A stretch of 62,184 bases of DNA, counting the filler, from Nitrospinota bacterium (GTDB lineage Bacteria; JAUXIQ01), in the NCBI GenBank assembly GCA_030620925.1. It is 11 parts of 11 records of this genome, joined end to end, with 100 filler letters (N's around TTAATTAATTAA, not from the genome) between each part and the next. Parts side by side here need not be neighbours in the genome. Positions count along the whole stretch, not along the records: positions 23,502 to 34,058 come from JAUXIQ010000034.1; positions 34,159 to 37,496 come from JAUXIQ010000326.1; positions 37,597 to 41,632 come from JAUXIQ010000261.1; positions 41,733 to 45,410 come from JAUXIQ010000290.1; 7 more parts are not named here. The stretch is one strand, 5' to 3'. Positions 1 through 62,184 of the stretch are shown in pieces. A program made the translations under genes and the position numbers. The notes beneath the pieces were generated by a model, which had not been told where the DNA came from, ran no database searches, and saw only the letters and a list, made by a program, of their open reading frames with translations. Every line of letters begins with the position of its first letter. Within the stretch, counting starts at the first letter, position 1.

Positions 1-2
1 CC

Positions 3-320
3 TTCTATGCTATTGTCCATTTTTCCCAAGAGGAGATGCATCAGGCATTTCTAGAGATGCAGCGCGTCCTCCGTCCGGGTGGCCTTATTCTGCTCACTTT
101 CCACCTAGGCAAAGAGGCAGTCCACGTGGAAGAGTTTCTTGGGAAGCAGGTCTCCATGGAGTTCATGTTCTTTCAAGCAAATGAGGTCGTAGAAAACCTG
201 CGCAGAGCGGGGTTTGAGGGCATTGATATAACCGAGCGGGACCCATATCCAGAAGTCGAATACCAGAGTCGGCGTGCTTACGTGTTCGCAAGGAAGCAGC
301 TTGACAATGCCCAAAACTAA
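3..320 (+). CDS. Class I SAM-dependent methyltransferase (5'-truncated by window edge)
   Basis: Frame is open from position 3 (FYAIVHF...EMQRVLRPGGLILL), typical post-motif II/III segment. Confidence 0.8.
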   Translation, partial: FYAIVHFSQEEMHQAFLEMQRVLRPGGLILLTFHLGKEAVHVEEFLGKQVSMEFMFFQANEVVENLRRAGFEGIDITERDPYPEVEYQSRRAYVFARKQLDNAQN

Positions 321-599
321 TCTTTACCCTGGACCAGTTTCTAGGGAGACCTCAATGCCAACCAAGTCTGACTTTCAAAGTGGTGCAATAACTTGGGGCA
401 GGTCAATAGTAGAAAATGTTGAAAATAGTGAAAACCAAGAACATATAACGAAGAAGGTCAAATCACTCAAGGATTGATTTTTATTTGAGGGGAAATAGGC
501 GTATAGAGTGATTTAAGTAAGACCGTGATACAAAAAATATTTCTGTGTGATAACTAAATGTTAGGCTAGATATAAGCTGGACGACTGGAGGGTGCCCGC

Positions 600-992
600 A
601 TGTCACCGAAGAAGACGCGAACAGAGGCCGGCAGCTTGGATCAGATCATGGCCGAGGCTCGACGCGACCGAGAGCGTCGGGAGAAAACCTATCGGGAGCG
701 AGCGCTTAAAATGTTTCCGTGGATCTGTGCGCGGTGCGGGCGTGAATTCTCAGGAAAGAGAGTTCGAGAGCTGACGGTACATCACAAGGATCACAACCAC
801 GATAACAATCCGCCTGACGGCAACAACTGGGAGTTGCTGTGTATCTACTGTCACGACAACGAGCACTCACGGGATCAGGTAGCGGAATGGTATGAAGGTG
901 AGACGCCTGGCAGTGAGCAAGAGCCACCTTCTACCCACAAGCCCTTTGCGGGTCTGGAGGAATTGCTGAAGAACAAAAAAAAGAAGAAATGA
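600..992 (+). CDS. yajD: YajD-family HNH nuclease
   Basis: YRERALKMFPWICARCGREF...LTVHHKDHNHDNNPPDGNNWELLCIYCHDNEH; GGAGGG RBS upstream. Confidence 0.85.
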   Translation: MSPKKTRTEAGSLDQIMAEARRDRERREKTYRERALKMFPWICARCGREFSGKRVRELTVHHKDHNHDNNPPDGNNWELLCIYCHDNEHSRDQVAEWYEGETPGSEQEPPSTHKPFAGLEELLKNKKKKK

Positions 993-1418
993 ACTTTATC
1001 CATGCGGGTGGAAAATTGGTTGAATCTTAATCTGCCGTTATGTGTATAAAAAGTGAACACTGAAAAAGTCTGTTTACTATGATTATTCTTGTCTATATCG
1101 TTTTTTACTTTTTCTCTATTCTTTCATTAGAATATCAAAGCCGGCCTCTTGCATAAAAGAAAAAGGGAGGGGAATATATGCCTGGTCCAACCCCAGGATT
1201 TGTAAAAAATATGATTCGACGTTCCTTCCGCGAAATAGTTGACTCTAGCCCCACAAAAAGAGATAGAGCAAAAATTTGGGACTTTTCCGACAGTCTCAGC
1301 AGAAATAGTAACTATTTTAGGCTAAACCTCAACCACTAGATATAGGCATTTCGATTTCCGCGTGCTTGATCCTGCTACTTTGTAGCCGTGACCAATTCAA
1401 GCCTTCCTTTGAGGATAA

Positions 1419-1952
1419 TCATTCCGTCGCAATTTCGCGCCCTCCGATAAGCCCCACCCCTTCCATTTTCAGCATACGAGCCTTCAGCGGAAGGCCCATA
1501 TGCGCCGAGAAACCTCCCAGCGTGCCGTCTCCCTTTATCACCCTGTGGCAGGGGACCACGGGCGGGAAGGGATTAGAACCCATGGCCCTGCCCACGGCCC
1601 GCGATGCGCCCGGTCTGTCTACGGCCCGGCTCACCCATCCGTATGAACGGACCTCGCCGTAAGGGATGGTCATGGCCGCACGATAGACACTTCCGGAGAA
1701 GGGAGAACATACTCCAAAATCGAGCGGGAAGGTGAACTCCACCCTCTCTCCGGTGAAATATCGTTCAAGCTGATCCTGAACCGTCCGCTCCTTCAACGAA
1801 TCAGCGCCGGCGCCCGGCCACCTTGCCTCCAGTAACTCCAGGGCCAGCTCCTTACTTTCCACGGGCAGTATGATACCCACAACCCCGTTATCACCGGAGA
1901 CGTAGCCGCACCAGCCCAGCTCAGTCTTGAAAAGCCGAAAACCTCTGTCCAT
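1419..1952 (-). CDS. ogt: Methylated-DNA--protein-cysteine S-methyltransferase
   Basis: IPYGEVRSYG, RAVG, PCHRV active site; start placed at the ATG after a GGGAGG RBS. Confidence 0.9.
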   Translation of the reverse strand: MDRGFRLFKTELGWCGYVSGDNGVVGIILPVESKELALELLEARWPGAGADSLKERTVQDQLERYFTGERVEFTFPLDFGVCSPFSGSVYRAAMTIPYGEVRSYGWVSRAVDRPGASRAVGRAMGSNPFPPVVPCHRVIKGDGTLGGFSAHMGLPLKARMLKMEGVGLIGGREIATE

Positions 1953-2047
1953 ATACCCTCCCCCGTTGAACATCCTCTGTTCAAAGGTCAGCGCTAAACC
2001 CTTCCCCGCAGCGTTTCCCTGAATGCAGAACCCGGAGCTTAATTTTG

Positions 2048-2076
2048 TTGACTTGCCCCTCTGCCTGTTCTAAAAT
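2048..2076 (+). promoter_or_regulatory. Sigma70-like promoter upstream of the rpiB-glyA-nrdR cluster
   Basis: TTGACT-17 nt-TAAAAT. Confidence 0.45.
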
Positions 2077-2359
2077 CATCTGCGTAGGCATCCTGCAAAC
2101 TATTATAAAGACAGAGGCGACAATAGAGGAACAGAGTGGAGTTTAATGGCCAAAAACCGGACATGTCAAGTATTAAAACCTCCTGAAAAGGCCGACCTCC
2201 AAACACCAAAATCCCGCTCTTATAAAAAGCGAAAAACCTTGAATATCCTACCCTCCGGTGCGAAATTAATAACTAGCGGACCCGACAATAATAATTGTGA
2301 CATAATAGTAAAATAACCCCTGCGTGAAAACTCCTTGATTGCGTTTGAGGTAAAGGAAA

Positions 2360-2860
2360 GTGAAAAAGACCATCGCAATAGCCAGCGATCATGGCGGTTT
2401 CGAGCTGAAGGAAGATTTGAAACATTTCCTGAAACACGAAGGATTGGAATTTACAGACCTGGGGACACATTCAGATGACCCCGTGGACTACCCGGATTAC
2501 GGCATCAAAGTGGTCAAACAGATTTCGCTGGGAAATTTTCAGCGGGGCATCCTCATCTGCGGCACGGGCATAGGTATGTCCATGGTGGCCAACAAGTTCC
2601 CCAAGATAAGAGCCACCGAATGTCATGACGTATTCACCGCCAGGCTCAGCCGGGAGCATAACGACAGCAACGTGCTGGTCCTCGGGGGCCGGATACTGGG
2701 TAAGGAGCTGGCCAGAGAGATATCGCGCACATGGCTCAACACGAAATTCACCGGCGGCAGGCACACCGCACGGTTGGATAAGATAAGGGAAATAGAAGAA
2801 GCTCTCATAAAATACGATTACGAGGAGATATTGAAAAATGCTAAGACTCTCAGCAGTTGA
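2360..2860 (+). CDS. rpiB: Ribose-5-phosphate isomerase B
   Basis: [29 protein letters not shown] motifs. Confidence 0.95.
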
Positions 2861-4097
2861 TGAAGAGATAGCGGAAATCATCAGGAAGGAAACGGAGAGG
2901 CAGGCCAACACGCTGGAGTTGATAGCCTCGGAAAACTTCGTCAGCGAGGCCGTCCTGGAGGCACAGGGCTGCATCATGACCAACAAGTACGCGGAAGGTC
3001 TGCCCGGTAAACGCTACTACGGAGGCTGCGAGTTCGTGGATGAGGCGGAAACGCTGGCCATCGAAAGGGCCAAGCAGCTCTTCGGGGCGGAGTTCGTGAA
3101 CGTCCAGGCCCACTCCGGCAGCCAGGCCAACATGGCCGCCTACGCCGCCGTCCTGGAGCCGGGGGAGACATTCCTGGGCATGAACCTGTCCCACGGAGGC
3201 CATCTCACTCACGGCAGTCCGGTGAACTTCTCCGGTAAGACTTACAATATAGTCGCTTACGGAGTGGATAAAGACACAGAGACCGTGGATTTCGACGAAG
3301 TTGTCCGCCAGGCGAGAGAACATAAGCCCAAAGTCATTCTGGTGGGTGCAAGCGCCTACCCCAGGGCCCTGGATTTCGCCCGGTTCAGAGAAATAGCCGA
3401 CGAGGTAGGGGCCTACGTCATATCTGACATAGCGCACATAGCTGGTTTGATAGCCGCCGACCTGCATCCCGACCCCGTGCCCTGCTGCCACTTAGTCACC
3501 ACCACCACGCATAAGACGCTGCGCGGCCCCAGGGGCGGCATGGTGATGGGTAAGGCCGAGTTCGAGAAGGCGGTCAATAAAAACGTCTTCCCCGGACTTC
3601 AGGGCGGACCCCTCATGCACGTCATAGCCGCCAAGGCGGTTGCCTTCAAAGAAGCACTGACTGATGAGTTCAACGAATATCAGAAGCAGATAATCGCCAA
3701 CGCCAAAGCCCTGGCCCAGAGGCTCATGGAAAACGGCCTCAAGCTGGTATCAGGAGGAACGGACACCCACCTCATGCTCATGGACCTGCGCAACACCGAG
3801 CTGGACGGCCGAACGGCCCAGGATGCACTGGAGGAGGCGGGCATAACCGTCAACAAGAACACCGTCCCCTTCGAGACCCGCAAACCCATGGTGACCAGCG
3901 GAATCAGGATCGGCACCCCGGCCCTCACCACCCGGGGAATGAAGGAGCCTGAAATGGAGCTCATCGGAGATTTGATAGCCCGGGTGCTGAAGGATGTGGA
4001 GGACGATAAGACCAAGAAGGAAGTGAGAGCCCGGGTGGCGGAACTCTGTGCCGGCTTCCCCCTCTACGCCGAACGACTGGAAACCAGCAGGATATAG
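2838..4097 (+). CDS. glyA: Serine hydroxymethyltransferase
   Basis: [34 protein letters not shown]. Confidence 0.97.
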
Positions 4098-4114
4098 GAG
4101 GCAGAGGACGCCAG

Positions 4115-4579
4115 ATGAAATGCCCTTCTTGCGAAGACACGGACAGTAAGGTCATCGACTCCAGGCCGGGGAAAGACGGCAGGACCATCCGCCGGCGAAG
4201 GGAATGCCTGAGCTGCTCGCTCCGGTTCACCACTTACGAACGCATAGACGAGTTCCTCCCCCAGGTCATCAAAAAAGACGGCCGCAGGGAGCCTTACGAC
4301 CAGGAAAAACTCCTTCGGGGAATAGACAGGGCGTGCGAGAAACGGCCCGTATCCATAGCCCAGCGGGAGGAGCTGGCCAACAAAATACTGAGGGACATGC
4401 AGGAAAACGGCGAGCGCGAGGTCCCCAGCAAGGCCGTCGGCGAAAAAGTGATGCTGGAGCTGCACAAACTGGACAAGGTCGCTTACGTTCGATTCGCTTC
4501 CGTCTACAGACAGTTCGAGGACGTTACCGACTTTATGGACGAGATAAAAGGCCTGATCGAAGAACGTAAGGAAAACTGA
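4115..4579 (+). CDS. nrdR: Transcriptional repressor NrdR
   Basis: CPSC...VIDSR...IRRRRECLSC zinc ribbon, ATP cone, VAYVRFASVY. Confidence 0.97.
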   Translation: MKCPSCEDTDSKVIDSRPGKDGRTIRRRRECLSCSLRFTTYERIDEFLPQVIKKDGRREPYDQEKLLRGIDRACEKRPVSIAQREELANKILRDMQENGEREVPSKAVGEKVMLELHKLDKVAYVRFASVYRQFEDVTDFMDEIKGLIEERKEN

Positions 4580-4657
4580 ACATCCAGCTCGACAGGCAAC
4601 GCGGCAACAAGACGGCGAACCGAAAAGGCTCGCCTTTATTTTAACAGGGATAAAGGG

Positions 4658-5323
4658 ATGCAGCCGTTATATCCCATCTTCTTGAACGTGGAAGGCAAGC
4701 CCTGCCTGGTGGTCGGCGGGGGGGAAGTGGCGGGCAGAAAGGTGGCCCTGCTTATGGATTCCGGCGCACTTGTGACCGTGGTCAGCCCCGAGACGACCGG
4801 AGAAATTCGAACACTGGTTGACGAGGGCAAAGTTAAACATATAAAAGAAAACTTCCAGGAAGAACATCTGGAGGGCTTCTCCCTGGTAATAGGGTCCACA
4901 GACGACCCCCGGGTGAATAACCGGGTATCCGAAGGGGCGCGCAAGAGGGGCGTCTGGGTGAACATAGTGGATTCACCGGCGGAGAGCGACTTTTTCGTAC
5001 CCTCGCTGGTGAGGCGGGGAGACCTCACCATCGCCATCTCTACCGGCGGAAGCAGCCCCGCCGCGGCCAAGAAGGTGAGGAAAGAGCTGGAGGCGCAACT
5101 GGGGCAAGAATACGCGCTGCTGCTCGATTTCCTGGGCAAACTGAGGGTGGATGCTTTCGCCTCCATCGAAAAGGAAAAGGAGCGGGCCTCCCTCTACACG
5201 CAACTGGTCGATTCGGATATCCTGTCCCTGCTCGAAAAGGGAGACACCGGGAAGGCGCGGGAAGAGGCGGAAAAAATTCTCAAAAGTTACGGCCTGCCCT
5301 ATAAAGAAGAAGACCTGGGCTGA
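4658..5323 (+). CDS. Precorrin-2 dehydrogenase/sirohydrochlorin ferrochelatase (SirC/CysG-N)
   Basis: YPIFL, VVGGGEVAGRK, VNIVD, IAISTGGSSP. Confidence 0.9.
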   Translation: MQPLYPIFLNVEGKPCLVVGGGEVAGRKVALLMDSGALVTVVSPETTGEIRTLVDEGKVKHIKENFQEEHLEGFSLVIGSTDDPRVNNRVSEGARKRGVWVNIVDSPAESDFFVPSLVRRGDLTIAISTGGSSPAAAKKVRKELEAQLGQEYALLLDFLGKLRVDAFASIEKEKERASLYTQLVDSDILSLLEKGDTGKAREEAEKILKSYGLPYKEEDLG

Positions 5324-5417
5324 ACCCCGCCCAGCGCGGGATCGCGCCCTCCCGAACCGGAGCGAAAATTTTCATTTACGCGGTGAATTTATGATAGCTG
5401 ACTTTTTCATCATTGCC

Positions 5418-5517
5418 NNNNNNNNNNNNNNNNNNNNNNNNNNNNNNNNNNNNNNNNNNNNTTAATTAATTAANNNNNNNNNNNNNNNNNNNNNNNNNNN
5501 NNNNNNNNNNNNNNNNN
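5418..5517. other. Artificial contig spacer; identical spacers at 8210-8309, 18400-18499, 23402-23501, 34059-34158, 37497-37596, 41633-41732, 45411-45510, 51750-51849, 58987-59086
   Basis: 44 N + TTAATTAATTAA (stop codons in all six frames) + 44 N. Confidence 0.98.
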
Positions 5518-5927
5518 CCGTATTCATGGACATTATGGATGAGTATCTCGTACACCTCGTCCATTATGGAGTAGACGTCCTCTGGCCCCAGCTTCTCTGA
5601 GAGCGAGGTGTAACCTTCCATGTCGCAAAAAACGACCGTTACCTGTTTCCGCTCGCCCTCTATCTTGCCCCTCTGTGCCAGTATCTTCTCGGTGAGACCA
5701 CCGGGGAGGTAGCGCTGGACCTTATCCAGCTTCTCTTCAAATGACAGCTCTCTGGGAGGTGGTTGTTCGACTTGCGTGGTTAGAGATGTGGCACATTCAT
5801 CGCAGAATTTTGCGCCTGGTCGATTCTCAATTCCACAAGACGGGCAGCTTAATAATAAAGAGGCCGCGCATTCGTTACAGAACTTGGCGTCTTCACGATT
5901 ATCAAACTGACATTTTGGGCATTTCAT
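5518..5927 (-). CDS. Double zinc-ribbon + class III adenylate/guanylate cyclase (3'-truncated)
   Basis: CPKC/FCNEC/CPSC/FCDEC then GERKQVTVVFCDMEGYT. Confidence 0.85.
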
Positions 5928-6167
5928 CTATGATGGCCCTCCAGAACTGGTGTCGAAACTCTTTATCCTGTCCGGGGTGGGATAGCTGATGAATGCAACG
6001 ACTACCATAGCAAAATTTCGTTATGATGTTAATGGAATAATTGATCTGTTAGTGGCGGGTCATCTGTTTGAATCACTATATGCAGAAGCTTCGTGCGAGC
6101 GTAATTTTCAGGAGCATACTAACGTTGAAAACAGGCTGATAATCGAGGGCAGGTCACCGCAGTCTCG

Positions 6168-8209
6168 CTACTGTTCTCTCTTCTTTTGTATGGCGGCGAC
6201 TATTTTGTCCGGCGTGATGGGCAGCTCAGTTATCCTCACTCCTACAGCGTCATGGATGGCGTTGGCAACGGCCGCCATGGTTGGAACGCTGGCCTGTTCC
6301 CCGACCCCTTTGGCTCCGTAAGGACCGGTTGTGCCCGGCTCCTCTATCAGGATGACATTTACCGGTGGTGTCTCCGCGGCCAGGGGTATGTGGTACTCCA
6401 GGAACGACCCGTTTAGCACGATCCCGTCTTTGAGGACCAACTCCTCGCTCAAGGCGAAGCCCAGCCCCTGTGAGATCGCCCCTTCGATCTGCCCCTCCAG
6501 GCAGGCGGGGTTTATGGCTTTGCCCACGTCGTGAGCGGCGGTATAGTTTACCACCTTCACTTTCCCTGTCTCTTCGTCAACCTCCACTTCGATCGTGTGG
6601 CAGGAAAAAGTGGGGCAGGGGAGCGAGGGGTCGTGGTAGCCGCTGGCGCACGCTTCATCGTAGGGTGGGTCGCCCTCCCGGAAAGACCCCCGGCCTATTA
6701 TGGGCCCGTCGCCGCTGTTCTGGGCATAGGAAGCGGCTTTGGCGATGGGCACTCTTTTACTCGGAGAACCTTTTACGTGGATCACCCCTTCTACAGCAAC
6801 CAGGTCCTCCCGGTTCGCTTCCAGCATATCCGCCGCTGCTGATAAGAGCTGCTTTTTTACGTCTTCGGCGGCGATTTTCACGGCCCTTCCGGTTATATAG
6901 GTCACGCGGCTGGCCCCCGAGCCGGAATCGTAGGGGGTGAGCTCGGTATCCCCCGCTATCACGGTGGCATTTTCGAAGGGGATGCCCGTTTCCTGGGCGG
7001 CTATCTGCAGGAGGATGGTGCGGGAGCCGGTACCGATGTCAGTGGCGCCGGTGAACAGCACCATGCTGCCATCGTGATTGACGGTTATGACCGCGCTGCC
7101 CGGCAATCCCCTCATGGGGTATTGACCGCAGGCCATCCCCATCCCTCGTTTTTTCCCGTATCCGGATTTCCCGACCGCTTCCGTGATGCACTTTTTAAGG
7201 GATACCCCTTCCAGTTTTTGCCCGATGGCTGACAGGTCTCCCTCCTCCAGAGCGTTCTTGAGCCTGAACTCAAGAGGCGGGATGGAAAGCTCCCTGGCCA
7301 TCAGGTCCACGTGAGATTCCATGGCGAAAGTCATCTGGGGGACGCCTATACCCCGCATGGAGCCGGATGCCAGGCGGTTGGTATATATCAATCGGCTGTC
7401 GACCCTGACGTTGGGTATACGATATGGCCCCGTGGCCAGGGTCGTGGGTTTCCCCACTACAAAGGGACCACTCTCGGCGTAGGCTCCGGTGTCGAAGGTA
7501 ACGTCCGCCTTATGGGCTATGAGGGTGCCGTCTTTTTTAACTCCCGTCTTGAACTTGAAGTGTATGGCGTGTCGGGGAGAGGTAGTGGTGAACTCTTCGT
7601 CCCTGTCCAGCTCCATTTTCACCGGTTTTGAACATCGCCGTGCAAAGAGTATGCAAATGGGCTCCAGGATCAAAGAGTTCTTTCCCCCGAATCCGCCGCC
7701 CACGGCTCCCGCGATTACCCGGATTTTCACCAGAGGAACTTTCAGGAGGGAAGACAGTTGTGCCCGGACCCTGAAAGGGGCCTGAGTGGTCGTCCAGAGG
7801 GTTATCTTCCCGGAGCTGCCCACCTGGGCTATGGAGCAGTGGGGTTCGAGGTAGGCCTGGAATATAACCGGCGTCTTGAACTCGTTTTCGATGATGAGGT
7901 CCGACTCCTTGAAGCCCCGCTCGAGGTCCCCTTTATGTACCTGCATCCTGGCGCACATATTACCCTGTTGGGTGTAGGGGTATAGCGCTTCGTAGCTCTC
8001 AAGCTCTTCATGGATTATGGGGGCGTCAGGCGCCATGGCGGAAATGGAATCGAAGACGGCGGGAAGCTCCTCATACTCTACTTCTATAAGACTCAGCGCC
8101 TCTTCCGCCGTATCCGAATCCGCCGCGCAAACCGCAGCCACAGGGTCGCCCACGTAGCGCACCTTATCGGTAGCCAATACTTGTTTGTCCCGGATGGCCT
8201 GACCGTATC
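6168..8209 (-). CDS. Xanthine dehydrogenase-family molybdopterin-binding subunit (5'-truncated)
   Basis: VRYVGDPVAAV, EPH, GGGFGGK, MRGIG, GQIEG, GAKGVGE. Confidence 0.92.
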
Positions 8210-8309
8210 NNNNNNNNNNNNNNNNNNNNNNNNNNNNNNNNNNNNNNNNNNNNTTAATTAATTAANNNNNNNNNNNNNNNNNNNNNNNNNNNNNNNNNNN
8301 NNNNNNNNN

Positions 8310-8379
8310 TCCCGGCCAGGGAGAGTATTAGCGTAGTCTTCCCCGAGCCGAGAAACCCCGCAATCACCAGAAGTTTCAA
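8310..8379 (-). CDS. N-terminal fragment of a CobW/HypB/UreG-type P-loop GTPase (not in ORF track)
   Basis: TTG start; MKLLVIAGFLGSGKTTLILSLAG; runs into contig end. Confidence 0.75.
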
Positions 8380-8643
8380 TGGGAATCCCCCTTACTTACC
8401 GCTAAACGTCTTGAGCAACGCCAGTATATAACAATAATAGATTGCAGGTTGCAAGATAAAACCGGCAAAAGGGGAGCTGCGGCCGATTCGTAGAGGTGTT
8501 ACATAATCCTTTTTCCATTGACAACCCTATGCGTTTTAAGTATCGTAATCTCGCTGTTTTGGTCTATTCTCTTTATCGAAAAGCATAATAAATCGATTAT
8601 TGCGAAATTTAACTGATAAATCTTTTAGAGGAGAAGGGGTGTC

Positions 8644-9045
8644 ATGAACGGCAAGAAAAAGATAAAAGTGCTCTTAGCCAAACCCGGCCTGGACGGACAC
8701 GATAGAGGCGCCAAAGTCCTTTCGCTGGCCCTCCGTGATTCGGGGATGGAAGTCATATATACCGGTCTGAGGCAGACACCGGAGGACATCGTAAATGCAG
8801 CCCTCCAGGAAGACGTGGACGTAGTGGGGTTGAGCTGCCTCTCCGGAGCGCATAACCACCTTTTTCCCAGGGTAGCCGAATTGATGAAGGAGCGGGGAGT
8901 GAGCGACGTGCTGCTCATAGGTGGAGGCATCATTCCCAAGAGCGACGTGTCGGAATTGAAGAAAAACGGAATGGATGAAATATTCGGGCCCGGCACACCC
9001 ATTAAGACAATTGTGGATTTCGTGGAATCAAACAGAAAAAGGTAA
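8644..9045 (+). CDS. Stand-alone cobalamin-binding subunit (methylmalonyl/isobutyryl-CoA mutase small subunit type)
   Basis: [12 protein letters not shown] (DxHxxG), [20 protein letters not shown]. Confidence 0.92.
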
Positions 9046-9078
9046 ACCGATAAATCTTATTTATGCGGTACACCCCCG

Positions 9079-9108
9079 GGGAGCGATGAAAATGCGCTCC
9101 CTTTTTTT
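9079..9108 (+). terminator. Rho-independent terminator
   Basis: GGGAGCG-loop-CGCTCCC followed by T7. Confidence 0.75.
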
Positions 9109-9393
9109 ATTCCATGCCGAAAAACCTCCGCTCGCGGAAAAAACGCACGGACCACCAGCTCTTAATAGACAACACCGTTATATAAACATCCGATTTTAAA
9201 ACATTCAACGTGATATTAATATCTATTCTTCATAAACCCTTATAATGATTAGAATTATTACATTTATCCACACCATATATATTAAAAATCGTTTTGAATT
9301 TATTGTTTTTAGTTTGACAAATGGGCGTGTAAAATGCTATATTTTACTCTAAGCCGATATGGTTACTGGGAGGAACAATAAAGGTGAGGTGAA

Positions 9394-10791
9394 ATGTCCG
9401 GGATCAGGGGAAAACCTGAAGGTCTTCCAGATACGGCTTTTGCGAGCCCCATGGGACCGCTCCGGACAGGCAGCCGCATCGCCATAGTAGGCGCCGGCCC
9501 TGCGGGCAGCTTCTTTGCGCTGCACGCCCTTGATATCGCAGGGAAACAGGGCAGAAGTATAGACATATCTCTCATTGACGGAAAGTCCTTCAGGGATTCA
9601 GGCCCCGGGGGATGCAACATGTGCGCGGGGATCATCGGCGACGGGCTGGTGAAAAAGCTGCGCAAAATAGACATACCCCTCACCTCCCAGGTTATCCGAC
9701 AGGAAATCACAGGATACGTAATTCACGCTCGAGGCTCCGAGGCCAGACTGCGCAGAGACCCCGACGCGGAAATATACACCGTTTTCCGGGGCGGAGGCCC
9801 CCCATCCCTAACCGCCCTCAAGGAAAATATCAGCTTCGATCAGTTTCTGCTCGACTTCGTAAAAGAGCGGGGAGCGGAATACTTACCGCATAACGTCACC
9901 AAAATTAACGAGCCCAAGAAGGACGACGCACCCGCCAGCCTCATATTGGACAACGGCGTTGTAATAGAAGCCGATCTGATAGTGGGAGCCTTCGGCGTGA
10001 ACAGCCCCCTGATGGGAAAAATACCTTTCAGATACTTCCCCCCCTCCACGTGGCATACCTGCCAGGCGGAGGTAAGATGGTCAAGTAAAAGTGTGAAGGA
10101 GACCTTTAAGGGAATGGTGCACATCTTCCCCATAAACGCAGGCGGAGTGGAGTTCATCGCTGCCACCCCCAAAAAAGAGCACGTCACGCTTACCGCCATA
10201 GGCACACACGTAAAGTGGCGCGACCTGGTCGAGGCGGCCAACGCCTCGGATGTAAAGGACTTCCTCCCCACGGACTGGAAGATGAACTGCCACTGCCACC
10301 CCCAGGTCCCTGTGGGCCCCGCCCGTTTCCCCTATTCAGACCGTATGGTCATCATCGGAGACGCCGGATACTCCCGCTACCTGAAGAACGGCATAGAGTC
10401 CGCCTATTACACAAGCCTCTTCGCCGCCCAGACGGCTTTACATCACGGCGTGGGAAGGGTCCACTTCGAGAAACACTACGACCGGTGGTGCCGGGATATG
10501 TTCGGGATGGACAACGTCTTCGGCAGGCTGATGTTCTTCATCCACAACAAGATCACCGCCAACAGGTACCTGGCCGACGCCGAGCAGGACAGGCTCCTCT
10601 ACGAACAGGAAGACTCACGTAACGGGACTAAGAAGCTATCCAGTATAATCTGGCACCTGTTTGCAGGAGAGCTTCCTTACCGGAAGATAATGCTCAAGTC
10701 GCTGGACGCCGACCTGCAGCTCAAGATGCTGGGCCACCTGGCCAGGACACTGGCCAAAGACAAGAAAAACATCGCACCCGCCCGGGGATAA
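9394..10791 (+). CDS. FAD-dependent oxidoreductase, geranylgeranyl-reductase-like, with extra Cys motifs
   Basis: IVGAGPAGS, CNMCAG, CHCHP, IIGDAG. Confidence 0.75.
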   Translation: MSGIRGKPEGLPDTAFASPMGPLRTGSRIAIVGAGPAGSFFALHALDIAGKQGRSIDISLIDGKSFRDSGPGGCNMCAGIIGDGLVKKLRKIDIPLTSQVIRQEITGYVIHARGSEARLRRDPDAEIYTVFRGGGPPSLTALKENISFDQFLLDFVKERGAEYLPHNVTKINEPKKDDAPASLILDNGVVIEADLIVGAFGVNSPLMGKIPFRYFPPSTWHTCQAEVRWSSKSVKETFKGMVHIFPINAGGVEFIAATPKKEHVTLTAIGTHVKWRDLVEAANASDVKDFLPTDWKMNCHCHPQVPVGPARFPYSDRMVIIGDAGYSRYLKNGIESAYYTSLFAAQTALHHGVGRVHFEKHYDRWCRDMFGMDNVFGRLMFFIHNKITANRYLADAEQDRLLYEQEDSRNGTKKLSSIIWHLFAGELPYRKIMLKSLDADLQLKMLGHLARTLAKDKKNIAPARG

Positions 10792-11109
10792 TGGAGCAAG
10801 CGCCCGGCGGCACAAATCAATCTAAGCGTGCCGGGTTAACCACTCAAGATTCAACCCCTGTAGCGTCTTCCTATACTTACCTTACACGATTTTTCCCTAA
10901 TCGAAAAACACCCTTGTCCCAACCGCCTTGTTGAAGCGCCGACTCTGATTTCAAAAAGTATATAAAAAAGGGTTCAGACCGTTCCCGACATTTTTCCTCC
11001 TAAAGCTGAGGGGATGTGTGTGCCGAACTAGATAAAGAGCGTATAACAGCGATGAAATCCTTACGTAAGCTATTAAACAAATATCAGAGCGGGCTTAACG
11101 GAGGAAGTC

Positions 11110-11871
11110 ATGCGAATATCTGGCCGGCTGAAACGAATTAATCATCTTGCCGTTATAGTTTTCATAGTCGCCGTCATCCTACCCTCTTTATCCCAAACGG
11201 CAAAAGCCGATCCCTTTGACCGGTACAGAGAATTCATTGATAACTTTAAGGCCTACGATATCTACCAGCGGGAGGACGCCATAAATGAGCTTGAAAAATA
11301 TATAACCTCAGACATTGAGAAAAAATATCTTTTGGGGATGCTCTATTTTATACAAGCCCTCGAAACCATGACGTCTATCGCCCGCAGTAAGCCTTACAGA
11401 CCGGAGTTTGAAAAGGTTCTTAAAGATTCCACCGTACAAAAATATTTTGGACTGTCGGAGAAAAACTATGACGCCGTTGAAAACGAGAACCCGGGGTACA
11501 AATACATTTACTGTAAGTATGTAGAGCTGTACCGTTACTCGTTAAACGAAGAAGGGCTTAAAAAAATTGTCGCCAAGGTTGGAGAGGTGGAAGAAAACGA
11601 ACGAACCCAACAATGCAAAGATATGATCGCGTATGTGGCAAAAGATTTCGCTAAACGGGGTCGGCTTAACATATCCAGGACAATCTTGGATTCTGCGATT
11701 AATAGCTGGCCTTCCTATCCAAAGTATATGAATGAAGCGATGGGTGATATAGAGATTGCACTAGAGAATTACAAACAAGCCATGGTATGGTGGGAGCGTT
11801 GCGTTGAAGAAGCGGAGGATGAGGAGCGAAGGCAGCGCTGCCTGAAAAAAATAGATAATTCGTACGAATGA
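11110..11871 (+). CDS. Exported helical/TPR-like hypothetical protein
   Basis: GGAGG RBS, signal-peptide-like N-terminus (AKA-D), TPR-like C-terminus. Confidence 0.6.
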   Translation: MRISGRLKRINHLAVIVFIVAVILPSLSQTAKADPFDRYREFIDNFKAYDIYQREDAINELEKYITSDIEKKYLLGMLYFIQALETMTSIARSKPYRPEFEKVLKDSTVQKYFGLSEKNYDAVENENPGYKYIYCKYVELYRYSLNEEGLKKIVAKVGEVEENERTQQCKDMIAYVAKDFAKRGRLNISRTILDSAINSWPSYPKYMNEAMGDIEIALENYKQAMVWWERCVEEAEDEERRQRCLKKIDNSYE

Positions 11872-11966
11872 CCTGCCGACCGTTGCACTAAACCAGTCCA
11901 TTTATATGATTTGAGCTCCCCGGGATGCACTCGATGTACGAAGAACCTGATTTGAGGATAAACACG

Positions 11967-12470
11967 ATGGGGACGATTTTTCATATTTATCGTTGGCCGC
12001 TGATAGCCTGCTTGCTCCTGTCTATTTTTGTTTCGGCCGCGGCCGTTTGCCGGGCCGAACAAAAAACTCCATACAGGCTCAGTGCGATTGAAGCTTACCT
12101 TTATTATAGTAATACAGGCACATTCTCAATCAACATCTTTGACAACAAAAAGTTTATTCTCTGGAACGTAATTATCGGCGAAGGCTCGGCGCACGGATAT
12201 TCGAATGACACTTTTATAAAAATCTTACTTAAAGGAAAGCCGGGGGGATACCCGGAGGGTCTAAAGATAGTGCTGACGGCGCGGACTCCTTTGGAGACCC
12301 TTCTGGAGCGAGAATCGTCTCCGGGCATCTTCGCCTCAGACGGAAAGTATTACGCCGGTTACTGGCTTTATGGGACAGGATGCACGCCGGTAGAGATTAC
12401 GGTACGACTGATTGGCAAGGATAGTGAACAGAAACTGACAAAGACGATCCCGTTCGAATGCGGGGAATGA
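11967..12470 (+). CDS. Exported hypothetical protein
   Basis: GAGGA RBS, signal peptide, LWNVIIGEGSA and C-terminal IPFECGE. Confidence 0.6.
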   Translation: MGTIFHIYRWPLIACLLLSIFVSAAAVCRAEQKTPYRLSAIEAYLYYSNTGTFSINIFDNKKFILWNVIIGEGSAHGYSNDTFIKILLKGKPGGYPEGLKIVLTARTPLETLLERESSPGIFASDGKYYAGYWLYGTGCTPVEITVRLIGKDSEQKLTKTIPFECGE

Positions 12471-12542
12471 TCGAAACCCATCCATACCCCGTTTCTAAAA
12501 CCCGTTAAACACTCATGAATTTTGCTCTATTTTTCCGGTAAT

Positions 12543-13211
12543 TTATTTTGATAATTCTATTAATTGTAATAATTCTTCAGGATCACTGAAAAAACCATCC
12601 GGCTTTAAAGCTCTTAACGATTTCTCAGTTTCCCAGGGGAACCACAAACATAACCCGATGTAACATCCCGCATTTCTCGCAGCCAACAAATCATTAACAG
12701 AATCTCCCAGGTAAATTGTCCTATCCGGTGAAGAATTCAATTCTTGCATGGCTAAATTAAGCGGGTATGGGTCCGGTTTTATTCTTAGTTTTCCTTCATG
12801 ATCTACTTCTTTGATATCTTCGTGGCCTATTATTATTTTAAAAAGCGAGTCGTGAGGGTCGACTTTGGGTTTAATCGTCGATTTGAGGTTGGTTGAGCAA
12901 ATACCGACTTTGGGAAAATATTCAGCTAAAGTATTGATAATATTAATTACATCATCAGGGATTTCAATCTTTAAAATCTCTTTGCTATAGTATTTTCTAA
13001 TAATTTCAGTAGCTCGTTTTTTTTGTGAATCTTTAATACCCATTTCAGCAAAAGTATTATGGTAATTAGTGGTATCAATTTCTCTGAACCAGTCAACATC
13101 TAATTCTTTACTAAAAAGTTCCAACGAAATATTTTTATACGCATCAAGAAAAGCACCATAAGAATTTAATAGCACTCCATCAAAATCAAAGATTAAAGTA
13201 TCATACGTCAA
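12543..13211 (-). CDS. HAD-family phosphatase (phosphoglycolate phosphatase-like), AT-rich
   Basis: FDFDGVL, KPDP, YLGDSVND. Confidence 0.88.
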   Translation of the reverse strand: MTYDTLIFDFDGVLLNSYGAFLDAYKNISLELFSKELDVDWFREIDTTNYHNTFAEMGIKDSQKKRATEIIRKYYSKEILKIEIPDDVINIINTLAEYFPKVGICSTNLKSTIKPKVDPHDSLFKIIIGHEDIKEVDHEGKLRIKPDPYPLNLAMQELNSSPDRTIYLGDSVNDLLAARNAGCYIGLCLWFPWETEKSLRALKPDGFFSDPEELLQLIELSK

Positions 13212-13411
13212 GGTCTATTCCTCCTTAGCTTATCTAATAATAAATTCTCTTTCAGGTTCTGCTGCATCTCAAATCGAACCGCCCTCAGCTATTTTACCAC
13301 TTTCAATGTCAGGTTTTGAAAATTTTCAAGGGCTCTCCGATGGCCTTGCGGGACACCGGGATTCCCACCGCGGACCTGGGCCGGAAAATTTTAAAAATGA
13401 TAAGCTGAGCG

Positions 13412-14929
13412 CTATTTAATGAACAGCGCAGGAATGATCACAATAACTACCATTAAAGCCACCAGCAGAAAAATATCGTTGAAAGAGTTGACCAGTGCCT
13501 GCAGCTCGACCACCTTGTTCAACACTGACATGGCCTTGGCGGAGGCAAGTGCTTCGGTGTTGCCGTGGGAAACGAACAGGTTCTTAACGGAGTTGAGGAA
13601 AAACCGGGCGGCGTAAGGAGCATCGGCCTGGCTCGTTCCGAACATCTGCCGATAGAAGATTTCTCGGCCTTCCATATAAGTCCCGAATAAAGCTATTCCC
13701 ACCATCCCTCCGATTTGACGGTTCATGTTTATCAGCCCTGAACCCATACCTACCTGGCTCAGGGGCAGCGCGCCCAGGCTGGCCCGAATCAGGGGAGCGA
13801 AGATCAGGCCCCCGCCGATATCTCTGAGTATGACCAGTGACACTACCGTCCCGAAGCTGCTCTGGTAGTTCAATCGCGACATGGAATACATGCTCAGGAT
13901 GTAAAATCCCAAGCCCATGATGATGGGGATCCTGGCCGGAAACCGGTCAGCCATCCATCCTGCTACCAGCAGGGCCACGCCGCCCACCAGCATAGAAGGG
14001 AAGAAGATCAGGGAGGTTTTGAACACATCGTAGCCCAGCACACTATTAGCGAACTGCGGAACCAAAAAGGAGGTTCCTATGAGGATGACCCCATAAGCTA
14101 CAGCTATGGAGCTAGCCATAACATAAACAAAACTCTTATATAATCTCAGCTCTACGAAGGGGTTTCTCCTGCGTAGTTCAGTGAATAGGAATAACACCAG
14201 GGAGACCGCGAATATGAAGAAGAGTAACAGGATATAGTCTGAATACCATCCGTAGCGTCTCCCTTGAGTTAAGGCCAGGAGCAGGCTCAGGAGAAAGACG
14301 GCCATGAGCGTCGCGCCTAACAGGTCCAATTGCACCACCGGCTGCTTCTTCTGTTTTCGCAGCATTACCAGCGCAAAAATAAAGCTGAACATGGCCAGAG
14401 GCGCATTGAAGTAGAAGAAGGCACGCCAGGTGAATTCCTCCGCGAACCTTCCCAGGAAAATAGTTGCAAAGGCGATACCCGCAGAGGACCCTAAAGAATA
14501 GAAGCCAATGGCGATGCCCCGCTTCTTTGCAGGGAAGTTCTCGAAGATGATGGCGTGAGAGGTGGGCATGACCGAACCCGAAGCGATACCCACCAGCACC
14601 CTGAAAAAGATAAGTGAACCCTGACTCCAGGCCAGACTGCAAAGGACGGTGGACACCATGAAAAAGCCCAGGCTCCAGATATAGATATTGTTCCTGCCGA
14701 AAGTGTTCCCCAGCCAGCCACTGGCGGGGATCATCACCGCTATGGCAATCAAGGTGGAGTTAACCACCCAGCTACCCTGGATGACGTTGAGCCCGAACCC
14801 GGACATTATCTTGGGGAGTATTATGGCTACAGAGGTGTTATCCACCCACACTGTGATGGAGGCGGACGTGGTAACCATTAAAAGTATCCAGTGATACCGT
14901 GTTATCACTTCATTTTCAGATTGTTCCAA
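13412..14929 (-). CDS. DHA2 (EmrB/QacA) MFS efflux permease
   Basis: Many hydrophobic TM-like segments, WRAFFYFNAP, RQIGGMVG. Confidence 0.88.
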   Translation of the reverse strand: MEQSENEVITRYHWILLMVTTSASITVWVDNTSVAIILPKIMSGFGLNVIQGSWVVNSTLIAIAVMIPASGWLGNTFGRNNIYIWSLGFFMVSTVLCSLAWSQGSLIFFRVLVGIASGSVMPTSHAIIFENFPAKKRGIAIGFYSLGSSAGIAFATIFLGRFAEEFTWRAFFYFNAPLAMFSFIFALVMLRKQKKQPVVQLDLLGATLMAVFLLSLLLALTQGRRYGWYSDYILLLFFIFAVSLVLFLFTELRRRNPFVELRLYKSFVYVMASSIAVAYGVILIGTSFLVPQFANSVLGYDVFKTSLIFFPSMLVGGVALLVAGWMADRFPARIPIIMGLGFYILSMYSMSRLNYQSSFGTVVSLVILRDIGGGLIFAPLIRASLGALPLSQVGMGSGLINMNRQIGGMVGIALFGTYMEGREIFYRQMFGTSQADAPYAARFFLNSVKNLFVSHGNTEALASAKAMSVLNKVVELQALVNSFNDIFLLVALMVVIVIIPALFIK

Positions 14930-15244
14930 CTAACTTTTCCTAAATCAGGTTCTGTGTTGAAGTAAGACAGACCCACATGAATAATGTGACTAAGGAACCA
15001 AACAGATTGAACAGACCCGATTTTACCTCATAATATGAAACACACCCTTTTTCAGAATACAGCTAGTCAAGTCATCTTCTTCAGGGTCGAAATTACGACC
15101 ATGCCCTCGAAAAACCCCTGTATCGGATCGGTTTTCTCTGTTTGTTAGAAAGAGAGTTAACATAAAACAAAGTTTATACATATGGTAATATAATTGTCAA
15201 TTATAGTGAATTATTTGTTGATTTCTTTTGGGCCGTATGCTAAG

Positions 15245-15266
15245 ACCTACCTACCGGTAAGTAAGT
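15245..15266. promoter_or_regulatory. Putative TetR operator
   Basis: Near-palindrome ACCTACCTACCGGTAAGTAAGT about 95 nt upstream of tetR, in the divergent intergenic region. Confidence 0.6.
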
Positions 15267-15360
15267 TACCTTGGTTTTAATTTTTTTTCAAGTCAACACA
15301 TAATTTTTACATCGATAGCTACGTGGTAGACGTTATTAAAAGGGGTAGAGGAAAAGAGTA

Positions 15361-15921
15361 TTGATTGTTAAGAAGTTACCGAAAAACGATGTGCGGGAAA
15401 GGATTGAGAGCGTCTCCGCCCGCCTTTTCTCCAAGAAGGGTTACGACGCCGTCTCTATAAGGGAGATAGCCGAGGCGGTGGGGGTGACCAAGCCGGCCAT
15501 CTACTACTATTTCGAGGGCAAGAAGGCCCTCTACGACAACCTGTTGAGGGACGGCTTTGAGAGACTCCACCGGTGCATAAGAGAGACGGTGGCGAGAGAG
15601 GAGGAGCCGGAGAAGAAGCTCCTGGCCGCTATAAACTCGCATTTCAGCTTCTGCCTGGACAACATCGACACCATGAAGTTCATCTACCTGTGTATCCTGG
15701 AGTCCACCGAGCATACCGCTCTTTCCAGCCAGAGCTTCATGATCATGGAGGAGGTCTTCACCGAAGCGCAGAAGAAGGGCAAATTCCTGAAAGGGAACCC
15801 CAGGGAGCTTTCCATAGCACTCATGGGGATAATCAATATCTATCTGATGAGGCAACTGGCGGTGCGGCAGAAGCTGCTCACCGAGGAACTGGGGCGGAAG
15901 ATCCTGAACATGATAAGTTAA
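15361..15921 (+). CDS. TetR/AcrR-family regulator
   Basis: LFSKKGYDAVSIREIAEAVGVTKPAIYYYFEGK HTH. Confidence 0.93.
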   Translation: MIVKKLPKNDVRERIESVSARLFSKKGYDAVSIREIAEAVGVTKPAIYYYFEGKKALYDNLLRDGFERLHRCIRETVAREEEPEKKLLAAINSHFSFCLDNIDTMKFIYLCILESTEHTALSSQSFMIMEEVFTEAQKKGKFLKGNPRELSIALMGIINIYLMRQLAVRQKLLTEELGRKILNMIS

Positions 15922-15997
15922 CCGCTCATCCTGAGCCCTTTAATGAACTCTTCCATCTCATTCATCATAGAGCATCTGCACTGCTGAGCGGTTGGTC

Positions 15998-17548
15998 ATG
16001 GAACAACCAGCTGAAATTCCCCTGCACGAAAAGCCCATATACAAATGGCTGGTCACCATAGCGTTGATAATAGGAACGTTCATCTACGCCATGGACATGG
16101 CCATCGTGAACATTGCCCTGCCGCATATCATGGCCGACTTCGGCATGAACCTGGATAAGGCGCAGTGGGTGGCCACCGCTTATATGCTCACCATGGCGGT
16201 GGCCATGCCTTCGACAGCCTGGCTTGGAGCCAAGCTGGGACACCGCACTCTCTACGCCACTTCCCTGGCCGTCTTCACCTTCTTCTCTCTGATGTGCGGT
16301 CTTTCCTGGAGCGCCGATTCGTTGATAGTATTCAGAGCTCTTCAGGGGTTGGGTGGTGGAGCGATTCTGCCCATTGCCATGGTCATTTTCTACGAGGTTT
16401 TCCCTGAGAAGCAGAGGGGGCTGGCAATGGGCATCTATGCACTGGGTTCGGTGATGGGGCCCGCCATGGGGCCGGTGATGGGGGGTTACCTGGTGGAGGA
16501 GCTTAACTGGCGGCTCATCTTTTTCATCAACCTTCCCTTCGGCGCGGTGGGGCTTCTGATGACCTTTTTAATAATGAAAGAGAGCAGGCCACCCGTTAAA
16601 CGCAAGCTCGATTTCCTGGGCCTGATTTTTCTGGCCCTCTGCCTGGGCAGCCTGCTCCTGTTGCTCAGCCACGGCCAGCGGGAGGGTTGGTGGAGTTCGG
16701 GTTACATACGCAATCTTTTCATCATTTTCCTGGGCTCGCTGGTGGCCTTCATCATTACCGAGCTCAAGGTGAGGGAACCCTTCGTTGAGCTACGGCTTTT
16801 TAAGAATTTCATGTACAGCAACGCCACCATACTTTCCGTCATACTGGGCATAGGCTATTGCGGCTCCCTGTACATAGTACCCATCTATTTGCAGCGCATG
16901 CTCCCTTATACAGCCTTCGAGGCGGGGGTTATCATGCTGCCCGGCACGTTGCTCTTCGGTGCTTTCCTGTTCCTCACCGGGGTGTTGACAGGCAAGGTGA
17001 GCGGCAGGGCCCTGGTAGTGACGGGCATAATGGTGTTCAGCGTCGGCATATACTGGCTCTCCGACATATCGTTTCAGACCAGGGAATCTGTCATAGTATG
17101 GATGCTCAATCTGAGGGGCATCGGCCTGGGCCTCATCTTCACTCCCCTCATGGTGTTGGCCATCTTTTCACTGCCCATGGAGCAGGTATCTATGGGGTCC
17201 GGTCTCTTCAACGTTATGCGCTACCTGGGGGGTATGTTCGGTATAGCGATTATAAGTACGCTTGTGGAGAGGCGGGAGCTTTTCCACAGGGCCATGTATG
17301 TTGAACATCAGACTTACGAATCACCGGGCACATCGGTTTTCCTCTATAACACCAGGGGGCTTTTCCAAGGCCTGGGGGATATGGGAGAACTGGCCAGGCT
17401 TAAATCCCTGGCGCTCCTCAATCGGATGGTAGGGACGGAGGCCCTGCTTTCGGCCTTCAGCGATGTCTATCTGGTATTGGGTATCCTATCGCTGGCATGC
17501 ATTGTCCCTGCCATGATGCTGAAAGCGAAGCAACAGGCAGCTGCCTGA
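15998..17548 (+). CDS. DHA2 (EmrB/QacA) MFS efflux permease
   Basis: IVNIALP, WVATAY, FRALQGLGGG, GPVMGG, WRLIFFINLP. Confidence 0.92.
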   Translation: MEQPAEIPLHEKPIYKWLVTIALIIGTFIYAMDMAIVNIALPHIMADFGMNLDKAQWVATAYMLTMAVAMPSTAWLGAKLGHRTLYATSLAVFTFFSLMCGLSWSADSLIVFRALQGLGGGAILPIAMVIFYEVFPEKQRGLAMGIYALGSVMGPAMGPVMGGYLVEELNWRLIFFINLPFGAVGLLMTFLIMKESRPPVKRKLDFLGLIFLALCLGSLLLLLSHGQREGWWSSGYIRNLFIIFLGSLVAFIITELKVREPFVELRLFKNFMYSNATILSVILGIGYCGSLYIVPIYLQRMLPYTAFEAGVIMLPGTLLFGAFLFLTGVLTGKVSGRALVVTGIMVFSVGIYWLSDISFQTRESVIVWMLNLRGIGLGLIFTPLMVLAIFSLPMEQVSMGSGLFNVMRYLGGMFGIAIISTLVERRELFHRAMYVEHQTYESPGTSVFLYNTRGLFQGLGDMGELARLKSLALLNRMVGTEALLSAFSDVYLVLGILSLACIVPAMMLKAKQQAAA

Positions 17549-17612
17549 TAGCGAGAAAAATTGTTATTGATATCCCTGCCCTTTACTATCTTTTATTGAA
17601 GGAGGGAACACA

Positions 17613-18335
17613 ATGGAGAAGGAACCGGAGTTCGGATCTGTCTACAAAGACTATAGCGGTCTTTGTGAGTTTAAAAAGATGAGCCAGAGGAGAATGGTAT
17701 GGCCCGATCATCGGACAAAGTTCATCAGTGGAGGAAATAACTATTATTGCCGTCCAATGGCTAAAGATGAAATAGAAAAGGTCTGTTTACTATATTGGAT
17801 CGGGGTTCCTGAGTGCAAAGGGACCAATTTTGATTTCCTGCACAACCCCCCAGCCATGCGGGAAATGGTGGGCGACGGCGATACCTTTATGAAAAAGGAC
17901 TGGTTCATCTACGTGGCTGAAGATATGGCTTCCGGTGCGTTATGCGCGGCTTGCGCCATCAGAGCGGACAGGCTGAACATGACCATATGGGGTGAGGTCG
18001 GTGTGATAGACCCTCATTACAGGCAGAAGGGAATATTCAGCGATTTTTTGGAGTACATGAACGAGGTATATCCCCTCACCGGCGCTGAGTACGGACTGGC
18101 CTGGGTAGCCACCTTCCACACCATCTCCCAACATATCATGGAGCGACTCGGATGGAACGTTTGCGGATTGTTCCGCGGCGGTTACATCATGAACCATAGA
18201 GGAGATGATTACTACAGGCATCCCATAATACTTATAGAAAAGTTCTTTAACGATGGCGAGAGGGTCACTCCGAAAGAGATGGAGCTCACTTCAAGGTCAC
18301 GTTTCATTCTGAATGCCATCAAATCGCAAGGTTGA
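17613..18335 (+). CDS. GNAT-fold acetyltransferase-like protein
   Basis: VIDPHYRQKGIF acetyl-CoA motif A; SQHIMERLGW; GGAGG RBS. Confidence 0.65.
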   Translation: MEKEPEFGSVYKDYSGLCEFKKMSQRRMVWPDHRTKFISGGNNYYCRPMAKDEIEKVCLLYWIGVPECKGTNFDFLHNPPAMREMVGDGDTFMKKDWFIYVAEDMASGALCAACAIRADRLNMTIWGEVGVIDPHYRQKGIFSDFLEYMNEVYPLTGAEYGLAWVATFHTISQHIMERLGWNVCGLFRGGYIMNHRGDDYYRHPIILIEKFFNDGERVTPKEMELTSRSRFILNAIKSQG

Positions 18336-18499
18336 GGGAATGGGGGTTTATGACCATCACAGTTGACCTAAAGCGTTTCTATATCCTTCTCGCCGAAGAN
18401 NNNNNNNNNNNNNNNNNNNNNNNNNNNNNNNNNNNNNNNNNNNTTAATTAATTAANNNNNNNNNNNNNNNNNNNNNNNNNNNNNNNNNNNNNNNNNNNN

Positions 18500-18625
18500 C
18501 AGAACGTTTTGCAACAAACAAAGACGGCTATGAAAGGTGATGGCGGCAACGGCGGCGAGGATACGCCTGAAAAGCTTATACCTTTTAAGGAAGACAAAGA
18601 CAGGAAAGACCTAACTGATTTTTAA
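18500..18625 (+). CDS. C-terminal fragment, probably a methyl-accepting chemotaxis protein tail
   Basis: Flexible linker ending PEKLIPF...DLTDF*, resembling MCP C-terminal tethers. Confidence 0.45.
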   Translation, partial: QNVLQQTKTAMKGDGGNGGEDTPEKLIPFKEDKDRKDLTDF

Positions 18626-18783
18626 CCCTGCATATACAATGGCCTGACGGGGCGCGGTCTTGCCAACCGCGCCCCGGCATCCCCTGGGTCTCCGGTCAAT
18701 TAACGGGTTCTATTTTTTCCCCTCCTCCTAAGGGGAACCCAGCCCACCGGAGACCCGGGGCCTTATTTCGCCGTCCGGGCAGA

Positions 18784-19782
18784 TTACTTCAACCCGTACT
18801 TCAGATGTAGCATTCCGACGAAATCCTGCCTGACGAACCGGTTATTTTTGTGAGCGCCGTTAACCGCGCTATAAATGTTCCCTGAATACCATCCCGCCTC
18901 CAGCGAAAGCAGCGTGACCCCCAAAAAAATGTTCCCGGCATATATGGAGGATATTCCTCCGATGATAAAGCCTTGATTGATCAAAAAAGCCACCAATGAA
19001 TCTCGCTTTCTGCCCGCATAAAACTGCCCGGCCCCGGGCAGGTAAGCGGAGAGCAGTCCGGCGGCAAGGGGTGATTTCTCATCCAGCTCAAATCCGTGCA
19101 GGGCCTGTTCTGATAAAGCATCAGCCGATGCGGCGTAGGGGTTATCCGCCGATAGGGAAGAAAAACTTTCAGATGCCTCCTGCCAGCGGCCCGATCTGAG
19201 ATAACTCCATCCCACCATGAAGGCGGCACGATGCCCCAGGTATGTGTTTCCGAATTGATCGTTCACCATGCCGTATATTTCCATGGCGCTCGTGAAATCC
19301 CCGCCCTGGTAATCGCTCTCAGCCATCATGTAAAGGGCGCGGGCCCTCAATTCTTCTTCTCCATAAGAGATATACACTTTCCTGAACGAGACCAATGCTT
19401 CATCATATTCTCCCCCTTTGAAAAGAGCCCAGGCGACTGCGTAAGCGGCCTCGCCATTTAGCCTGTGGTCGGGGAAATAGTGCACAAACCGTTGGAACTC
19501 AATCGCCGCCTGGCGGAATGCACCCGAATCAAGCAGACGAGTTGCGAAACCATAGAGCCTGTCAGCCTCGGTCCGGGCACCGGGGATAATGTTCGGCTTT
19601 ATCATATATTCGTATTCTTTGGAAGCGCCTCCGGGCCCCCTGCCCTGCCCTGCTTCGACAATCGGGAACTGTTGGGACAGGAGGAGCATGGAAAGTAGAT
19701 TCATAGCAATAGCACCTTTAAAAATACGCCTGAGCCTGACCATTGGCCCTTCCCTCTGGTAAAGTGTTGATAGGAGTCTCAT
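18784..19782 (-). CDS. TPR-repeat envelope protein with TM2-like C-terminal segment
   Basis: Repeated TPR helices; KSPLAAGLLSAYLPGAGQFYAG. Confidence 0.7.
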   Translation of the reverse strand: MRLLSTLYQREGPMVRLRRIFKGAIAMNLLSMLLLSQQFPIVEAGQGRGPGGASKEYEYMIKPNIIPGARTEADRLYGFATRLLDSGAFRQAAIEFQRFVHYFPDHRLNGEAAYAVAWALFKGGEYDEALVSFRKVYISYGEEELRARALYMMAESDYQGGDFTSAMEIYGMVNDQFGNTYLGHRAAFMVGWSYLRSGRWQEASESFSSLSADNPYAASADALSEQALHGFELDEKSPLAAGLLSAYLPGAGQFYAGRKRDSLVAFLINQGFIIGGISSIYAGNIFLGVTLLSLEAGWYSGNIYSAVNGAHKNNRFVRQDFVGMLHLKYGLK

Positions 19783-19968
19783 TCGTCTAATTATATTGAC
19801 AACAAAACAGCCTTTTGATAGCTTTACACCAATTTTAACCTTCTCTTACTCTTTTCTCTACGTTAAAAGGTGATGTCGTTCAAGAGCAGCGCTATATTAC
19901 CGAGTGGAAAAGCGGTTTCCCTATTCCGAGGAGAAAACTAAAACACTACGTTTTCAACCGGCCTACCC

Positions 19969-21147
19969 ATGGAACAATCTGTTAAGGCATTAAAGTCCGG
20001 TAAGATATTAACCCCTCTCCATGCCATAGACAAGGGAGTAATTTTAATCCGGGGCCGAAAGATCGAAGCTGTCGATGAACAAAGCGAGCTGCCGATACCG
20101 ACCGGCGCCGAAGTCTACGACCTTAAGGGGCTGACGGTTCTACCCGGGCTAATCGACGTTCACTTGCATGGATGGGGTGGGTATGATTTTAGTTCCCCTG
20201 ATGAGAAATCCTTGTATGCTATCAGCGACCTCCTCCCTTCGTTCGGCGTGACAACCTATCTTCCTACAATCTGTGATGCAGGGGAAGAAAGGATTTTAGA
20301 AGTTTTGATGGCAGTTTCCGGTTTCATTTCTTCACAGAACAGGGGAGCCAGAGCCATCGGCATTCACCTGGAAGGTCCTTTTTTGAACGCCTCCAAAATG
20401 GGTTCCATCAGAGCTGAAGCCCTGCTTAAGCCTGATCTGCACCGGCTGAAAAGCTATCTTGATTCTGGTGGGGGTCATGTTAGAATGATGACTTTATCTC
20501 CTGAGCTCAGCGGGGCACCGGAGATTATTCAACACCTCAATGGGGCGGGAATAGTCCCCTGCGCCGGACATTCTGAGGCCGATTACAATCAAACTTCCGC
20601 AGCCATCGAAATAGGAGTGAGGCACGCTGCCCATACTTTCAACGCCATGGGCCCTTTTCACCACCGCAATCCGGGAATTGTGGGTGCAGTTCTGACCGAT
20701 GACAGAGTCACCGCAGAAATCATACCCGACGGCGTTCATCTGCATCGAGCAGCGGTGAAGCTGGTATACAGGTGCAAGGGAGAATCCGGCGCGGTAACCG
20801 TATCAGACGCTCATGGGAAGGCTGGAATGAAGCCGGGAAGATATAAGGACAGCAACGGTCGCGAGGTGCTGGTAGCTGAAGATGCGGTGAGGCTGACAGA
20901 CGGCACACTGGCCGGGGGCGCAACCTCCATGAATCTATTGGTGGAGAATCTTGCCGAATATGCCGAAATATCAATAGGGGAGGCGGTGGCTTCTGCTACC
21001 ATGAATCCAGCACGTTTACTCGGAATCGATAAGGATACGGGTTCTCTCGAGGCTGGAAAAGACGCTGATATAACTGCTGTGGATGCGGATTTCAACGTTC
21101 GGCTCACCGTGGTTAAGGGAGAGATAGCTTTTAATCAGGAAAACTGA
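19969..21147 (+). CDS. nagA: N-acetylglucosamine-6-phosphate deacetylase
   Basis: PGLIDVHLHG, HLEGPF, HTFNAM, DGVH, LAGG. Confidence 0.93.
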   Translation: MEQSVKALKSGKILTPLHAIDKGVILIRGRKIEAVDEQSELPIPTGAEVYDLKGLTVLPGLIDVHLHGWGGYDFSSPDEKSLYAISDLLPSFGVTTYLPTICDAGEERILEVLMAVSGFISSQNRGARAIGIHLEGPFLNASKMGSIRAEALLKPDLHRLKSYLDSGGGHVRMMTLSPELSGAPEIIQHLNGAGIVPCAGHSEADYNQTSAAIEIGVRHAAHTFNAMGPFHHRNPGIVGAVLTDDRVTAEIIPDGVHLHRAAVKLVYRCKGESGAVTVSDAHGKAGMKPGRYKDSNGREVLVAEDAVRLTDGTLAGGATSMNLLVENLAEYAEISIGEAVASATMNPARLLGIDKDTGSLEAGKDADITAVDADFNVRLTVVKGEIAFNQEN

Positions 21148-21228
21148 AAGACTACAATTTCATTAATATTTTAAAGTGAATTCTAGATACTGTTTTTCAA
21201 ATACAACTAACATAATTAAGATTTTAGA

Positions 21229-21843
21229 ATGGCCGAATTTTTCGCCACATATTTGAACCAATTTACCTACAGCGGGCTCGTTGCAGCTCTTATATGCACG
21301 GGGATAGGGCTGCCTTTTCCGGAGAGCATCATCCTTATTATCGGCGGCTTCATGGCCTATTCCGGCCGTACCGACCTCTATTACACCGGCCTGGCCTGCT
21401 ATGGGGGTGTCCTGACCGGAGACATGGTTTCATACCATATGGGAAGGAGGTGGGGAGATAAGATCATACATAAAACGACGGTGAGCGGCGTTCTGACCGA
21501 TGAGAAATGGAAAAAGGTGAAAGAACACTTTACTAAACACGAGGGTAAGACCATCTTTTTCTCCAGGTTCATACCCGGTATAAGGGTAGCCGCACACATC
21601 ATGGCCGGTATACTCAAAGTGCGGAGTCTGAAATTTTTCTTCATTAACTCTACGGCCGCCCTCATAAACGTTTCCCTGACTGTATACGCTGGATACATCT
21701 TCGGCTCCAGGATGGAAAAAATTCTGTACATCCTCCGCGGGTTAAGCATATTTCTTATAACGATTATCTCCGCTGGAGTTGGTGTGGGCGTGATATACTA
21801 TCTTGTCAAACGCAAGCGAGCGCAGCAGGACTTCCCTTCTTAA
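21229..21843 (+). CDS. DedA-family membrane protein
   Basis: GLPFPES, GDMVSYHMGR, SRFIPGIR. Confidence 0.9.
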   Translation: MAEFFATYLNQFTYSGLVAALICTGIGLPFPESIILIIGGFMAYSGRTDLYYTGLACYGGVLTGDMVSYHMGRRWGDKIIHKTTVSGVLTDEKWKKVKEHFTKHEGKTIFFSRFIPGIRVAAHIMAGILKVRSLKFFFINSTAALINVSLTVYAGYIFGSRMEKILYILRGLSIFLITIISAGVGVGVIYYLVKRKRAQQDFPS

Positions 21844-21890
21844 CAGTTATAGTATAGGTATAGCCTATCACCGTGGAAGGAGGCTTTATC

Positions 21891-22901
21891 GTGAACAAGC
21901 TCTTAACCAACGAAGTTTTTGAGCGACGCAGTGTCGGTGATGAAGGGAGCACAAACGGACGCACGGTGACGGAGGGGGATATTGTCAACTTCGCCTGCAT
22001 CACCGGAGATTTTAACTCCGTACACGTAGACGCCCACGTAACCAAAAGCTCCCCCTACGGCGGGCGAATAGCCCACGGGCTGCTGGGCGCCACCCTGGTT
22101 GCGGGTATGCTGTCCAGGGACAATCCGTGGGTCTTCGGGCATCACTGGCCCGGCGGCGTCTTCGAAGAGATAGATATCAAATATCGCGACGCCATACTCA
22201 TCGGTGATACCATTCAGATCAAGTGGAAGATAGCTTCCATGGAGGAAAACCCGGCCGGCAGCGGCCTGGGGAAAATGAGCACGGAGTTTTGGGTGGTCAA
22301 TCAGAACGGGAAGGCGGTTTACGACGGGTCTGTAAACACTTCTTTCCATGACCCCCGGAAGGAATATGAATTTAACCCCATACCCGTCGAGAGTCTGGAA
22401 CAATTCTGGGATGATCCCGACATCCAGGACCCTTATGTAGAAGTATGGTTCGAAGATTTCCAGGAAGGGAGAGGGTTCATCACCACCGGCCGTACGATGA
22501 CCGAGGCGGACGTTACCGGTTTCGCGGCCCTTTCCGGCGACTACGGAGAGCGCTACGTTAATGATGAGTTCGCCCGCGAAAGCATCTATAAGAGCAAAGT
22601 TGTCCATGAGATGATGGTGACCTCCCTGGCCTATGGGCTCATGGACAGATGCACAGCGTCGTTAAGAGGTGGTAAGGCGGTGGATAACATTTTAGGGGGG
22701 CACCTCGGCGATAGAATGAAATTTCTGGCACCGGTCAGAGTGGGAGATACAATCTGGTGCAAAAAGAAGCTGGCTTCAAAAAGGCTCTCCAAGAGCAAGC
22801 CGGACAGGGGAATCATTATTCATGACCTTGAACTGTTAAACCAGCGCGGTGAAATAGTGCAGAAGGGCCAAATAGACAGCATCGTCGGCGCGCGAGATTA
22901 G
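21891..22901 (+). CDS. Tandem MaoC (double hot-dog) dehydratase
   Basis: Two copies of RT.TE.D...FA..SGD/TGD; IAHGLL; PVRVGDT. Confidence 0.85.
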   Translation: MNKLLTNEVFERRSVGDEGSTNGRTVTEGDIVNFACITGDFNSVHVDAHVTKSSPYGGRIAHGLLGATLVAGMLSRDNPWVFGHHWPGGVFEEIDIKYRDAILIGDTIQIKWKIASMEENPAGSGLGKMSTEFWVVNQNGKAVYDGSVNTSFHDPRKEYEFNPIPVESLEQFWDDPDIQDPYVEVWFEDFQEGRGFITTGRTMTEADVTGFAALSGDYGERYVNDEFARESIYKSKVVHEMMVTSLAYGLMDRCTASLRGGKAVDNILGGHLGDRMKFLAPVRVGDTIWCKKKLASKRLSKSKPDRGIIIHDLELLNQRGEIVQKGQIDSIVGARD

Positions 22902-23098
22902 ATCGGTATACGAAAAATACCGATAAGAAGGGAAACCGGCTACCCTGCCCTTTCTTGCAATTCTTGCGGAAAACAATGATAAAGTTTCGCCAGCTTTTTT
23001 GATTTTCCTATTACCACTATTTTTATATAATCAAAGAATACTCACAAACAGTTATACCTGCTCAGGCTGCCAACCGAAATTAAGGAAGCGGAACAGAT

Positions 23099-23401
23099 AT
23101 GAAATCGCTCAGGATAGGCATGGCTCAGATTAACCCCGTCGTTGGAGACCTGGAAGGCAACACCGCGAAGATAAAGGAATACATCCGACGGGGGAAGGAG
23201 CAGGGCGTCGATCTAATCACGTTCCCTGAGCTATCCGTTTCAGGTTATCCGCCCGAGGACCTGCTCTTTAAACCCGAATTCATAGAAACCAACCTTCAAT
23301 GCTTATCCAGCATCGTGAAGAGTACTAAAGGGTTGACCGCTGTTGTGGGTTTTGTAGACATGCAGGAAGACATATATAACGCGGCGGCGGTGATACATGA
23401 C
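23099..23401 (+). CDS. nadE: Glutamine-dependent NAD+ synthetase (3'-truncated)
   Basis: AQINPVVGDLEGN, FPELSVSGYPPEDLL. Confidence 0.88.
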
Positions 23402-23501
23402 NNNNNNNNNNNNNNNNNNNNNNNNNNNNNNNNNNNNNNNNNNNNTTAATTAATTAANNNNNNNNNNNNNNNNNNNNNNNNNNNNNNNNNNNNNNNNNNN
23501 N

Positions 23502-23898
23502 AGGCCAACAGGGCCAGGGCGGCCGGAATGGGCATAAGCCCCAGGAAGGAGCCGAAGGCCGTAGCCACCCCCTTTCCCTTGGCGGTGAATCGCAGGTAAA
23601 TGGGATAGTTGTGCCCCATCACCGCCGCCAGGGGTATCGCCCCTATCCAGTCACCGGTGCCGATAATGACCCTGGCAAGGAGAACTACTCCCAGGCCCTT
23701 CACAACGTCCAGTATCAGGACGATAACCCCTTCTTTTTTCCCCACCGTCCTGATCACATTGGTGAAGCCTATGCCCCCGCTACCCTGCTGGCGGATATCG
23801 AACCCCTTGGAGGCGCGGGTGATAATATACCCGAAAGGGATCGAGCCGATCAGATAGGCTGCAACCAGAAAGACTATTTTCAACACTAATTCACTCAT
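23502..23898 (-). CDS. plsY: Glycerol-3-phosphate acyltransferase PlsY (3'-truncated)
   Basis: YLIGSIPFG, GSGGIGFTN, DVVKG, GHNYP, GKGVAT. Confidence 0.92.
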
Positions 23899-23901
23899 GG
23901 C

Positions 23902-24453
23902 TCATACACCGGGTTTTATTTTGTACCGAAACTTTATGAAGTATTGCAGGCCGGATATGCTGCTCAATACCATCACCGCCCAGAGGGCCACCGTTCCCGC
24001 CTGTTGAAAGCTGAGACCGTAAACGTTCCAATTGAGTATCAGCAACAGTATGGCCGCCACCTGGAAGACCATTTTGAGTTTACCCAGATCCTCAGCCTGA
24101 ATAATGAATCCCTGAGCGGCACCCACCGTCCGCAGGCCGGTGACGAGGATTTCCCGCCCTATGATGACCGCCACTATCCAGCCGCCGGCTCTACCCGTGG
24201 AAACCAGCGGTATGAGACACCCGGCCACCAGCAGTTTGTCGGCCACGGGGTCAAGAAGTTTACCCAGCGACGTTACCTCTTTTTTGGCCCTCGCCAGGTA
24301 TCCGTCGAGCCAGTCGGAAAAAGAGGCTAGGGCAAAGATGATGGCCGCTGCAAGGTCTGCGGCGGGGGTGGAAAGGGTCAGCAACACCACGATGGGCGGG
24401 ACCATGAACAGCCTCAAGACAGTTATTTTGGTAGGGAGGTTTAAACCAGACAT
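23902..24453 (-). CDS. pgsA: CDP-diacylglycerol--glycerol-3-phosphate 3-phosphatidyltransferase
   Basis: SDWLDGYLAR...GKLLDPVADK. Confidence 0.93.
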   Translation of the reverse strand: MSGLNLPTKITVLRLFMVPPIVVLLTLSTPAADLAAAIIFALASFSDWLDGYLARAKKEVTSLGKLLDPVADKLLVAGCLIPLVSTGRAGGWIVAVIIGREILVTGLRTVGAAQGFIIQAEDLGKLKMVFQVAAILLLILNWNVYGLSFQQAGTVALWAVMVLSSISGLQYFIKFRYKIKPGV

Positions 24454-24559
24454 TTCGTTTTTTGAATATACAAAAGACTCTGTTTAACAAGGGCCGAGTT
24501 TTAACGGCATCTACATTCTCGGGGGCGGCAACGCGCCTCACGCTCCCCAATAAAATGGC

Positions 24560-24590
24560 AAAAGGAGATATCGCCTACGATATCTCCTTT
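24560..24590. terminator. Hairpin terminator downstream of the Ala-rich lipoprotein gene
   Basis: AAAGGAGATATCG-CCTA-CGATATCTCCTTT. Confidence 0.7.
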
Positions 24591-24628
24591 CACCGGATTA
24601 AAAATCATCTTCAAATGTGGTCATTATC

Positions 24629-25873
24629 CTATTTAGTGGGCTTTTTCGCCATGGCGATTGCCTTGAACGCTGAACTCCCCGCCCTTTCCGCCAACTCTCT
24701 GGCCATGATTCCCCTGTCTCTGGCGGTAGCGTAATTCCCCTTACGCAGAGCTCTTTTAGCCCTTTGGTAAACTGATCTAGCCTGAGAAAGCTGCGTCCTG
24801 GCGGCGTTAAGTTCTGCCTGCCCGGCTCTTTCCATTTGAGAAGCTTTGGCCACCATCGCTTCAGCGGAGGTGATGGCCGCTCCTGCCGCCGATACTTCAA
24901 ATTCCGCGTCTTTTTTGGATACCTTTGATACAGGAGGTTTCTTCGCTTTCTGCAACGCTGCAAAAGCTACAGAAGCGGCCGCTTCAGCTTTTCCCCGTGC
25001 CTTACCCGCCAGATGTATAGCGCTTTTGTAACTTTCGGACTCTATCATCGACCTGGCATTTGAGGCCATCCTCTCGGCGGTTTCCAGCAACATTTCCGCT
25101 TCGCCGATATCCTTGGCAGCGGCTTTCTCCTTTTTGGCGCTGGCGATCATCCCTTTGGCGGAGGTGATGGCCGCTTCTGCGGCGGCCAGCTCGAAATCAG
25201 CCTCACGCTTGGCGGCGGCTTTAGCTTTGGCGGCTTTTTTGGCTTCGTCTGCTTTCGCTTTTGCTCCAGTTTTAGCTGCCTGTAATGCGGCGAAGGCTGC
25301 AGAACCAGCCGCCTCGGCTTTCTCCCGCGCTTTACCCGCCAGATGTATAGCGCTGACGTAACTTTCCGATTCTATCATCGACTTTGCATTGGACGCCATA
25401 CTTTCAGCGGCTTCCAGCAGGTTTTCCGCCTGGGCGATATCCTTGGCAGCGGCTTTCCCCTTTTTGGCGTTGGCGATCATCCCTTTGGCGCTGGTGATAG
25501 CCGCTCCTGCTGCTGCCAGTTCGAAGTCAGCCTCACGCTTGGCAGCGGCTCTGGCTTTTGCGTCTTTTTTATTCTCTACGGCAGCCTTCTCTGCAAGTTC
25601 AGCCAGCGCTATGGCTTCCCTTGCCGCGATCTCGGCTTCCTTGTATTTGCGTTTCTCGGCGAAGGTCAGGGCTTTATTGAGCGCGTCCTGTGCCTTCTGG
25701 TACTGTTCTTTAGCATATACATCAGCCCCCGCGGCTTTAGCCCTTTCCAGGGCAGCCTGTGCTTCTGCTATGAGCTGGGTCGGAGGAGCGGCACATCCCG
25801 CCAGTAACGATAAAACCAGGAATCCGGAAAAAATGGAAATAAGAATGCTCTTTTTACAACCTTGTTTTTTCAC
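24629..25873 (-). CDS. Ala/Lys-rich lipoprotein with DUF4398-like N-terminus and internal repeats
   Basis: Lipobox LLAGC; 110-aa repeat (AAAKREADFELAAA...). Confidence 0.75.
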   Translation of the reverse strand: MKKQGCKKSILISIFSGFLVLSLLAGCAAPPTQLIAEAQAALERAKAAGADVYAKEQYQKAQDALNKALTFAEKRKYKEAEIAAREAIALAELAEKAAVENKKDAKARAAAKREADFELAAAGAAITSAKGMIANAKKGKAAAKDIAQAENLLEAAESMASNAKSMIESESYVSAIHLAGKAREKAEAAGSAAFAALQAAKTGAKAKADEAKKAAKAKAAAKREADFELAAAEAAITSAKGMIASAKKEKAAAKDIGEAEMLLETAERMASNARSMIESESYKSAIHLAGKARGKAEAAASVAFAALQKAKKPPVSKVSKKDAEFEVSAAGAAITSAEAMVAKASQMERAGQAELNAARTQLSQARSVYQRAKRALRKGNYATARDRGIMARELAERAGSSAFKAIAMAKKPTK

Positions 25874-26154
25874 TATCAGGACCTCCTTTTTTTTCTCCTC
25901 TGATGAAAACTTATTTTTAAGTGCGAATTTTAATGTTACTTTAAGGTTTAATCCATGTCAAGTTTATTCTGTTATCAAAATAACTACAGTTTAATAATCT
26001 CCAAGCCTATTTTTTTGCACTCCAACTTCGGAATGTTGCCTGGAGCAGGTTACTCGCTGTGGAAAAATTCCCTCAACTTAGTGCTGAAAGAGGGAGCAGA
26101 ATATGATATAGATTGCCTGAAGAAGTTGTTCCTCTGCCTTTGAGGAGGCTCGCG

Positions 26155-27183
26155 GTGGATTTCGATGAATGGTTGAAGTCGTTCAAGACGGATAACATAA
26201 AACCCCTCTACATCATAGCCGCCCAGGAGTATTTTCTCACCCGGCGGGTAGTGGAGCGGATTAAGGAAGCCCTCCGGGATGAAATCCAGGGGGAGACCAA
26301 TTACAAGCGGCTGGATGGAGTTGAGGTGGGGCCGGCTGAGCTTCTGGAAGCGGTGAACACTATCCCCTTCTTCGGAAGCAGAAGATTGATTGTTTTAGAC
26401 TCCGCTTGCGCCTTCACGGACAGGCTGGGGGCCAAAGAGCGAGAGTCGCTGCGCAGCTACCTTTCCTCACCCAATCCCGCCACCACGCTGGTGATGGTCT
26501 TCGATGCCACAGACCGCAGGAAATGGACGGATAAGTACCGGAAATGGACCGTGGATATCGAGGGTCAGGGCGATTTCATAGACTGCAAGGTAATATACGA
26601 AAACCAGGTGCCGGGTTGGGTGAGGCGCATCGCCGACCACATGGGCATGAGGCTGAATCAAGACATTCTGGATTACCTCAGCCTGCATCTGGGCACAGAC
26701 ATACAGACCATCTACACGGAGCTGGAAAAACTGGCGGTCCGCGCTGCAAGAGACCCTGCGATAACCCTGAAGGATGTTCAAGAGATTGTTGGAGACAGGC
26801 GGCAGAGCGATATCTTCACTTTCCAGCATCACCTGGGGGAGGGGGACACGGCGGCGGCGCTGCAGATGCTGGACAAGCTTCTGGCCGAAGGTGAAGAGGG
26901 CCATAGGCTCCTTAACAGAATGTTCTACTATTTCAAGCAACTCATGTTGATAAAAGAACTCGATGGGCGCGGCCAGGCTTCCCCCGGAAATGTGTCCAAG
27001 ATCACCAGGAACAGGCACGGAAAGACCAACCAGATGTTCATCGAGGAGTCACGAAGGTTCAGCGAGGAAGCACTGTTAAGCGTGTTCCCGCGCCTTCTGC
27101 AGGCGGATGTAGAGCTTAAGACGGGAGGCCCCAGGGCCGATGATCTCCTGCCCCCTCTGGTGGCCGAGCTCTGCAGGCGTTAG
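26155..27183 (+). CDS. holA: DNA polymerase III delta subunit
   Basis: KPLYII..QEYF, TIPFFGSRRLIVL, ELEKL, ADVELKTG; GAGGAGG RBS before GTG. Confidence 0.88.
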   Translation: MDFDEWLKSFKTDNIKPLYIIAAQEYFLTRRVVERIKEALRDEIQGETNYKRLDGVEVGPAELLEAVNTIPFFGSRRLIVLDSACAFTDRLGAKERESLRSYLSSPNPATTLVMVFDATDRRKWTDKYRKWTVDIEGQGDFIDCKVIYENQVPGWVRRIADHMGMRLNQDILDYLSLHLGTDIQTIYTELEKLAVRAARDPAITLKDVQEIVGDRRQSDIFTFQHHLGEGDTAAALQMLDKLLAEGEEGHRLLNRMFYYFKQLMLIKELDGRGQASPGNVSKITRNRHGKTNQMFIEESRRFSEEALLSVFPRLLQADVELKTGGPRADDLLPPLVAELCRR

Positions 27184-27220
27184 CAGTCCTCCAATTTTAT
27201 GCCGGCCATCCGAATAGCGG

Positions 27221-27505
27221 CTATTCGATCTCGCTTATGGCCTTTTGAAACTCTCGGAGACAATCCAACATTATTATAGATTGAAAAGCAAGGGGAAGCT
27301 CAAAAGCCAGGCGGGCGCGTTCCTCAGGGTCTTTCGTTGCTTCTATAGTCTCGGCGGCCGAATCTATCTCCTTCTTGTTTTTTGTGCGTATCTCGGCCAG
27401 CACCTCCAATTTTTTCTTGTTGCGGGTAACTTCAGACACCAGGGCCAATACCTTCTCTTGCCCCCAGACTTCCAAGATATTTATTTTTTGATAAACATCA
27501 TTCAT
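27221..27505 (-). CDS. Hypothetical protein
   Basis: Co-oriented with rimI cluster; helical composition. Confidence 0.5.
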   Translation of the reverse strand: MNDVYQKINILEVWGQEKVLALVSEVTRNKKKLEVLAEIRTKNKKEIDSAAETIEATKDPEERARLAFELPLAFQSIIMLDCLREFQKAISEIE

Positions 27506-27535
27506 GATTTTACAGATAGTTTTAATTAATAAGCT

Positions 27536-27868
27536 TCAAGGACCGCGGACACGAACGTCCTTCACCGTTCCCCGTTGAAACTCGACCACAAGCTTTTCAT
27601 CCCCCGGGCAGCGGTAAATCCACCTTTCCTCAACCTTCGGTGATCCCTTTAATCTCTCAATTATGTCCGGGACACCCCGGGCCATGTATACCTGCGCCAC
27701 AGTCATCCCCCTCACCACCCTCTTTTCTAATATGTATGCCCTCTCCTCCCGGGAGCTGCTCTCAAAATTGTCCCTGTGAATTCCGATCCTCCTCTCCTGT
27801 AAAGTATCCGCGCAACCGACGCCGAGAGCCGCAGCAGCCAGCAGGAGCAGGGCAGAAGTCCACTTCAA
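27536..27868 (-). CDS. Small lipoprotein (SmpA/BamE-like fold)
   Basis: Lipobox VGC; GMT..QV..ARG.P, ERWIY. Confidence 0.6.
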   Translation of the reverse strand: MKWTSALLLLAAAALGVGCADTLQERRIGIHRDNFESSSREERAYILEKRVVRGMTVAQVYMARGVPDIIERLKGSPKVEERWIYRCPGDEKLVVEFQRGTVKDVRVRGP

Positions 27869-28329
27869 TGGAGGACCTCCAGGGTCATAATAAGGGCGTC
27901 TTCCCTGTTATCCGAATAGTATCCTTTTCGCATGCCCCCGGGCAGAAAGCCCAGTTTACTGTACATGCGCTGCGCCGCCATGTTGGATACCCTTACCTCG
28001 AGGGTAATGGTCTTTATCCCCCCCGCCCTGGCATCCTCCGTTATCTTTTGCAGCATCCTTTCCCCTATACCTTTGCGGCGGTGTTCAGGGTCCACCGCGA
28101 TGTTGGTTATGTGGGTTTCCTCCACTATCAGCCAGAAGCAGGTGTAGCCGATAATTTTGCTTTCGCCTTCTTCGGGTTCCGTCTCCACAACCATGGTTCC
28201 CGCAAAGGAGTTCAACAACTCATGCTTAAACAAGCTGTAGCTCCAGGGAGTGGGGAACGACTGGCGTTCAATTCTCAGAACCTGCTTCAGGTCTTTTTCT
28301 TCCATTTCCCTGAAATGAATGCTCGGCAT
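27865..28329 (-). CDS. rimI: Ribosomal protein S18 alanine N-acetyltransferase
   Basis: IERQSFPTPWS, HITNIAVDP, LEVRVSN, YYSDNREDALIM. Confidence 0.93.
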   Translation of the reverse strand: MPSIHFREMEEKDLKQVLRIERQSFPTPWSYSLFKHELLNSFAGTMVVETEPEEGESKIIGYTCFWLIVEETHITNIAVDPEHRRKGIGERMLQKITEDARAGGIKTITLEVRVSNMAAQRMYSKLGFLPGGMRKGYYSDNREDALIMTLEVLH

Positions 28330-28481
28330 AGGGCCCTCCCCCGCCCCTTTTTCTCCAGGTGAAGTGCGTTTAGTTTAACGGAGGAAAATATTGCAATAGA
28401 GATAATAATACTATATCATAGGTTATGAACGGCTAAAAACTATATTTCCTAATAGTTTTCATACAGATACGGTTAAACTTT

Positions 28482-29588
28482 ATGGGCGATGATGTCATCG
28501 GTGGTAGAAGAGTGGGAAGACTGAAGAAGGCTCTGCAAGAGCTGGAAGAAGAGAACGCCAGGCTTCGCAGGGAGTTTTCTACAAAGATACACCAGTTGCA
28601 TACGCTTAACGACACGGCCCGGGCTCTCAACTCGGTATTAAACCTGGACGTATTGTTCCGTCTTATAGTAACCCTCGCCACCCATGAGCTGGGCGCCGAT
28701 CGCGGTTCTCTCATGATACTCGAGGGAGACGCTCTGAAGATCAAGGCCGCCTTCGGCCTATCGGAGGAAGTGAAGCAGAGCACCGGCGTGAGGGCCGGAG
28801 AAGGCGTCTCCGGGAGGGTGTTGGCCACCGGCAGACCGGTGCTGGTAAAGAACAGGGAAGAACTCGACAAACTTGAAGTGAAGAGCCGGGGGCGCTACAA
28901 AAATTACTCCTTTGTAAGCGTGCCCATAATGATAGATAGAAAGTGCACAGGAGTTATAAATATAGACGAAAAGAAGTCCGGCGAACCTTTCGATGAAGGA
29001 GACCTCAACTTCCTGGAAATACTGGCCAATCATGCCGCCATCGCCATCAGGAATGCATCTATCCATCAACGGACGCAGCTCCAGGCCGTGACTGACGGGC
29101 TCTCCGGCCTGTTCAATCACCGCTATTTTCATGAAAGGCTGGCGGAAGAAATAGAGCGCTGCAAGAGGTATGGAAAAGAAGGGTTAAGCATACTCATGAT
29201 AGATATCGATGATTTCAAGCTGTTCAATGATGAATATGGACATTTGATGGGAGACCATTTGCTGAAGGGGATTTCCTCCATAATCAAATATGAATCACGA
29301 GTATCAGACATCGTCTCCCGATATGGCGGAGAAGAGTTCGCCGTCATCTTGCCCGAAACCGGAGAAAAAGAGAGTATGATAATTGCCGAAAGGCTGCGCT
29401 TCCTGGTGGAAACACATGATTTTTCGATGGCAGACGTCAAGCCCAAAGAGAGAGTGACCCTGAGCATAGGCGTATCACACTATCCCCAACACGCCGATTC
29501 CCCCTCCCTGATCATAGATCGAGCCGACAAAGCACTCTATATGGCTAAACAATCCGGTAAGAATCAAGTGTGCCTGTACGAAGAATAG
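28482..29588 (+). CDS. GAF-GGDEF diguanylate cyclase
   Basis: TDGLSGLFN, DIDDFKLFND, RVSD I-site, RYGGEEF. Confidence 0.92.
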   Translation: MGDDVIGGRRVGRLKKALQELEEENARLRREFSTKIHQLHTLNDTARALNSVLNLDVLFRLIVTLATHELGADRGSLMILEGDALKIKAAFGLSEEVKQSTGVRAGEGVSGRVLATGRPVLVKNREELDKLEVKSRGRYKNYSFVSVPIMIDRKCTGVINIDEKKSGEPFDEGDLNFLEILANHAAIAIRNASIHQRTQLQAVTDGLSGLFNHRYFHERLAEEIERCKRYGKEGLSILMIDIDDFKLFNDEYGHLMGDHLLKGISSIIKYESRVSDIVSRYGGEEFAVILPETGEKESMIIAERLRFLVETHDFSMADVKPKERVTLSIGVSHYPQHADSPSLIIDRADKALYMAKQSGKNQVCLYEE

Positions 29589-29621
29589 AAGTCTGGAAGT
29601 GAGAAGCGGGGATGAAGCAAA

Positions 29622-32495
29622 TTGCTCAAGAAGATACTCATAAAAGGGGCGAGAGAGAATAATTTAAAGAACATAGACCTTGAGCTCCCCAGAGGAAAGT
29701 TTATAGTCTTCACCGGCCTCAGCGGGTCGGGGAAATCATCCCTGGTCTTCGATACTATTTATGCGGAAGGCCACCGACGATACATCGAATCCCTCTCCAC
29801 CTATGCCAGGCAGTTCCTGGAGCGCGTGGACAAACCGGATGTAGACTACATAGAAGGCATTTCACCCGCCATCGCCTTCGAACAGAAGAACCCCGTCAAA
29901 CATTCCCGCTCCACAGTGGGCACCGCCACCGAAATTTACGACTACCTGCGTCTCCTCTTTTCCAAGGTGGGGAAAATAGAATGCCCCCGGTGCCTTAAGG
30001 AGGTTAAGGCAGACACCGTCAGTCAGTCAGTGGATACCCTCCTGCAAAAGCACCAGGAAGCCCGCATCTACATAACCTTCCCCTTTTACTATACCGACCG
30101 GGCGTCCGCACAACAGTTCCTGGATGACCTGCCGGCGCGCGGGTTTATACGGGTGATGACCGATGGGGAGGTTGGAGTCCTGAAGCCCAGAGGGCGGGAG
30201 GTTGGAGTCCTGAAGCCCGAAGGGCAAGAGGTTGGAGTCCCGCGTGTGGCGGGAAAGCCCAGAGGGCGGGAGGTCTATGATCTGTCCCAGGGCCGATACC
30301 CGCCACTCGATGGTGGTGGCCGGCTCCTGGTGGTGGTGGACAGGCTGATGGTTCGAGAGAGCGCCGCCACTCGTTTGGCCGATTCATTGGAGACCGCTTT
30401 CCGGGAGAGTAAAGGAGCGGCCGTGGTGCGCTTCGTTGACGGCCCCGACCTCCGCTTCAACCAGGAGTTCACCTGCAACGATTGCGGCAGTGAGTTCGAG
30501 CGGCCCACCCCCAACTTCTTTTCCTTCAACAGCCCCTATGGAGCATGTCAGGCCTGCGGCGGGTTCGGGAACATACTGGATTACGATCTGGACCTCATCA
30601 TCCCCGACAAAGATAAGAGCCTCGCCCAGGGCGCCATCGAGCCCTGGAACATGCGCAAATACAGATCGCATTTTCAGCGGGAATTGAGGAAACTGGCCGA
30701 GGCCAAGAAGGTGGACTTAAATAAACCCTACCGCAAGCTCAGCAAGCGCGCACAGAAGTTAGTCCTCTATGGTGCCAAGGGACATATAGGCGTGTTCCCC
30801 TTCTTTGAAAGGCTGGGAACTAAAAAATATAAGATGTTCATACGAGTGTTCACCCGGAAGTACAAATCGATCAAAGACTGCCATGAATGCGAGGGCACGA
30901 GGTTGCGGCGGGAGGCACTGTGGGTCAAGATCGGCGGCCGCACCATAGCTCAGGTCACCAGTATGACGGTGACCGAGGCCCGGGAGTTTTTCGCCGCTCT
31001 CAAGCTGTACCGTATGGAGCGTGAAATAGCCAGAGACGTACTGAAGGAAATAGAGTCCAGGCTCGAGTTCATGTACTACGTGGGCCTGGATTACCTCACC
31101 CTGGACCGCCTCACCCGCACCCTCTCCGGAGGGGAGGCCCAGCGAGTCAACCTGGCCAACCAGTTGGGAGCCAGACTCACAGGAACCCTCTACATCCTCG
31201 ATGAACCGACCGTCGGGCTGCACCCCAGGGATAACCGCCGACTGCTTGACATCCTCAAAAAACTGAGCGACGCCGGAAACACCGTCCTGGTGGTGGAGCA
31301 CGACCGGGAGGTGATCTCCACCGCCCAGCACCTGGTGGACATGGGGCCCGGCGCCGGTGCGCAGGGGGGACAGGTAGTCTACAGCGGCACCCTTAAAAAT
31401 TTTCTTAAAACGTGCGATTCACTCACCGCCGGACACCTCAAAGGCAAGCTAACCATACCCCTGCCCACCACGAGGAGGGAGACCAACGGCCGGTATCTGT
31501 CCATTAAAGGCGCAAAAGAGAACAACCTCAAGGGCATCAACGTCCGCATACCCTTAAACACCTTCACCTGCGTCACTGGAGTCTCCGGAGCGGGCAAGAG
31601 CACCCTCATCCACGATACGCTCTACAGAGCGCTCGATCGCATCTACCATCCTTCAGGGGAGCGGACGGGCATGTTCGACGTTATCACCGGCTTCGGATGG
31701 CTCCGGGACGTAGCGCTCCTGGACCAGCAGCCCATCGGCAAGACCCCCCGCTCAAACCCCATCACCTACATCAAGAGCTACGACGCGGTGCGAAAGCTCT
31801 TCTCCGAAACGCCCGGCGCCCGAAGGCAGGGTTACGAGCCTCGACATTTTTCTTTCAACGTGACGGGTGGCCGCTGCCCGGAATGCGACGGCAACGGGCA
31901 CCAGAAAATCGAGATGCACTTCATGGCCGATATATTCGTTCGCTGCGAGGAATGCCAGGGCAGCAGGTTCAAGCGGGAGGTGCTGGAAATAAAATACAAG
32001 GGCCTCAACATAAAGCAGGTGCTGGACCTGACGGTGGACCAGGCGCTGGAATTTTTCACCGGCCCCAATCAGCTTATGGAAAAGCTGGCCCTGTTTCAAG
32101 AGGTGGGTCTGGGCTATCTGAGGCTGGGGCAGCCCGCCACCACCCTCTCCGGCGGCGAGGCCCAGCGCCTGAAGATAGCCGCCGAGCTGAGCAGCAAGAA
32201 ATCCAAAGGCGTCCTCTACATCCTGGACGAGCCCACTACCGGTCTCCATTTCGAGGACGTCAAAAAACTCCTGGCCGTCTTGAACAGTCTGGTGGACCGG
32301 GGGAACACCGTCCTGGTGGTGGAGCACAACCTCGACGTAATAAAGACCGCCGATTACATCCTCGACCTGGGGCCGGAAGGAGGCGAACAGGGGGGCTACC
32401 TCGTGGCCGAAGGGACCCCCGAGCATCTGGCCCAGGTGGAGGCCTCGCATACCGGCCGCTTCCTCAAGGAACTTCTCCAAAAAGAAAGTATTTAA
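29622..32495 (+). CDS. uvrA: Excinuclease ABC subunit A with a 34-aa repeat-derived insertion
   Basis: GARENNLKNI, GLSGSGKSS, two LSGGEAQR signatures, zinc fingers. Confidence 0.95.
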   Translation: MLKKILIKGARENNLKNIDLELPRGKFIVFTGLSGSGKSSLVFDTIYAEGHRRYIESLSTYARQFLERVDKPDVDYIEGISPAIAFEQKNPVKHSRSTVGTATEIYDYLRLLFSKVGKIECPRCLKEVKADTVSQSVDTLLQKHQEARIYITFPFYYTDRASAQQFLDDLPARGFIRVMTDGEVGVLKPRGREVGVLKPEGQEVGVPRVAGKPRGREVYDLSQGRYPPLDGGGRLLVVVDRLMVRESAATRLADSLETAFRESKGAAVVRFVDGPDLRFNQEFTCNDCGSEFERPTPNFFSFNSPYGACQACGGFGNILDYDLDLIIPDKDKSLAQGAIEPWNMRKYRSHFQRELRKLAEAKKVDLNKPYRKLSKRAQKLVLYGAKGHIGVFPFFERLGTKKYKMFIRVFTRKYKSIKDCHECEGTRLRREALWVKIGGRTIAQVTSMTVTEAREFFAALKLYRMEREIARDVLKEIESRLEFMYYVGLDYLTLDRLTRTLSGGEAQRVNLANQLGARLTGTLYILDEPTVGLHPRDNRRLLDILKKLSDAGNTVLVVEHDREVISTAQHLVDMGPGAGAQGGQVVYSGTLKNFLKTCDSLTAGHLKGKLTIPLPTTRRETNGRYLSIKGAKENNLKGINVRIPLNTFTCVTGVSGAGKSTLIHDTLYRALDRIYHPSGERTGMFDVITGFGWLRDVALLDQQPIGKTPRSNPITYIKSYDAVRKLFSETPGARRQGYEPRHFSFNVTGGRCPECDGNGHQKIEMHFMADIFVRCEECQGSRFKREVLEIKYKGLNIKQVLDLTVDQALEFFTGPNQLMEKLALFQEVGLGYLRLGQPATTLSGGEAQRLKIAAELSSKKSKGVLYILDEPTTGLHFEDVKKLLAVLNSLVDRGNTVLVVEHNLDVIKTADYILDLGPEGGEQGGYLVAEGTPEHLAQVEASHTGRFLKELLQKESI
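30168..30269 (+). repeat. Three tandem hairpin-bearing repeat units (30+30+42 bp) inside uvrA
   Basis: GAGGTTGGAGTCCTGAAGCCCAGAGGGCGG-type unit x2; third unit expanded by a palindrome. Confidence 0.9.
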
Positions 32496-32535
32496 CCACA
32501 AAGACACGATAATATGGAACCACGGATGAACACCG

Positions 32536-32901
32536 ATAAGCACAGATGAAACCCAATTAAATCGAATTACCGAGAAGATAATCGGCTGTGCATACACTGT
32601 GAGCAATGGGTTGGGCACAGGCTTCCTGGAGAAGGTTTATGAGAATGCACCTTAAAAAGGAAGGCCTCAAGGCGGCCCAGCAGCATAGCATTCAGGTCGT
32701 TTACGACGGCATTGTCGTTGGCGATTATGTTGCGGATTTATTGGTTGAAGAACTTGTTCTTGTGGAGCTGAAAGCAGTCAAAGAGCTGGATGAGGTCCTC
32801 TCGCCCAATGCCTGAATTATTTGAAGGCATCCGATTTTCGTATTTGTCTGCTGCTGAATTTCGGCAAGCCTAAGGTTGAGATTAACCGCATCATTACTTA
32901 A
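32536..32901 (+). pseudogene. GxxExxY-family (PD-(D/E)XK-like) pseudogene
   Basis: ITEKIIGCAYTVSNGLGTGFLEKVYENA, frameshift near 32650, ADLLVEELVLVELKAV, frameshift near 32800, AQCLNYLKAS...LLLNFG; start codon degenerate. Confidence 0.85.
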
Positions 32902-32918
32902 CTTAACATTTTATAAGT

Positions 32919-33056
32919 ATTTGTGTCTATCCGTGTTCATCTGTGTTCATCTGTGGTTAAATATGTTCATCCGTGGTTCCTATTCCGTGTTCATTTGTGT
33001 TCATCTGTGGTTCCTATTTCCTGTTTATCCGTGTTCATCCGTGTTCATCTGTGGTT
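32919..33056. repeat. Tandem ATC(C/T)GTGTTC / ATCTGTGGTT repeats; inverted copy at 32518-32547
   Basis: Several ATCCGTGTTCATCTGTGGTT-like units directly visible. Confidence 0.85.
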
Positions 33057-33201
33057 CTAAATCCTTTTTTCAAATTGACGTTGATTAAACCAATCAAATG
33101 TGAGACAAATATTGTGTTCGGTTAATAGCGCCGGCTCCGGAGCCCTACAGGGGCTCTGTTTTTATGGAATCAAAGAAAATAGTTGCCGTCGGGAGGAGAG
33201 A

Positions 33202-34058
33202 ATGCAGAATCGGGCTGTCGCCAACCGTAAAAAGGCGGGAAGGAAAACCGGAGCCGGAAAACCGGCCCTGGAATATATCTTTCATCCGGGTTCAATAGCC
33301 ATCATAGGGGCTTCCCCCAACCCCAGGAACCAGTCCAATATGTTCCAGCGGGAGTTCAAGGAATTCGGCTTCAAGGGGGATGTCTACCTGGTCAATCCCG
33401 GGTATCGGGAGGTTCTGGGCCAGCCCGTGTATCCCTCGCTGTCCGACGTGCCGGGCGACGTGGATCACGTCATCTCATGCGTGCCCGCGAGTTTGGTGCC
33501 GGAGCTGGTAGAGCAGTGCATAGAAAAGAAAGTCAAGGTGCTGCATCTCTATACGGGCCGCATGGCCGAGGCGCGCCTGGCGGAGAAGAGGAAAATGCAG
33601 GAGGACGTGGTAGCCAGGGCCCGGTCGGCGGGCATACGCGTCATCGGCCCCAACTGCATGGGCCTCTATTACGCACCTGAAGGGTTGACCTTCCGCCTGT
33701 CGCTCCCCAAAGAGATGGGAACGATGGGTTTCATGTCCCAGAGCGGGGGCATGTGCGCCGACCTGGTCTACAAGGGCTGCGGCCGGGGGCTGAAGTTCAG
33801 CAAGGTCATAAGCTACGGCAACGCATCAGACCTCAATGAGTGCGACTTCCTGGAATATTTCATGGAAGACCCCGAAACCGAAGTCATCGCCGCTTATATA
33901 GAAGGCGTTAGGGGTGGGAAGAAGTTTTTCAAGCTGGCCCGGGAAGCGGCCAGGCGAAAACCGCTGCTCATTCTCAAAGGCGGCCGCACAGACGCCGGAA
34001 AACGGGCCGTGGCCTCGCATACAGCCTCTCTGGCGGGGGTGGACAACGTTTGGGACGC
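33202..34058 (+). CDS. ADP-forming acyl-CoA synthetase alpha/CoA-binding protein (3'-truncated)
   Basis: IAIIGAS, IGPNCMG, SQSGG, SYGN, ASHTASLAG. Confidence 0.88.
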
Positions 34059-34158
34059 NNNNNNNNNNNNNNNNNNNNNNNNNNNNNNNNNNNNNNNNNN
34101 NNTTAATTAATTAANNNNNNNNNNNNNNNNNNNNNNNNNNNNNNNNNNNNNNNNNNNN

Positions 34159-34341
34159 GTGCTCCTCCAGGACGGCGTTTACCTCGATACCACCCAGCTA
34201 TCGGGAGCAGAGGTCTACGCCATATCAGAGGACATCGAAAAGAGGGGTCTTCAGGAGATTGTCCCGTCCTCGGTGAAGAGGATAGGCTACGACGAACTGG
34301 TGGACCTCATCGTGGATAACAAGGTCTATAATTTCGCTTAA
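34159..34341 (+). CDS. DsrH/TusB-like sulfur-relay protein (5'-truncated)
   Basis: LLQDGVY...EDIEKRGL...IGYDELVDLI. Confidence 0.8.
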   Translation: MLLQDGVYLDTTQLSGAEVYAISEDIEKRGLQEIVPSSVKRIGYDELVDLIVDNKVYNFA

Positions 34342-34368
34342 CCGAAAAGCGGGGGAGGGTCGCCAACC

Positions 34369-34617
34369 ATGTCTCTAAGAGAAGCACGGATCGCAAAGAC
34401 GGTGGACATCAAGGGCAGGATTTGCCCCTACACCATCATCGATACCAGGGATGCGCTGAAAACGGTAAATAACGGTGATGTAATCGAAGTGCTGGTGGAC
34501 TACGAACCGGCCGCCCTGGTGACCATCCCCAACTTTTGCGATAAGAAAAACTACCCAATGGAAACGGTGGAAGAAGAGGGCACTTGGCGGTTGTATATCA
34601 AGAAGGAAGAAGATTAA
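34369..34617 (+). CDS. tusA: TusA-family sulfur carrier
   Basis: VDIKGRICPYT motif, 82 aa. Confidence 0.85.
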   Translation: MSLREARIAKTVDIKGRICPYTIIDTRDALKTVNNGDVIEVLVDYEPAALVTIPNFCDKKNYPMETVEEEGTWRLYIKKEED

Positions 34618-34620
34618 ACC

Positions 34621-36207
34621 ATGACCGCCTGGCGCTTGTTGGATACCGGCGCCCGCAGCGCCGCAGAAAACATGGCCCTGGACGACGCCCTGCTCAAAGC
34701 CAGAAGCGGGGGGGCCGTGCCCAACACGCTGCGGTTCCTGCAGTTCTCTCCCCCCGCGGTGCTGGTGGGTTACCACCAGGATGTTGAGCAGGAGGTCAGG
34801 GAAAATTACTGCCGCGACCGGGGAATAGATATAAACCGCCGCCTCACCGGCGGCGGCACTATCTACTTCGACCGGTCGCAGCTGGGTTGGGAGCTCATAG
34901 CCTCCAAGGAAGATTTCGGCCTGGGCCGCGTCCTCTTCCCATTTTTCGAAAAGATATGCGGGGCCCTCATCGCGGCGCTGGCCGAGCTCGGTATCCATGC
35001 GCAATACCGCTTCAAGAACGACATCGAGGTGGGTGGAAGGAAGATATCGGGTACGGGAGGCGTGGAGGAGGCTGACGCCTTCCTCTTCCAGGGCACACTG
35101 CTCATGGATTTCGACGTGGAGTCCATGCTCTACGCCTTGCGGGTGCCCACCGAGAAGCTCAAGGCCAAAGAGATAAGCTCCGCCCGGGATCGGGTGACCT
35201 GCCTCAAGAACGAGCTGGGCCGGCTCCCGTCACTGGACGACGTTAAAGCGGCTATCGCACGGGGTTTCAGCAAAACTTTCGGGGTGGAGTTGGAGACCGG
35301 AGGTCTTCATCCCCTGGAAGAAGAACTTTTCAGAGAACACCTGGACTACTACACCTCGGAGGACTGGGTTTACGCGCAGGCCGCTCCCTCCGGAGGGCAA
35401 CTGACGCTCCGTTCCGCTCGGAATACCCCCGGCGGGCTCGTTCGCACCGCCGTCTCTTACGACCCGGAGAAGGAACGGCTCAACAGCGTCCTCATTACCG
35501 GGGATTTCTTCGCTTTCCCCGCCCGCACCATCTACGATCTCGAGGTCTACCTCAAAGGGACCCCCAGGGATACGATCGCGGAACGCATCAGGGAATTTTT
35601 CAATACCACCGATTGCCAGGTGCCCGGCGTCCCACCCGACCAGTTCGCCGCAGCCATCGACCAGGCCCTGATCAAAGCCGACTATATGGGAATGGGCCTC
35701 CTCCATCACGAGGCGGACGCCGTTTTCACCATCAATACGAAACTCGACGAAATAGCGCGAATTAATACCCTGCTTATACCATACTGCTCAAAACCGACGG
35801 ACTGTGAGTTCAGGAACGAAAAAACCTGCAGCTTGTGCGGGGGATGCGGGGTGGGCGAGCTGTACGCAACGGCCCAACGTCACGGGGTGGAGCCGGTCTC
35901 CATCGTTAACTTCGAAGACCTGATGGCTACCCTGAGAAAACTCGAAAACAGAAAGGCCGGCCCCTACCTGGGGAGCTGCTGCGAGGCGTTCTTCATCAAA
36001 CACGAGGAGGACTTCAGGTCCATCGACCTGCCCGGCGTACTGGTGGATATAGACAGCTCCACCTGCTACGACCTGGGCCTTGAGCGGGAAGCCAAACGAG
36101 GGACTTTCGAAAACCAGACCCGGCTCAAGACGGAGCTGATAGCCAAACTCCTTCAACTTAAAGGGGGCTCGAGGGCCGAATCGCCATGGGTGCAACGCGC
36201 GACCTGA
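34621..36207 (+). CDS. Lipoate-protein ligase (sLpl(AB)-like) with Cys-rich DUF116-like C-terminal domain
   Basis: NMALD, RRLTGGGTIY, NDIEVGGRKISGTG, ITGDFF; PYCSKP..C..C..C..C, GSCC. Confidence 0.85.
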   Translation: MTAWRLLDTGARSAAENMALDDALLKARSGGAVPNTLRFLQFSPPAVLVGYHQDVEQEVRENYCRDRGIDINRRLTGGGTIYFDRSQLGWELIASKEDFGLGRVLFPFFEKICGALIAALAELGIHAQYRFKNDIEVGGRKISGTGGVEEADAFLFQGTLLMDFDVESMLYALRVPTEKLKAKEISSARDRVTCLKNELGRLPSLDDVKAAIARGFSKTFGVELETGGLHPLEEELFREHLDYYTSEDWVYAQAAPSGGQLTLRSARNTPGGLVRTAVSYDPEKERLNSVLITGDFFAFPARTIYDLEVYLKGTPRDTIAERIREFFNTTDCQVPGVPPDQFAAAIDQALIKADYMGMGLLHHEADAVFTINTKLDEIARINTLLIPYCSKPTDCEFRNEKTCSLCGGCGVGELYATAQRHGVEPVSIVNFEDLMATLRKLENRKAGPYLGSCCEAFFIKHEEDFRSIDLPGVLVDIDSSTCYDLGLEREAKRGTFENQTRLKTELIAKLLQLKGGSRAESPWVQRAT

Positions 36208-37247
36208 TAGTTATAGGCTGTGGACCGGCAGGCGCCTCGGCGGCGCTGGCAGCCGCCCGACGGGGGTTGGACGTACTCGTCCTGGAAAAGAAGAGCGCCG
36301 TGGGGAGCCCCGTGCGCTGCGGCGAATACGTCCCGGCGCTGATCCTGAAAGACATCCCGCAGGTGGACGGTTTCGTTGCGCAAGCCGCTCAAGGACTGGA
36401 GGTATCCCTCCCCTCAGGGGAAGTATTGAGGGCGTCATCGCCGGGCCTGATGATAGAGCGGGACCGGTTCGACAGGGCCCTGGCTCAGGCGGCAGTGGAT
36501 GCGGGAGCGGAAATCATCACCTCTGCACAGGTTACCGGGATATTGAACGATAGAGTGCGTGTAACTCTCCGCGGCGAAGAGATCAGTTGCCGGGGAAGGG
36601 TCATCATAGGGGCCGACGGACCCCGTTCCCTGGCGGCGCATGCCGTGGGTGCGGGAAACGGCTCACTGGCCGTCGGTCTCCAGGAACGCCTCCCGCTTAC
36701 ACGGAGTCTTGACCATGCGTTAATCTATTACCATCACCGATACGAAGGGGGATACGCCTGGGTGTTTCCCAGAGGCGCACTGGCCAACGTGGGGCTCGCC
36801 CTGGACCGCAGGCAGAGTAAAAACCTCCAGGCTCTCTACAGGGATTTTAAACGCTGCCTTATAAAAAAGGACATCATATCATCAGAACACCCGGTATACA
36901 AAACCTGCGGCCTGATACCCGCTGCGGGGTTGAATGAAAAAGCCCAGGCCGGAAACCTGCTGCTGGCGGGAGATGCGGCGGGAACCACAAACCCCCTGAC
37001 CGGTGCGGGAATCTCCCCCGCGGTCATTAGCGGGAAGCTTGCAGGCGAACTGGCCGCCGAAGCGGTGAATAGCGGCGATTTATCGATTCTGAACGTTTAC
37101 CGGGAAGAATGTGCGATGGCACTTCCCCTGGAAAGGACCACCATCATAAAAAAAGAAATCGATTCCTACTGGGGCACACCCCGCGGCGACGCCCTGTTGA
37201 AAAACTACTGGGATGGTTTTAAATCGCAGACGGACTGGGGAAATTGA
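36186..37247 (+). CDS. Geranylgeranyl-reductase-family flavoprotein (LipT-like by context)
   Basis: GCGPAG, VRCGE, GADG, YAWVFP, GDAAG..NPLTGAGI. Confidence 0.82.
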   Translation: MGATRDLIVIGCGPAGASAALAAARRGLDVLVLEKKSAVGSPVRCGEYVPALILKDIPQVDGFVAQAAQGLEVSLPSGEVLRASSPGLMIERDRFDRALAQAAVDAGAEIITSAQVTGILNDRVRVTLRGEEISCRGRVIIGADGPRSLAAHAVGAGNGSLAVGLQERLPLTRSLDHALIYYHHRYEGGYAWVFPRGALANVGLALDRRQSKNLQALYRDFKRCLIKKDIISSEHPVYKTCGLIPAAGLNEKAQAGNLLLAGDAAGTTNPLTGAGISPAVISGKLAGELAAEAVNSGDLSILNVYREECAMALPLERTTIIKKEIDSYWGTPRGDALLKNYWDGFKSQTDWGN

Positions 37248-37491
37248 AGGAACCTTTGAAAAAGGTTCCTTCAGGGACACCCCGGGGGAAACCTTTCTGG
37301 AGAAAGGGTTCCCCCGTACCCCCTTCCCAAGACTTTTGTGACTGGTAAAACTTAAACGTGTCTTTAAATAACTCATATATACGAAATAAAGGCATATCAA
37401 ACGGAAAAGTTTTAAAAGTACTTGATTGAACCTTATTACAATAAGGTTCAATCAGGCGCTCCGGAGTAGCCAGCCCTGGCTGGCTACTCCG
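37245..37491. repeat. Cluster of four long palindromes at a contig end
   Basis: Hairpins at 37245-37273, 37284-37315, 37423-37454 and 37462-37491. Confidence 0.7.
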
Positions 37492-37596
37492 TGACANNNN
37501 NNNNNNNNNNNNNNNNNNNNNNNNNNNNNNNNNNNNNNNNTTAATTAATTAANNNNNNNNNNNNNNNNNNNNNNNNNNNNNNNNNNNNNNNNNNNN

Positions 37597-38168
37597 AGAA
37601 AATTGAAAAAGTCTACAAAGCCGACGAATACTCGGCCATCGCCATAGCCGGGGCGGCCGGGCCCTGCATGGAAATGGTCAAGCTCTTTCAGACCGAACTC
37701 GAGCATTATGAGAAACTGGAGGGCGAGACGCTGGCCATAGAAGGGAAGGCCAACAAGCTTGCCCAGATGGTGAACACCAACCTCCCGGCGGCCCTCTACG
37801 GGTTGGTGGTTATCCCCATATTCGCCGGCTTCGACGTAAAGAAAGGCGACGGACGAATCTTCAGGTATGACATCACGGGAGGCAGATACGAGGAAGAAGA
37901 GTTCTTCGCCACCGGCTCCGGCGGCAAAGACGCCAGAAATTCCCTCAAAAAATTGTACCGGAAAGGCTTATCCGGAAATGAGGCGGTCAAAATAGCGCTG
38001 GAGGCCTTGTTCGACGCTGCCGAAGAAGATTTAGGCACAGGAGGACCCGACCTGATCAGGGGGATTTTTCCAATAACCAAAACCGTAACCGAAAAAGGAG
38101 TGCTGGATGTTCCCGAGTCGGAGATCAGGGAACATTGCCAGACCATCCTGGACTCAAGACGGGTATGA
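37597..38168 (+). CDS. prcB: 20S proteasome beta subunit (5'-truncated)
   Basis: IEKVYKADEYSAIAIAGAAG, ELEHYEKLEG, GSGG..AR, AAEEDLGTGGPD. Confidence 0.93.
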
Positions 38169-38172
38169 ACCG

Positions 38173-38862
38173 ATGAGCATGCCATTTTACGTAGCACCGG
38201 AGCAGCTTGTACAGGATAAGGCGGAGTATGCCCGAAAAGGCATCGCCAAGGGCAAGTCCATCGTAGCCATGGAATACGTGGACGGACTAATGATGGTCGC
38301 CGTCAATCCCAGCACATACCTCAACAAAATCTCCGAAATCTACGACCAGATAGCCTTCGCCGGAGTGGGAAAATTCAGCGAGTTTGAAAACCTGCGCAAA
38401 GCCGGCATACGCTACGCCGACCTCAAGGGGTATACCTACAGCCGCGAAGACGTTACCGTTAAATCTCTGGCCAACGCCTTTTCCGAAGCCGTGGGCAACA
38501 TCTTCGTGCGCGACATTAAACCCCTTGAAGTGGAAATAATTGTCCTGGAGGTGGGACCGACTTCAGAAGGCAACGTGATCTACCGGGTACAATTCGACGG
38601 AGCCATAAGCGACCACAGAGACTTCGCCGTAATCGGAGGCCAGTCAGACCGCATCGAAGCCTATCTGAAGAACAACTACCGCCCGAACCTCTCCGCCCGG
38701 GAGACCCTGAAACTTAGCGTCCAAGGGCTGGAAACCGCTGAAGACAACGCCATCGAGTCTCAGGGCCTGGAAGTGGGGGTGCTGGATAGAAATTTTCCGG
38801 GCAGAAAATTCAGAAGGTTCACCAGCCAGGAAACGACTTCTACGCTCTCGAACGATGCGTGA
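38173..38862 (+). CDS. prcA: 20S proteasome alpha subunit
   Basis: MPFYVAPEQLVQDKAEYARKGIAKG, KISEIYD, YSREDVT. Confidence 0.95.
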   Translation: MSMPFYVAPEQLVQDKAEYARKGIAKGKSIVAMEYVDGLMMVAVNPSTYLNKISEIYDQIAFAGVGKFSEFENLRKAGIRYADLKGYTYSREDVTVKSLANAFSEAVGNIFVRDIKPLEVEIIVLEVGPTSEGNVIYRVQFDGAISDHRDFAVIGGQSDRIEAYLKNNYRPNLSARETLKLSVQGLETAEDNAIESQGLEVGVLDRNFPGRKFRRFTSQETTSTLSNDA

Positions 38863-38906
38863 TCCCCAAAGAGCGAGTAGCTACGCACTATGAGTAAAGG
38901 CACGCC

Positions 38907-40295
38907 ATGAAAAAGAGAATATACGGGCTGGAGTGCGAATACGGTATAATCTATACCTCCAACGGCATAAAAACCCTTCCCGTGGAAAAGGTGGTGAGAT
39001 ACCTTTTTGAGAAACTCATCACCACCGAGAGTTTCCTCAACGTCTTTCTGGAAAACGGCGCCCGAATCTACCTGGATACCGGATGCCACCCCGAATATGC
39101 CACGCCCGAAGTCACCAATCTCATGGACCTCCTCCGATACGATAAGGCGGGGGAAAGGTTGATGCAGGACCTGTTGCATCACGCCGAGGGACGGCTCAGA
39201 GATACGGGCATGACCGGCAATCTTTCTATTTTCAAAAACAACACCGACTTCTCGGGAAACTCATACGGCTGCCACGAAAACTACCTGGTGGAGCGCACCT
39301 CGGATTTCTATCACATGGCAGAACAGCTCATCCCTTTCCTGGTTACCAGACAGGTATTCGCAGGGGCGGGGAAAGTGGTGCAGACCAGATGGGGCACCGA
39401 CTATTTCATCTCCCAGAGAGCGGAACACATCTGCCACACCATATCCGGCACTACCACCAACGACCGCAGCATTATCAATACCCGCGATGAGCCTCACGCC
39501 GATAAGGAAAAATACCGTCGCCTGCATGTCATCGTGGGCGACTCCAACATGTCCGAATACACCACCTATCTGAAGGTGGGCACCACTGATATAGTGCTGC
39601 AGATGATCGAACAAGGGTTCATCAAACAGGATTTCGCCATCAGAAACCCGGTAAAATCCCTGCGGGACATCTCCCACGATGTCACCTGCAAGAAAAAGCT
39701 GAGACTGGATGACGGGCGCAAGGTCTCCGCCGTGGAATTACAGAAGGAATATCTGGAGCTGGCCCACAAATTTTTCGCCATGCAGCGGCCCAACCCCGTC
39801 ATTAATGACATCCTCGACAAATGGGAATACGTCCTCCACCATCTTGATCAGGAGCCTATGGAGCTCCACAGGGAAATAGACTGGGTCATCAAGAAACAGT
39901 TGATCGAAAACTTCCGCACCAAAAAGGACATCCCCTGGAACAGCCATCGCATCCTCATGTTGGACCTGCAGTACCACGACATCAGGGAAAACAAGGGCCT
40001 CTTCTATAAACTTGAAGAGAATGGACTGGTTGAGAGAATCCTCAACGAGGATGAGATATTGCAAGCCATGGTCGACCCTCCAACGGACACCAGAGCCAAA
40101 CTGCGGGGAGATTTCATTAAGATGGCCAAGCGGCTGAACATCAGGTACGACCTGGATTGGAGCTACATCCGATTGGGGAGCCTCCTGAACATCCGCATGA
40201 TGTGCAAGAACCCCTTCCAGAATAATATAGATAAACTGACAGAGCTTCAGCGGAAACTCGAGAGGTCTCCGTCAAAGCGGTTCTTTACGCTCTGA
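38907..40295 (+). CDS. pafA: Pup--protein ligase (PafA-like)
   Basis: RIYGLECEYG, NGARIYLD, HPEYATPE, SYGCHENY, INTRDEPHAD, DLQYHD; no apparent Dop loop; located after prcA. Confidence 0.88.
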   Translation: MKKRIYGLECEYGIIYTSNGIKTLPVEKVVRYLFEKLITTESFLNVFLENGARIYLDTGCHPEYATPEVTNLMDLLRYDKAGERLMQDLLHHAEGRLRDTGMTGNLSIFKNNTDFSGNSYGCHENYLVERTSDFYHMAEQLIPFLVTRQVFAGAGKVVQTRWGTDYFISQRAEHICHTISGTTTNDRSIINTRDEPHADKEKYRRLHVIVGDSNMSEYTTYLKVGTTDIVLQMIEQGFIKQDFAIRNPVKSLRDISHDVTCKKKLRLDDGRKVSAVELQKEYLELAHKFFAMQRPNPVINDILDKWEYVLHHLDQEPMELHREIDWVIKKQLIENFRTKKDIPWNSHRILMLDLQYHDIRENKGLFYKLEENGLVERILNEDEILQAMVDPPTDTRAKLRGDFIKMAKRLNIRYDLDWSYIRLGSLLNIRMMCKNPFQNNIDKLTELQRKLERSPSKRFFTL

Positions 40296-40403
40296 TGGGG
40301 TTTGGGGAACCTCTCTGCGATAGACCGCCCCACCCTGCTTAGGGGAGGAGCGCGTTGTATAAAGCTCTTAGTTTAATATTCCAACAGTAAAATCAGGTAA
40401 GGC

Positions 40404-41504
40404 ATGTCTGAAAAACTGAACGTAGCCGTCATCTTCGGGGGACAATCGGGGGAACACGAGGTCTCTCTGGCATCCGCTGCTTCCGTCATAGAAGCATTAA
40501 ATCCGGCCAAATATAACGTTATACCCATCGGCATCACTAAGAGCGGGGGTTGGCTCACCTCAGGCGACGCCATGAAGAGGCTGCTAGCTGCTCCGGAAGA
40601 CGACCCGAAGACAACCACAAAACCGGCTGAAGAGAAAGAATTATACCTGCTGCCCCTTGAAAAGGGGTCGGGAAAGGCGAACCCTTCCAACACGCTAGAC
40701 GTGGCATTCCCGGTGCTCCACGGCCCCTACGGAGAAGACGGGACTGTTCAGGGTCTCCTGGAGCTTGCCGGTATCCCATACGTGGGCGCGGGAGTCCTGG
40801 CATCATCAGTGGGTATGGACAAAGAGAAGATGAAAACGCTCTTCGCCCACAGAGGTCTTCCCCAGGTAAATTACACCTCTTTCCTGAGAAAACATTGGGA
40901 AGCCGACGCCATCAAGATAGTGGAAAATATCGAGGAGGAAATAGGCTATCCCGTTTTCGTAAAACCCTGCAACCTGGGCTCCAGCGTGGGCATAAGCAAA
41001 GCTAAGGGGCGCCGTGAGCTGAAGCAATCAGTCAATCTGGCCTGCGGATACGACCGCAAAATCATAGTGGAAGAGGGTCTCGAGTGCCGGGAAGTGGAAT
41101 GCAGCGTCCTGGGCAACGACGAGCCGCAGGCATCTCTGGCGGGAGAAATTGTCCCCAAAAGAGAGTTCTACGATTACGAGGCCAAATACACCGAGGGCCT
41201 CTCCGAAATAATCATCCCCGCACCCATTGACCAAACGCTGATGACCAGAGCACGGAAAATAGCCCTGGAGGCGTTCAAAGCCATAGACTGCTGCGGGATG
41301 GCCCGTGTAGACCTGTTTCTTGAAAAAGACAGCAAGAACATTTATCTAAACGAAATAAATACTATCCCCGGTTTCACCTCCACCAGCGTATACGCCCGCC
41401 TGTGGGAAGCCACCGGAATAGGATACCCACAACTGCTGGAAAGGCTCATCGAGCTCGCCCTGGAGCGCCACCAGGAAAAAAAGCGCTCCCTACCCCCCGC
41501 CTGA
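40404..41504 (+). CDS. ddl: D-alanine--D-alanine ligase
   Basis: GGQSGEHEVS, LHGPYGEDG, GSSVG, NEINTIPG. Confidence 0.95.
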   Translation: MSEKLNVAVIFGGQSGEHEVSLASAASVIEALNPAKYNVIPIGITKSGGWLTSGDAMKRLLAAPEDDPKTTTKPAEEKELYLLPLEKGSGKANPSNTLDVAFPVLHGPYGEDGTVQGLLELAGIPYVGAGVLASSVGMDKEKMKTLFAHRGLPQVNYTSFLRKHWEADAIKIVENIEEEIGYPVFVKPCNLGSSVGISKAKGRRELKQSVNLACGYDRKIIVEEGLECREVECSVLGNDEPQASLAGEIVPKREFYDYEAKYTEGLSEIIIPAPIDQTLMTRARKIALEAFKAIDCCGMARVDLFLEKDSKNIYLNEINTIPGFTSTSVYARLWEATGIGYPQLLERLIELALERHQEKKRSLPPA

Positions 41505-41533
41505 CACCATTCCTTCTTAGCACAGCCCTTTTT

Positions 41534-41561
41534 GTAGAGACAATTCATGAATTGTCTCTAC
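41534..41561. repeat. GTAG-family REP palindrome
   Basis: GTAGAGACAATTCATGAATTGTCTCTAC, perfect palindrome. Confidence 0.75.
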
Positions 41562-41732
41562 GTGAGAATGCGGTTTTCACGTATATTATTTTTAATCGCG
41601 GCATCTTGCCCCCGCCGCCCCCGCGTAGAAGCNNNNNNNNNNNNNNNNNNNNNNNNNNNNNNNNNNNNNNNNNNNNTTAATTAATTAANNNNNNNNNNNN
41701 NNNNNNNNNNNNNNNNNNNNNNNNNNNNNNNN

Positions 41733-42382
41733 ATCTCCGGTATGAGGATAACGTCCGCGGCGGCTGCAACGCCGGAGTTAAGAGCGATCCAGCCGGCGTA
41801 TCTCCCCATGAGCTCCACCACCATGACCCTGTCGTGTGCCTTTGCTGTTGAATGAAGCTTCTCGATGGCTTCGGTGGCGGTGGACACCGCGGTGTCGAAA
41901 CCGAAAGTTATCACCGTTTCCGAAAGGTCGTTATCAATGGTCTTGGGTACGCCTACGACCGGTATACCCTTCTCATAAAACTTCTGGGCGATGCTAAGGC
42001 TTCCATCCCCCCCTATGGCCACCAGTGCGTCCAACTTCTTTTTGTGGAAATTTTCCACAACTTTGTCGGATATGTCCTTTGTCTTGAGGCGGCCACTCTT
42101 CGTATCGTAAGGATACTCGAAAGGGTTCCCCCTGCTGGCCGCGCCCAGTATCGAGCCGCCCAGGTTGGTGAGCCCTTCCACTTCGGCGGCGGTAAACCTG
42201 CGCAGACCTTTGAGATCGATCAAGCCCTGATAGCCGTGAGTTATTCCGTAGACTTCCCAGCCCTTTTCCAGGCCGCATAGGACCACGGCCCGTATCACCG
42301 CGTTGAGTCCGGGGGCGTCGCCGCCACCGGTATTGATTGCGATGCGCTTAATTTCTTTCGGTCTGGGTTTTTTGCTGCTCAC
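41733..42382 (-). CDS. pfkA: 6-phosphofructokinase (3'-truncated)
   Basis: GGGDAPGLN, GGDGS, PKTIDND, ELMGR. Confidence 0.92.
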
Positions 42383-42494
42383 CGTCCGGCACTCCGTCGC
42401 TCTCCAGTATGGATATGCGGCTCAACGAGTGAGAATACATTAAAGGGGGGATTTTTACAAGCGGTGTCCATACTCGCTGGTGAGGGCGTTTGCC

Positions 42495-43718
42495 TCAACT
42501 GAAGACCATGCCTGCGAAGCTAACCGTGGCGTCTTCATCGGGCCACTGAGAATATTTGAGGAGTTTTCCCCGACCGGGTTCGATAACTTTCAACATCGTA
42601 TAGATGGATGGAAAGCCGCAGACGCGGCGCCTGTCTTTATCGCGCGCTATGTGGCGGAAAAGGCCGACTTCGTCACCCGCTTCAACCAGTTGGAGCAGCT
42701 CGGTGTCTTCGTTGGCTATTATGCTCAGGCTGGCGGAGTCGATCGGTTCCTGGTCCCCGAACCTGGGACCCATGTGACTCAAATCTGCGCTGGCGATGAC
42801 ACAGACCTTTTTCCCCGAGCCGGTTATATAGTCTCGCAAGGCGTCGATGAACTGTTTCACTGTCGGGTCCTGTTCGGGCTCGACGCCTTCGTCTACATAC
42901 TGGTGGAAAGAGCCGCACAAAACGGGCAGAATGGCAACGTTATCAGCATCCCGGCAGGCGAATTTTATGAATACCGCCTGCAGCTCCACAGAATGTTCGC
43001 CCCGATGGGTCAGCTCATCATCGAAAATTCCAGTGCCGCACTTATCCGAGAGCACCTGGACGAGCTCTTTGTCGGTTTCAAGCGTTCCCAGGGGAGTCTC
43101 GAAATCCTTGGCGGTCAAGACGTAGGGGCCGCCGGTAGCCACGTGCGCCGTGCCCAGTATTACGTACACCTCGGCGCGGGGGCGCGCCATTATTTCTTTG
43201 TAGACCCAGGCGTAGGTGTGGCCACCGCGGGGGTAATCGATATGGGGGACGACTGCCCCTTTAATTGTTTCTCCGGGGATGGAAGTTGCTACGTCGCCCG
43301 GCCCTTCTTGATGGTTGAAGTAACCGGCAAGCACTTCTTGGAGCTGCTCCGGCTCTGCAGGATAACTCTTTCCCGCCAGCGCCGCTTCCCGCACAGTGGA
43401 GGCTCTGAACTCGTTCAACAGCTCCTCTTTATGGGCCTCAAAAAGCTCGCTCTCCAGGAACAGGTTGTCATCCAGTTGTTTAATCAGCTCTTCTATGTTT
43501 TCGCTGTGTATGAGCTCCCCGGCCTGCCGCATGAACTCCGCCTGAATATCCCTAAGCGAGTGTTGGCCGTCGAATAATCTTATAATGTACAAGGTTTCCA
43601 TGGGCATGAAGACCACCTTGTCGGTGTAATTGAAAGTATCCCTCATGCACAGGACCTTCTGGCCGCTTACCTCGGCAGGAAAGACCTCTATGCCGGGTCT
43701 CAGTTTAGGGTTTTCCAT
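42495..43718 (-). CDS. AmmeMemoRadiSam system protein B (Memo-like) with N-terminal extension
   Basis: AGKSYP, PHID, EHSVELQ, SADLSH, CG. Confidence 0.88.
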   Translation of the reverse strand: MENPKLRPGIEVFPAEVSGQKVLCMRDTFNYTDKVVFMPMETLYIIRLFDGQHSLRDIQAEFMRQAGELIHSENIEELIKQLDDNLFLESELFEAHKEELLNEFRASTVREAALAGKSYPAEPEQLQEVLAGYFNHQEGPGDVATSIPGETIKGAVVPHIDYPRGGHTYAWVYKEIMARPRAEVYVILGTAHVATGGPYVLTAKDFETPLGTLETDKELVQVLSDKCGTGIFDDELTHRGEHSVELQAVFIKFACRDADNVAILPVLCGSFHQYVDEGVEPEQDPTVKQFIDALRDYITGSGKKVCVIASADLSHMGPRFGDQEPIDSASLSIIANEDTELLQLVEAGDEVGLFRHIARDKDRRRVCGFPSIYTMLKVIEPGRGKLLKYSQWPDEDATVSFAGMVFS

Positions 43719-43839
43719 GCTCTTCTTTCCTTATTTAATTTGCATGATGCCTCATATTATTTTCACCCCCACCTTAAATCCTCCCCAACGCAACGCCCCG
43801 CGGCAGTCGGGACTACGCACAGAATGACAATACACGAAA

Positions 43840-44021
43840 TAGGGGCGGTCCCGCGTGTGGCGGGATCAAAACCGCCCTATCGGGGCGTATCGCAGTACGC
43901 CCCTACGATCGCGCCTGGAAGGCGCTCCTACGTAATTAAACTGCTATAGGAGCAGCATTCCGTGGCAGGTTGGACTGCACCTGCAAAATGAAAATGTAGG
44001 GGCAACCCTTGTGGTTGCCCT
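43840..44021. repeat. Cluster of GTAG-family REP elements
   Basis: TAGGGGCGG..ACCGCCCTA, GGGGCGTATCGCAGTACGCCCCTAC, ATCGCGCCTGGAAGGCGCTCCTAC, GTAGGGGCAACCCTTGTGGTTGCCCT. Confidence 0.85.
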
Positions 44022-44329
44022 GAACAAGAGATTTCGCTAACAGTTAATTTTCCCCTACCAGTGATGGCAAGAGCCGTGTCCTACAGCAGGCCGGATTTGC
44101 ACGGTCAGGCGAGAGTCTTCGTGCCGCGGTAATGCGCCCTTTTCGGCTTTGTTTTTTAATATCTTGTAATTTCATAATGGATTATTCGTTGCCGGTCAAT
44201 ATAATAATGATGCGGTTGGGAATAACAGGGTAAATCCAGCATCCCGCGGTATTGGAAAGGTGTAAGAAGACTACTCTTATGATCGGGGTCGCTGAATGAT
44301 CAAAATGTTAATCGGAGGAGGAAATCGAG

Positions 44330-45410
44330 ATGGCGCAGGGAAACGGCATAGAGATAAAAAGGGCCGCATGCTATCAGTGCTGGTGGCAGTGCGGGGTAAA
44401 GGTTCACGTAAAAGAGGGGAAAGAGATAGTCAAAATCGAGGGGGACTCCGATAACGCCATGGGCGGCCGGGGGCAACTGTGCGTGAAAGCCAGCGCTGCC
44501 ATCGATTTCCACGACAGCCCCAACCGTTTGAACTACCCCATGAAACGGGCGGGCGCTCGCGGGGAGTTGAAGTGGGAACGCATAAGCTGGGAGCGGGCCC
44601 TGGACGAGATAGCCGAGAAGCTGGGACGCATAAAGAGGGAATACGGCCCTGAAGCGCTCATGATAATCGGCGGGACACAGCACGGCGTGGCCGACTGGGC
44701 CTCCTGGCGCTTCGCCAATATGTGGGGCACCCCGAACATTTACCACCAGGGCAAGAACTGCGGCGAGGCCGAGTTCCTGGCCATGTGTGCGGTATACGGG
44801 TATACCACTCGCTCTTTCGGAGGCGGCGCCAAAGCCGGAATGACCAAATGCATCATCAACTGGGGCGCCAACACGGCCGAATCGGGCCATCTCGGTTTCA
44901 GGGCCATCATGCGGGCCAGGGATCAGGGGGCCAAACTGGTTGTGGTGGACCCCCGGCGGACCAAGACGGTTGACGAAGCGGATATATGGGTCCAGTTGCG
45001 CCCCGGCACCGACGGCGCGCTGGCGCTGGGTATGATGAACGTCATCATCGGGGAGGGCCTCTACGACAACGAGTTCGTCGATAAATGGTGTTTGGGGTTC
45101 GATCAACTGAAGGAAGTGGCCTTAAAATGGACGCCTCAGCGCACTTCGGAGGTGACCTGGGTGCCCGCGGAGACCATCGTGGAGGTGGCCCGTCTTTACG
45201 CCACCAGTAAACCCGCCCACCTCACCTGGGGCGTGGCAACCTGCCAGCTCGGCCGCGGCACGAAAGGTGCGGTGAAATCCGCCGTGCTGGGAAAGTGTAT
45301 CCTTCGGGCCATCACCGGAAACGTGGGGGCCATCGGCGGCGACCCCTTCATGGACCATCCCTACAATATCAACTGGATAGACAACCTCAAGTGGGACATG
45401 CTCCTTGACC
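44330..45410 (+). CDS. DMSO-reductase-superfamily Mo/W-bisPGD oxidoreductase (3'-truncated)
   Basis: CYQCWWQCG...LCVK 4Fe-4S motif, RLNYPMKR, WGAN, VVVDPR, RPGTDGALALG; no Tat signal. Confidence 0.9.
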
Positions 45411-45510
45411 NNNNNNNNNNNNNNNNNNNNNNNNNNNNNNNNNNNNNNNNNNNNTTAATTAATTAANNNNNNNNNNNNNNNNNNNNNNNNNNNNNNNNNN
45501 NNNNNNNNNN

Positions 45511-46019
45511 AGGTGCTCAAGCAGGTACCCGCCGATGCTTGGCCCGAGGGCGTAAGGGATGAGCGTGGCGCCCACGCTGAAAACGCCCAGTCCCGTCCCC
45601 CTCTCATCGTGCGGGAAGGTTTCCACCAGAATAGCTACGCCCAAGGGCCAGATAGCCCCTCCGCCCAACCCCTGCAAGACTCGAAAAAATATCAGTGACT
45701 CCACGTTCCATGCAATTGCACATAACCCCGAGCTTAAAGTGAACAACCCCACGCAGCCCTGATACAGCTTTTTGTACCCGATTACCTCCGAAAACCAGCC
45801 CATGCTGCCCATAATCACCGTGGAAGAGAGGAGATAGCCCACCTGGACCCACTGGATGGAATCCACCGTGGCACCCATGGAGGACATTACTTTGGGAAGA
45901 CCGATGGGAACCATCAGATAGTTTAACTCGGTCATCATGGAGCAGATGAACAGCGAGAAGGTGAGGTGCCACTTGTAGCGAGGATTCAGTTTTACGTACT
46001 CGGTGTATTCTAAACTCAT
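45511..46019 (-). CDS. DHA2 MFS permease (3'-truncated)
   Basis: WVQVGY, FRVLQGLGGG, GPSIGG. Confidence 0.85.
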
Positions 46020-46343
46020 ATCCGGAGGCCCTGGAAAGAAGACATATTCGCTGAATTACAAGTATCTTTTTATATCACAGATTCAGCCGGTTTGACACGC
46101 AACAATAAACCACCGCTAAATAGGAGATTACCCCTTACCGCGCAAGCCACAAAGGAGGCTGCATCAACCTATTAAACCGTGGACAGTCGTAGAGGTTTGA
46201 AGTATAATTCCAAAGGACTTATCTGGTAAGGGATGAGCCAGTATTATTCCATATTATTCTACCAGCACCAACCGGCTCCACCGTGGAGCTTCCAATATTA
46301 GGGTTTAAGCTCCGTGAACCCTCCTGCCTCCGGGAGCTTGAGA

Positions 46344-47081
46344 ATGTCAGGAAAACAATGCAAATGGATGGCTATAATCGTGACCGCTCTGTTTTTGCTG
46401 GGCTTAAGCGACCGTCTAGCAGCCGAAGAGGACTACATGGCGGCTTTACAGCTTTTGAGCATCGAAGGAGATACGAAAGCCCCGGATTTTGAACTCCCTG
46501 CGGTTAAAGTTACCCACACAATATCAGAAAATGGTGAAAATAAGTCTCAGGTAAATAAAGAGGAGGTAAATACGGAAACAGACGAAACCGGTAATACCAA
46601 AGTCACCGGTTCATGGGAAAAAATATTGAAATGGGCCCAGCAGAGATGGGGCACAATGGAGAGCGCTGACGAGAGAGAAGGACTTGAAAAGATAAACCTC
46701 AGTGATTATAGAGGGAGCGTAGTATTCCTCAATTTCTGGGCCACCTGGTGTCCTCCCTGCAGGGAGGAAATGCCCGACATAGAAAAGCTTAACCAGCGTC
46801 TGAAAGACACCAATTTAGCCATTCTGGCTATTTCCATAGATGTTACGGGAAGCAAGGCGGTCAGGCCGTACATGGAGGAGAAAGGCTTCACCTTTCCCGC
46901 CCTGCTTGACCCTGACCGGAAAGTCACCCGAAAGTACGGCGTCATTTCTCTACCGACAACTTTTCTGATAGATTGCGGAGGCTCCCTCGTAGCCAAAGCC
47001 ATTGGGCCCCGCAAATGGGACGACGGAAATGCGTTAAAACTCATTAAACGCCTTCAAGCGGAGCCTCGATGCAAAGGATAA
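46344..47081 (+). CDS. TlpA/ResA-like disulfide reductase (exported)
   Basis: Signal peptide, APDFEL, NFWATWCPPCREEMP. Confidence 0.9.
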   Translation: MSGKQCKWMAIIVTALFLLGLSDRLAAEEDYMAALQLLSIEGDTKAPDFELPAVKVTHTISENGENKSQVNKEEVNTETDETGNTKVTGSWEKILKWAQQRWGTMESADEREGLEKINLSDYRGSVVFLNFWATWCPPCREEMPDIEKLNQRLKDTNLAILAISIDVTGSKAVRPYMEEKGFTFPALLDPDRKVTRKYGVISLPTTFLIDCGGSLVAKAIGPRKWDDGNALKLIKRLQAEPRCKG

Positions 47082-47124
47082 CCAATATAACTGCCCTGCG
47101 ATTTTGAATGAAATACCTTGAAGG

Positions 47125-48099
47125 ATGAAAAGTAAAATGAAAATATTCATAAGAAGTAAAATTAGGCGAACCATAAGCTTCGCGGCCCTGATCCTTCTGG
47201 CCCTCGGCGCTCTTGCCCTTCCTTCGCCCCCCGCCGCCGCAGGACAGGAAACGGGTATACGGATCAAGTGGCTTAAAGTATCTATATGGCCGGAGTATGA
47301 CGACCCCCGGGTGCTGGTCATCTACCATGGAGTATTTGAGAATGTGCCCTCTTTTCCGACCTGGGCCGATTTCTATATCCCATCATAAGCAGCGTTAGTG
47401 GGCGCGGGCATCGATACACCGGAAGGCAAGATGTTGTTGCAGGAATACAAGATTAAACAGAAAAACGGCCGCACAGTGTTATCCGTCAATATCAGCCTGC
47501 CTTCTTTTTTCTTCGAATATTATTACAACCCCTTTTCAGGCGGGGAGCTCAAGTCCTTCGAGCAGAAGATAGAAAACACATACCCCGTGGTGAGCATGGC
47601 GGTGGATATTCAGAGACCTCTCAAAGCTGAGAACTTCTCCCTCACCCCAGAACCCGCTGAGAGCTTCACGGACCCCCGCGGACTGACCTATTTCAAGTAT
47701 TTTTTAGAAAACCTGAAGGCAGAGAGCAGCGCGAATTTCATGGTCTCTTACAAAAAAGACGATCCCCACCCGTCGATAGTCAAAAAAATACCGATAACAG
47801 CGCGAGAGGGGGAAGGCTCCGTTGAGCAGGGTAAAAGAGGAACACCCAAAATTATAACCGGCTTAAGCAGCAAAGTCCTCGTGGGCATTATTCTAATCGT
47901 CGCAGCGGCTCTTGTGGCCATCGTCATGATTATGAGAAAAGAACCCGAAAAGAAAGAAGAGGATACCGCCCGCCGTGAGGCGAAACAGGCCGCTTCGATG
48001 AAAGACCTGAATTTTTGTATCAACTGTGGGGCACAAATTGAGAGCGACTACAAATTCTGTCCCGGCTGCGGGCAGCCCACGGAAAGAGGACATCGATGA
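47125..48099 (+). pseudogene. Exported membrane-anchored protein with C-terminal zinc ribbon, interrupted by an in-frame TAA at 47386-47388
   Basis: ORFs 47125-47388 and 47398-48099 share a frame; signal peptide, WPEYDDPRVLVI, TM, FCINCG..FCPGCG. Confidence 0.75.
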
Positions 48100-48752
48100 C
48101 CGATAAGAATGCAATAGAACCCCCGGAAGCCGACCAGGGAGAAGAAGCCGGAATCGAAAAGGAAAAGAAGGCCATCGGGTACCTGATAGTTTTCCCAATA
48201 CTGGTGTTGGCTGCCATAGTAGTCCTTTTCATGGTCTTCGGCGAAAGAGAGGTGCGGGAAAAGGTTACTCCCCTAAAAATAGGAGACATGGCGCCGGATT
48301 TCACCTACCCGGACCTTAACGGCAACCTAGTAACACTCTCGTCTTATCGGGGAAAAGTGGTTTTTATAAATGTCTGGGCCACCTGGTGCCCCACCTGCGT
48401 GGACGAAATGCCCTCAATGGAAAAAGCCTACCAACGACTTAAAGGAAAGGATTTCGAAATTCTGGCCGTGAGCATAGACGTCCTCGGAAAGCAGGTGGTT
48501 GAACCCTTCATGGAAATATATAAGCTCACCTTCCCCGCCCTGCTGGACAACGAAGGTAAGATTAAAAGGCTCTACGCCACCACGGGCGTTCCCGAGAGCT
48601 TCATTCTGGATAAGGAAGGCCGCATATCCTTTATCGCAATCGGGCCTAGAGACTGGTCTACACCTTCCGTTATGGAGTTTTTAGAAAAACTCATCGCCCG
48701 GAAACAAGAAACAACAAGGGATACTAACCAGGAAAAGGGCAATTCTCAGTAA
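48096..48752 (+). CDS. TlpA/ResA-like disulfide reductase (membrane-anchored)
   Basis: TM, APDF, NVWATWCPTCVDEMP, GVPESF. Confidence 0.9.
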   Translation: MTDKNAIEPPEADQGEEAGIEKEKKAIGYLIVFPILVLAAIVVLFMVFGEREVREKVTPLKIGDMAPDFTYPDLNGNLVTLSSYRGKVVFINVWATWCPTCVDEMPSMEKAYQRLKGKDFEILAVSIDVLGKQVVEPFMEIYKLTFPALLDNEGKIKRLYATTGVPESFILDKEGRISFIAIGPRDWSTPSVMEFLEKLIARKQETTRDTNQEKGNSQ

Positions 48753-48756
48753 TCGC

Positions 48757-49260
48757 TCAACTGCCTCCGTGCTCGGCAAGCTCCTTCCGCCAGTGGTGAA
48801 GAAGCTGCAGGTGCTTCTCCTCTTCTTCCACCAACAGGGCAAACGCCCTCTTGCCTTCCTCGTTTCCGGTAGCTTCCCCGGCTATCTTATACAGCTCCAG
48901 AGAGTCTTTCTCGGACTGGATAGCGAGATGAATGGCCTCTATCTCACTACCCGATTCCTCCAACCTTCCCGCAACCCTCTGCTGGTCAGGGAAGGCGCCC
49001 CCTGCCATCAGGCGCTGTAAATGCGCTGCCATGAGCTCTTCATCCGCCCAATAGGCCTCATCAGACTCACACAGAGGGAGCAGCTTCTCCTCCACCACTT
49101 TTATATGATACTCCTCCTCAAACGCCAACTGTTTGAAAATATCCTTTAGTGACCTGTGGGATACCTTTTCCGCCAGAGACCGATAAAAACCACTCCCCTT
49201 TCGCTCCATCTCCAGGGCCATTCGCAGAGCATCATACCCTCGGTAACTCTGCTCTTCCAT
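48757..49260 (-). CDS. Rubrerythrin-like ferritin-family diiron protein
   Basis: ALEMERKG..FY, EEEYH, EKDS..LY, EEEKH. Confidence 0.85.
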   Translation of the reverse strand: MEEQSYRGYDALRMALEMERKGSGFYRSLAEKVSHRSLKDIFKQLAFEEEYHIKVVEEKLLPLCESDEAYWADEELMAAHLQRLMAGGAFPDQQRVAGRLEESGSEIEAIHLAIQSEKDSLELYKIAGEATGNEEGKRAFALLVEEEEKHLQLLHHWRKELAEHGGS

Positions 49261-49435
49261 TTCCTATCCCTCCCGCGCCAAAGAGGCGCCTTATCGCCCC
49301 AATTCCGGTTCACTACGCTTTTTGATGAACATATCACTTAACCTGACTCAACATCAACACCGGGAACACGAATAGGGATGCCTACTCGGGAAGTATAAAA
49401 ATACGGTTAACCTCTGTTCGACACACGGTCGACCA

Positions 49436-49660
49436 TCAAATCACTCAACTGCCGCCGTAGCCGATCAACACCTCATCCCCATCAACTATTACAGGGACAT
49501 CACGCTTGCCCCCGGAGAGCTCAAGCATCTTTTTCATCGCCTCACCGTCATTGCTGACGTCCAGGTACTCCACATGAGCCCCCTTTTCCCCGTAATCCTT
49601 ACGGGCTGCATAAGTAAAGTGTCAGGTGTCCATCCCGTAAATCGTTACCTTGTCGGTCAT
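49436..49660 (-). CDS. UXX-star glutaredoxin-like selenoprotein, 74 aa with two Sec (absent from ORF track)
   Basis: GGAGGAGG RBS; MTDKVTIYGMDT-U-HFT...RDVPVIV..DEVLIGYGGS-U-VI*; hairpin after each UGA. Confidence 0.85.
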
Positions 49661-49716
49661 AAATTCCTCCTCCCTTTCGTACGGCTGATCTCAAATTGTG
49701 TTCCGGGCATAACCCC

Positions 49717-50211
49717 CTATGATGTGGATTTACTTATATACTCCACCTTTACAGCTACTTCTCTCTCCTTCTGCAATTCTGACAGCTTTTTCTTAAGCCA
49801 TCCCCTATGCTTAATCTCGTCTATCAACTGCGACGCGAAGAGCAGCAGAGTATCCTCATCATACTTCATCTCCCCCACCAACCGGCTGTATTCCCTTACC
49901 GCTTGCTCCTCCTCCGCCAGCTCCGCCTTCAACATCGCGACTACATCCCCTCCGGATGAAATCCCCGCGGCCCGGCCCACCGTAACGGCCCTGGCGGCCT
50001 CCCTGGGGAGATCGCCGCCTAAAGCTTTGATGCGCAGCATAAATTTTTCAGCATGCTCCTTTTCCACCTCTAGAATCGCTTTCACACCCCGCGCGATCGC
50101 CTCCTCCTCAATAACATCCGCGTGAGCGGCGTATAATTCAACGGAGCTCAGCTCAGCCAGAAGCAAGCTCCGGAGCACTCCAATAAGTTCTTCCCTGATC
50201 ATTACACCCAC
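49717..50211 (-). CDS. Ferritin-like diiron domain protein
   Basis: AELSSVELY, EKEH, EEQAVREY, DEIKH. Confidence 0.8.
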   Translation of the reverse strand: MGVMIREELIGVLRSLLLAELSSVELYAAHADVIEEEAIARGVKAILEVEKEHAEKFMLRIKALGGDLPREAARAVTVGRAAGISSGGDVVAMLKAELAEEEQAVREYSRLVGEMKYDEDTLLLFASQLIDEIKHRGWLKKKLSELQKEREVAVKVEYISKSTS

Positions 50212-50397
50212 CTTTCACCGATCGCCTGAATACTCGAATCGGCCATAAGAACCTGACCATTTAAAACAAGAGCAATCCTCTCTCATTTAGTCTATCGCTT
50301 AAAGAAAAAAGATCAACCTCTTGCTCCATCGACATGTTCAAACGGTTTCAGACCTTGCATCGGAAAGGTGAGGCTTCCAGCGACGGAGGAGCGGGTT

Positions 50398-51135
50398 TTA
50401 TTCCTCACTACGCCCGTGCGGACAGATATAGACGCACAGGCCGCAATTGGACCCGGCGGCGAGCTTGCTCATGACAGTGTTATGGCGATGCTTGTTATAA
50501 TCGGAGCAAACATGTGCATCGAACCGTTTTTCCCTCGGTTCGAGAGGATCGAAATCCACGCCGGTGAAGGCCGAGACGGGGCATATTTCAACGCACTCAG
50601 TGCAATCACCACATCGCCGTTCCATCGGCTTGCCCGGCTCGAGAGGCGCATCGGTCAGCACCGTGGCCCATCTTGCGCGGGGGCCGGCCTCCGGGGTTAC
50701 CAGAAGAACGCTCTTGCCTATCCATCCCAACCCCGATAAATGAGCGGCAATCTTGTTGGAAATCATTCCGCTCAGACCGTCCGCATCCATGGACTGAGAA
50801 GCATGAATGGGATGGGCTTGATATCCAGCCGCTTGCAGCATCTTTGTCATTTGAAGGGCTACGCTGTCCAAAAAGCGGTTGGTAATCTCGTAGATGTGCC
50901 ACTGGTAGCTCCTGACCAGCCTTTCATTACCGTGATCACTTATCTGGTCCACAATCGCATCGGACAGGCGTGAGCCGAGCGAGACGGCGCGCGGGAAGGT
51001 CCTCAAAAACTCCCCGCCCAGTCGGGCCATGTGATCGTGGGCGGAGGTAACATCGGCGGCTCCAAAATACTCTATGCCCGAGCCCCGGGCGGTGCGCTCC
51101 AGCTCACCCTGCAGCCCTTCGACGTCTTTAGACAT
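50398..51135 (-). CDS. 4Fe-4S double-cluster protein (QueG/reductive dehalogenase-like)
   Basis: GLGWIGKS, GPR, CGDCTECVEICP, CGLCVYICP. Confidence 0.82.
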   Translation of the reverse strand: MSKDVEGLQGELERTARGSGIEYFGAADVTSAHDHMARLGGEFLRTFPRAVSLGSRLSDAIVDQISDHGNERLVRSYQWHIYEITNRFLDSVALQMTKMLQAAGYQAHPIHASQSMDADGLSGMISNKIAAHLSGLGWIGKSVLLVTPEAGPRARWATVLTDAPLEPGKPMERRCGDCTECVEICPVSAFTGVDFDPLEPREKRFDAHVCSDYNKHRHNTVMSKLAAGSNCGLCVYICPHGRSEE

Positions 51136-51199
51136 ACAACTCCCCTCCCTTTAAAATATTTCATATATGGTAACCGACAGGCGACTATTAAAGCACCGC

Positions 51200-51749
51200 T
51201 CAAAGGGTGCTCAGCGAGCGTCCGAAGGCGTTATCACCCCTCAATATCTCCTCTGCTCCGGTAACTATTTCATCGATCAGCTCTTTCGACGTCTTTATCC
51301 TGTCTATCATACCCACTGCCATGGAACCCAGCCAGGCGTTGCCTCCCGACTGACCGGCTTTGATTCTCTCTCCCCTTCTGATTGAATCGTCTCGCTCAGG
51401 TGTCGGCGGCTGGAATACACGCTCTATTGTCTCCGGATCGAAGGGGTCGGCCTCCACCAGCAGATGCTTACCCCTCTCAGACCAGGGACATTCCTCCAGG
51501 GCCATGGTGGCGGTACCCAGATAGACTCCCTCCGCACCCATGGCCAGGGCGGCCAGGAAACCCCGGGCGTCTCCGATGCCGCCGGCGGCGATGAAGGGGA
51601 TGTCAAGCAGGCGGTTGGCCATGACCATATTGATGAGGGTGGTGTTCTGGAACTTGTTCTTCTGGCCCACCCCCTCCACGCCCACTATGATTACTGCATC
51701 CGCCCCCTGACTTTGGGCCGCCAGGGCGTGCTTCATGGTGGCGATCTTG
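51200..51749 (-). CDS. Nitronate monooxygenase/FabK-family flavoprotein (5'-truncated)
   Basis: GADAVI, PFIAAGGIGDARG..AALAMGAEGV. Confidence 0.85.
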
Positions 51750-51849
51750 NNNNNNNNNNNNNNNNNNNNNNNNNNNNNNNNNNNNNNNNNNNNTTAATTA
51801 ATTAANNNNNNNNNNNNNNNNNNNNNNNNNNNNNNNNNNNNNNNNNNNN

Positions 51850-51991
51850 CCCCCCGTGGTTACCCATTATGGGCGTTTTTATTACGTGGGCAGGCACAGG
51901 GGCCTGCCCCTACGAACACCCCACCACCAAGTATCAACGTAGGGGCGGGTTTCAAACCCGCCCTGCTGGGGCGTATGCAATACGCCTCTAC
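51850..51991. repeat. REP/REPIN cluster
   Basis: GGGCAGGCACAGGGGCCTGCCCCTAC, GTAGGGGCGGGTTTCAAACCCGCCC, GGGGCGTATGCAATACGCCTCTAC. Confidence 0.85.
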
Positions 51992-52225
51992 AAAACCATC
52001 CACCGGTGTCTACTTGGTCACGCATGTCCCGCCATGGCGGGATCCCGAACCCCGTCACTTGCGGCGGGGGTACTCAATTTCTACCAAAAAAATAAAAATT
52101 TATGGCCCTTTCAGGGTATAACTCTATTGTTTTAGGGTATATTGACTTATCCGTTATCGGTAATAACCATTAGTTTAACGAAAGAGCCCTTATCAATTAA
52201 GGAAATTCCAAAAGGAGAGCGACCG

Positions 52226-52816
52226 ATGATAAAATTCAACGGAGTTAACCATTTAGCGATGGCAACGGGAAATATGGACGAGACAATCCGCTTCTGGAGA
52301 GACCTGCTGGGCATGAGATTGGTTGCCGGAGTGGGGCGGCCCGGATACAGGCACTATTTTTTCGAAATCTCAGAAAACGATCTCATAGCTTTCTTCGAGT
52401 GGACGGATGTGGAGCCGGTCGCTAAAAAGGAGCACGGCCGGCCGGTTGAAGGCCCCTTCATCTTCGACCACGTCTCCTTCGGCGTGGAAACTGAAGACGG
52501 CCTCTGGGAGTTGAAGGATAAACTTACCGCCGCGGGGTTTTCGGTGTCTGACGTCATAGACCACGGCTTCATCCACTCCATCTACGCCCACGATCCCAAC
52601 GGCATCCCCATCGAATTCAGCCACAACGTGGAGGGCGTTGATATTCGCAAGGAGCCGGCCATGGTCGATTCAGACCCTTCGGATGTATCCAGAGAAGGCA
52701 GTGAGCCGCTGTTTGACAAGTGGCTGCAGGTGGAAAAGCAGACGCCGCAGGAGGAACGAGTCGTCTACCCCGGGGCGGGGAGCGAGCTGTATCAGGGGAA
52801 AAAAGAGGCCGGTTAG
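52226..52816 (+). CDS. VOC/glyoxalase-family protein
   Basis: GVNHLAM, HYFF, DHVSF, SIYAHDPNGIPIEF. Confidence 0.88.
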   Translation: MIKFNGVNHLAMATGNMDETIRFWRDLLGMRLVAGVGRPGYRHYFFEISENDLIAFFEWTDVEPVAKKEHGRPVEGPFIFDHVSFGVETEDGLWELKDKLTAAGFSVSDVIDHGFIHSIYAHDPNGIPIEFSHNVEGVDIRKEPAMVDSDPSDVSREGSEPLFDKWLQVEKQTPQEERVVYPGAGSELYQGKKEAG

Positions 52817-52895
52817 GTTGAGTAAGCTGGGTTTTTCTTAAAGGGAAATGTGATTATCCAAGATGGTAATCCAGATTCAAAAGGGGGAAATTGCC

Positions 52896-53465
52896 ATGGG
52901 GAACAAGATCGAATGGGAAACGGATTTGTATAGGGCCTTGACTAAGGCAAGGAGCGAGGAAAAACAGGTATTGCTCGATTTCTTCAACCAGGGTTGAATC
53001 GGCTGTCAACAGATGGATGCAGTTACGTATCCAGACACCAAAGTTATCCAAACCGTTGAAAAGTATGCGGTTCCATTACGTGTGCTATTTGATGCTCAAC
53101 CCATTTCCACCGATTTTAACATTAAATGGACCCCGACCCTGATAACGCTCGATTCTGAGGGCAAGGAACATCACAGGACTGTCGGTTTCCTCGCCCCTGA
53201 AGAGTTTGTTCCCTCGTTGCTGCTGGGCATCGGAAAGACTCATTTCGAGAGGGAGCAATTCGGAGAAGCGCTCACAAGTTTTGAGGGGCTTTTAACCGAT
53301 TATCACGAGAGTGACTCAGCGGCCGAGGGTATCTACCTGTGCGGTGTCAGTAAGTACAAAAGCACTGGTGACCCCTCACCGTTAAAGGAAACTTACGAAA
53401 AGCTCCAGGCAGAATATCCATCGAGTGAGTGGACCAAACGGGCGTATCCCTATCGGCTCTTATAG
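52896..53465 (+). CDS. Thioredoxin-fold + TPR selenoprotein with UxxC motif (189 aa)
   Basis: MGNKIEW...VLLDFFNQG-U-IGC-QQMDAVTYP...WTPT; UGA at 52995-52997 is in frame with ORF 53013-53465. Confidence 0.85.
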
Positions 53466-53525
53466 CGAATAGATTGATACAGAACTTTGCCGGGGACCGG
53501 TTTTAAAGATGGTCAGGGGGTAGCG

Positions 53526-54437
53526 CTATTCTTCGGCCAGGACACTGGCTTCGAAATCAGCCATATCCTCAAGGACGGTTATGAGGGCCGACATGTCCAG
53601 GTTGCCTTTGCCCGTAGCCTTCATTGACGTCATCAATTGATACACGGTGCTGCCGGCGGGGAGAGGCAGGTCTGCCTGAGAAGCCATGTCCAGAATGATG
53701 CGCAGCGTCTTGTGAGCGTTGCTGAGCTTTGCCGAGGGGGGTTTGAAGCGTCGTTGGAGTATGCGTTCCGAAAATCCGTTCATGACGTTGGAGTTGAAGC
53801 TTCCGGCGTTGAGCGCTTCTATCATCTTCTCAGGTTCAAGGCCCGATTTCATACCCAATATCAGCCCTTCACAGAGAGCTTGCAGGTTGATATACGCCAT
53901 CAGGTTGTTCACCATCTTAAGCGTAAGGCCGCAGCCGGTAGGCCCTATGTAGAAGAGCTTGTCCCCCAGTATCTTCAGTATGGGGAGGCATTCCTTGAAA
54001 AGAGTTTCTTTTCCGCCCACAAAAATGGCCAGCGTGCCTTCCCTGGCCCCTTTCTCTCCGCCGGTGAGCCCTGCGTCGAGCATTCTCACCCCCTTATTCC
54101 TGGCTTTCTCAGCTACCTGTTGGATAACGAGGGGTGAAATATTGGAGGTAACTATAACCGTGAGACCTTCCCTTGCGCCTTCGATAACGCCGCTCTTTCC
54201 CAGCATCACTTCTTCAACGTCGGGCGAATCGGGCACAGCGATAAAAATGATGTCCGTTTTCTTGGCTACCTCACAGGGGCTTTCAGACGCAGTAACCCCC
54301 AATTTTATCAGTTTTTTCATGGGGGCCGGTCTTATGTCGTAGACTGTTGGAGAATATCCCGCCGAAAGAAGTTTGCGGGCTATGGCGCTGCCCATAATGC
54401 CTACACCGATGACACCGAGCTTTAAGTCATTTTTCAT
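53526..54437 (-). CDS. Beta-hydroxyacid dehydrogenase (3-hydroxyisobutyrate/tartronate semialdehyde reductase family)
   Basis: IGVGIMG, DAGLTGG, KMVNN. Confidence 0.88.
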   Translation of the reverse strand: MKNDLKLGVIGVGIMGSAIARKLLSAGYSPTVYDIRPAPMKKLIKLGVTASESPCEVAKKTDIIFIAVPDSPDVEEVMLGKSGVIEGAREGLTVIVTSNISPLVIQQVAEKARNKGVRMLDAGLTGGEKGAREGTLAIFVGGKETLFKECLPILKILGDKLFYIGPTGCGLTLKMVNNLMAYINLQALCEGLILGMKSGLEPEKMIEALNAGSFNSNVMNGFSERILQRRFKPPSAKLSNAHKTLRIILDMASQADLPLPAGSTVYQLMTSMKATGKGNLDMSALITVLEDMADFEASVLAEE

Positions 54438-54567
54438 GGCTTAGCTCCGATAGGTTATTAAGCCCGATCCTGCTCGTGGTCCTCAGCAGCGGACCACCTA
54501 GCATCGTGTTTATTGGCAGGGGGGTACAATTATTCTTACTATTTTTATCGGAGTTTGCCTGAATTTC

Positions 54568-55728
54568 TTAATCGTTAAAAATGCAGGTCAGCCTGCCCTT
54601 TTGTAAATTTTCAAGGCAGCCGTTGCAGGATACGCATTTAGCCGGCTCCTGATCTCCCTCCCGAAATCGTTCCACAAGGTGTGGCTCTCGTATGAAGGGG
54701 CGGCACAGCGCGACGCAGTCGGCGACGCCCTCTTCAACGACGCGCTCCATAATGTCGAAACTTCGCAAACCTCCTACCAGGAAAAGGGGTATCTTCACCT
54801 CTTTCCTGACTTCCCTGGCCGAATCCAGGTAATATGCCTCTTTTTCGCGGGTATCCACGCCGGTCCTGATGTGATGGGCAGCTTCCTGCTCCACGCCCTC
54901 GGAGACTTCTATTGCGTCCATACCTACCTGGGCAAGTCGCTTCGCCATCTGAACGCCTTCGGGAAGAGGGAGACCATCCTTTATCTGATCCTCGGCTCCC
55001 ATCTTTATCATCACCGGGTAATCCTGGCCCACGGAATCTCTCACCGCCTCGTAGCAGGAAAGGATGAAGCGCATGCGGTTCTCGAGAGGCCCGCCCCATT
55101 CATCGGAGCGGCGATTGGCGGCCGGGGATGCGAACTCGGAGATGAGGTAGCCGTGGCCTCCGTGGAACTGCACCCCGTCGAAACCCGCCGCACGCACTCT
55201 GCGCGCCGCCAGGGCATAAGCCTCGATCACCTGCTGGATCTGTTCTTCGGTCATCTCCAGGGCTTCCATGGGGGTGGTGTGAGCCTTATATTCAGGTGTG
55301 CCCTTCTCGGTGTGGATTATTTCCTTGGTGCCCTCGAATGATACCCATTCCTTCTTCGTACCAGAGGGGGCCAACGTCTGAATGCCCTTTTGTCTTCCCA
55401 CGGCGGATTGCGAGCCGGAATCGCCTATTTGCAGCACTACTTTGGAATCGTAGCGGTGCACCGCCTCCGTTACGCGTTTCATGCCGTCTATGAACCGGTC
55501 GTCGTAGATGGCGTTCTGGTCGGGAACGGCCTGGCCGGTGGGCGTCACGTATGCGAAACCGACAATTATGAGGCCCACTTCCCCTTTTGCCAGGTCGGCG
55601 AGGAATTCCACCGACTCGTCGGTGATCTGGCCGTCAACGGTGGAAAAACCGTCGTGCGTCGCCGAGCGCACGAACCGGTTGGGTATCTCCATTCCGGCGA
55701 TGTTTATCGGCTCAAAAAGTATAGACAT
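54568..55728 (-). CDS. NADH:flavin oxidoreductase (Old Yellow Enzyme family)
   Basis: LFEP..NRFVRSAT, GFDGVQFHGGHGYL, NRRSDEWGG, CVSCNGC. Confidence 0.9.
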   Translation of the reverse strand: MSILFEPINIAGMEIPNRFVRSATHDGFSTVDGQITDESVEFLADLAKGEVGLIIVGFAYVTPTGQAVPDQNAIYDDRFIDGMKRVTEAVHRYDSKVVLQIGDSGSQSAVGRQKGIQTLAPSGTKKEWVSFEGTKEIIHTEKGTPEYKAHTTPMEALEMTEEQIQQVIEAYALAARRVRAAGFDGVQFHGGHGYLISEFASPAANRRSDEWGGPLENRMRFILSCYEAVRDSVGQDYPVMIKMGAEDQIKDGLPLPEGVQMAKRLAQVGMDAIEVSEGVEQEAAHHIRTGVDTREKEAYYLDSAREVRKEVKIPLFLVGGLRSFDIMERVVEEGVADCVALCRPFIREPHLVERFREGDQEPAKCVSCNGCLENLQKGRLTCIFND

Positions 55729-55741
55729 TTTTCCCTCCCCC

Positions 55742-56548
55742 TTATCCGTCTTCGCTGTCGTTGATGAACTCTTTAATGGCGCCGAAATAGTCTTCCACAC
55801 CCCGGTGGAGGATGTCGTTATGATCGGCGCCGGGGATTATCAGGAGCCGCTTATTGGCGGCCGCGCTCTTTTTGTGTAAGGTCCTTCCGTGGTCGACGGG
55901 AACCAGGGAGTCCAGCTCGCCGTGAATTATGAGGGTCGGTATCTTTATGGTCGAAATCTTATTGAGGTTGGAGAACCGCTCGAATAGTTCTACAGGCAGG
56001 TCGTCGAAAAAAGCACTGAACATCTGCATCAGCCTGGTGGATTCGGCGAAGCTGCTTTCCAGTATCAGCCCCTTGATACTTTCCTGGTGGTGATAGGCCA
56101 GCTCCACCACGGAAGCGCCTCCCAGCGACCGCCCCATCAGATACAGCTTCTCTGAATAACCCAGGTGTTTCAGCAGATGGGGCAGGGACTGGTAGATGGT
56201 ATGCGCGTCCTTATACATGGCGGAGATGGTGGGATCGCCCGTGCTCAAGCCGTAGCCCCGGTAATCAGCCACGAACAGGTTGGCTCCGATTTTGTTGTAG
56301 AGTGGGCCCAGGCCGTCGTGATCGCCCACGGTCTCGCCGTTGCCGTGGAAATAGAGTATGGTGGGCGAAGCCTTATCGACGGTGTAGAAGCGGCAGCCTA
56401 TCTCCACGCCGTCTCCTACGGGGATGAAATGGTCGGAAATATTGGGATCAGAAGGGGCCCCACTGAAATCTCTTCTCGGATAAAAGATGATGGAGAGGAT
56501 TTCAGGCCGGTCAAGGGCCGAATAGTCCAGTTCATGCGTCATGAGCAC
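55742..56548 (-). CDS. Alpha/beta hydrolase
   Basis: FHGNGE, DYRGYG, GRSLG, HGELD, ADHND. Confidence 0.9.
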   Translation of the reverse strand: MLMTHELDYSALDRPEILSIIFYPRRDFSGAPSDPNISDHFIPVGDGVEIGCRFYTVDKASPTILYFHGNGETVGDHDGLGPLYNKIGANLFVADYRGYGLSTGDPTISAMYKDAHTIYQSLPHLLKHLGYSEKLYLMGRSLGGASVVELAYHHQESIKGLILESSFAESTRLMQMFSAFFDDLPVELFERFSNLNKISTIKIPTLIIHGELDSLVPVDHGRTLHKKSAAANKRLLIIPGADHNDILHRGVEDYFGAIKEFINDSEDG

Positions 56549-56584
56549 CCCTTCTTAGCCGGTTTTGCCTGATTATCTTAAGAG

Positions 56585-56618
56585 AAAAAAACAGGGGGCG
56601 GCAGCTTGACCGCCCCCT
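56585..56618 (-). terminator. Rho-independent terminator after the SDR gene
   Basis: GGGGGCGG/CCGCCCCC stem with T-run on the minus strand. Confidence 0.7.
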
Positions 56619-56631
56619 CTGATATTTTTCA

Positions 56632-57432
56632 TCAACCGACCATGCTGTAACCGCCGCTCACGCTCACCACCTGGCCCGTAATATGCCCTGCCACCAATTC
56701 GGAGGACAGGAAGACCACGGTGTTCGCAACGTCCTGGGGCTTGCCGATCTTCCGCAGCGGATAGGCCCTCTTGATCTTCTCAAGCTGGTCGTCATCGAAA
56801 CCTATCTGCCTGTCCGCCCACATGCTCTGTTCGCCCACGTCCTCTGAGCTGCCGGGAATGGTCACACCGGGGCAAACGGCGTTGCAGCGAACGCCGAACT
56901 TGCCGTTTTCGCGGGCGATGGTCTTCATGAAGCTGTTGATGGCCGCTTTGCAGCCGCCGTAGACCGCTTCCCGGAACTCGCCCATCCGGCTGGCGTCTGA
57001 GCTCATACTGACGATGGAGCCACCATTGTTGTCTATGTAGTGGGTGAGGATGGCTTTGGTGCAGTTGAGCGCTCCTTTGTAGTTGATGCTGATGATCTTA
57101 TCCCAGAAGTCGGGCGTGGTTTCGGTGAAGAGCATGAGTTGGTCCCAGCCGACGTTATTCACCAGGGCGCTCACTCGACCGAACTCATCGATGGCTTTCT
57201 GTATCATGGCCGAGACGCTGTCCAGGTCGGTGACGTCGCACTGCGTAACGATGGTCTTACCGCCTGCTTTTAAGGCGTCGGCCTCTTTGGCCACCTTCTC
57301 GCCCTGGGAGGGGTCTATCTCAGCGATAACCACGTTGGCCCCTTCGCCGGCGAAGGTTAGGGAAATCGCCCGCCCGATGTTGGAGCCCCCACCGGTGACT
57401 ATAACCGCTTTGTCTTTATAACCGAGGTCCAT
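56632..57432 (-). CDS. Short-chain dehydrogenase/reductase (BadH-like)
   Basis: TGGGSNIG, NNVGWD, SSDA, YGGCK. Confidence 0.88.
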   Translation of the reverse strand: MDLGYKDKAVIVTGGGSNIGRAISLTFAGEGANVVIAEIDPSQGEKVAKEADALKAGGKTIVTQCDVTDLDSVSAMIQKAIDEFGRVSALVNNVGWDQLMLFTETTPDFWDKIISINYKGALNCTKAILTHYIDNNGGSIVSMSSDASRMGEFREAVYGGCKAAINSFMKTIARENGKFGVRCNAVCPGVTIPGSSEDVGEQSMWADRQIGFDDDQLEKIKRAYPLRKIGKPQDVANTVVFLSSELVAGHITGQVVSVSGGYSMVG

Positions 57433-57626
57433 TTTCTGTCCTCCTTTGCTGAGAAGTAAAAAAATTACATCCAAAGTTTAAAGGTTTAAAAGCGGTGCGA
57501 AATCAAAATGGTAAGTAGCGACAATCGTCCCGATTTTAATTCAGTGGCGGCTCCATTGCAAGCAGTTTCATTAATCATTGTGGTACCCGGAAGCCTCTAC
57601 GCGGTTTGGTAAAAGCTGTGGCCATC

Positions 57627-57655
57627 GTAAGGGCGGGTTTGAAACCCGCCCCTAC
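57627..57655. repeat. GTAG-family REP
   Basis: GGGCGGGTTTGAAACCCGCCCCTAC. Confidence 0.8.
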
Positions 57656-57700
57656 CACCTTGTGGTTATTCATATATAATAGATGGAGAAAGGAGGTAAT

Positions 57701-58453
57701 ATGGAACTGATAATCCTGGGGTCGGGGACGGCGGTGCCTTCCGCACGGCGGGGCGCTTCGGGCCTGGTGATAGTGGTAGGGGATGAACCCGTCCTTTTCG
57801 ACAGCGGGCCGGGCACGCTGCAGCGCCTCGCCGGAGCGGGCGTAGACTGCCGCCGTCTGGAGAGGGTCTTCTACACTCACCTGCATCCGGACCACACTGC
57901 GGAGCTTGTCCCCCTGCTTTTTCTCTTCAGGAACCCTGATTACCTCCGGGATAAGGACCTCACTATAACCGGCCCCACCGGGTTTGAAGAATTTTACCGC
58001 AAGCTTCATGATACCTACGGCAGATGGGCGGCCGCCGAGGGGTATGAGCTTCGGATTAAAGAGGTGTTGAACAGCGAGCTGGATGCGGGAGGGTACAGGG
58101 TGAAGTCCAGAGAAGTGCTCCACACCGAGTACAGCGTTGGTTATCGCCTCGAAGATAGCAGCGGCTCTTCCATAGCTTATTCGGGGGATACAGCTTATTG
58201 CCGGGGAATAGTGGAATTGGGCGCGGGTGCGGATATACTGGTTCTCGAATGTTCATTTCCCGACGGAGTGAAATCGGCGGACCATCTGACCCCTTCCGGC
58301 GCGGGGCGTATAGCCACAGAAACCGGCTGCGAACTGCTGGTGCTCACCCACTTTTATCCACAGTGCGAGAACACGGATATTCTGGCGCAGGTGCGGGAGA
58401 CATATAAAGGTGAGGTGGTGATGGCCGAAGACCAGATGCGCCTCAAAGTTTAA
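57701..58453 (+). CDS. Ribonuclease Z-like MBL-fold hydrolase
   Basis: LGSGT, THLHPDH, YSGDT, LTHFYP. Confidence 0.88.
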   Translation: MELIILGSGTAVPSARRGASGLVIVVGDEPVLFDSGPGTLQRLAGAGVDCRRLERVFYTHLHPDHTAELVPLLFLFRNPDYLRDKDLTITGPTGFEEFYRKLHDTYGRWAAAEGYELRIKEVLNSELDAGGYRVKSREVLHTEYSVGYRLEDSSGSSIAYSGDTAYCRGIVELGAGADILVLECSFPDGVKSADHLTPSGAGRIATETGCELLVLTHFYPQCENTDILAQVRETYKGEVVMAEDQMRLKV

Positions 58454-58486
58454 TGCTGAGTTTAATCGCTATACGGAATTATAATC

Positions 58487-58581
58487 GTAGGGGCAGGCCC
58501 CTGTGCCTGCCCAAATAATAAAAACGCCCATGATGGGCAACCATGTGCCCATAAAGGGCAACCACGGGGGGTTGCCCCTAC
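58487..58581. repeat. REPIN (inverted REP pair), reverse-complement relative of 51850-51915
   Basis: GTAGGGGCAGGCCCCTGTGCCTGCCC...GGGCAACCACGGGGGGTTGCCCCTAC. Confidence 0.85.
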
Positions 58582-58602
58582 GGAGTTGTTGTTCATCAAT
58601 AG

Positions 58603-58986
58603 TTATACCTCATCGGCGCGTTTGAGGAGGCGTTCCCATTTCTTTTTCACCCGTTCCTCCACCTGGGTAATCTGCTCATCCGTCAGGTGGCGGAAACGGC
58701 CCTGCATCTCGAGGTATTCTTTGATGGGTTTCAGCTCTTCAGGTCGATGGTTCAGGGTGAAAACGCCTTCTTCTATCTCGAACAGCGGCCAGTAACCTGT
58801 CTGCACCGCCAGGCGGGCGACGTTTATCATCTGGTCTTCGGGGTATCCCCAGCCTGTGGGGCAGGTGTTCAATACCTCTATATATGAAAGCCCCCGCTTT
58901 TCCCGGCCCGTAATCTGGTGTGCCTTCTTGATTTTTCGCTTGAAATCTTTCATGTGGGAAACTGAGGCCTGGGCTATGTATGGGAG
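58603..58986 (-). CDS. 2-oxoacid:ferredoxin oxidoreductase beta subunit (C-terminal fragment)
   Basis: PYIAQAS, CPTGWG, AVQTGYWPLFE, YLEMQGRFRHL. Confidence 0.88.
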   Translation of the reverse strand, partial: LPYIAQASVSHMKDFKRKIKKAHQITGREKRGLSYIEVLNTCPTGWGYPEDQMINVARLAVQTGYWPLFEIEEGVFTLNHRPEELKPIKEYLEMQGRFRHLTDEQITQVEERVKKKWERLLKRADEV

Positions 58987-59086
58987 NNNNNNNNNNNNNN
59001 NNNNNNNNNNNNNNNNNNNNNNNNNNNNNNTTAATTAATTAANNNNNNNNNNNNNNNNNNNNNNNNNNNNNNNNNNNNNNNNNNNN

Positions 59087-61126
59087 GTTGCGGTCGTAGC
59101 CTCGCACAGAATCGCTGCCCCCCAGGAAAAACCGTTTATCCAGGGGCAGGCTCAACGTTTCGCCGAACACCTCCCCGTAGCTGGCTTCCACGTTTACGGT
59201 AAAGACTACGTCACCGAACAAGTTGAAATAGCTGGTGCTTCCGGCTAAGACCCTGTAATACTCAACCTGAGAGCCCAGGAACTCAGGGGCGTACTCCACA
59301 CTGAGACGAGTTAACATCCCCTTGTAGGCGTTCACCTCACGATCCCTGGAGTCGCGGGTTACGGCGGGCCGGATAATGGCCAGCCGGTTGGTATCCTCCT
59401 CTACTTTCTCTTCTTCCTCCTCCAGGACCGTGGATTGAATGTCGAAGAAGTCGGTCAGCTCCAGGGAATAGCTTATCTCAAACTCGTATATTTTCCGGAA
59501 AGACTTGCTGATGGTATATATGTTTTCGAACTTTCTCACCTTGAAGAACTCTTCGTCCGTCTCCCCGTAACGCGCCCTGGCGCTGCCCACCAGTTTTCTG
59601 CCTAACAGGTAGGGGTCGTTATATCCGAGCTCGAACTCAAGGCCCAGGCCGGAGCCTTCGATTACTCCCTCGATACTGCGGGCCATGCCCATCAGGTTGC
59701 GGTATTCCACTTTGAAGAGGCCCTTCAGGTCTTCCTCACTGCCGTAGCCGAACCCCACTTCTATGGCGCCGGATTTGGCCTCTTCGACCTCTATGACAAG
59801 GTCCATTATACCGGCGACCTCTACCCTCTTTTCGGGCTTTACCTGTATGGTGCTGAAAACGCCCGTAGCGCGAAGTTTTTTAACGGTCTCCTGCACCTCA
59901 GCCTGGCTGTAAATCGTTCCCGGCACCAGAGTTAAATTCCTGTGGATCAGTTTTTCTCTGGTCTTTTCCAGGCCTTTAACGGATATACTCCCGACGATGT
60001 ACCTGGCGCCTTCGTTCACACTGATCTCAAGATCAACGACATTCTCTTCTTCCCCCTGCGTCAAGTTAGAGGAAATCTCTACATCCAGGTATCCGTGATT
60101 ATGGTAGTATTCTCTTATCTCATGAATCCCCTTTTCGGCCTTCTGAATGCTGAACACTTCACCGTGCTCCATGTCCAGCATATCTTCCACCTTTTTGGCG
60201 GTGAGAGCTTTAAGCCCGCTTAGGATCGCCTGCCCGAAATAGAATCGTTCTCCTTCCTCGATTTCCATACCCACTGAGGCCTTTTTTTTCTTGTCGTCGA
60301 ACCTGAGGTGCGATTGGGCCGCTTCGGCTTCTATGTAGCCTTTTTTAGAATAAAAGTCCGCGATCCGGGAAGGGTCCTTCTCAAGGACGTATTCCTTGAG
60401 TATCCCCCTGCGTATCAAACCTTTCTCCTTGGTTTTCATGACCTTCTTTATACGCCGGTCGCTGAAGGCGCTGTTTCCCTCAACCTCTATCTTCTCAACC
60501 CGCAGCCTGTTCCCCTTGGTTATGTGGAAGCGGATAAACTTAACGCCCTGTTCGGCGTCAGTTTCCACTTCATGCCGGGCTTCAACGAAATAATAGCCCC
60601 TGTTTCGGTAATAGCGCTCGATTCGTCTCTCGGCCTCCTTCAACACGCTCTCGACAAAGATGCTGCGATGAGTCATCCCCGTTATCTTTTTCAACTTGCG
60701 GGAAGCAAAAAACCCCGCGCCTACAAACTCTACGCTCACCAAATGGCCGGCGTCTATATCCACCGTAAGTCTCGCTTCCTGCTCATTATCAGGCAGGAGC
60801 TGTATTTGCCCTACTTCCACCTCCAGGTAGCCGTTTTTCCTGTAGAAACGCCGTATCCGTTCTTTGACGACCTTGAGCTCCTTGGCGGAAACAGTCTTTC
60901 CCCGCTTCAAACCCATGGCCTTGGTTATGCTCCTGGTGCTGAACAACGGATTGCCTGTGATGACTATAGAGGAAATCGTGTAGGAACGGCTCTCGGCGGC
61001 CTTTTTTTCAGCGGATAGACCGATGCCGGCGATTATGAGGGAAAAGCAGAGAAACGCCGATATTGACAAAAGAGCAGGTTTTCCATGGCGTTCGTATCTC
61101 CCGTTGAACACCTGTACAAGCGTCAT
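59087..61126 (-). CDS. BamA/TamA-family outer membrane protein (3'-truncated)
   Basis: Multiple POTRA domains; RFFLGGSDSVRGY. Confidence 0.9.
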
Positions 61127-62184
61127 TTGAATTCCAGTCTGTAGACCAGGCCGACTTCTGTAGCTCCAACCTCGGTAATCATCCCTTTCAGATAAACCTT
61201 CTCGGAAAGCTTGTAAGCCAGCTCCACGTCGTAATTTTTGGTATTTTCCAAGCCCGTGGAGTAGACCACGGAAAGCGAATCGGTTACTTTCTTGCCCAAA
61301 CGTATGCTTGAGCCTGACTCTCCCTTTTCACTTATCGTTTCTATCTCAACCACGTCCAGGCCGGTAGTCTGCTTGATGCCTTTGGTCAATTTACCCTGGA
61401 ATTTGAAAGCCAAAAGTTTCAGTGCCTGGTAGGCCGATTTGTTACCCGTATCCTTACTGTTGAGGTTATCTATGGTGGTCCCCAGGGTCAGAAGCGATAT
61501 TATATCGGCCTGTTGCAGAGGAGGGTCGGAGGTAAACTGCAGGGTATACCTGCTGGTCGTACCGCTCAAAATAACGGTTATAGTATAACTATGACTTTCG
61601 GTGATGAGGGCGGTGTTAAAAGATATGTTGTCCGGCACGGGCCCCGAAAAATCTACCGCAGCATTGTCTATGCTGTAGACTTTGTCTCCGAAAAAAACAT
61701 AACCATCAGTAAAAATGATGCTGCCGTAAAGCTCCGGCTGTCGGGAACTGCCCTTGACGCTCAGCTTCCCCTCCAGCGTCGCTTCCATAAGGTTATTGGC
61801 TATCTTGGCGGGACTCTCGAGCTCCACCTTCATCTCCATGGCCAGCGGCTCTTTCACCTTCTCAGAATCTCCATTCACAATAAACCGGCTCTGCTTCACC
61901 ACCGCCTCTTTCCAGTCGATTTCCCCATAGTAAATGGCATCACTCACTACCACTTTGCCCTTGAGCAGGCTCTTTTGTTCACCGAAAAGGTAATTCAAAT
62001 CCGCTGAAACGGTAGCGTTGAACTTACCCACCCGTTCGACTACTGCATCCTTTATGGCCACTGCTACGTCGGCGGACTTTAGTGACAGCCCATCGAGCTC
62101 CAGCATCCCATTACCGGAAATATCCCCTTCTCCAAACTTGCCTTCAAAGTTTACAAGCTCCACTTTTAGCGGTGAAAAGAGAAA
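61123..62184 (-). CDS. tamB: TamB (DUF490) C-terminal part (5'-truncated)
   Basis: FTSDPPLQQADIISLL, C-terminal beta strands ending EFK; overlaps the BamA/TamA start. Confidence 0.8.
   Translation of the reverse strand, partial: FLFSPLKVELVNFEGKFGEGDISGNGMLELDGLSLKSADVAVAIKDAVVERVGKFNATVSADLNYLFGEQKSLLKGKVVVSDAIYYGEIDWKEAVVKQSRFIVNGDSEKVKEPLAMEMKVELESPAKIANNLMEATLEGKLSVKGSSRQPELYGSIIFTDGYVFFGDKVYSIDNAAVDFSGPVPDNISFNTALITESHSYTITVILSGTTSRYTLQFTSDPPLQQADIISLLTLGTTIDNLNSKDTGNKSAYQALKLLAFKFQGKLTKGIKQTTGLDVVEIETISEKGESGSSIRLGKKVTDSLSVVYSTGLENTKNYDVELAYKLSEKVYLKGMITEVGATEVGLVYRLEFK

Follow-up and report, generated by a model that had tools for sequence, protein, structure and literature searches.

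Work by Nunvar et al. in 2010 is said to be among the sources for the class of GTAG-tagged REPs and BIMEs, and Elhai et al. in 2008 reportedly described small dispersed repeats of Nostocaceae (SDR1-8), 21–27 nt long, which are found within other repeats and are missing at orthologous sites. Miniature elements derived from IS200/IS605 have distinct left and right subterminal hairpins that bracket a segment, lose no target bases, and occur with TnpA present; replacement of 3–10 host bases is not known from IS200/IS605-type insertion. A GTAG-tagged REP is a palindromic stem-loop of at most 20–40 bp with a GT[AG]G tetranucleotide 0–2 nt 5′ of its foot, and a REPIN consists of two inverted REPs that stand a fixed short distance apart and fold into a larger hairpin. 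Long REPs of the hairpin-bulge-hairpin type are described in the available part of Quentin et al. (2018, PMC6006769). According to the corresponding part of Di Nocera et al. (2013, PMC3733652), Opitutus terrae and Thioalkalivibrio have REPs inserted in uvrA, in many cases the sole intragenic REPs of the species, REPtrons may be missing from a genome, and Rickettsia palindromic elements are palindromic repeats lying in frame in genes that likely still encode working proteins. SDR5 is said to insert at HIP1 palindromes (PMC5861425), and REPIN-RAYT amplification is presumed to require a Y1 enzyme encoded in single copy (Bertels and Rainey 2011, PMC3116915).

The window analyzed here, the whole stretch of 62,184 nt, consists of contigs C11–C21 of a fragmented MAG (G000) with N spacers between them. 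As an earlier note on this DNA had claimed, an identical 17-mer was found at 30238-30254 and 43849-43865 on separate contigs, the variants placed at 52027-52042 and 5326-5341 were present, and GCGGGATC was read at three of the four sites. Relatives of the variant at 52027-52042 were found on contigs C74, C280, and C343 of the same MAG and also in G001, a sister genus. The features in and around the hairpins are as follows.

30238-30254, strand not applicable: 17-nt hairpin TCCCGCGTGTGGCGGGA, inside the third unit of the uvrA insert, contig C15
43849-43865, strand not applicable: identical hairpin TCCCGCGTGTGGCGGGA, intergenic, contig C18, forming the apical stem-loop of a two-tier REP
43839..43880, strand not applicable: two-tier REP, ATAG-GGGCGG-T-(hairpin)-A-TCAAAA-CCGCCC-TAT, built of basal stem, 3′ bulge, and apical stem
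43795..43933, strand not applicable: REP-type palindromes in a BIME-like cluster that surrounds the hairpin, GGGGCGTATCGCAGTACGCCCCTAC and GATCGCGCCTGGAAGGCGCTCCTAC among them
52027-52042, strand not applicable: variant hairpin TCCCGCCATGGCGGGA with a 4-nt loop, abutting the GGGGTTCGGGA/T-arm-like repeat, of a different family
5325-5341, strand not applicable: variant CCCCGCCCAGCGCGGGA, close to the contig end of C11, duplicating C142:4122

The hairpin family is real and strongly amplified. In the window, CCCGC-N4-5-GCGGGA gave 7 strand matches (4 sites) compared with 0.12 expected, and none of 100 shuffled sequences reached 7. Genome-wide, CCCGC-N5-GCGGG occurred at 167 sites, where 5-mer frequencies predict 9.0, and YCCCGC-N5-GCGGGR at 143 sites, compared with a single site for the reversed pattern, these counts being slightly inflated by about five duplicate site pairs with near-identical long flanks at redundant contig ends (e.g., C11:5326 with C142:4122, and C62:4209 with C68:368). 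The next commonest 5-bp stem was found at 45 sites, and the inside-out arrangement GCGGG-N5-CCCGC at 6. The hairpin is dispersed over 143–167 sites and is mostly extragenic. Its conserved core is R-Y-CCCGC-G[G/T]N[A/T][G/C]-GCGGG-R-Y, 17–19 nt long, beyond which the flanks diverge; the stem has 6–7 bp, the loop has 5 nt, and the DNA fold was calculated at −6.7 kcal/mol (z −3.7). Among 159 sites, the closing pair was T..A in 78 and C..G in 38, and five loops accounted for 77. Neighboring hairpins on the same contig were often close, with 22 of 43 pairs at most 300 nt apart and 14 at most 150 nt apart.

Several other identities were considered for the repeat. An intrinsic terminator was rejected, as no T-run follows the stem (T at +17, +18, +19, and +20 after the stem start at 54, 23, 19, and 12 of the 159 sites, respectively). 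A CRISPR array was ruled out by the spacing, and de novo fold-back at each site was rejected, the stems and several loops being identical between sites. A gathering-threshold Rfam scan of the whole window gave zero matches.

The hairpin was located at or near the apex of several families of REP-like palindromes, many of which are GTAG-headed. The two-tier REP at 43839..43880, about 42 nt long, folded at −14.3 kcal/mol (z −4.2), and its layout recurs in G000 paralogues, in G001, and in other phyla; words of the palindromes at 43795..43933 rank among the commonest 12-mers of the genome. At least six further flank-to-flank pairs could be formed at 98 of 141 hairpin copies, compared with 57 of 141 when the flanks were swapped. 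A flank built of 14-mers occurring at least four times was present at 59 of 141 copies versus 132 of 5000 random places; 10-mers and 12-mers were discarded for this measure, because background counts so high made it meaningless. By a rough classification of flanks, about 107 of the 143 sites were assignable to a recognizable family, and 36 had none on either side. At 139 sites, GTAG abutted the hairpin on 12 arms and lay 5–7 nt off, at the foot of the outer stem, on 22 arms, with about 0.6–0.9 expected per distance; most copies had no GTAG within 9 nt. A fixed GTAG distance as an enzyme signature was rejected, as the spacing varied with the host family (0, 5, 6, or 7 nt).

The position occupied by the hairpin was then compared among paralogues. 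Family A carried GTT in 25 copies and the hairpin in 1, family B carried CGAAG in 24 and the hairpin in 6, family D carried AAT in 30 and the hairpin in 1, family E carried TCTTG in 18, TCCTG in 6, and the hairpin in 1, and family F carried GTC in 5 and the hairpin in 1; for the uvrA-type unit, TCCTG/CCCTG was found in 4 and the hairpin in 1. The hairpin counts rose when one mismatch per flank was allowed (e.g., 10 of 50 in family B). Hairpin-free copies are the majority in families A, B, D, E, and F, and the claim that the hairpin lies inside other palindromic repeats is borne out by these many paralogous copies without it. Acquisition of the hairpin replaced 3–10 host bases and left no target duplication. 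All 13 A-type composites inspected had a single orientation, as expected of a subfamily that propagates and less so of insertions that occurred independently many times. Variants tended to be family-specific, family D mostly having a 3-nt loop and family C a C..G closing pair, and at C154:2041, C149:2589, C292:9071, and C274:2152 the left and right flanks came from different families. The REP on C18 had been taken as split by a micro-element; it is better described as a two-tier (hairpin-bulge-hairpin) GTAG-type REP, since the composite GGGCGG-T-CCCGC-N5-GCGGG-AT..CCGCCC occurs in other phyla, with one copy in the sister genus.

The phylum has two genomes in the collection searched, and G001 served as the comparison genome. 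It had 12 hairpins (YCCCGC-N5-GCGGGR) versus 143 in G000, none with the five commonest loops of G000, and one of the 12 was an A composite. It shared family B, with 32 strand matches, and family A, with 17 sites. Judged from this pair of genomes, the host REP families predate the hairpin expansion in G000, and the A composite predates the G000/G001 split. The same REP-type repeats are abundant in unrelated sediment bacteria. In four unrelated Thermodesulfobacteriota/"delta proteobacterium" MAGs, hairpin counts were 160, 218, 103, and 80 (control, 1–5), and the REP-plus-hairpin composite was also found in them. The two-tier hairpin closed at 14 of 59 loci of other species, 6 of those 14 with a GTAG head; the REPs of genome G031 read cgtaggggcggTCCCGCGTCCCGCGGGAttacgtccgccc.

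The coding copy of the hairpin lies in the following features.

29622..32495, plus strand: intact uvrA ORF, 957 aa, matching solved UvrA chains (E 2e-41)
30168..30269, plus strand: in-frame 102-nt insert in uvrA, consisting of three tandem units of 30, 30, and 42 nt

The insert is bounded by the direct repeat GAGGT(T/C) and placed between DGEV and YDL; the region has 50 residues in this protein versus 16 in solved UvrA. The third unit, 42 nt long, reads V-PRVAG-K instead of the VLK of units 1 and 2, a net gain of 12 nt as the earlier note had described, and the hairpin stands in place of the TCCTG of a clean unit. The organism is present in 20 runs from 13 studies; the strain comparison at this hairpin rests on contigs of runs X1 and X2, and none from runs X4 and X7 crossed it. 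Two short contigs of run X1 bridged the hairpin into unique downstream uvrA sequence, and a run X2 contig from another study (15 differences in 1429 nt, 99% identical) had one clean 30-nt unit, was hairpin-free, and skipped 72 nt. The sister genus lacks the whole 102-nt insert. Empty orthologous sites, on which the earlier reading depended, were accordingly found for the uvrA copy, both in G001 and in the X2 contig. The copy has probably survived because a net gain of 12 nt preserves the reading frame where the protein is exposed at its surface.

The general trait of entering genes in frame came down to one case, uvrA. A stop-free frame of at least 150 aa spanned 38 of 143 hairpin sites, and the 23 of these that were checked comprised uvrA and 22 sites in 20 ORFs; uvrA alone had the insert within a domain. 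Among the 20 ORFs, one site (Aldedh) was in a domain without added length, the hairpin lay upstream of the first domain in 8, and a Pfam match was absent in 11. In a search of viral contigs, the 30-nt uvrA unit had 0 matches and the hairpin had 17 scattered single matches, unclustered, which do not indicate a viral source.

We searched for a mobilizing enzyme. In G000, a MAG that is 89% complete and has no contig shorter than 2.5 kb, Y1_Tnp was found neither by PF01797 nor with the G001 Y1 protein at E up to 10. The 14 ORFs tested between hairpin pairs comprised 12 housekeeping ORFs and 2 without a Pfam match, with no nuclease or transposase. In the four other hairpin-rich genomes, a T..A-closed hairpin was present within 1.5 kb in none of the 20 Y1 loci retrieved out of 40 matches; one of these loci had CCCCGC..GCGGGG at a distance of about 880 nt. 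G031 has one Y1 gene, which lacked a flanking inverted repeat. The Y1 gene of G001 is flanked by inverted GGGGCGGCATCTTGCCGCCCC REPs, which are similar to family E of G000, and this arrangement constitutes a REPtron. With the G001 RAYT as query, related genes were found at 44 loci on metagenome contigs (best identity 46–51%), none with this hairpin, a result that is uninformative on G000's own enzyme. The mobilization by an HUH (RAYT/IS200-like) enzyme suggested as possible in the earlier note gained no backing: a Y1 gene was found neither in the MAG, nor among the 14 ORFs tested between hairpin pairs, nor next to the hairpin at the 20 loci of the four other genomes.

We rate the system as a further member of the REP class. 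Contrary to the statement that no named system was known, the class already has names, REPs and BIMEs, and PMC3733652 documents REPs inserted in uvrA; a literature search by sequence string matched no paper. As far as the accessible parts of the sources describe GTAG REPs and BIMEs, the present repeats share with them the form of short, GC-rich palindromes, copy numbers in the hundreds, a largely extragenic and clustered distribution, the coexistence of several families in a genome, many GTAG/CTAC heads, the two-tier structure of basal stem, bulge, and apical stem, and occasional in-frame inserts in DNA-repair genes including uvrA. Within the same extent of the sources, they differ in that one apical stem-loop is common to several otherwise unrelated REP families, being a minority variant in most, that GTAG stands at the hairpin's own foot in only 12 of 139 cases, and that a RAYT was found neither in the MAG nor beside the hairpin in the four other hairpin-rich genomes. 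The 24 GTAG families of PMC3733652 were compared by the accessible text only, and this stem may be among them. Amplification of REP-derived hairpins within a genome, with a REPtron in the sister genus, resembles REPIN-RAYT (PMC3116915), a likeness judged on amplification and not on the defining doublet organization, and the cognate RAYT is missing from the G000 data. Like SDRs, the hairpin is nested in other repeats, with orthologous absence shown for the uvrA copy only; unlike these cyanobacterial repeats of 21–27 nt, compared here by description only, it is a plain 17-nt hairpin tied to GTAG REPs. The in-frame palindromic repeat within a gene is reminiscent of Rickettsia palindromic elements, which, by the accessible account, are commonly genic, whereas one coding insert among 143 copies was verified here and entered through a minisatellite. 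Unlike an IS200/IS605-derived miniature element, it is a single hairpin with 3–10 host bases replaced, and Y1_Tnp was not found.

We consider it somewhat better than an even chance (roughly 0.55) that the hairpin is a module of REP-class repeats, i.e., short extragenic palindromes of which many are GTAG-headed, and not a free-standing element. The hairpin forms the apical stem-loop of composite palindromes in G000, and most of the approximately 143 copies probably arose by amplification of the composites as whole REPs. Besides this amplification, new hosts would have received a copy of the module on at least about six occasions. These hosts are REP families A, B, D, E, and F, at the apex or on the arm next to GTAG, family I, whose hairpin-bearing form is family G, and one repeat unit in a 30-nt minisatellite, the minisatellite having landed beforehand, in frame, in the UvrB-binding region of uvrA. 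The copying step probably acts on extruded single-stranded hairpins; either a REP-associated Y1 enzyme of the RAYT type may cut and rejoin them, or the template may be switched between hairpins during replication, and we give the two about equal weight. The module reading draws on the amplification, the conserved core with diverging flanks, the nesting, the GTAG association, the hairpin-free paralogues, the greater age of the host families, the recurrence of the design in other species, the uvrA comparisons, the published long REPs and uvrA inserts, and the REPtron of G001. Running against it, no nuclease or transposase was among the 14 ORFs tested between hairpin pairs, the Y1 gene of G031 has no inverted repeat at its sides, none of the 44 metagenome RAYT loci has this hairpin, most nested copies have no GTAG of their own (at the hairpin foot in 12 of 139), Y1_Tnp was found neither in G000 nor beside the hairpin in the 20 Y1 loci of four other genomes, 3–10 host bases were replaced, unlike in IS200/IS605-type insertion, and 36 of 143 sites had no family on either side.

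Template switching or gene conversion alone, with no dedicated enzyme, is possible, although we regard it as unlikely. During replication of intergenic DNA rich in hairpins, the nascent strand would switch to a second hairpin and return, so that the commonest stem-loop ends up in the tips of other palindromes, and recombination between hairpins of neighboring repeats would then yield chimeras. The replacement of 3–10 host bases with no target duplication is consistent with this, as are the mixed-family flank chimeras listed above, the 22 of 43 same-contig neighbor pairs within 300 nt, the failure to find an enzyme gene linked to the hairpin, and the TCCTG that family E and the uvrA unit, unrelated hosts, had at that spot, which differs by one base from the TCCCG of the hairpin. 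This junction similarity is, however, absent in families B, A, and D, and homology-guided conversion should carry variable flank lengths, whereas the ends T-CCCGC..GCGGG-A are constant in hosts that share no donor flank; amplification of the same stem in several phyla would also be left unexplained. A selected functional site, at which a host protein binds or a transcript is stabilized or terminated and where likeness arises by selection and not by copying, seems highly improbable. For REPs, binding of IHF, gyrase, and Pol I and stabilization of mRNA have been reported (PMC6006769), the hairpin is almost wholly extragenic, and the same stem is plentiful in unrelated phyla. The invariance of the stem beside variable loops also points this way but is partly a product of the search pattern, and identical 17-mers imply copying; function would not readily account for the copies in uvrA and in other selfish repeats, no Rfam match was found in the window, and the absence of a T-run means that the hairpin is not an intrinsic terminator.

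The earlier note took the hairpin for a micro-element that inserts into or beside other hairpin repeats. Spelled out, the 17-nt hairpin would be an autonomous mobile unit, smaller than any described, that enters hairpin loops and depends on a dedicated enzyme encoded elsewhere, which acts in trans on single-stranded DNA. We find this decidedly doubtful. The identical 17-mer in the unrelated contexts of uvrA and REP A, the constant ends over at least six host families, the lineage-specific expansion relative to G001, and the lack of the uvrA copy in a near-identical strain speak for it, and amplification in other phyla with no Y1 gene adjoining leaves room for another enzyme. Against it, the 13 A-type composites inspected share one orientation and one asymmetry, and the composite is older than the G000/G001 split, so that most copies need no independent insertion; hairpin variants tend to be family-specific (the 3-nt loop in most of D and the C..G pair of C), the X2 contig is short by whole repeat units and no hairpin-only strain difference was seen, and a candidate enzyme was not found. 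The amplification, the nesting, and the empty uvrA sites in that interpretation stood, whereas the split REP, the general entry into genes, the HUH enzyme, and the lack of a named system were weakened or found no support. It would be a long shot that bare TCCCGC-N5-GCGGGA is itself the mobile unit, spread across phyla and pasted into hairpin loops by a non-RAYT enzyme, which would make it the smallest bacterial mobile DNA yet seen.

If the module reading is right, this is another REP system, in a phylum with two genomes in the collection searched. Its novelty is lowered because the composite and 80–218 hairpin copies occur in four unrelated MAGs, because two-tier REPs and uvrA REP inserts were already published, and because uvrA is the sole verified coding insert. 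A single stem-loop module shared, and apparently exchanged, among unrelated REP families bears on the origin of REP diversity, and its amplification in several phyla with no adjoining Y1 gene leaves room for more than one kind of mobilizing activity. The uvrA copy is a strain-variable case of the published, unexplained tendency of REPs toward uvrA and other repair genes. Of the 143 sites, 34 lay within 300 nt of a contig end versus 15 expected, so that unassembled hairpin copies are likely. In practical terms, these repeats break assembly, and in-frame leaders that hold them may mislead gene callers.

The 17-nt hairpin TCCCGCGTGTGGCGGGA was found identically at two places in the window, on different contigs, as the earlier note had described.

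30238-30254: hairpin TCCCGCGTGTGGCGGGA, exact match, in uvrA, contig C15
43849-43865: hairpin TCCCGCGTGTGGCGGGA, exact match, contig C18

Rather than a single molecule, the window is a concatenation, joined by Ns, of contigs C11 to C21 from G000, a fragmented metagenome-assembled genome (MAG). Within it, CCCGC-N4-5-GCGGGA occurred at four sites (seven strand matches), against 0.12 expected. The earlier note had proposed counting the motif genome-wide, and this count placed it far above chance: CCCGC-N5-GCGGG was present at 167 sites in G000, compared with 9.0 expected from 5-mer frequencies, 45 for the next commonest 5-bp stem, and 6 for the inside-out GCGGG-N5-CCCGC. With the closing pair included, YCCCGC-N5-GCGGGR occurred at 143 sites and the reversed pattern at one; the site counts include about five duplicate pairs from redundant contig ends. 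The conserved core was R-Y-CCCGC-loop-GCGGG-R-Y, outside which the flanks diverged. The closing pair was T..A in 78 and C..G in 38 of 159 sites, and five loops (GGAAG, GTGTG, GGCAG, GGAAC, and GGCAC) accounted for 77 of the 159.

G000 consists of 445 contigs, none shorter than 2.5 kb, with a total of 2.50 Mb, 54% G+C, and 89% completeness. Because several contig ends repeat each other almost exactly (C11 end/C142, C62 end/C68, C85/C283, and C67/C134), the bin contains redundant or strain-variant pieces. The breaks at the repeated ends coincide with clusters of repetitive extragenic palindromes (REPs). Hairpin sites were in excess near contig ends (34 of 143 within 300 nt, 15 expected), so that the real copy number is probably above the counted one.

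G000 was rich in REP-like palindromes, many of them with GTAG...CTAC ends.

REP-like families of G000
Family A: GTAGGGGCGGGTTTSAAACCCGCCCCTAC
Family D: GTAGAGACAATTCATGAATTGTCTCTAC
Family B: GTCATTCTGAGCGAAGCGAAGAATCTCGCC
Family E: GTAGGAGCGGCATCTTGCCGCGA
Family I: TCGCGCCTGGAAGGCGCTCC

Repeats of this kind enclose the hairpin. At least six extra flank-to-flank base pairs were formed by 98 of 141 hairpin copies, compared with 57 of 141 when flanks were swapped, and 59 of 141 had a flank composed of 14-mers occurring at least four times, compared with 2.6% of random places. A rough flank classification assigned 36 of the 143 hairpins to no family on either side. Among 139 sites, GTAG directly adjoined the hairpin on 12 arms, which constitute family G (GTAG-TCCCGCG-NNN-CGCGGGA-CAGGCGCGA, keeping the right arm of family I), and lay 5-7 nt upstream on 22 arms, where about 0.6-0.9 were expected per distance. 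Every copy seen of families C and G carried the hairpin. In the other hosts, forms with and without it coexisted.

Paralogous forms in G000 without and with the hairpin (exact flanks required)
Family A: GTT without hairpin, 25; with hairpin, 1
Family B: CGAAG without hairpin, 24; with hairpin, 6
Family D: AAT without hairpin, 30; with hairpin, 1
Family E: TCTTG (18) and TCCTG (6) without hairpin; with hairpin, 1
Family F: GTC without hairpin, 5; with hairpin, 1
uvrA-type unit: TCCTG or CCCTG without hairpin, 4; with hairpin, 1

When one mismatch per flank was allowed, 33 of 165 sites had a paralogue with a short gap in place of the hairpin. The hairpin took the place of 3 or 5 host bases, and of about 10 where family I became G; it was located close to the apex or else within the GTAG-proximal arm, and left no target duplication. 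The forms with and without it show that the hairpin was copied into other hosts at least about six times, the uvrA minisatellite included. Its ends stay constant even where the hosts are unrelated, which suggests a possible structure-specific activity on single-stranded hairpins, and the loss of host bases, the likeness of TCCTG to TCCCG in two hosts, and chimeric copies point to template switching as a candidate route of about equal weight. The chimeras, in which the left flank comes from one REP family and the right flank from another, would also be explained by recombination between hairpins in neighbouring repeats; 22 of 43 neighbouring pairs on the same contig were at most 300 nt apart. 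All 13 inspected A-type composites shared one orientation and the same 3′ bulge, and for this reason a subfamily propagating as a unit fits family A better than repeated insertion.

The copy in uvrA was examined with its surroundings.

29622-32495: uvrA, intact ORF of 957 aa
30168-30269: insert of three tandem units (30, 30, and 42 nt), after the conserved DGEV and before YDL

The units are bounded by GAGGT(T/C). G000 UvrA has 50 residues where a solved UvrA structure has 16, in what we take to be the UvrB-binding region, and a 126-residue UvrA fragment chain matches just downstream of the insert. In unit 3, TCCTG of the clean units is replaced by TCCCGCGTGTGGCGGGA, equivalent to one substitution plus 12 added bases. 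The 30-nt unit (GAGGTTGGAGYCCTGAAGCCCRRAGGGCRG) occurred at only two places in G000, uvrA and C129:5324-5383, both bounded by GAGGT; searches of 30 other genomes and of viral contigs yielded no copy. The C129 array consists of two tandem units in an intergenic spacer upstream of an ORF, and its last GGAGGT lies just 5′ of the ATG of this ORF, at the ribosome-binding-site position; the region contains long ORFs.

Empty orthologous sites, for which the earlier note had suggested a search, were found for the uvrA copy. The uvrA of G001, a sister-genus genome, reads DDEV-YDL and has none of the 102 nt. Parts of this stretch were present in 20 public runs, which came from 13 studies on marine sediment and cold seeps. 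One of these, run X2, contains a 6443-nt contig that has 15 differences over 1429 aligned bases; it connects 30182 directly with 30255 and so skips 72 nt, which leaves precisely one clean unit, with no hairpin. The unit thus varies between one and three copies among near-identical strains, and the public runs are the strongest evidence that the variation in uvrA is recent. Two short contigs from run X1 (30224-30292 and 30231-30292), distinguished by a few bases, span the hairpin into unique downstream sequence; since X1 may be the source sample of the MAG, they give no independent support. A second, shorter uvrA-like gene was observed in G000 (C339:2285-2869, open frame of 864 aa), and G001 also has two uvrA-like genes.

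Stop-free frames of at least 150 aa surrounded 38 of the 143 sites. Besides uvrA, 20 ORFs covering 22 sites were scanned against Pfam; the scan did not extend to 15 sites whose ORFs are 157-205 aa long. The hairpin lay upstream of the first domain in eight ORFs, and 11 had no Pfam match. In an aldehyde dehydrogenase ORF the site lay inside the domain; because the match to the profile showed no additional length and the hairpin has an uncommon loop, this site is probably native sequence. In-frame entry into genes, as the earlier note had envisaged, therefore holds for uvrA, with no other case in the scanned ORFs.

G000 and G001 have families A (GGGGCGGGTTTSAAACCCGCCCC) and B (CATTCTGAGCGAAGCGAAGAAT) in common, with 17 sites of A in G001 and 43 in G000, and the same 32 strand matches of B in each. 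G001 had 12 hairpins (control, 2), and no loop among them matched the five commonest of G000. Because G001 shares A and B but has only these 12, the host repeats are older than the expansion of the hairpin, which is specific to the G000 lineage, in a phylum comparison based on one other genome of a different genus. One G001 hairpin was a family A composite, and this composite is older than the split of the two lineages. Family A also occurred, in the form without the hairpin, in two unrelated genomes of the same domain, G005 and G010 (10 and 3 sites, respectively); identical REP sequences are thus found in unrelated lineages.

A scan with one genome per species yielded 59 loci of GGGCGGTCCCGC-N5-GCGGGAT. 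In 14 of them an outer stem was closed by a CCGCCC-like arm within 14 nt, with GTAG at the foot in six. Most of the 14 belonged to Thermodesulfobacteriota and "delta proteobacterium" MAGs, and the remainder to two Patescibacteria, one unclassified "bacterium" MAG, and one Caulobacteraceae MAG; two Zixibacteria loci failed this closure filter. The other loci look like chance matches in GC-rich genomes. Four of five followed-up genomes contained 160, 218, 103, and 80 hairpins, compared with 2, 1, 1, and 5 for the control, respectively, and the fifth contained 4, compared with 6. REPs of one of them, G031, read cgtaggggcggTCCCGCGTCCCGCGGGAttacgtccgccc and tagggcgcacgTCCCGCGAAACGCGGGAcgcccctac, with the two-tier design of the fold of the window copy. 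The hairpin is not peculiar to the G000 organism. At L198 (G031:C4:92200-92560), in a Thermodesulfobacteriota MAG, two copies about 150 nt apart lie in a stretch resembling coding sequence.

The earlier note had suggested mobilisation by an HUH enzyme flanked by the motif, and none was found in G000 or between its hairpin pairs. The Y1 transposase profile (PF01797) had no match in G000 and matched 6 of 14 control genomes; the absence proves little because an assembly of this kind (89% complete) loses small repeat-bracketed genes. Fourteen ORFs between hairpin pairs encoded HSP20, CoaE, an ABC ATPase, and others, two having no Pfam match. The four unrelated hairpin-rich genomes, G031-G034, gave 40 Y1 matches; at the 20 loci fetched (1.5 kb each side) no T..A-closed hairpin lay beside Y1, and at one locus a CCCCGC..GCGGGG lay at a distance of about 880 nt. 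No inverted repeat flanked the only Y1 gene of G031. This negative result, coming from better assemblies, is less easily discounted. Among the Y1 genes of G001, one forms a classic REPtron with inverted GGGGCGGCATCTTGCCGCCCC repeats on both sides; its protein as query had no match in G000 up to an E of 10. This REPtron (L054, G001:C20, 1360-1920) comprises a 154-aa Y1_Tnp gene with inverted AATAGGGGCGGCATCTTGCCGCCCC / GGGCGGCAGGATGCCGCCCCTATTAA repeats resembling family E of G000. At L091 (250-1120), an unrelated AT-rich metagenome contig, a Y1 gene is bracketed by long palindromes, CAGTCGCCAGCCTT-CCCGCC-TGTC-GGCGGG-AAGGCTGGCGACTG, whose tip is closely related to the hairpin.

Small dispersed repeats have reportedly been treated by Elhai et al. 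in 2008, a work mentioned in PMC5861425. The hairpin reads best as a module of the REP class that forms the apical stem-loop in two-tier palindromes and was probably amplified mainly together with them. A nested, amplified hairpin, recently variable in uvrA, is what stands of the micro-element proposed in the earlier note; the claim that the element is of a new kind goes too far. The hairpin is a further member of the REP class, whose apical module passes between families. PMC3733652 distinguishes GTAG and CGTC super-families of REPs, notes REPs nested in small palindromes, and places them in repair genes, among them the two uvrA genes of Opitutus terrae and that of Thioalkalivibrio, where they are often the only intragenic ones of a species. 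PMC6006769 describes long REPs with a bulge joining a second stem and REP inserts inside tnpAREP genes, and PMC3116915 sets out the REPIN-RAYT model. Five repeat strings had no match in a literature text search, and the figures or supplements of PMC3733652 may list the stem.

A separate repeat family, found in G000 and G001 alike, consists of a CCCGCC-N2-4-GGCGGG hairpin and a GGGGTTCGAAC/CCCC stem-loop followed by CACTTGTGGCGG-like sequence. It was observed at window positions 52000-52070, at G000 C74:1461, C280:403, and C343:1001, and at the fetched loci L021 and L025; by appearance, its stem-loop resembles a tRNA T-arm.
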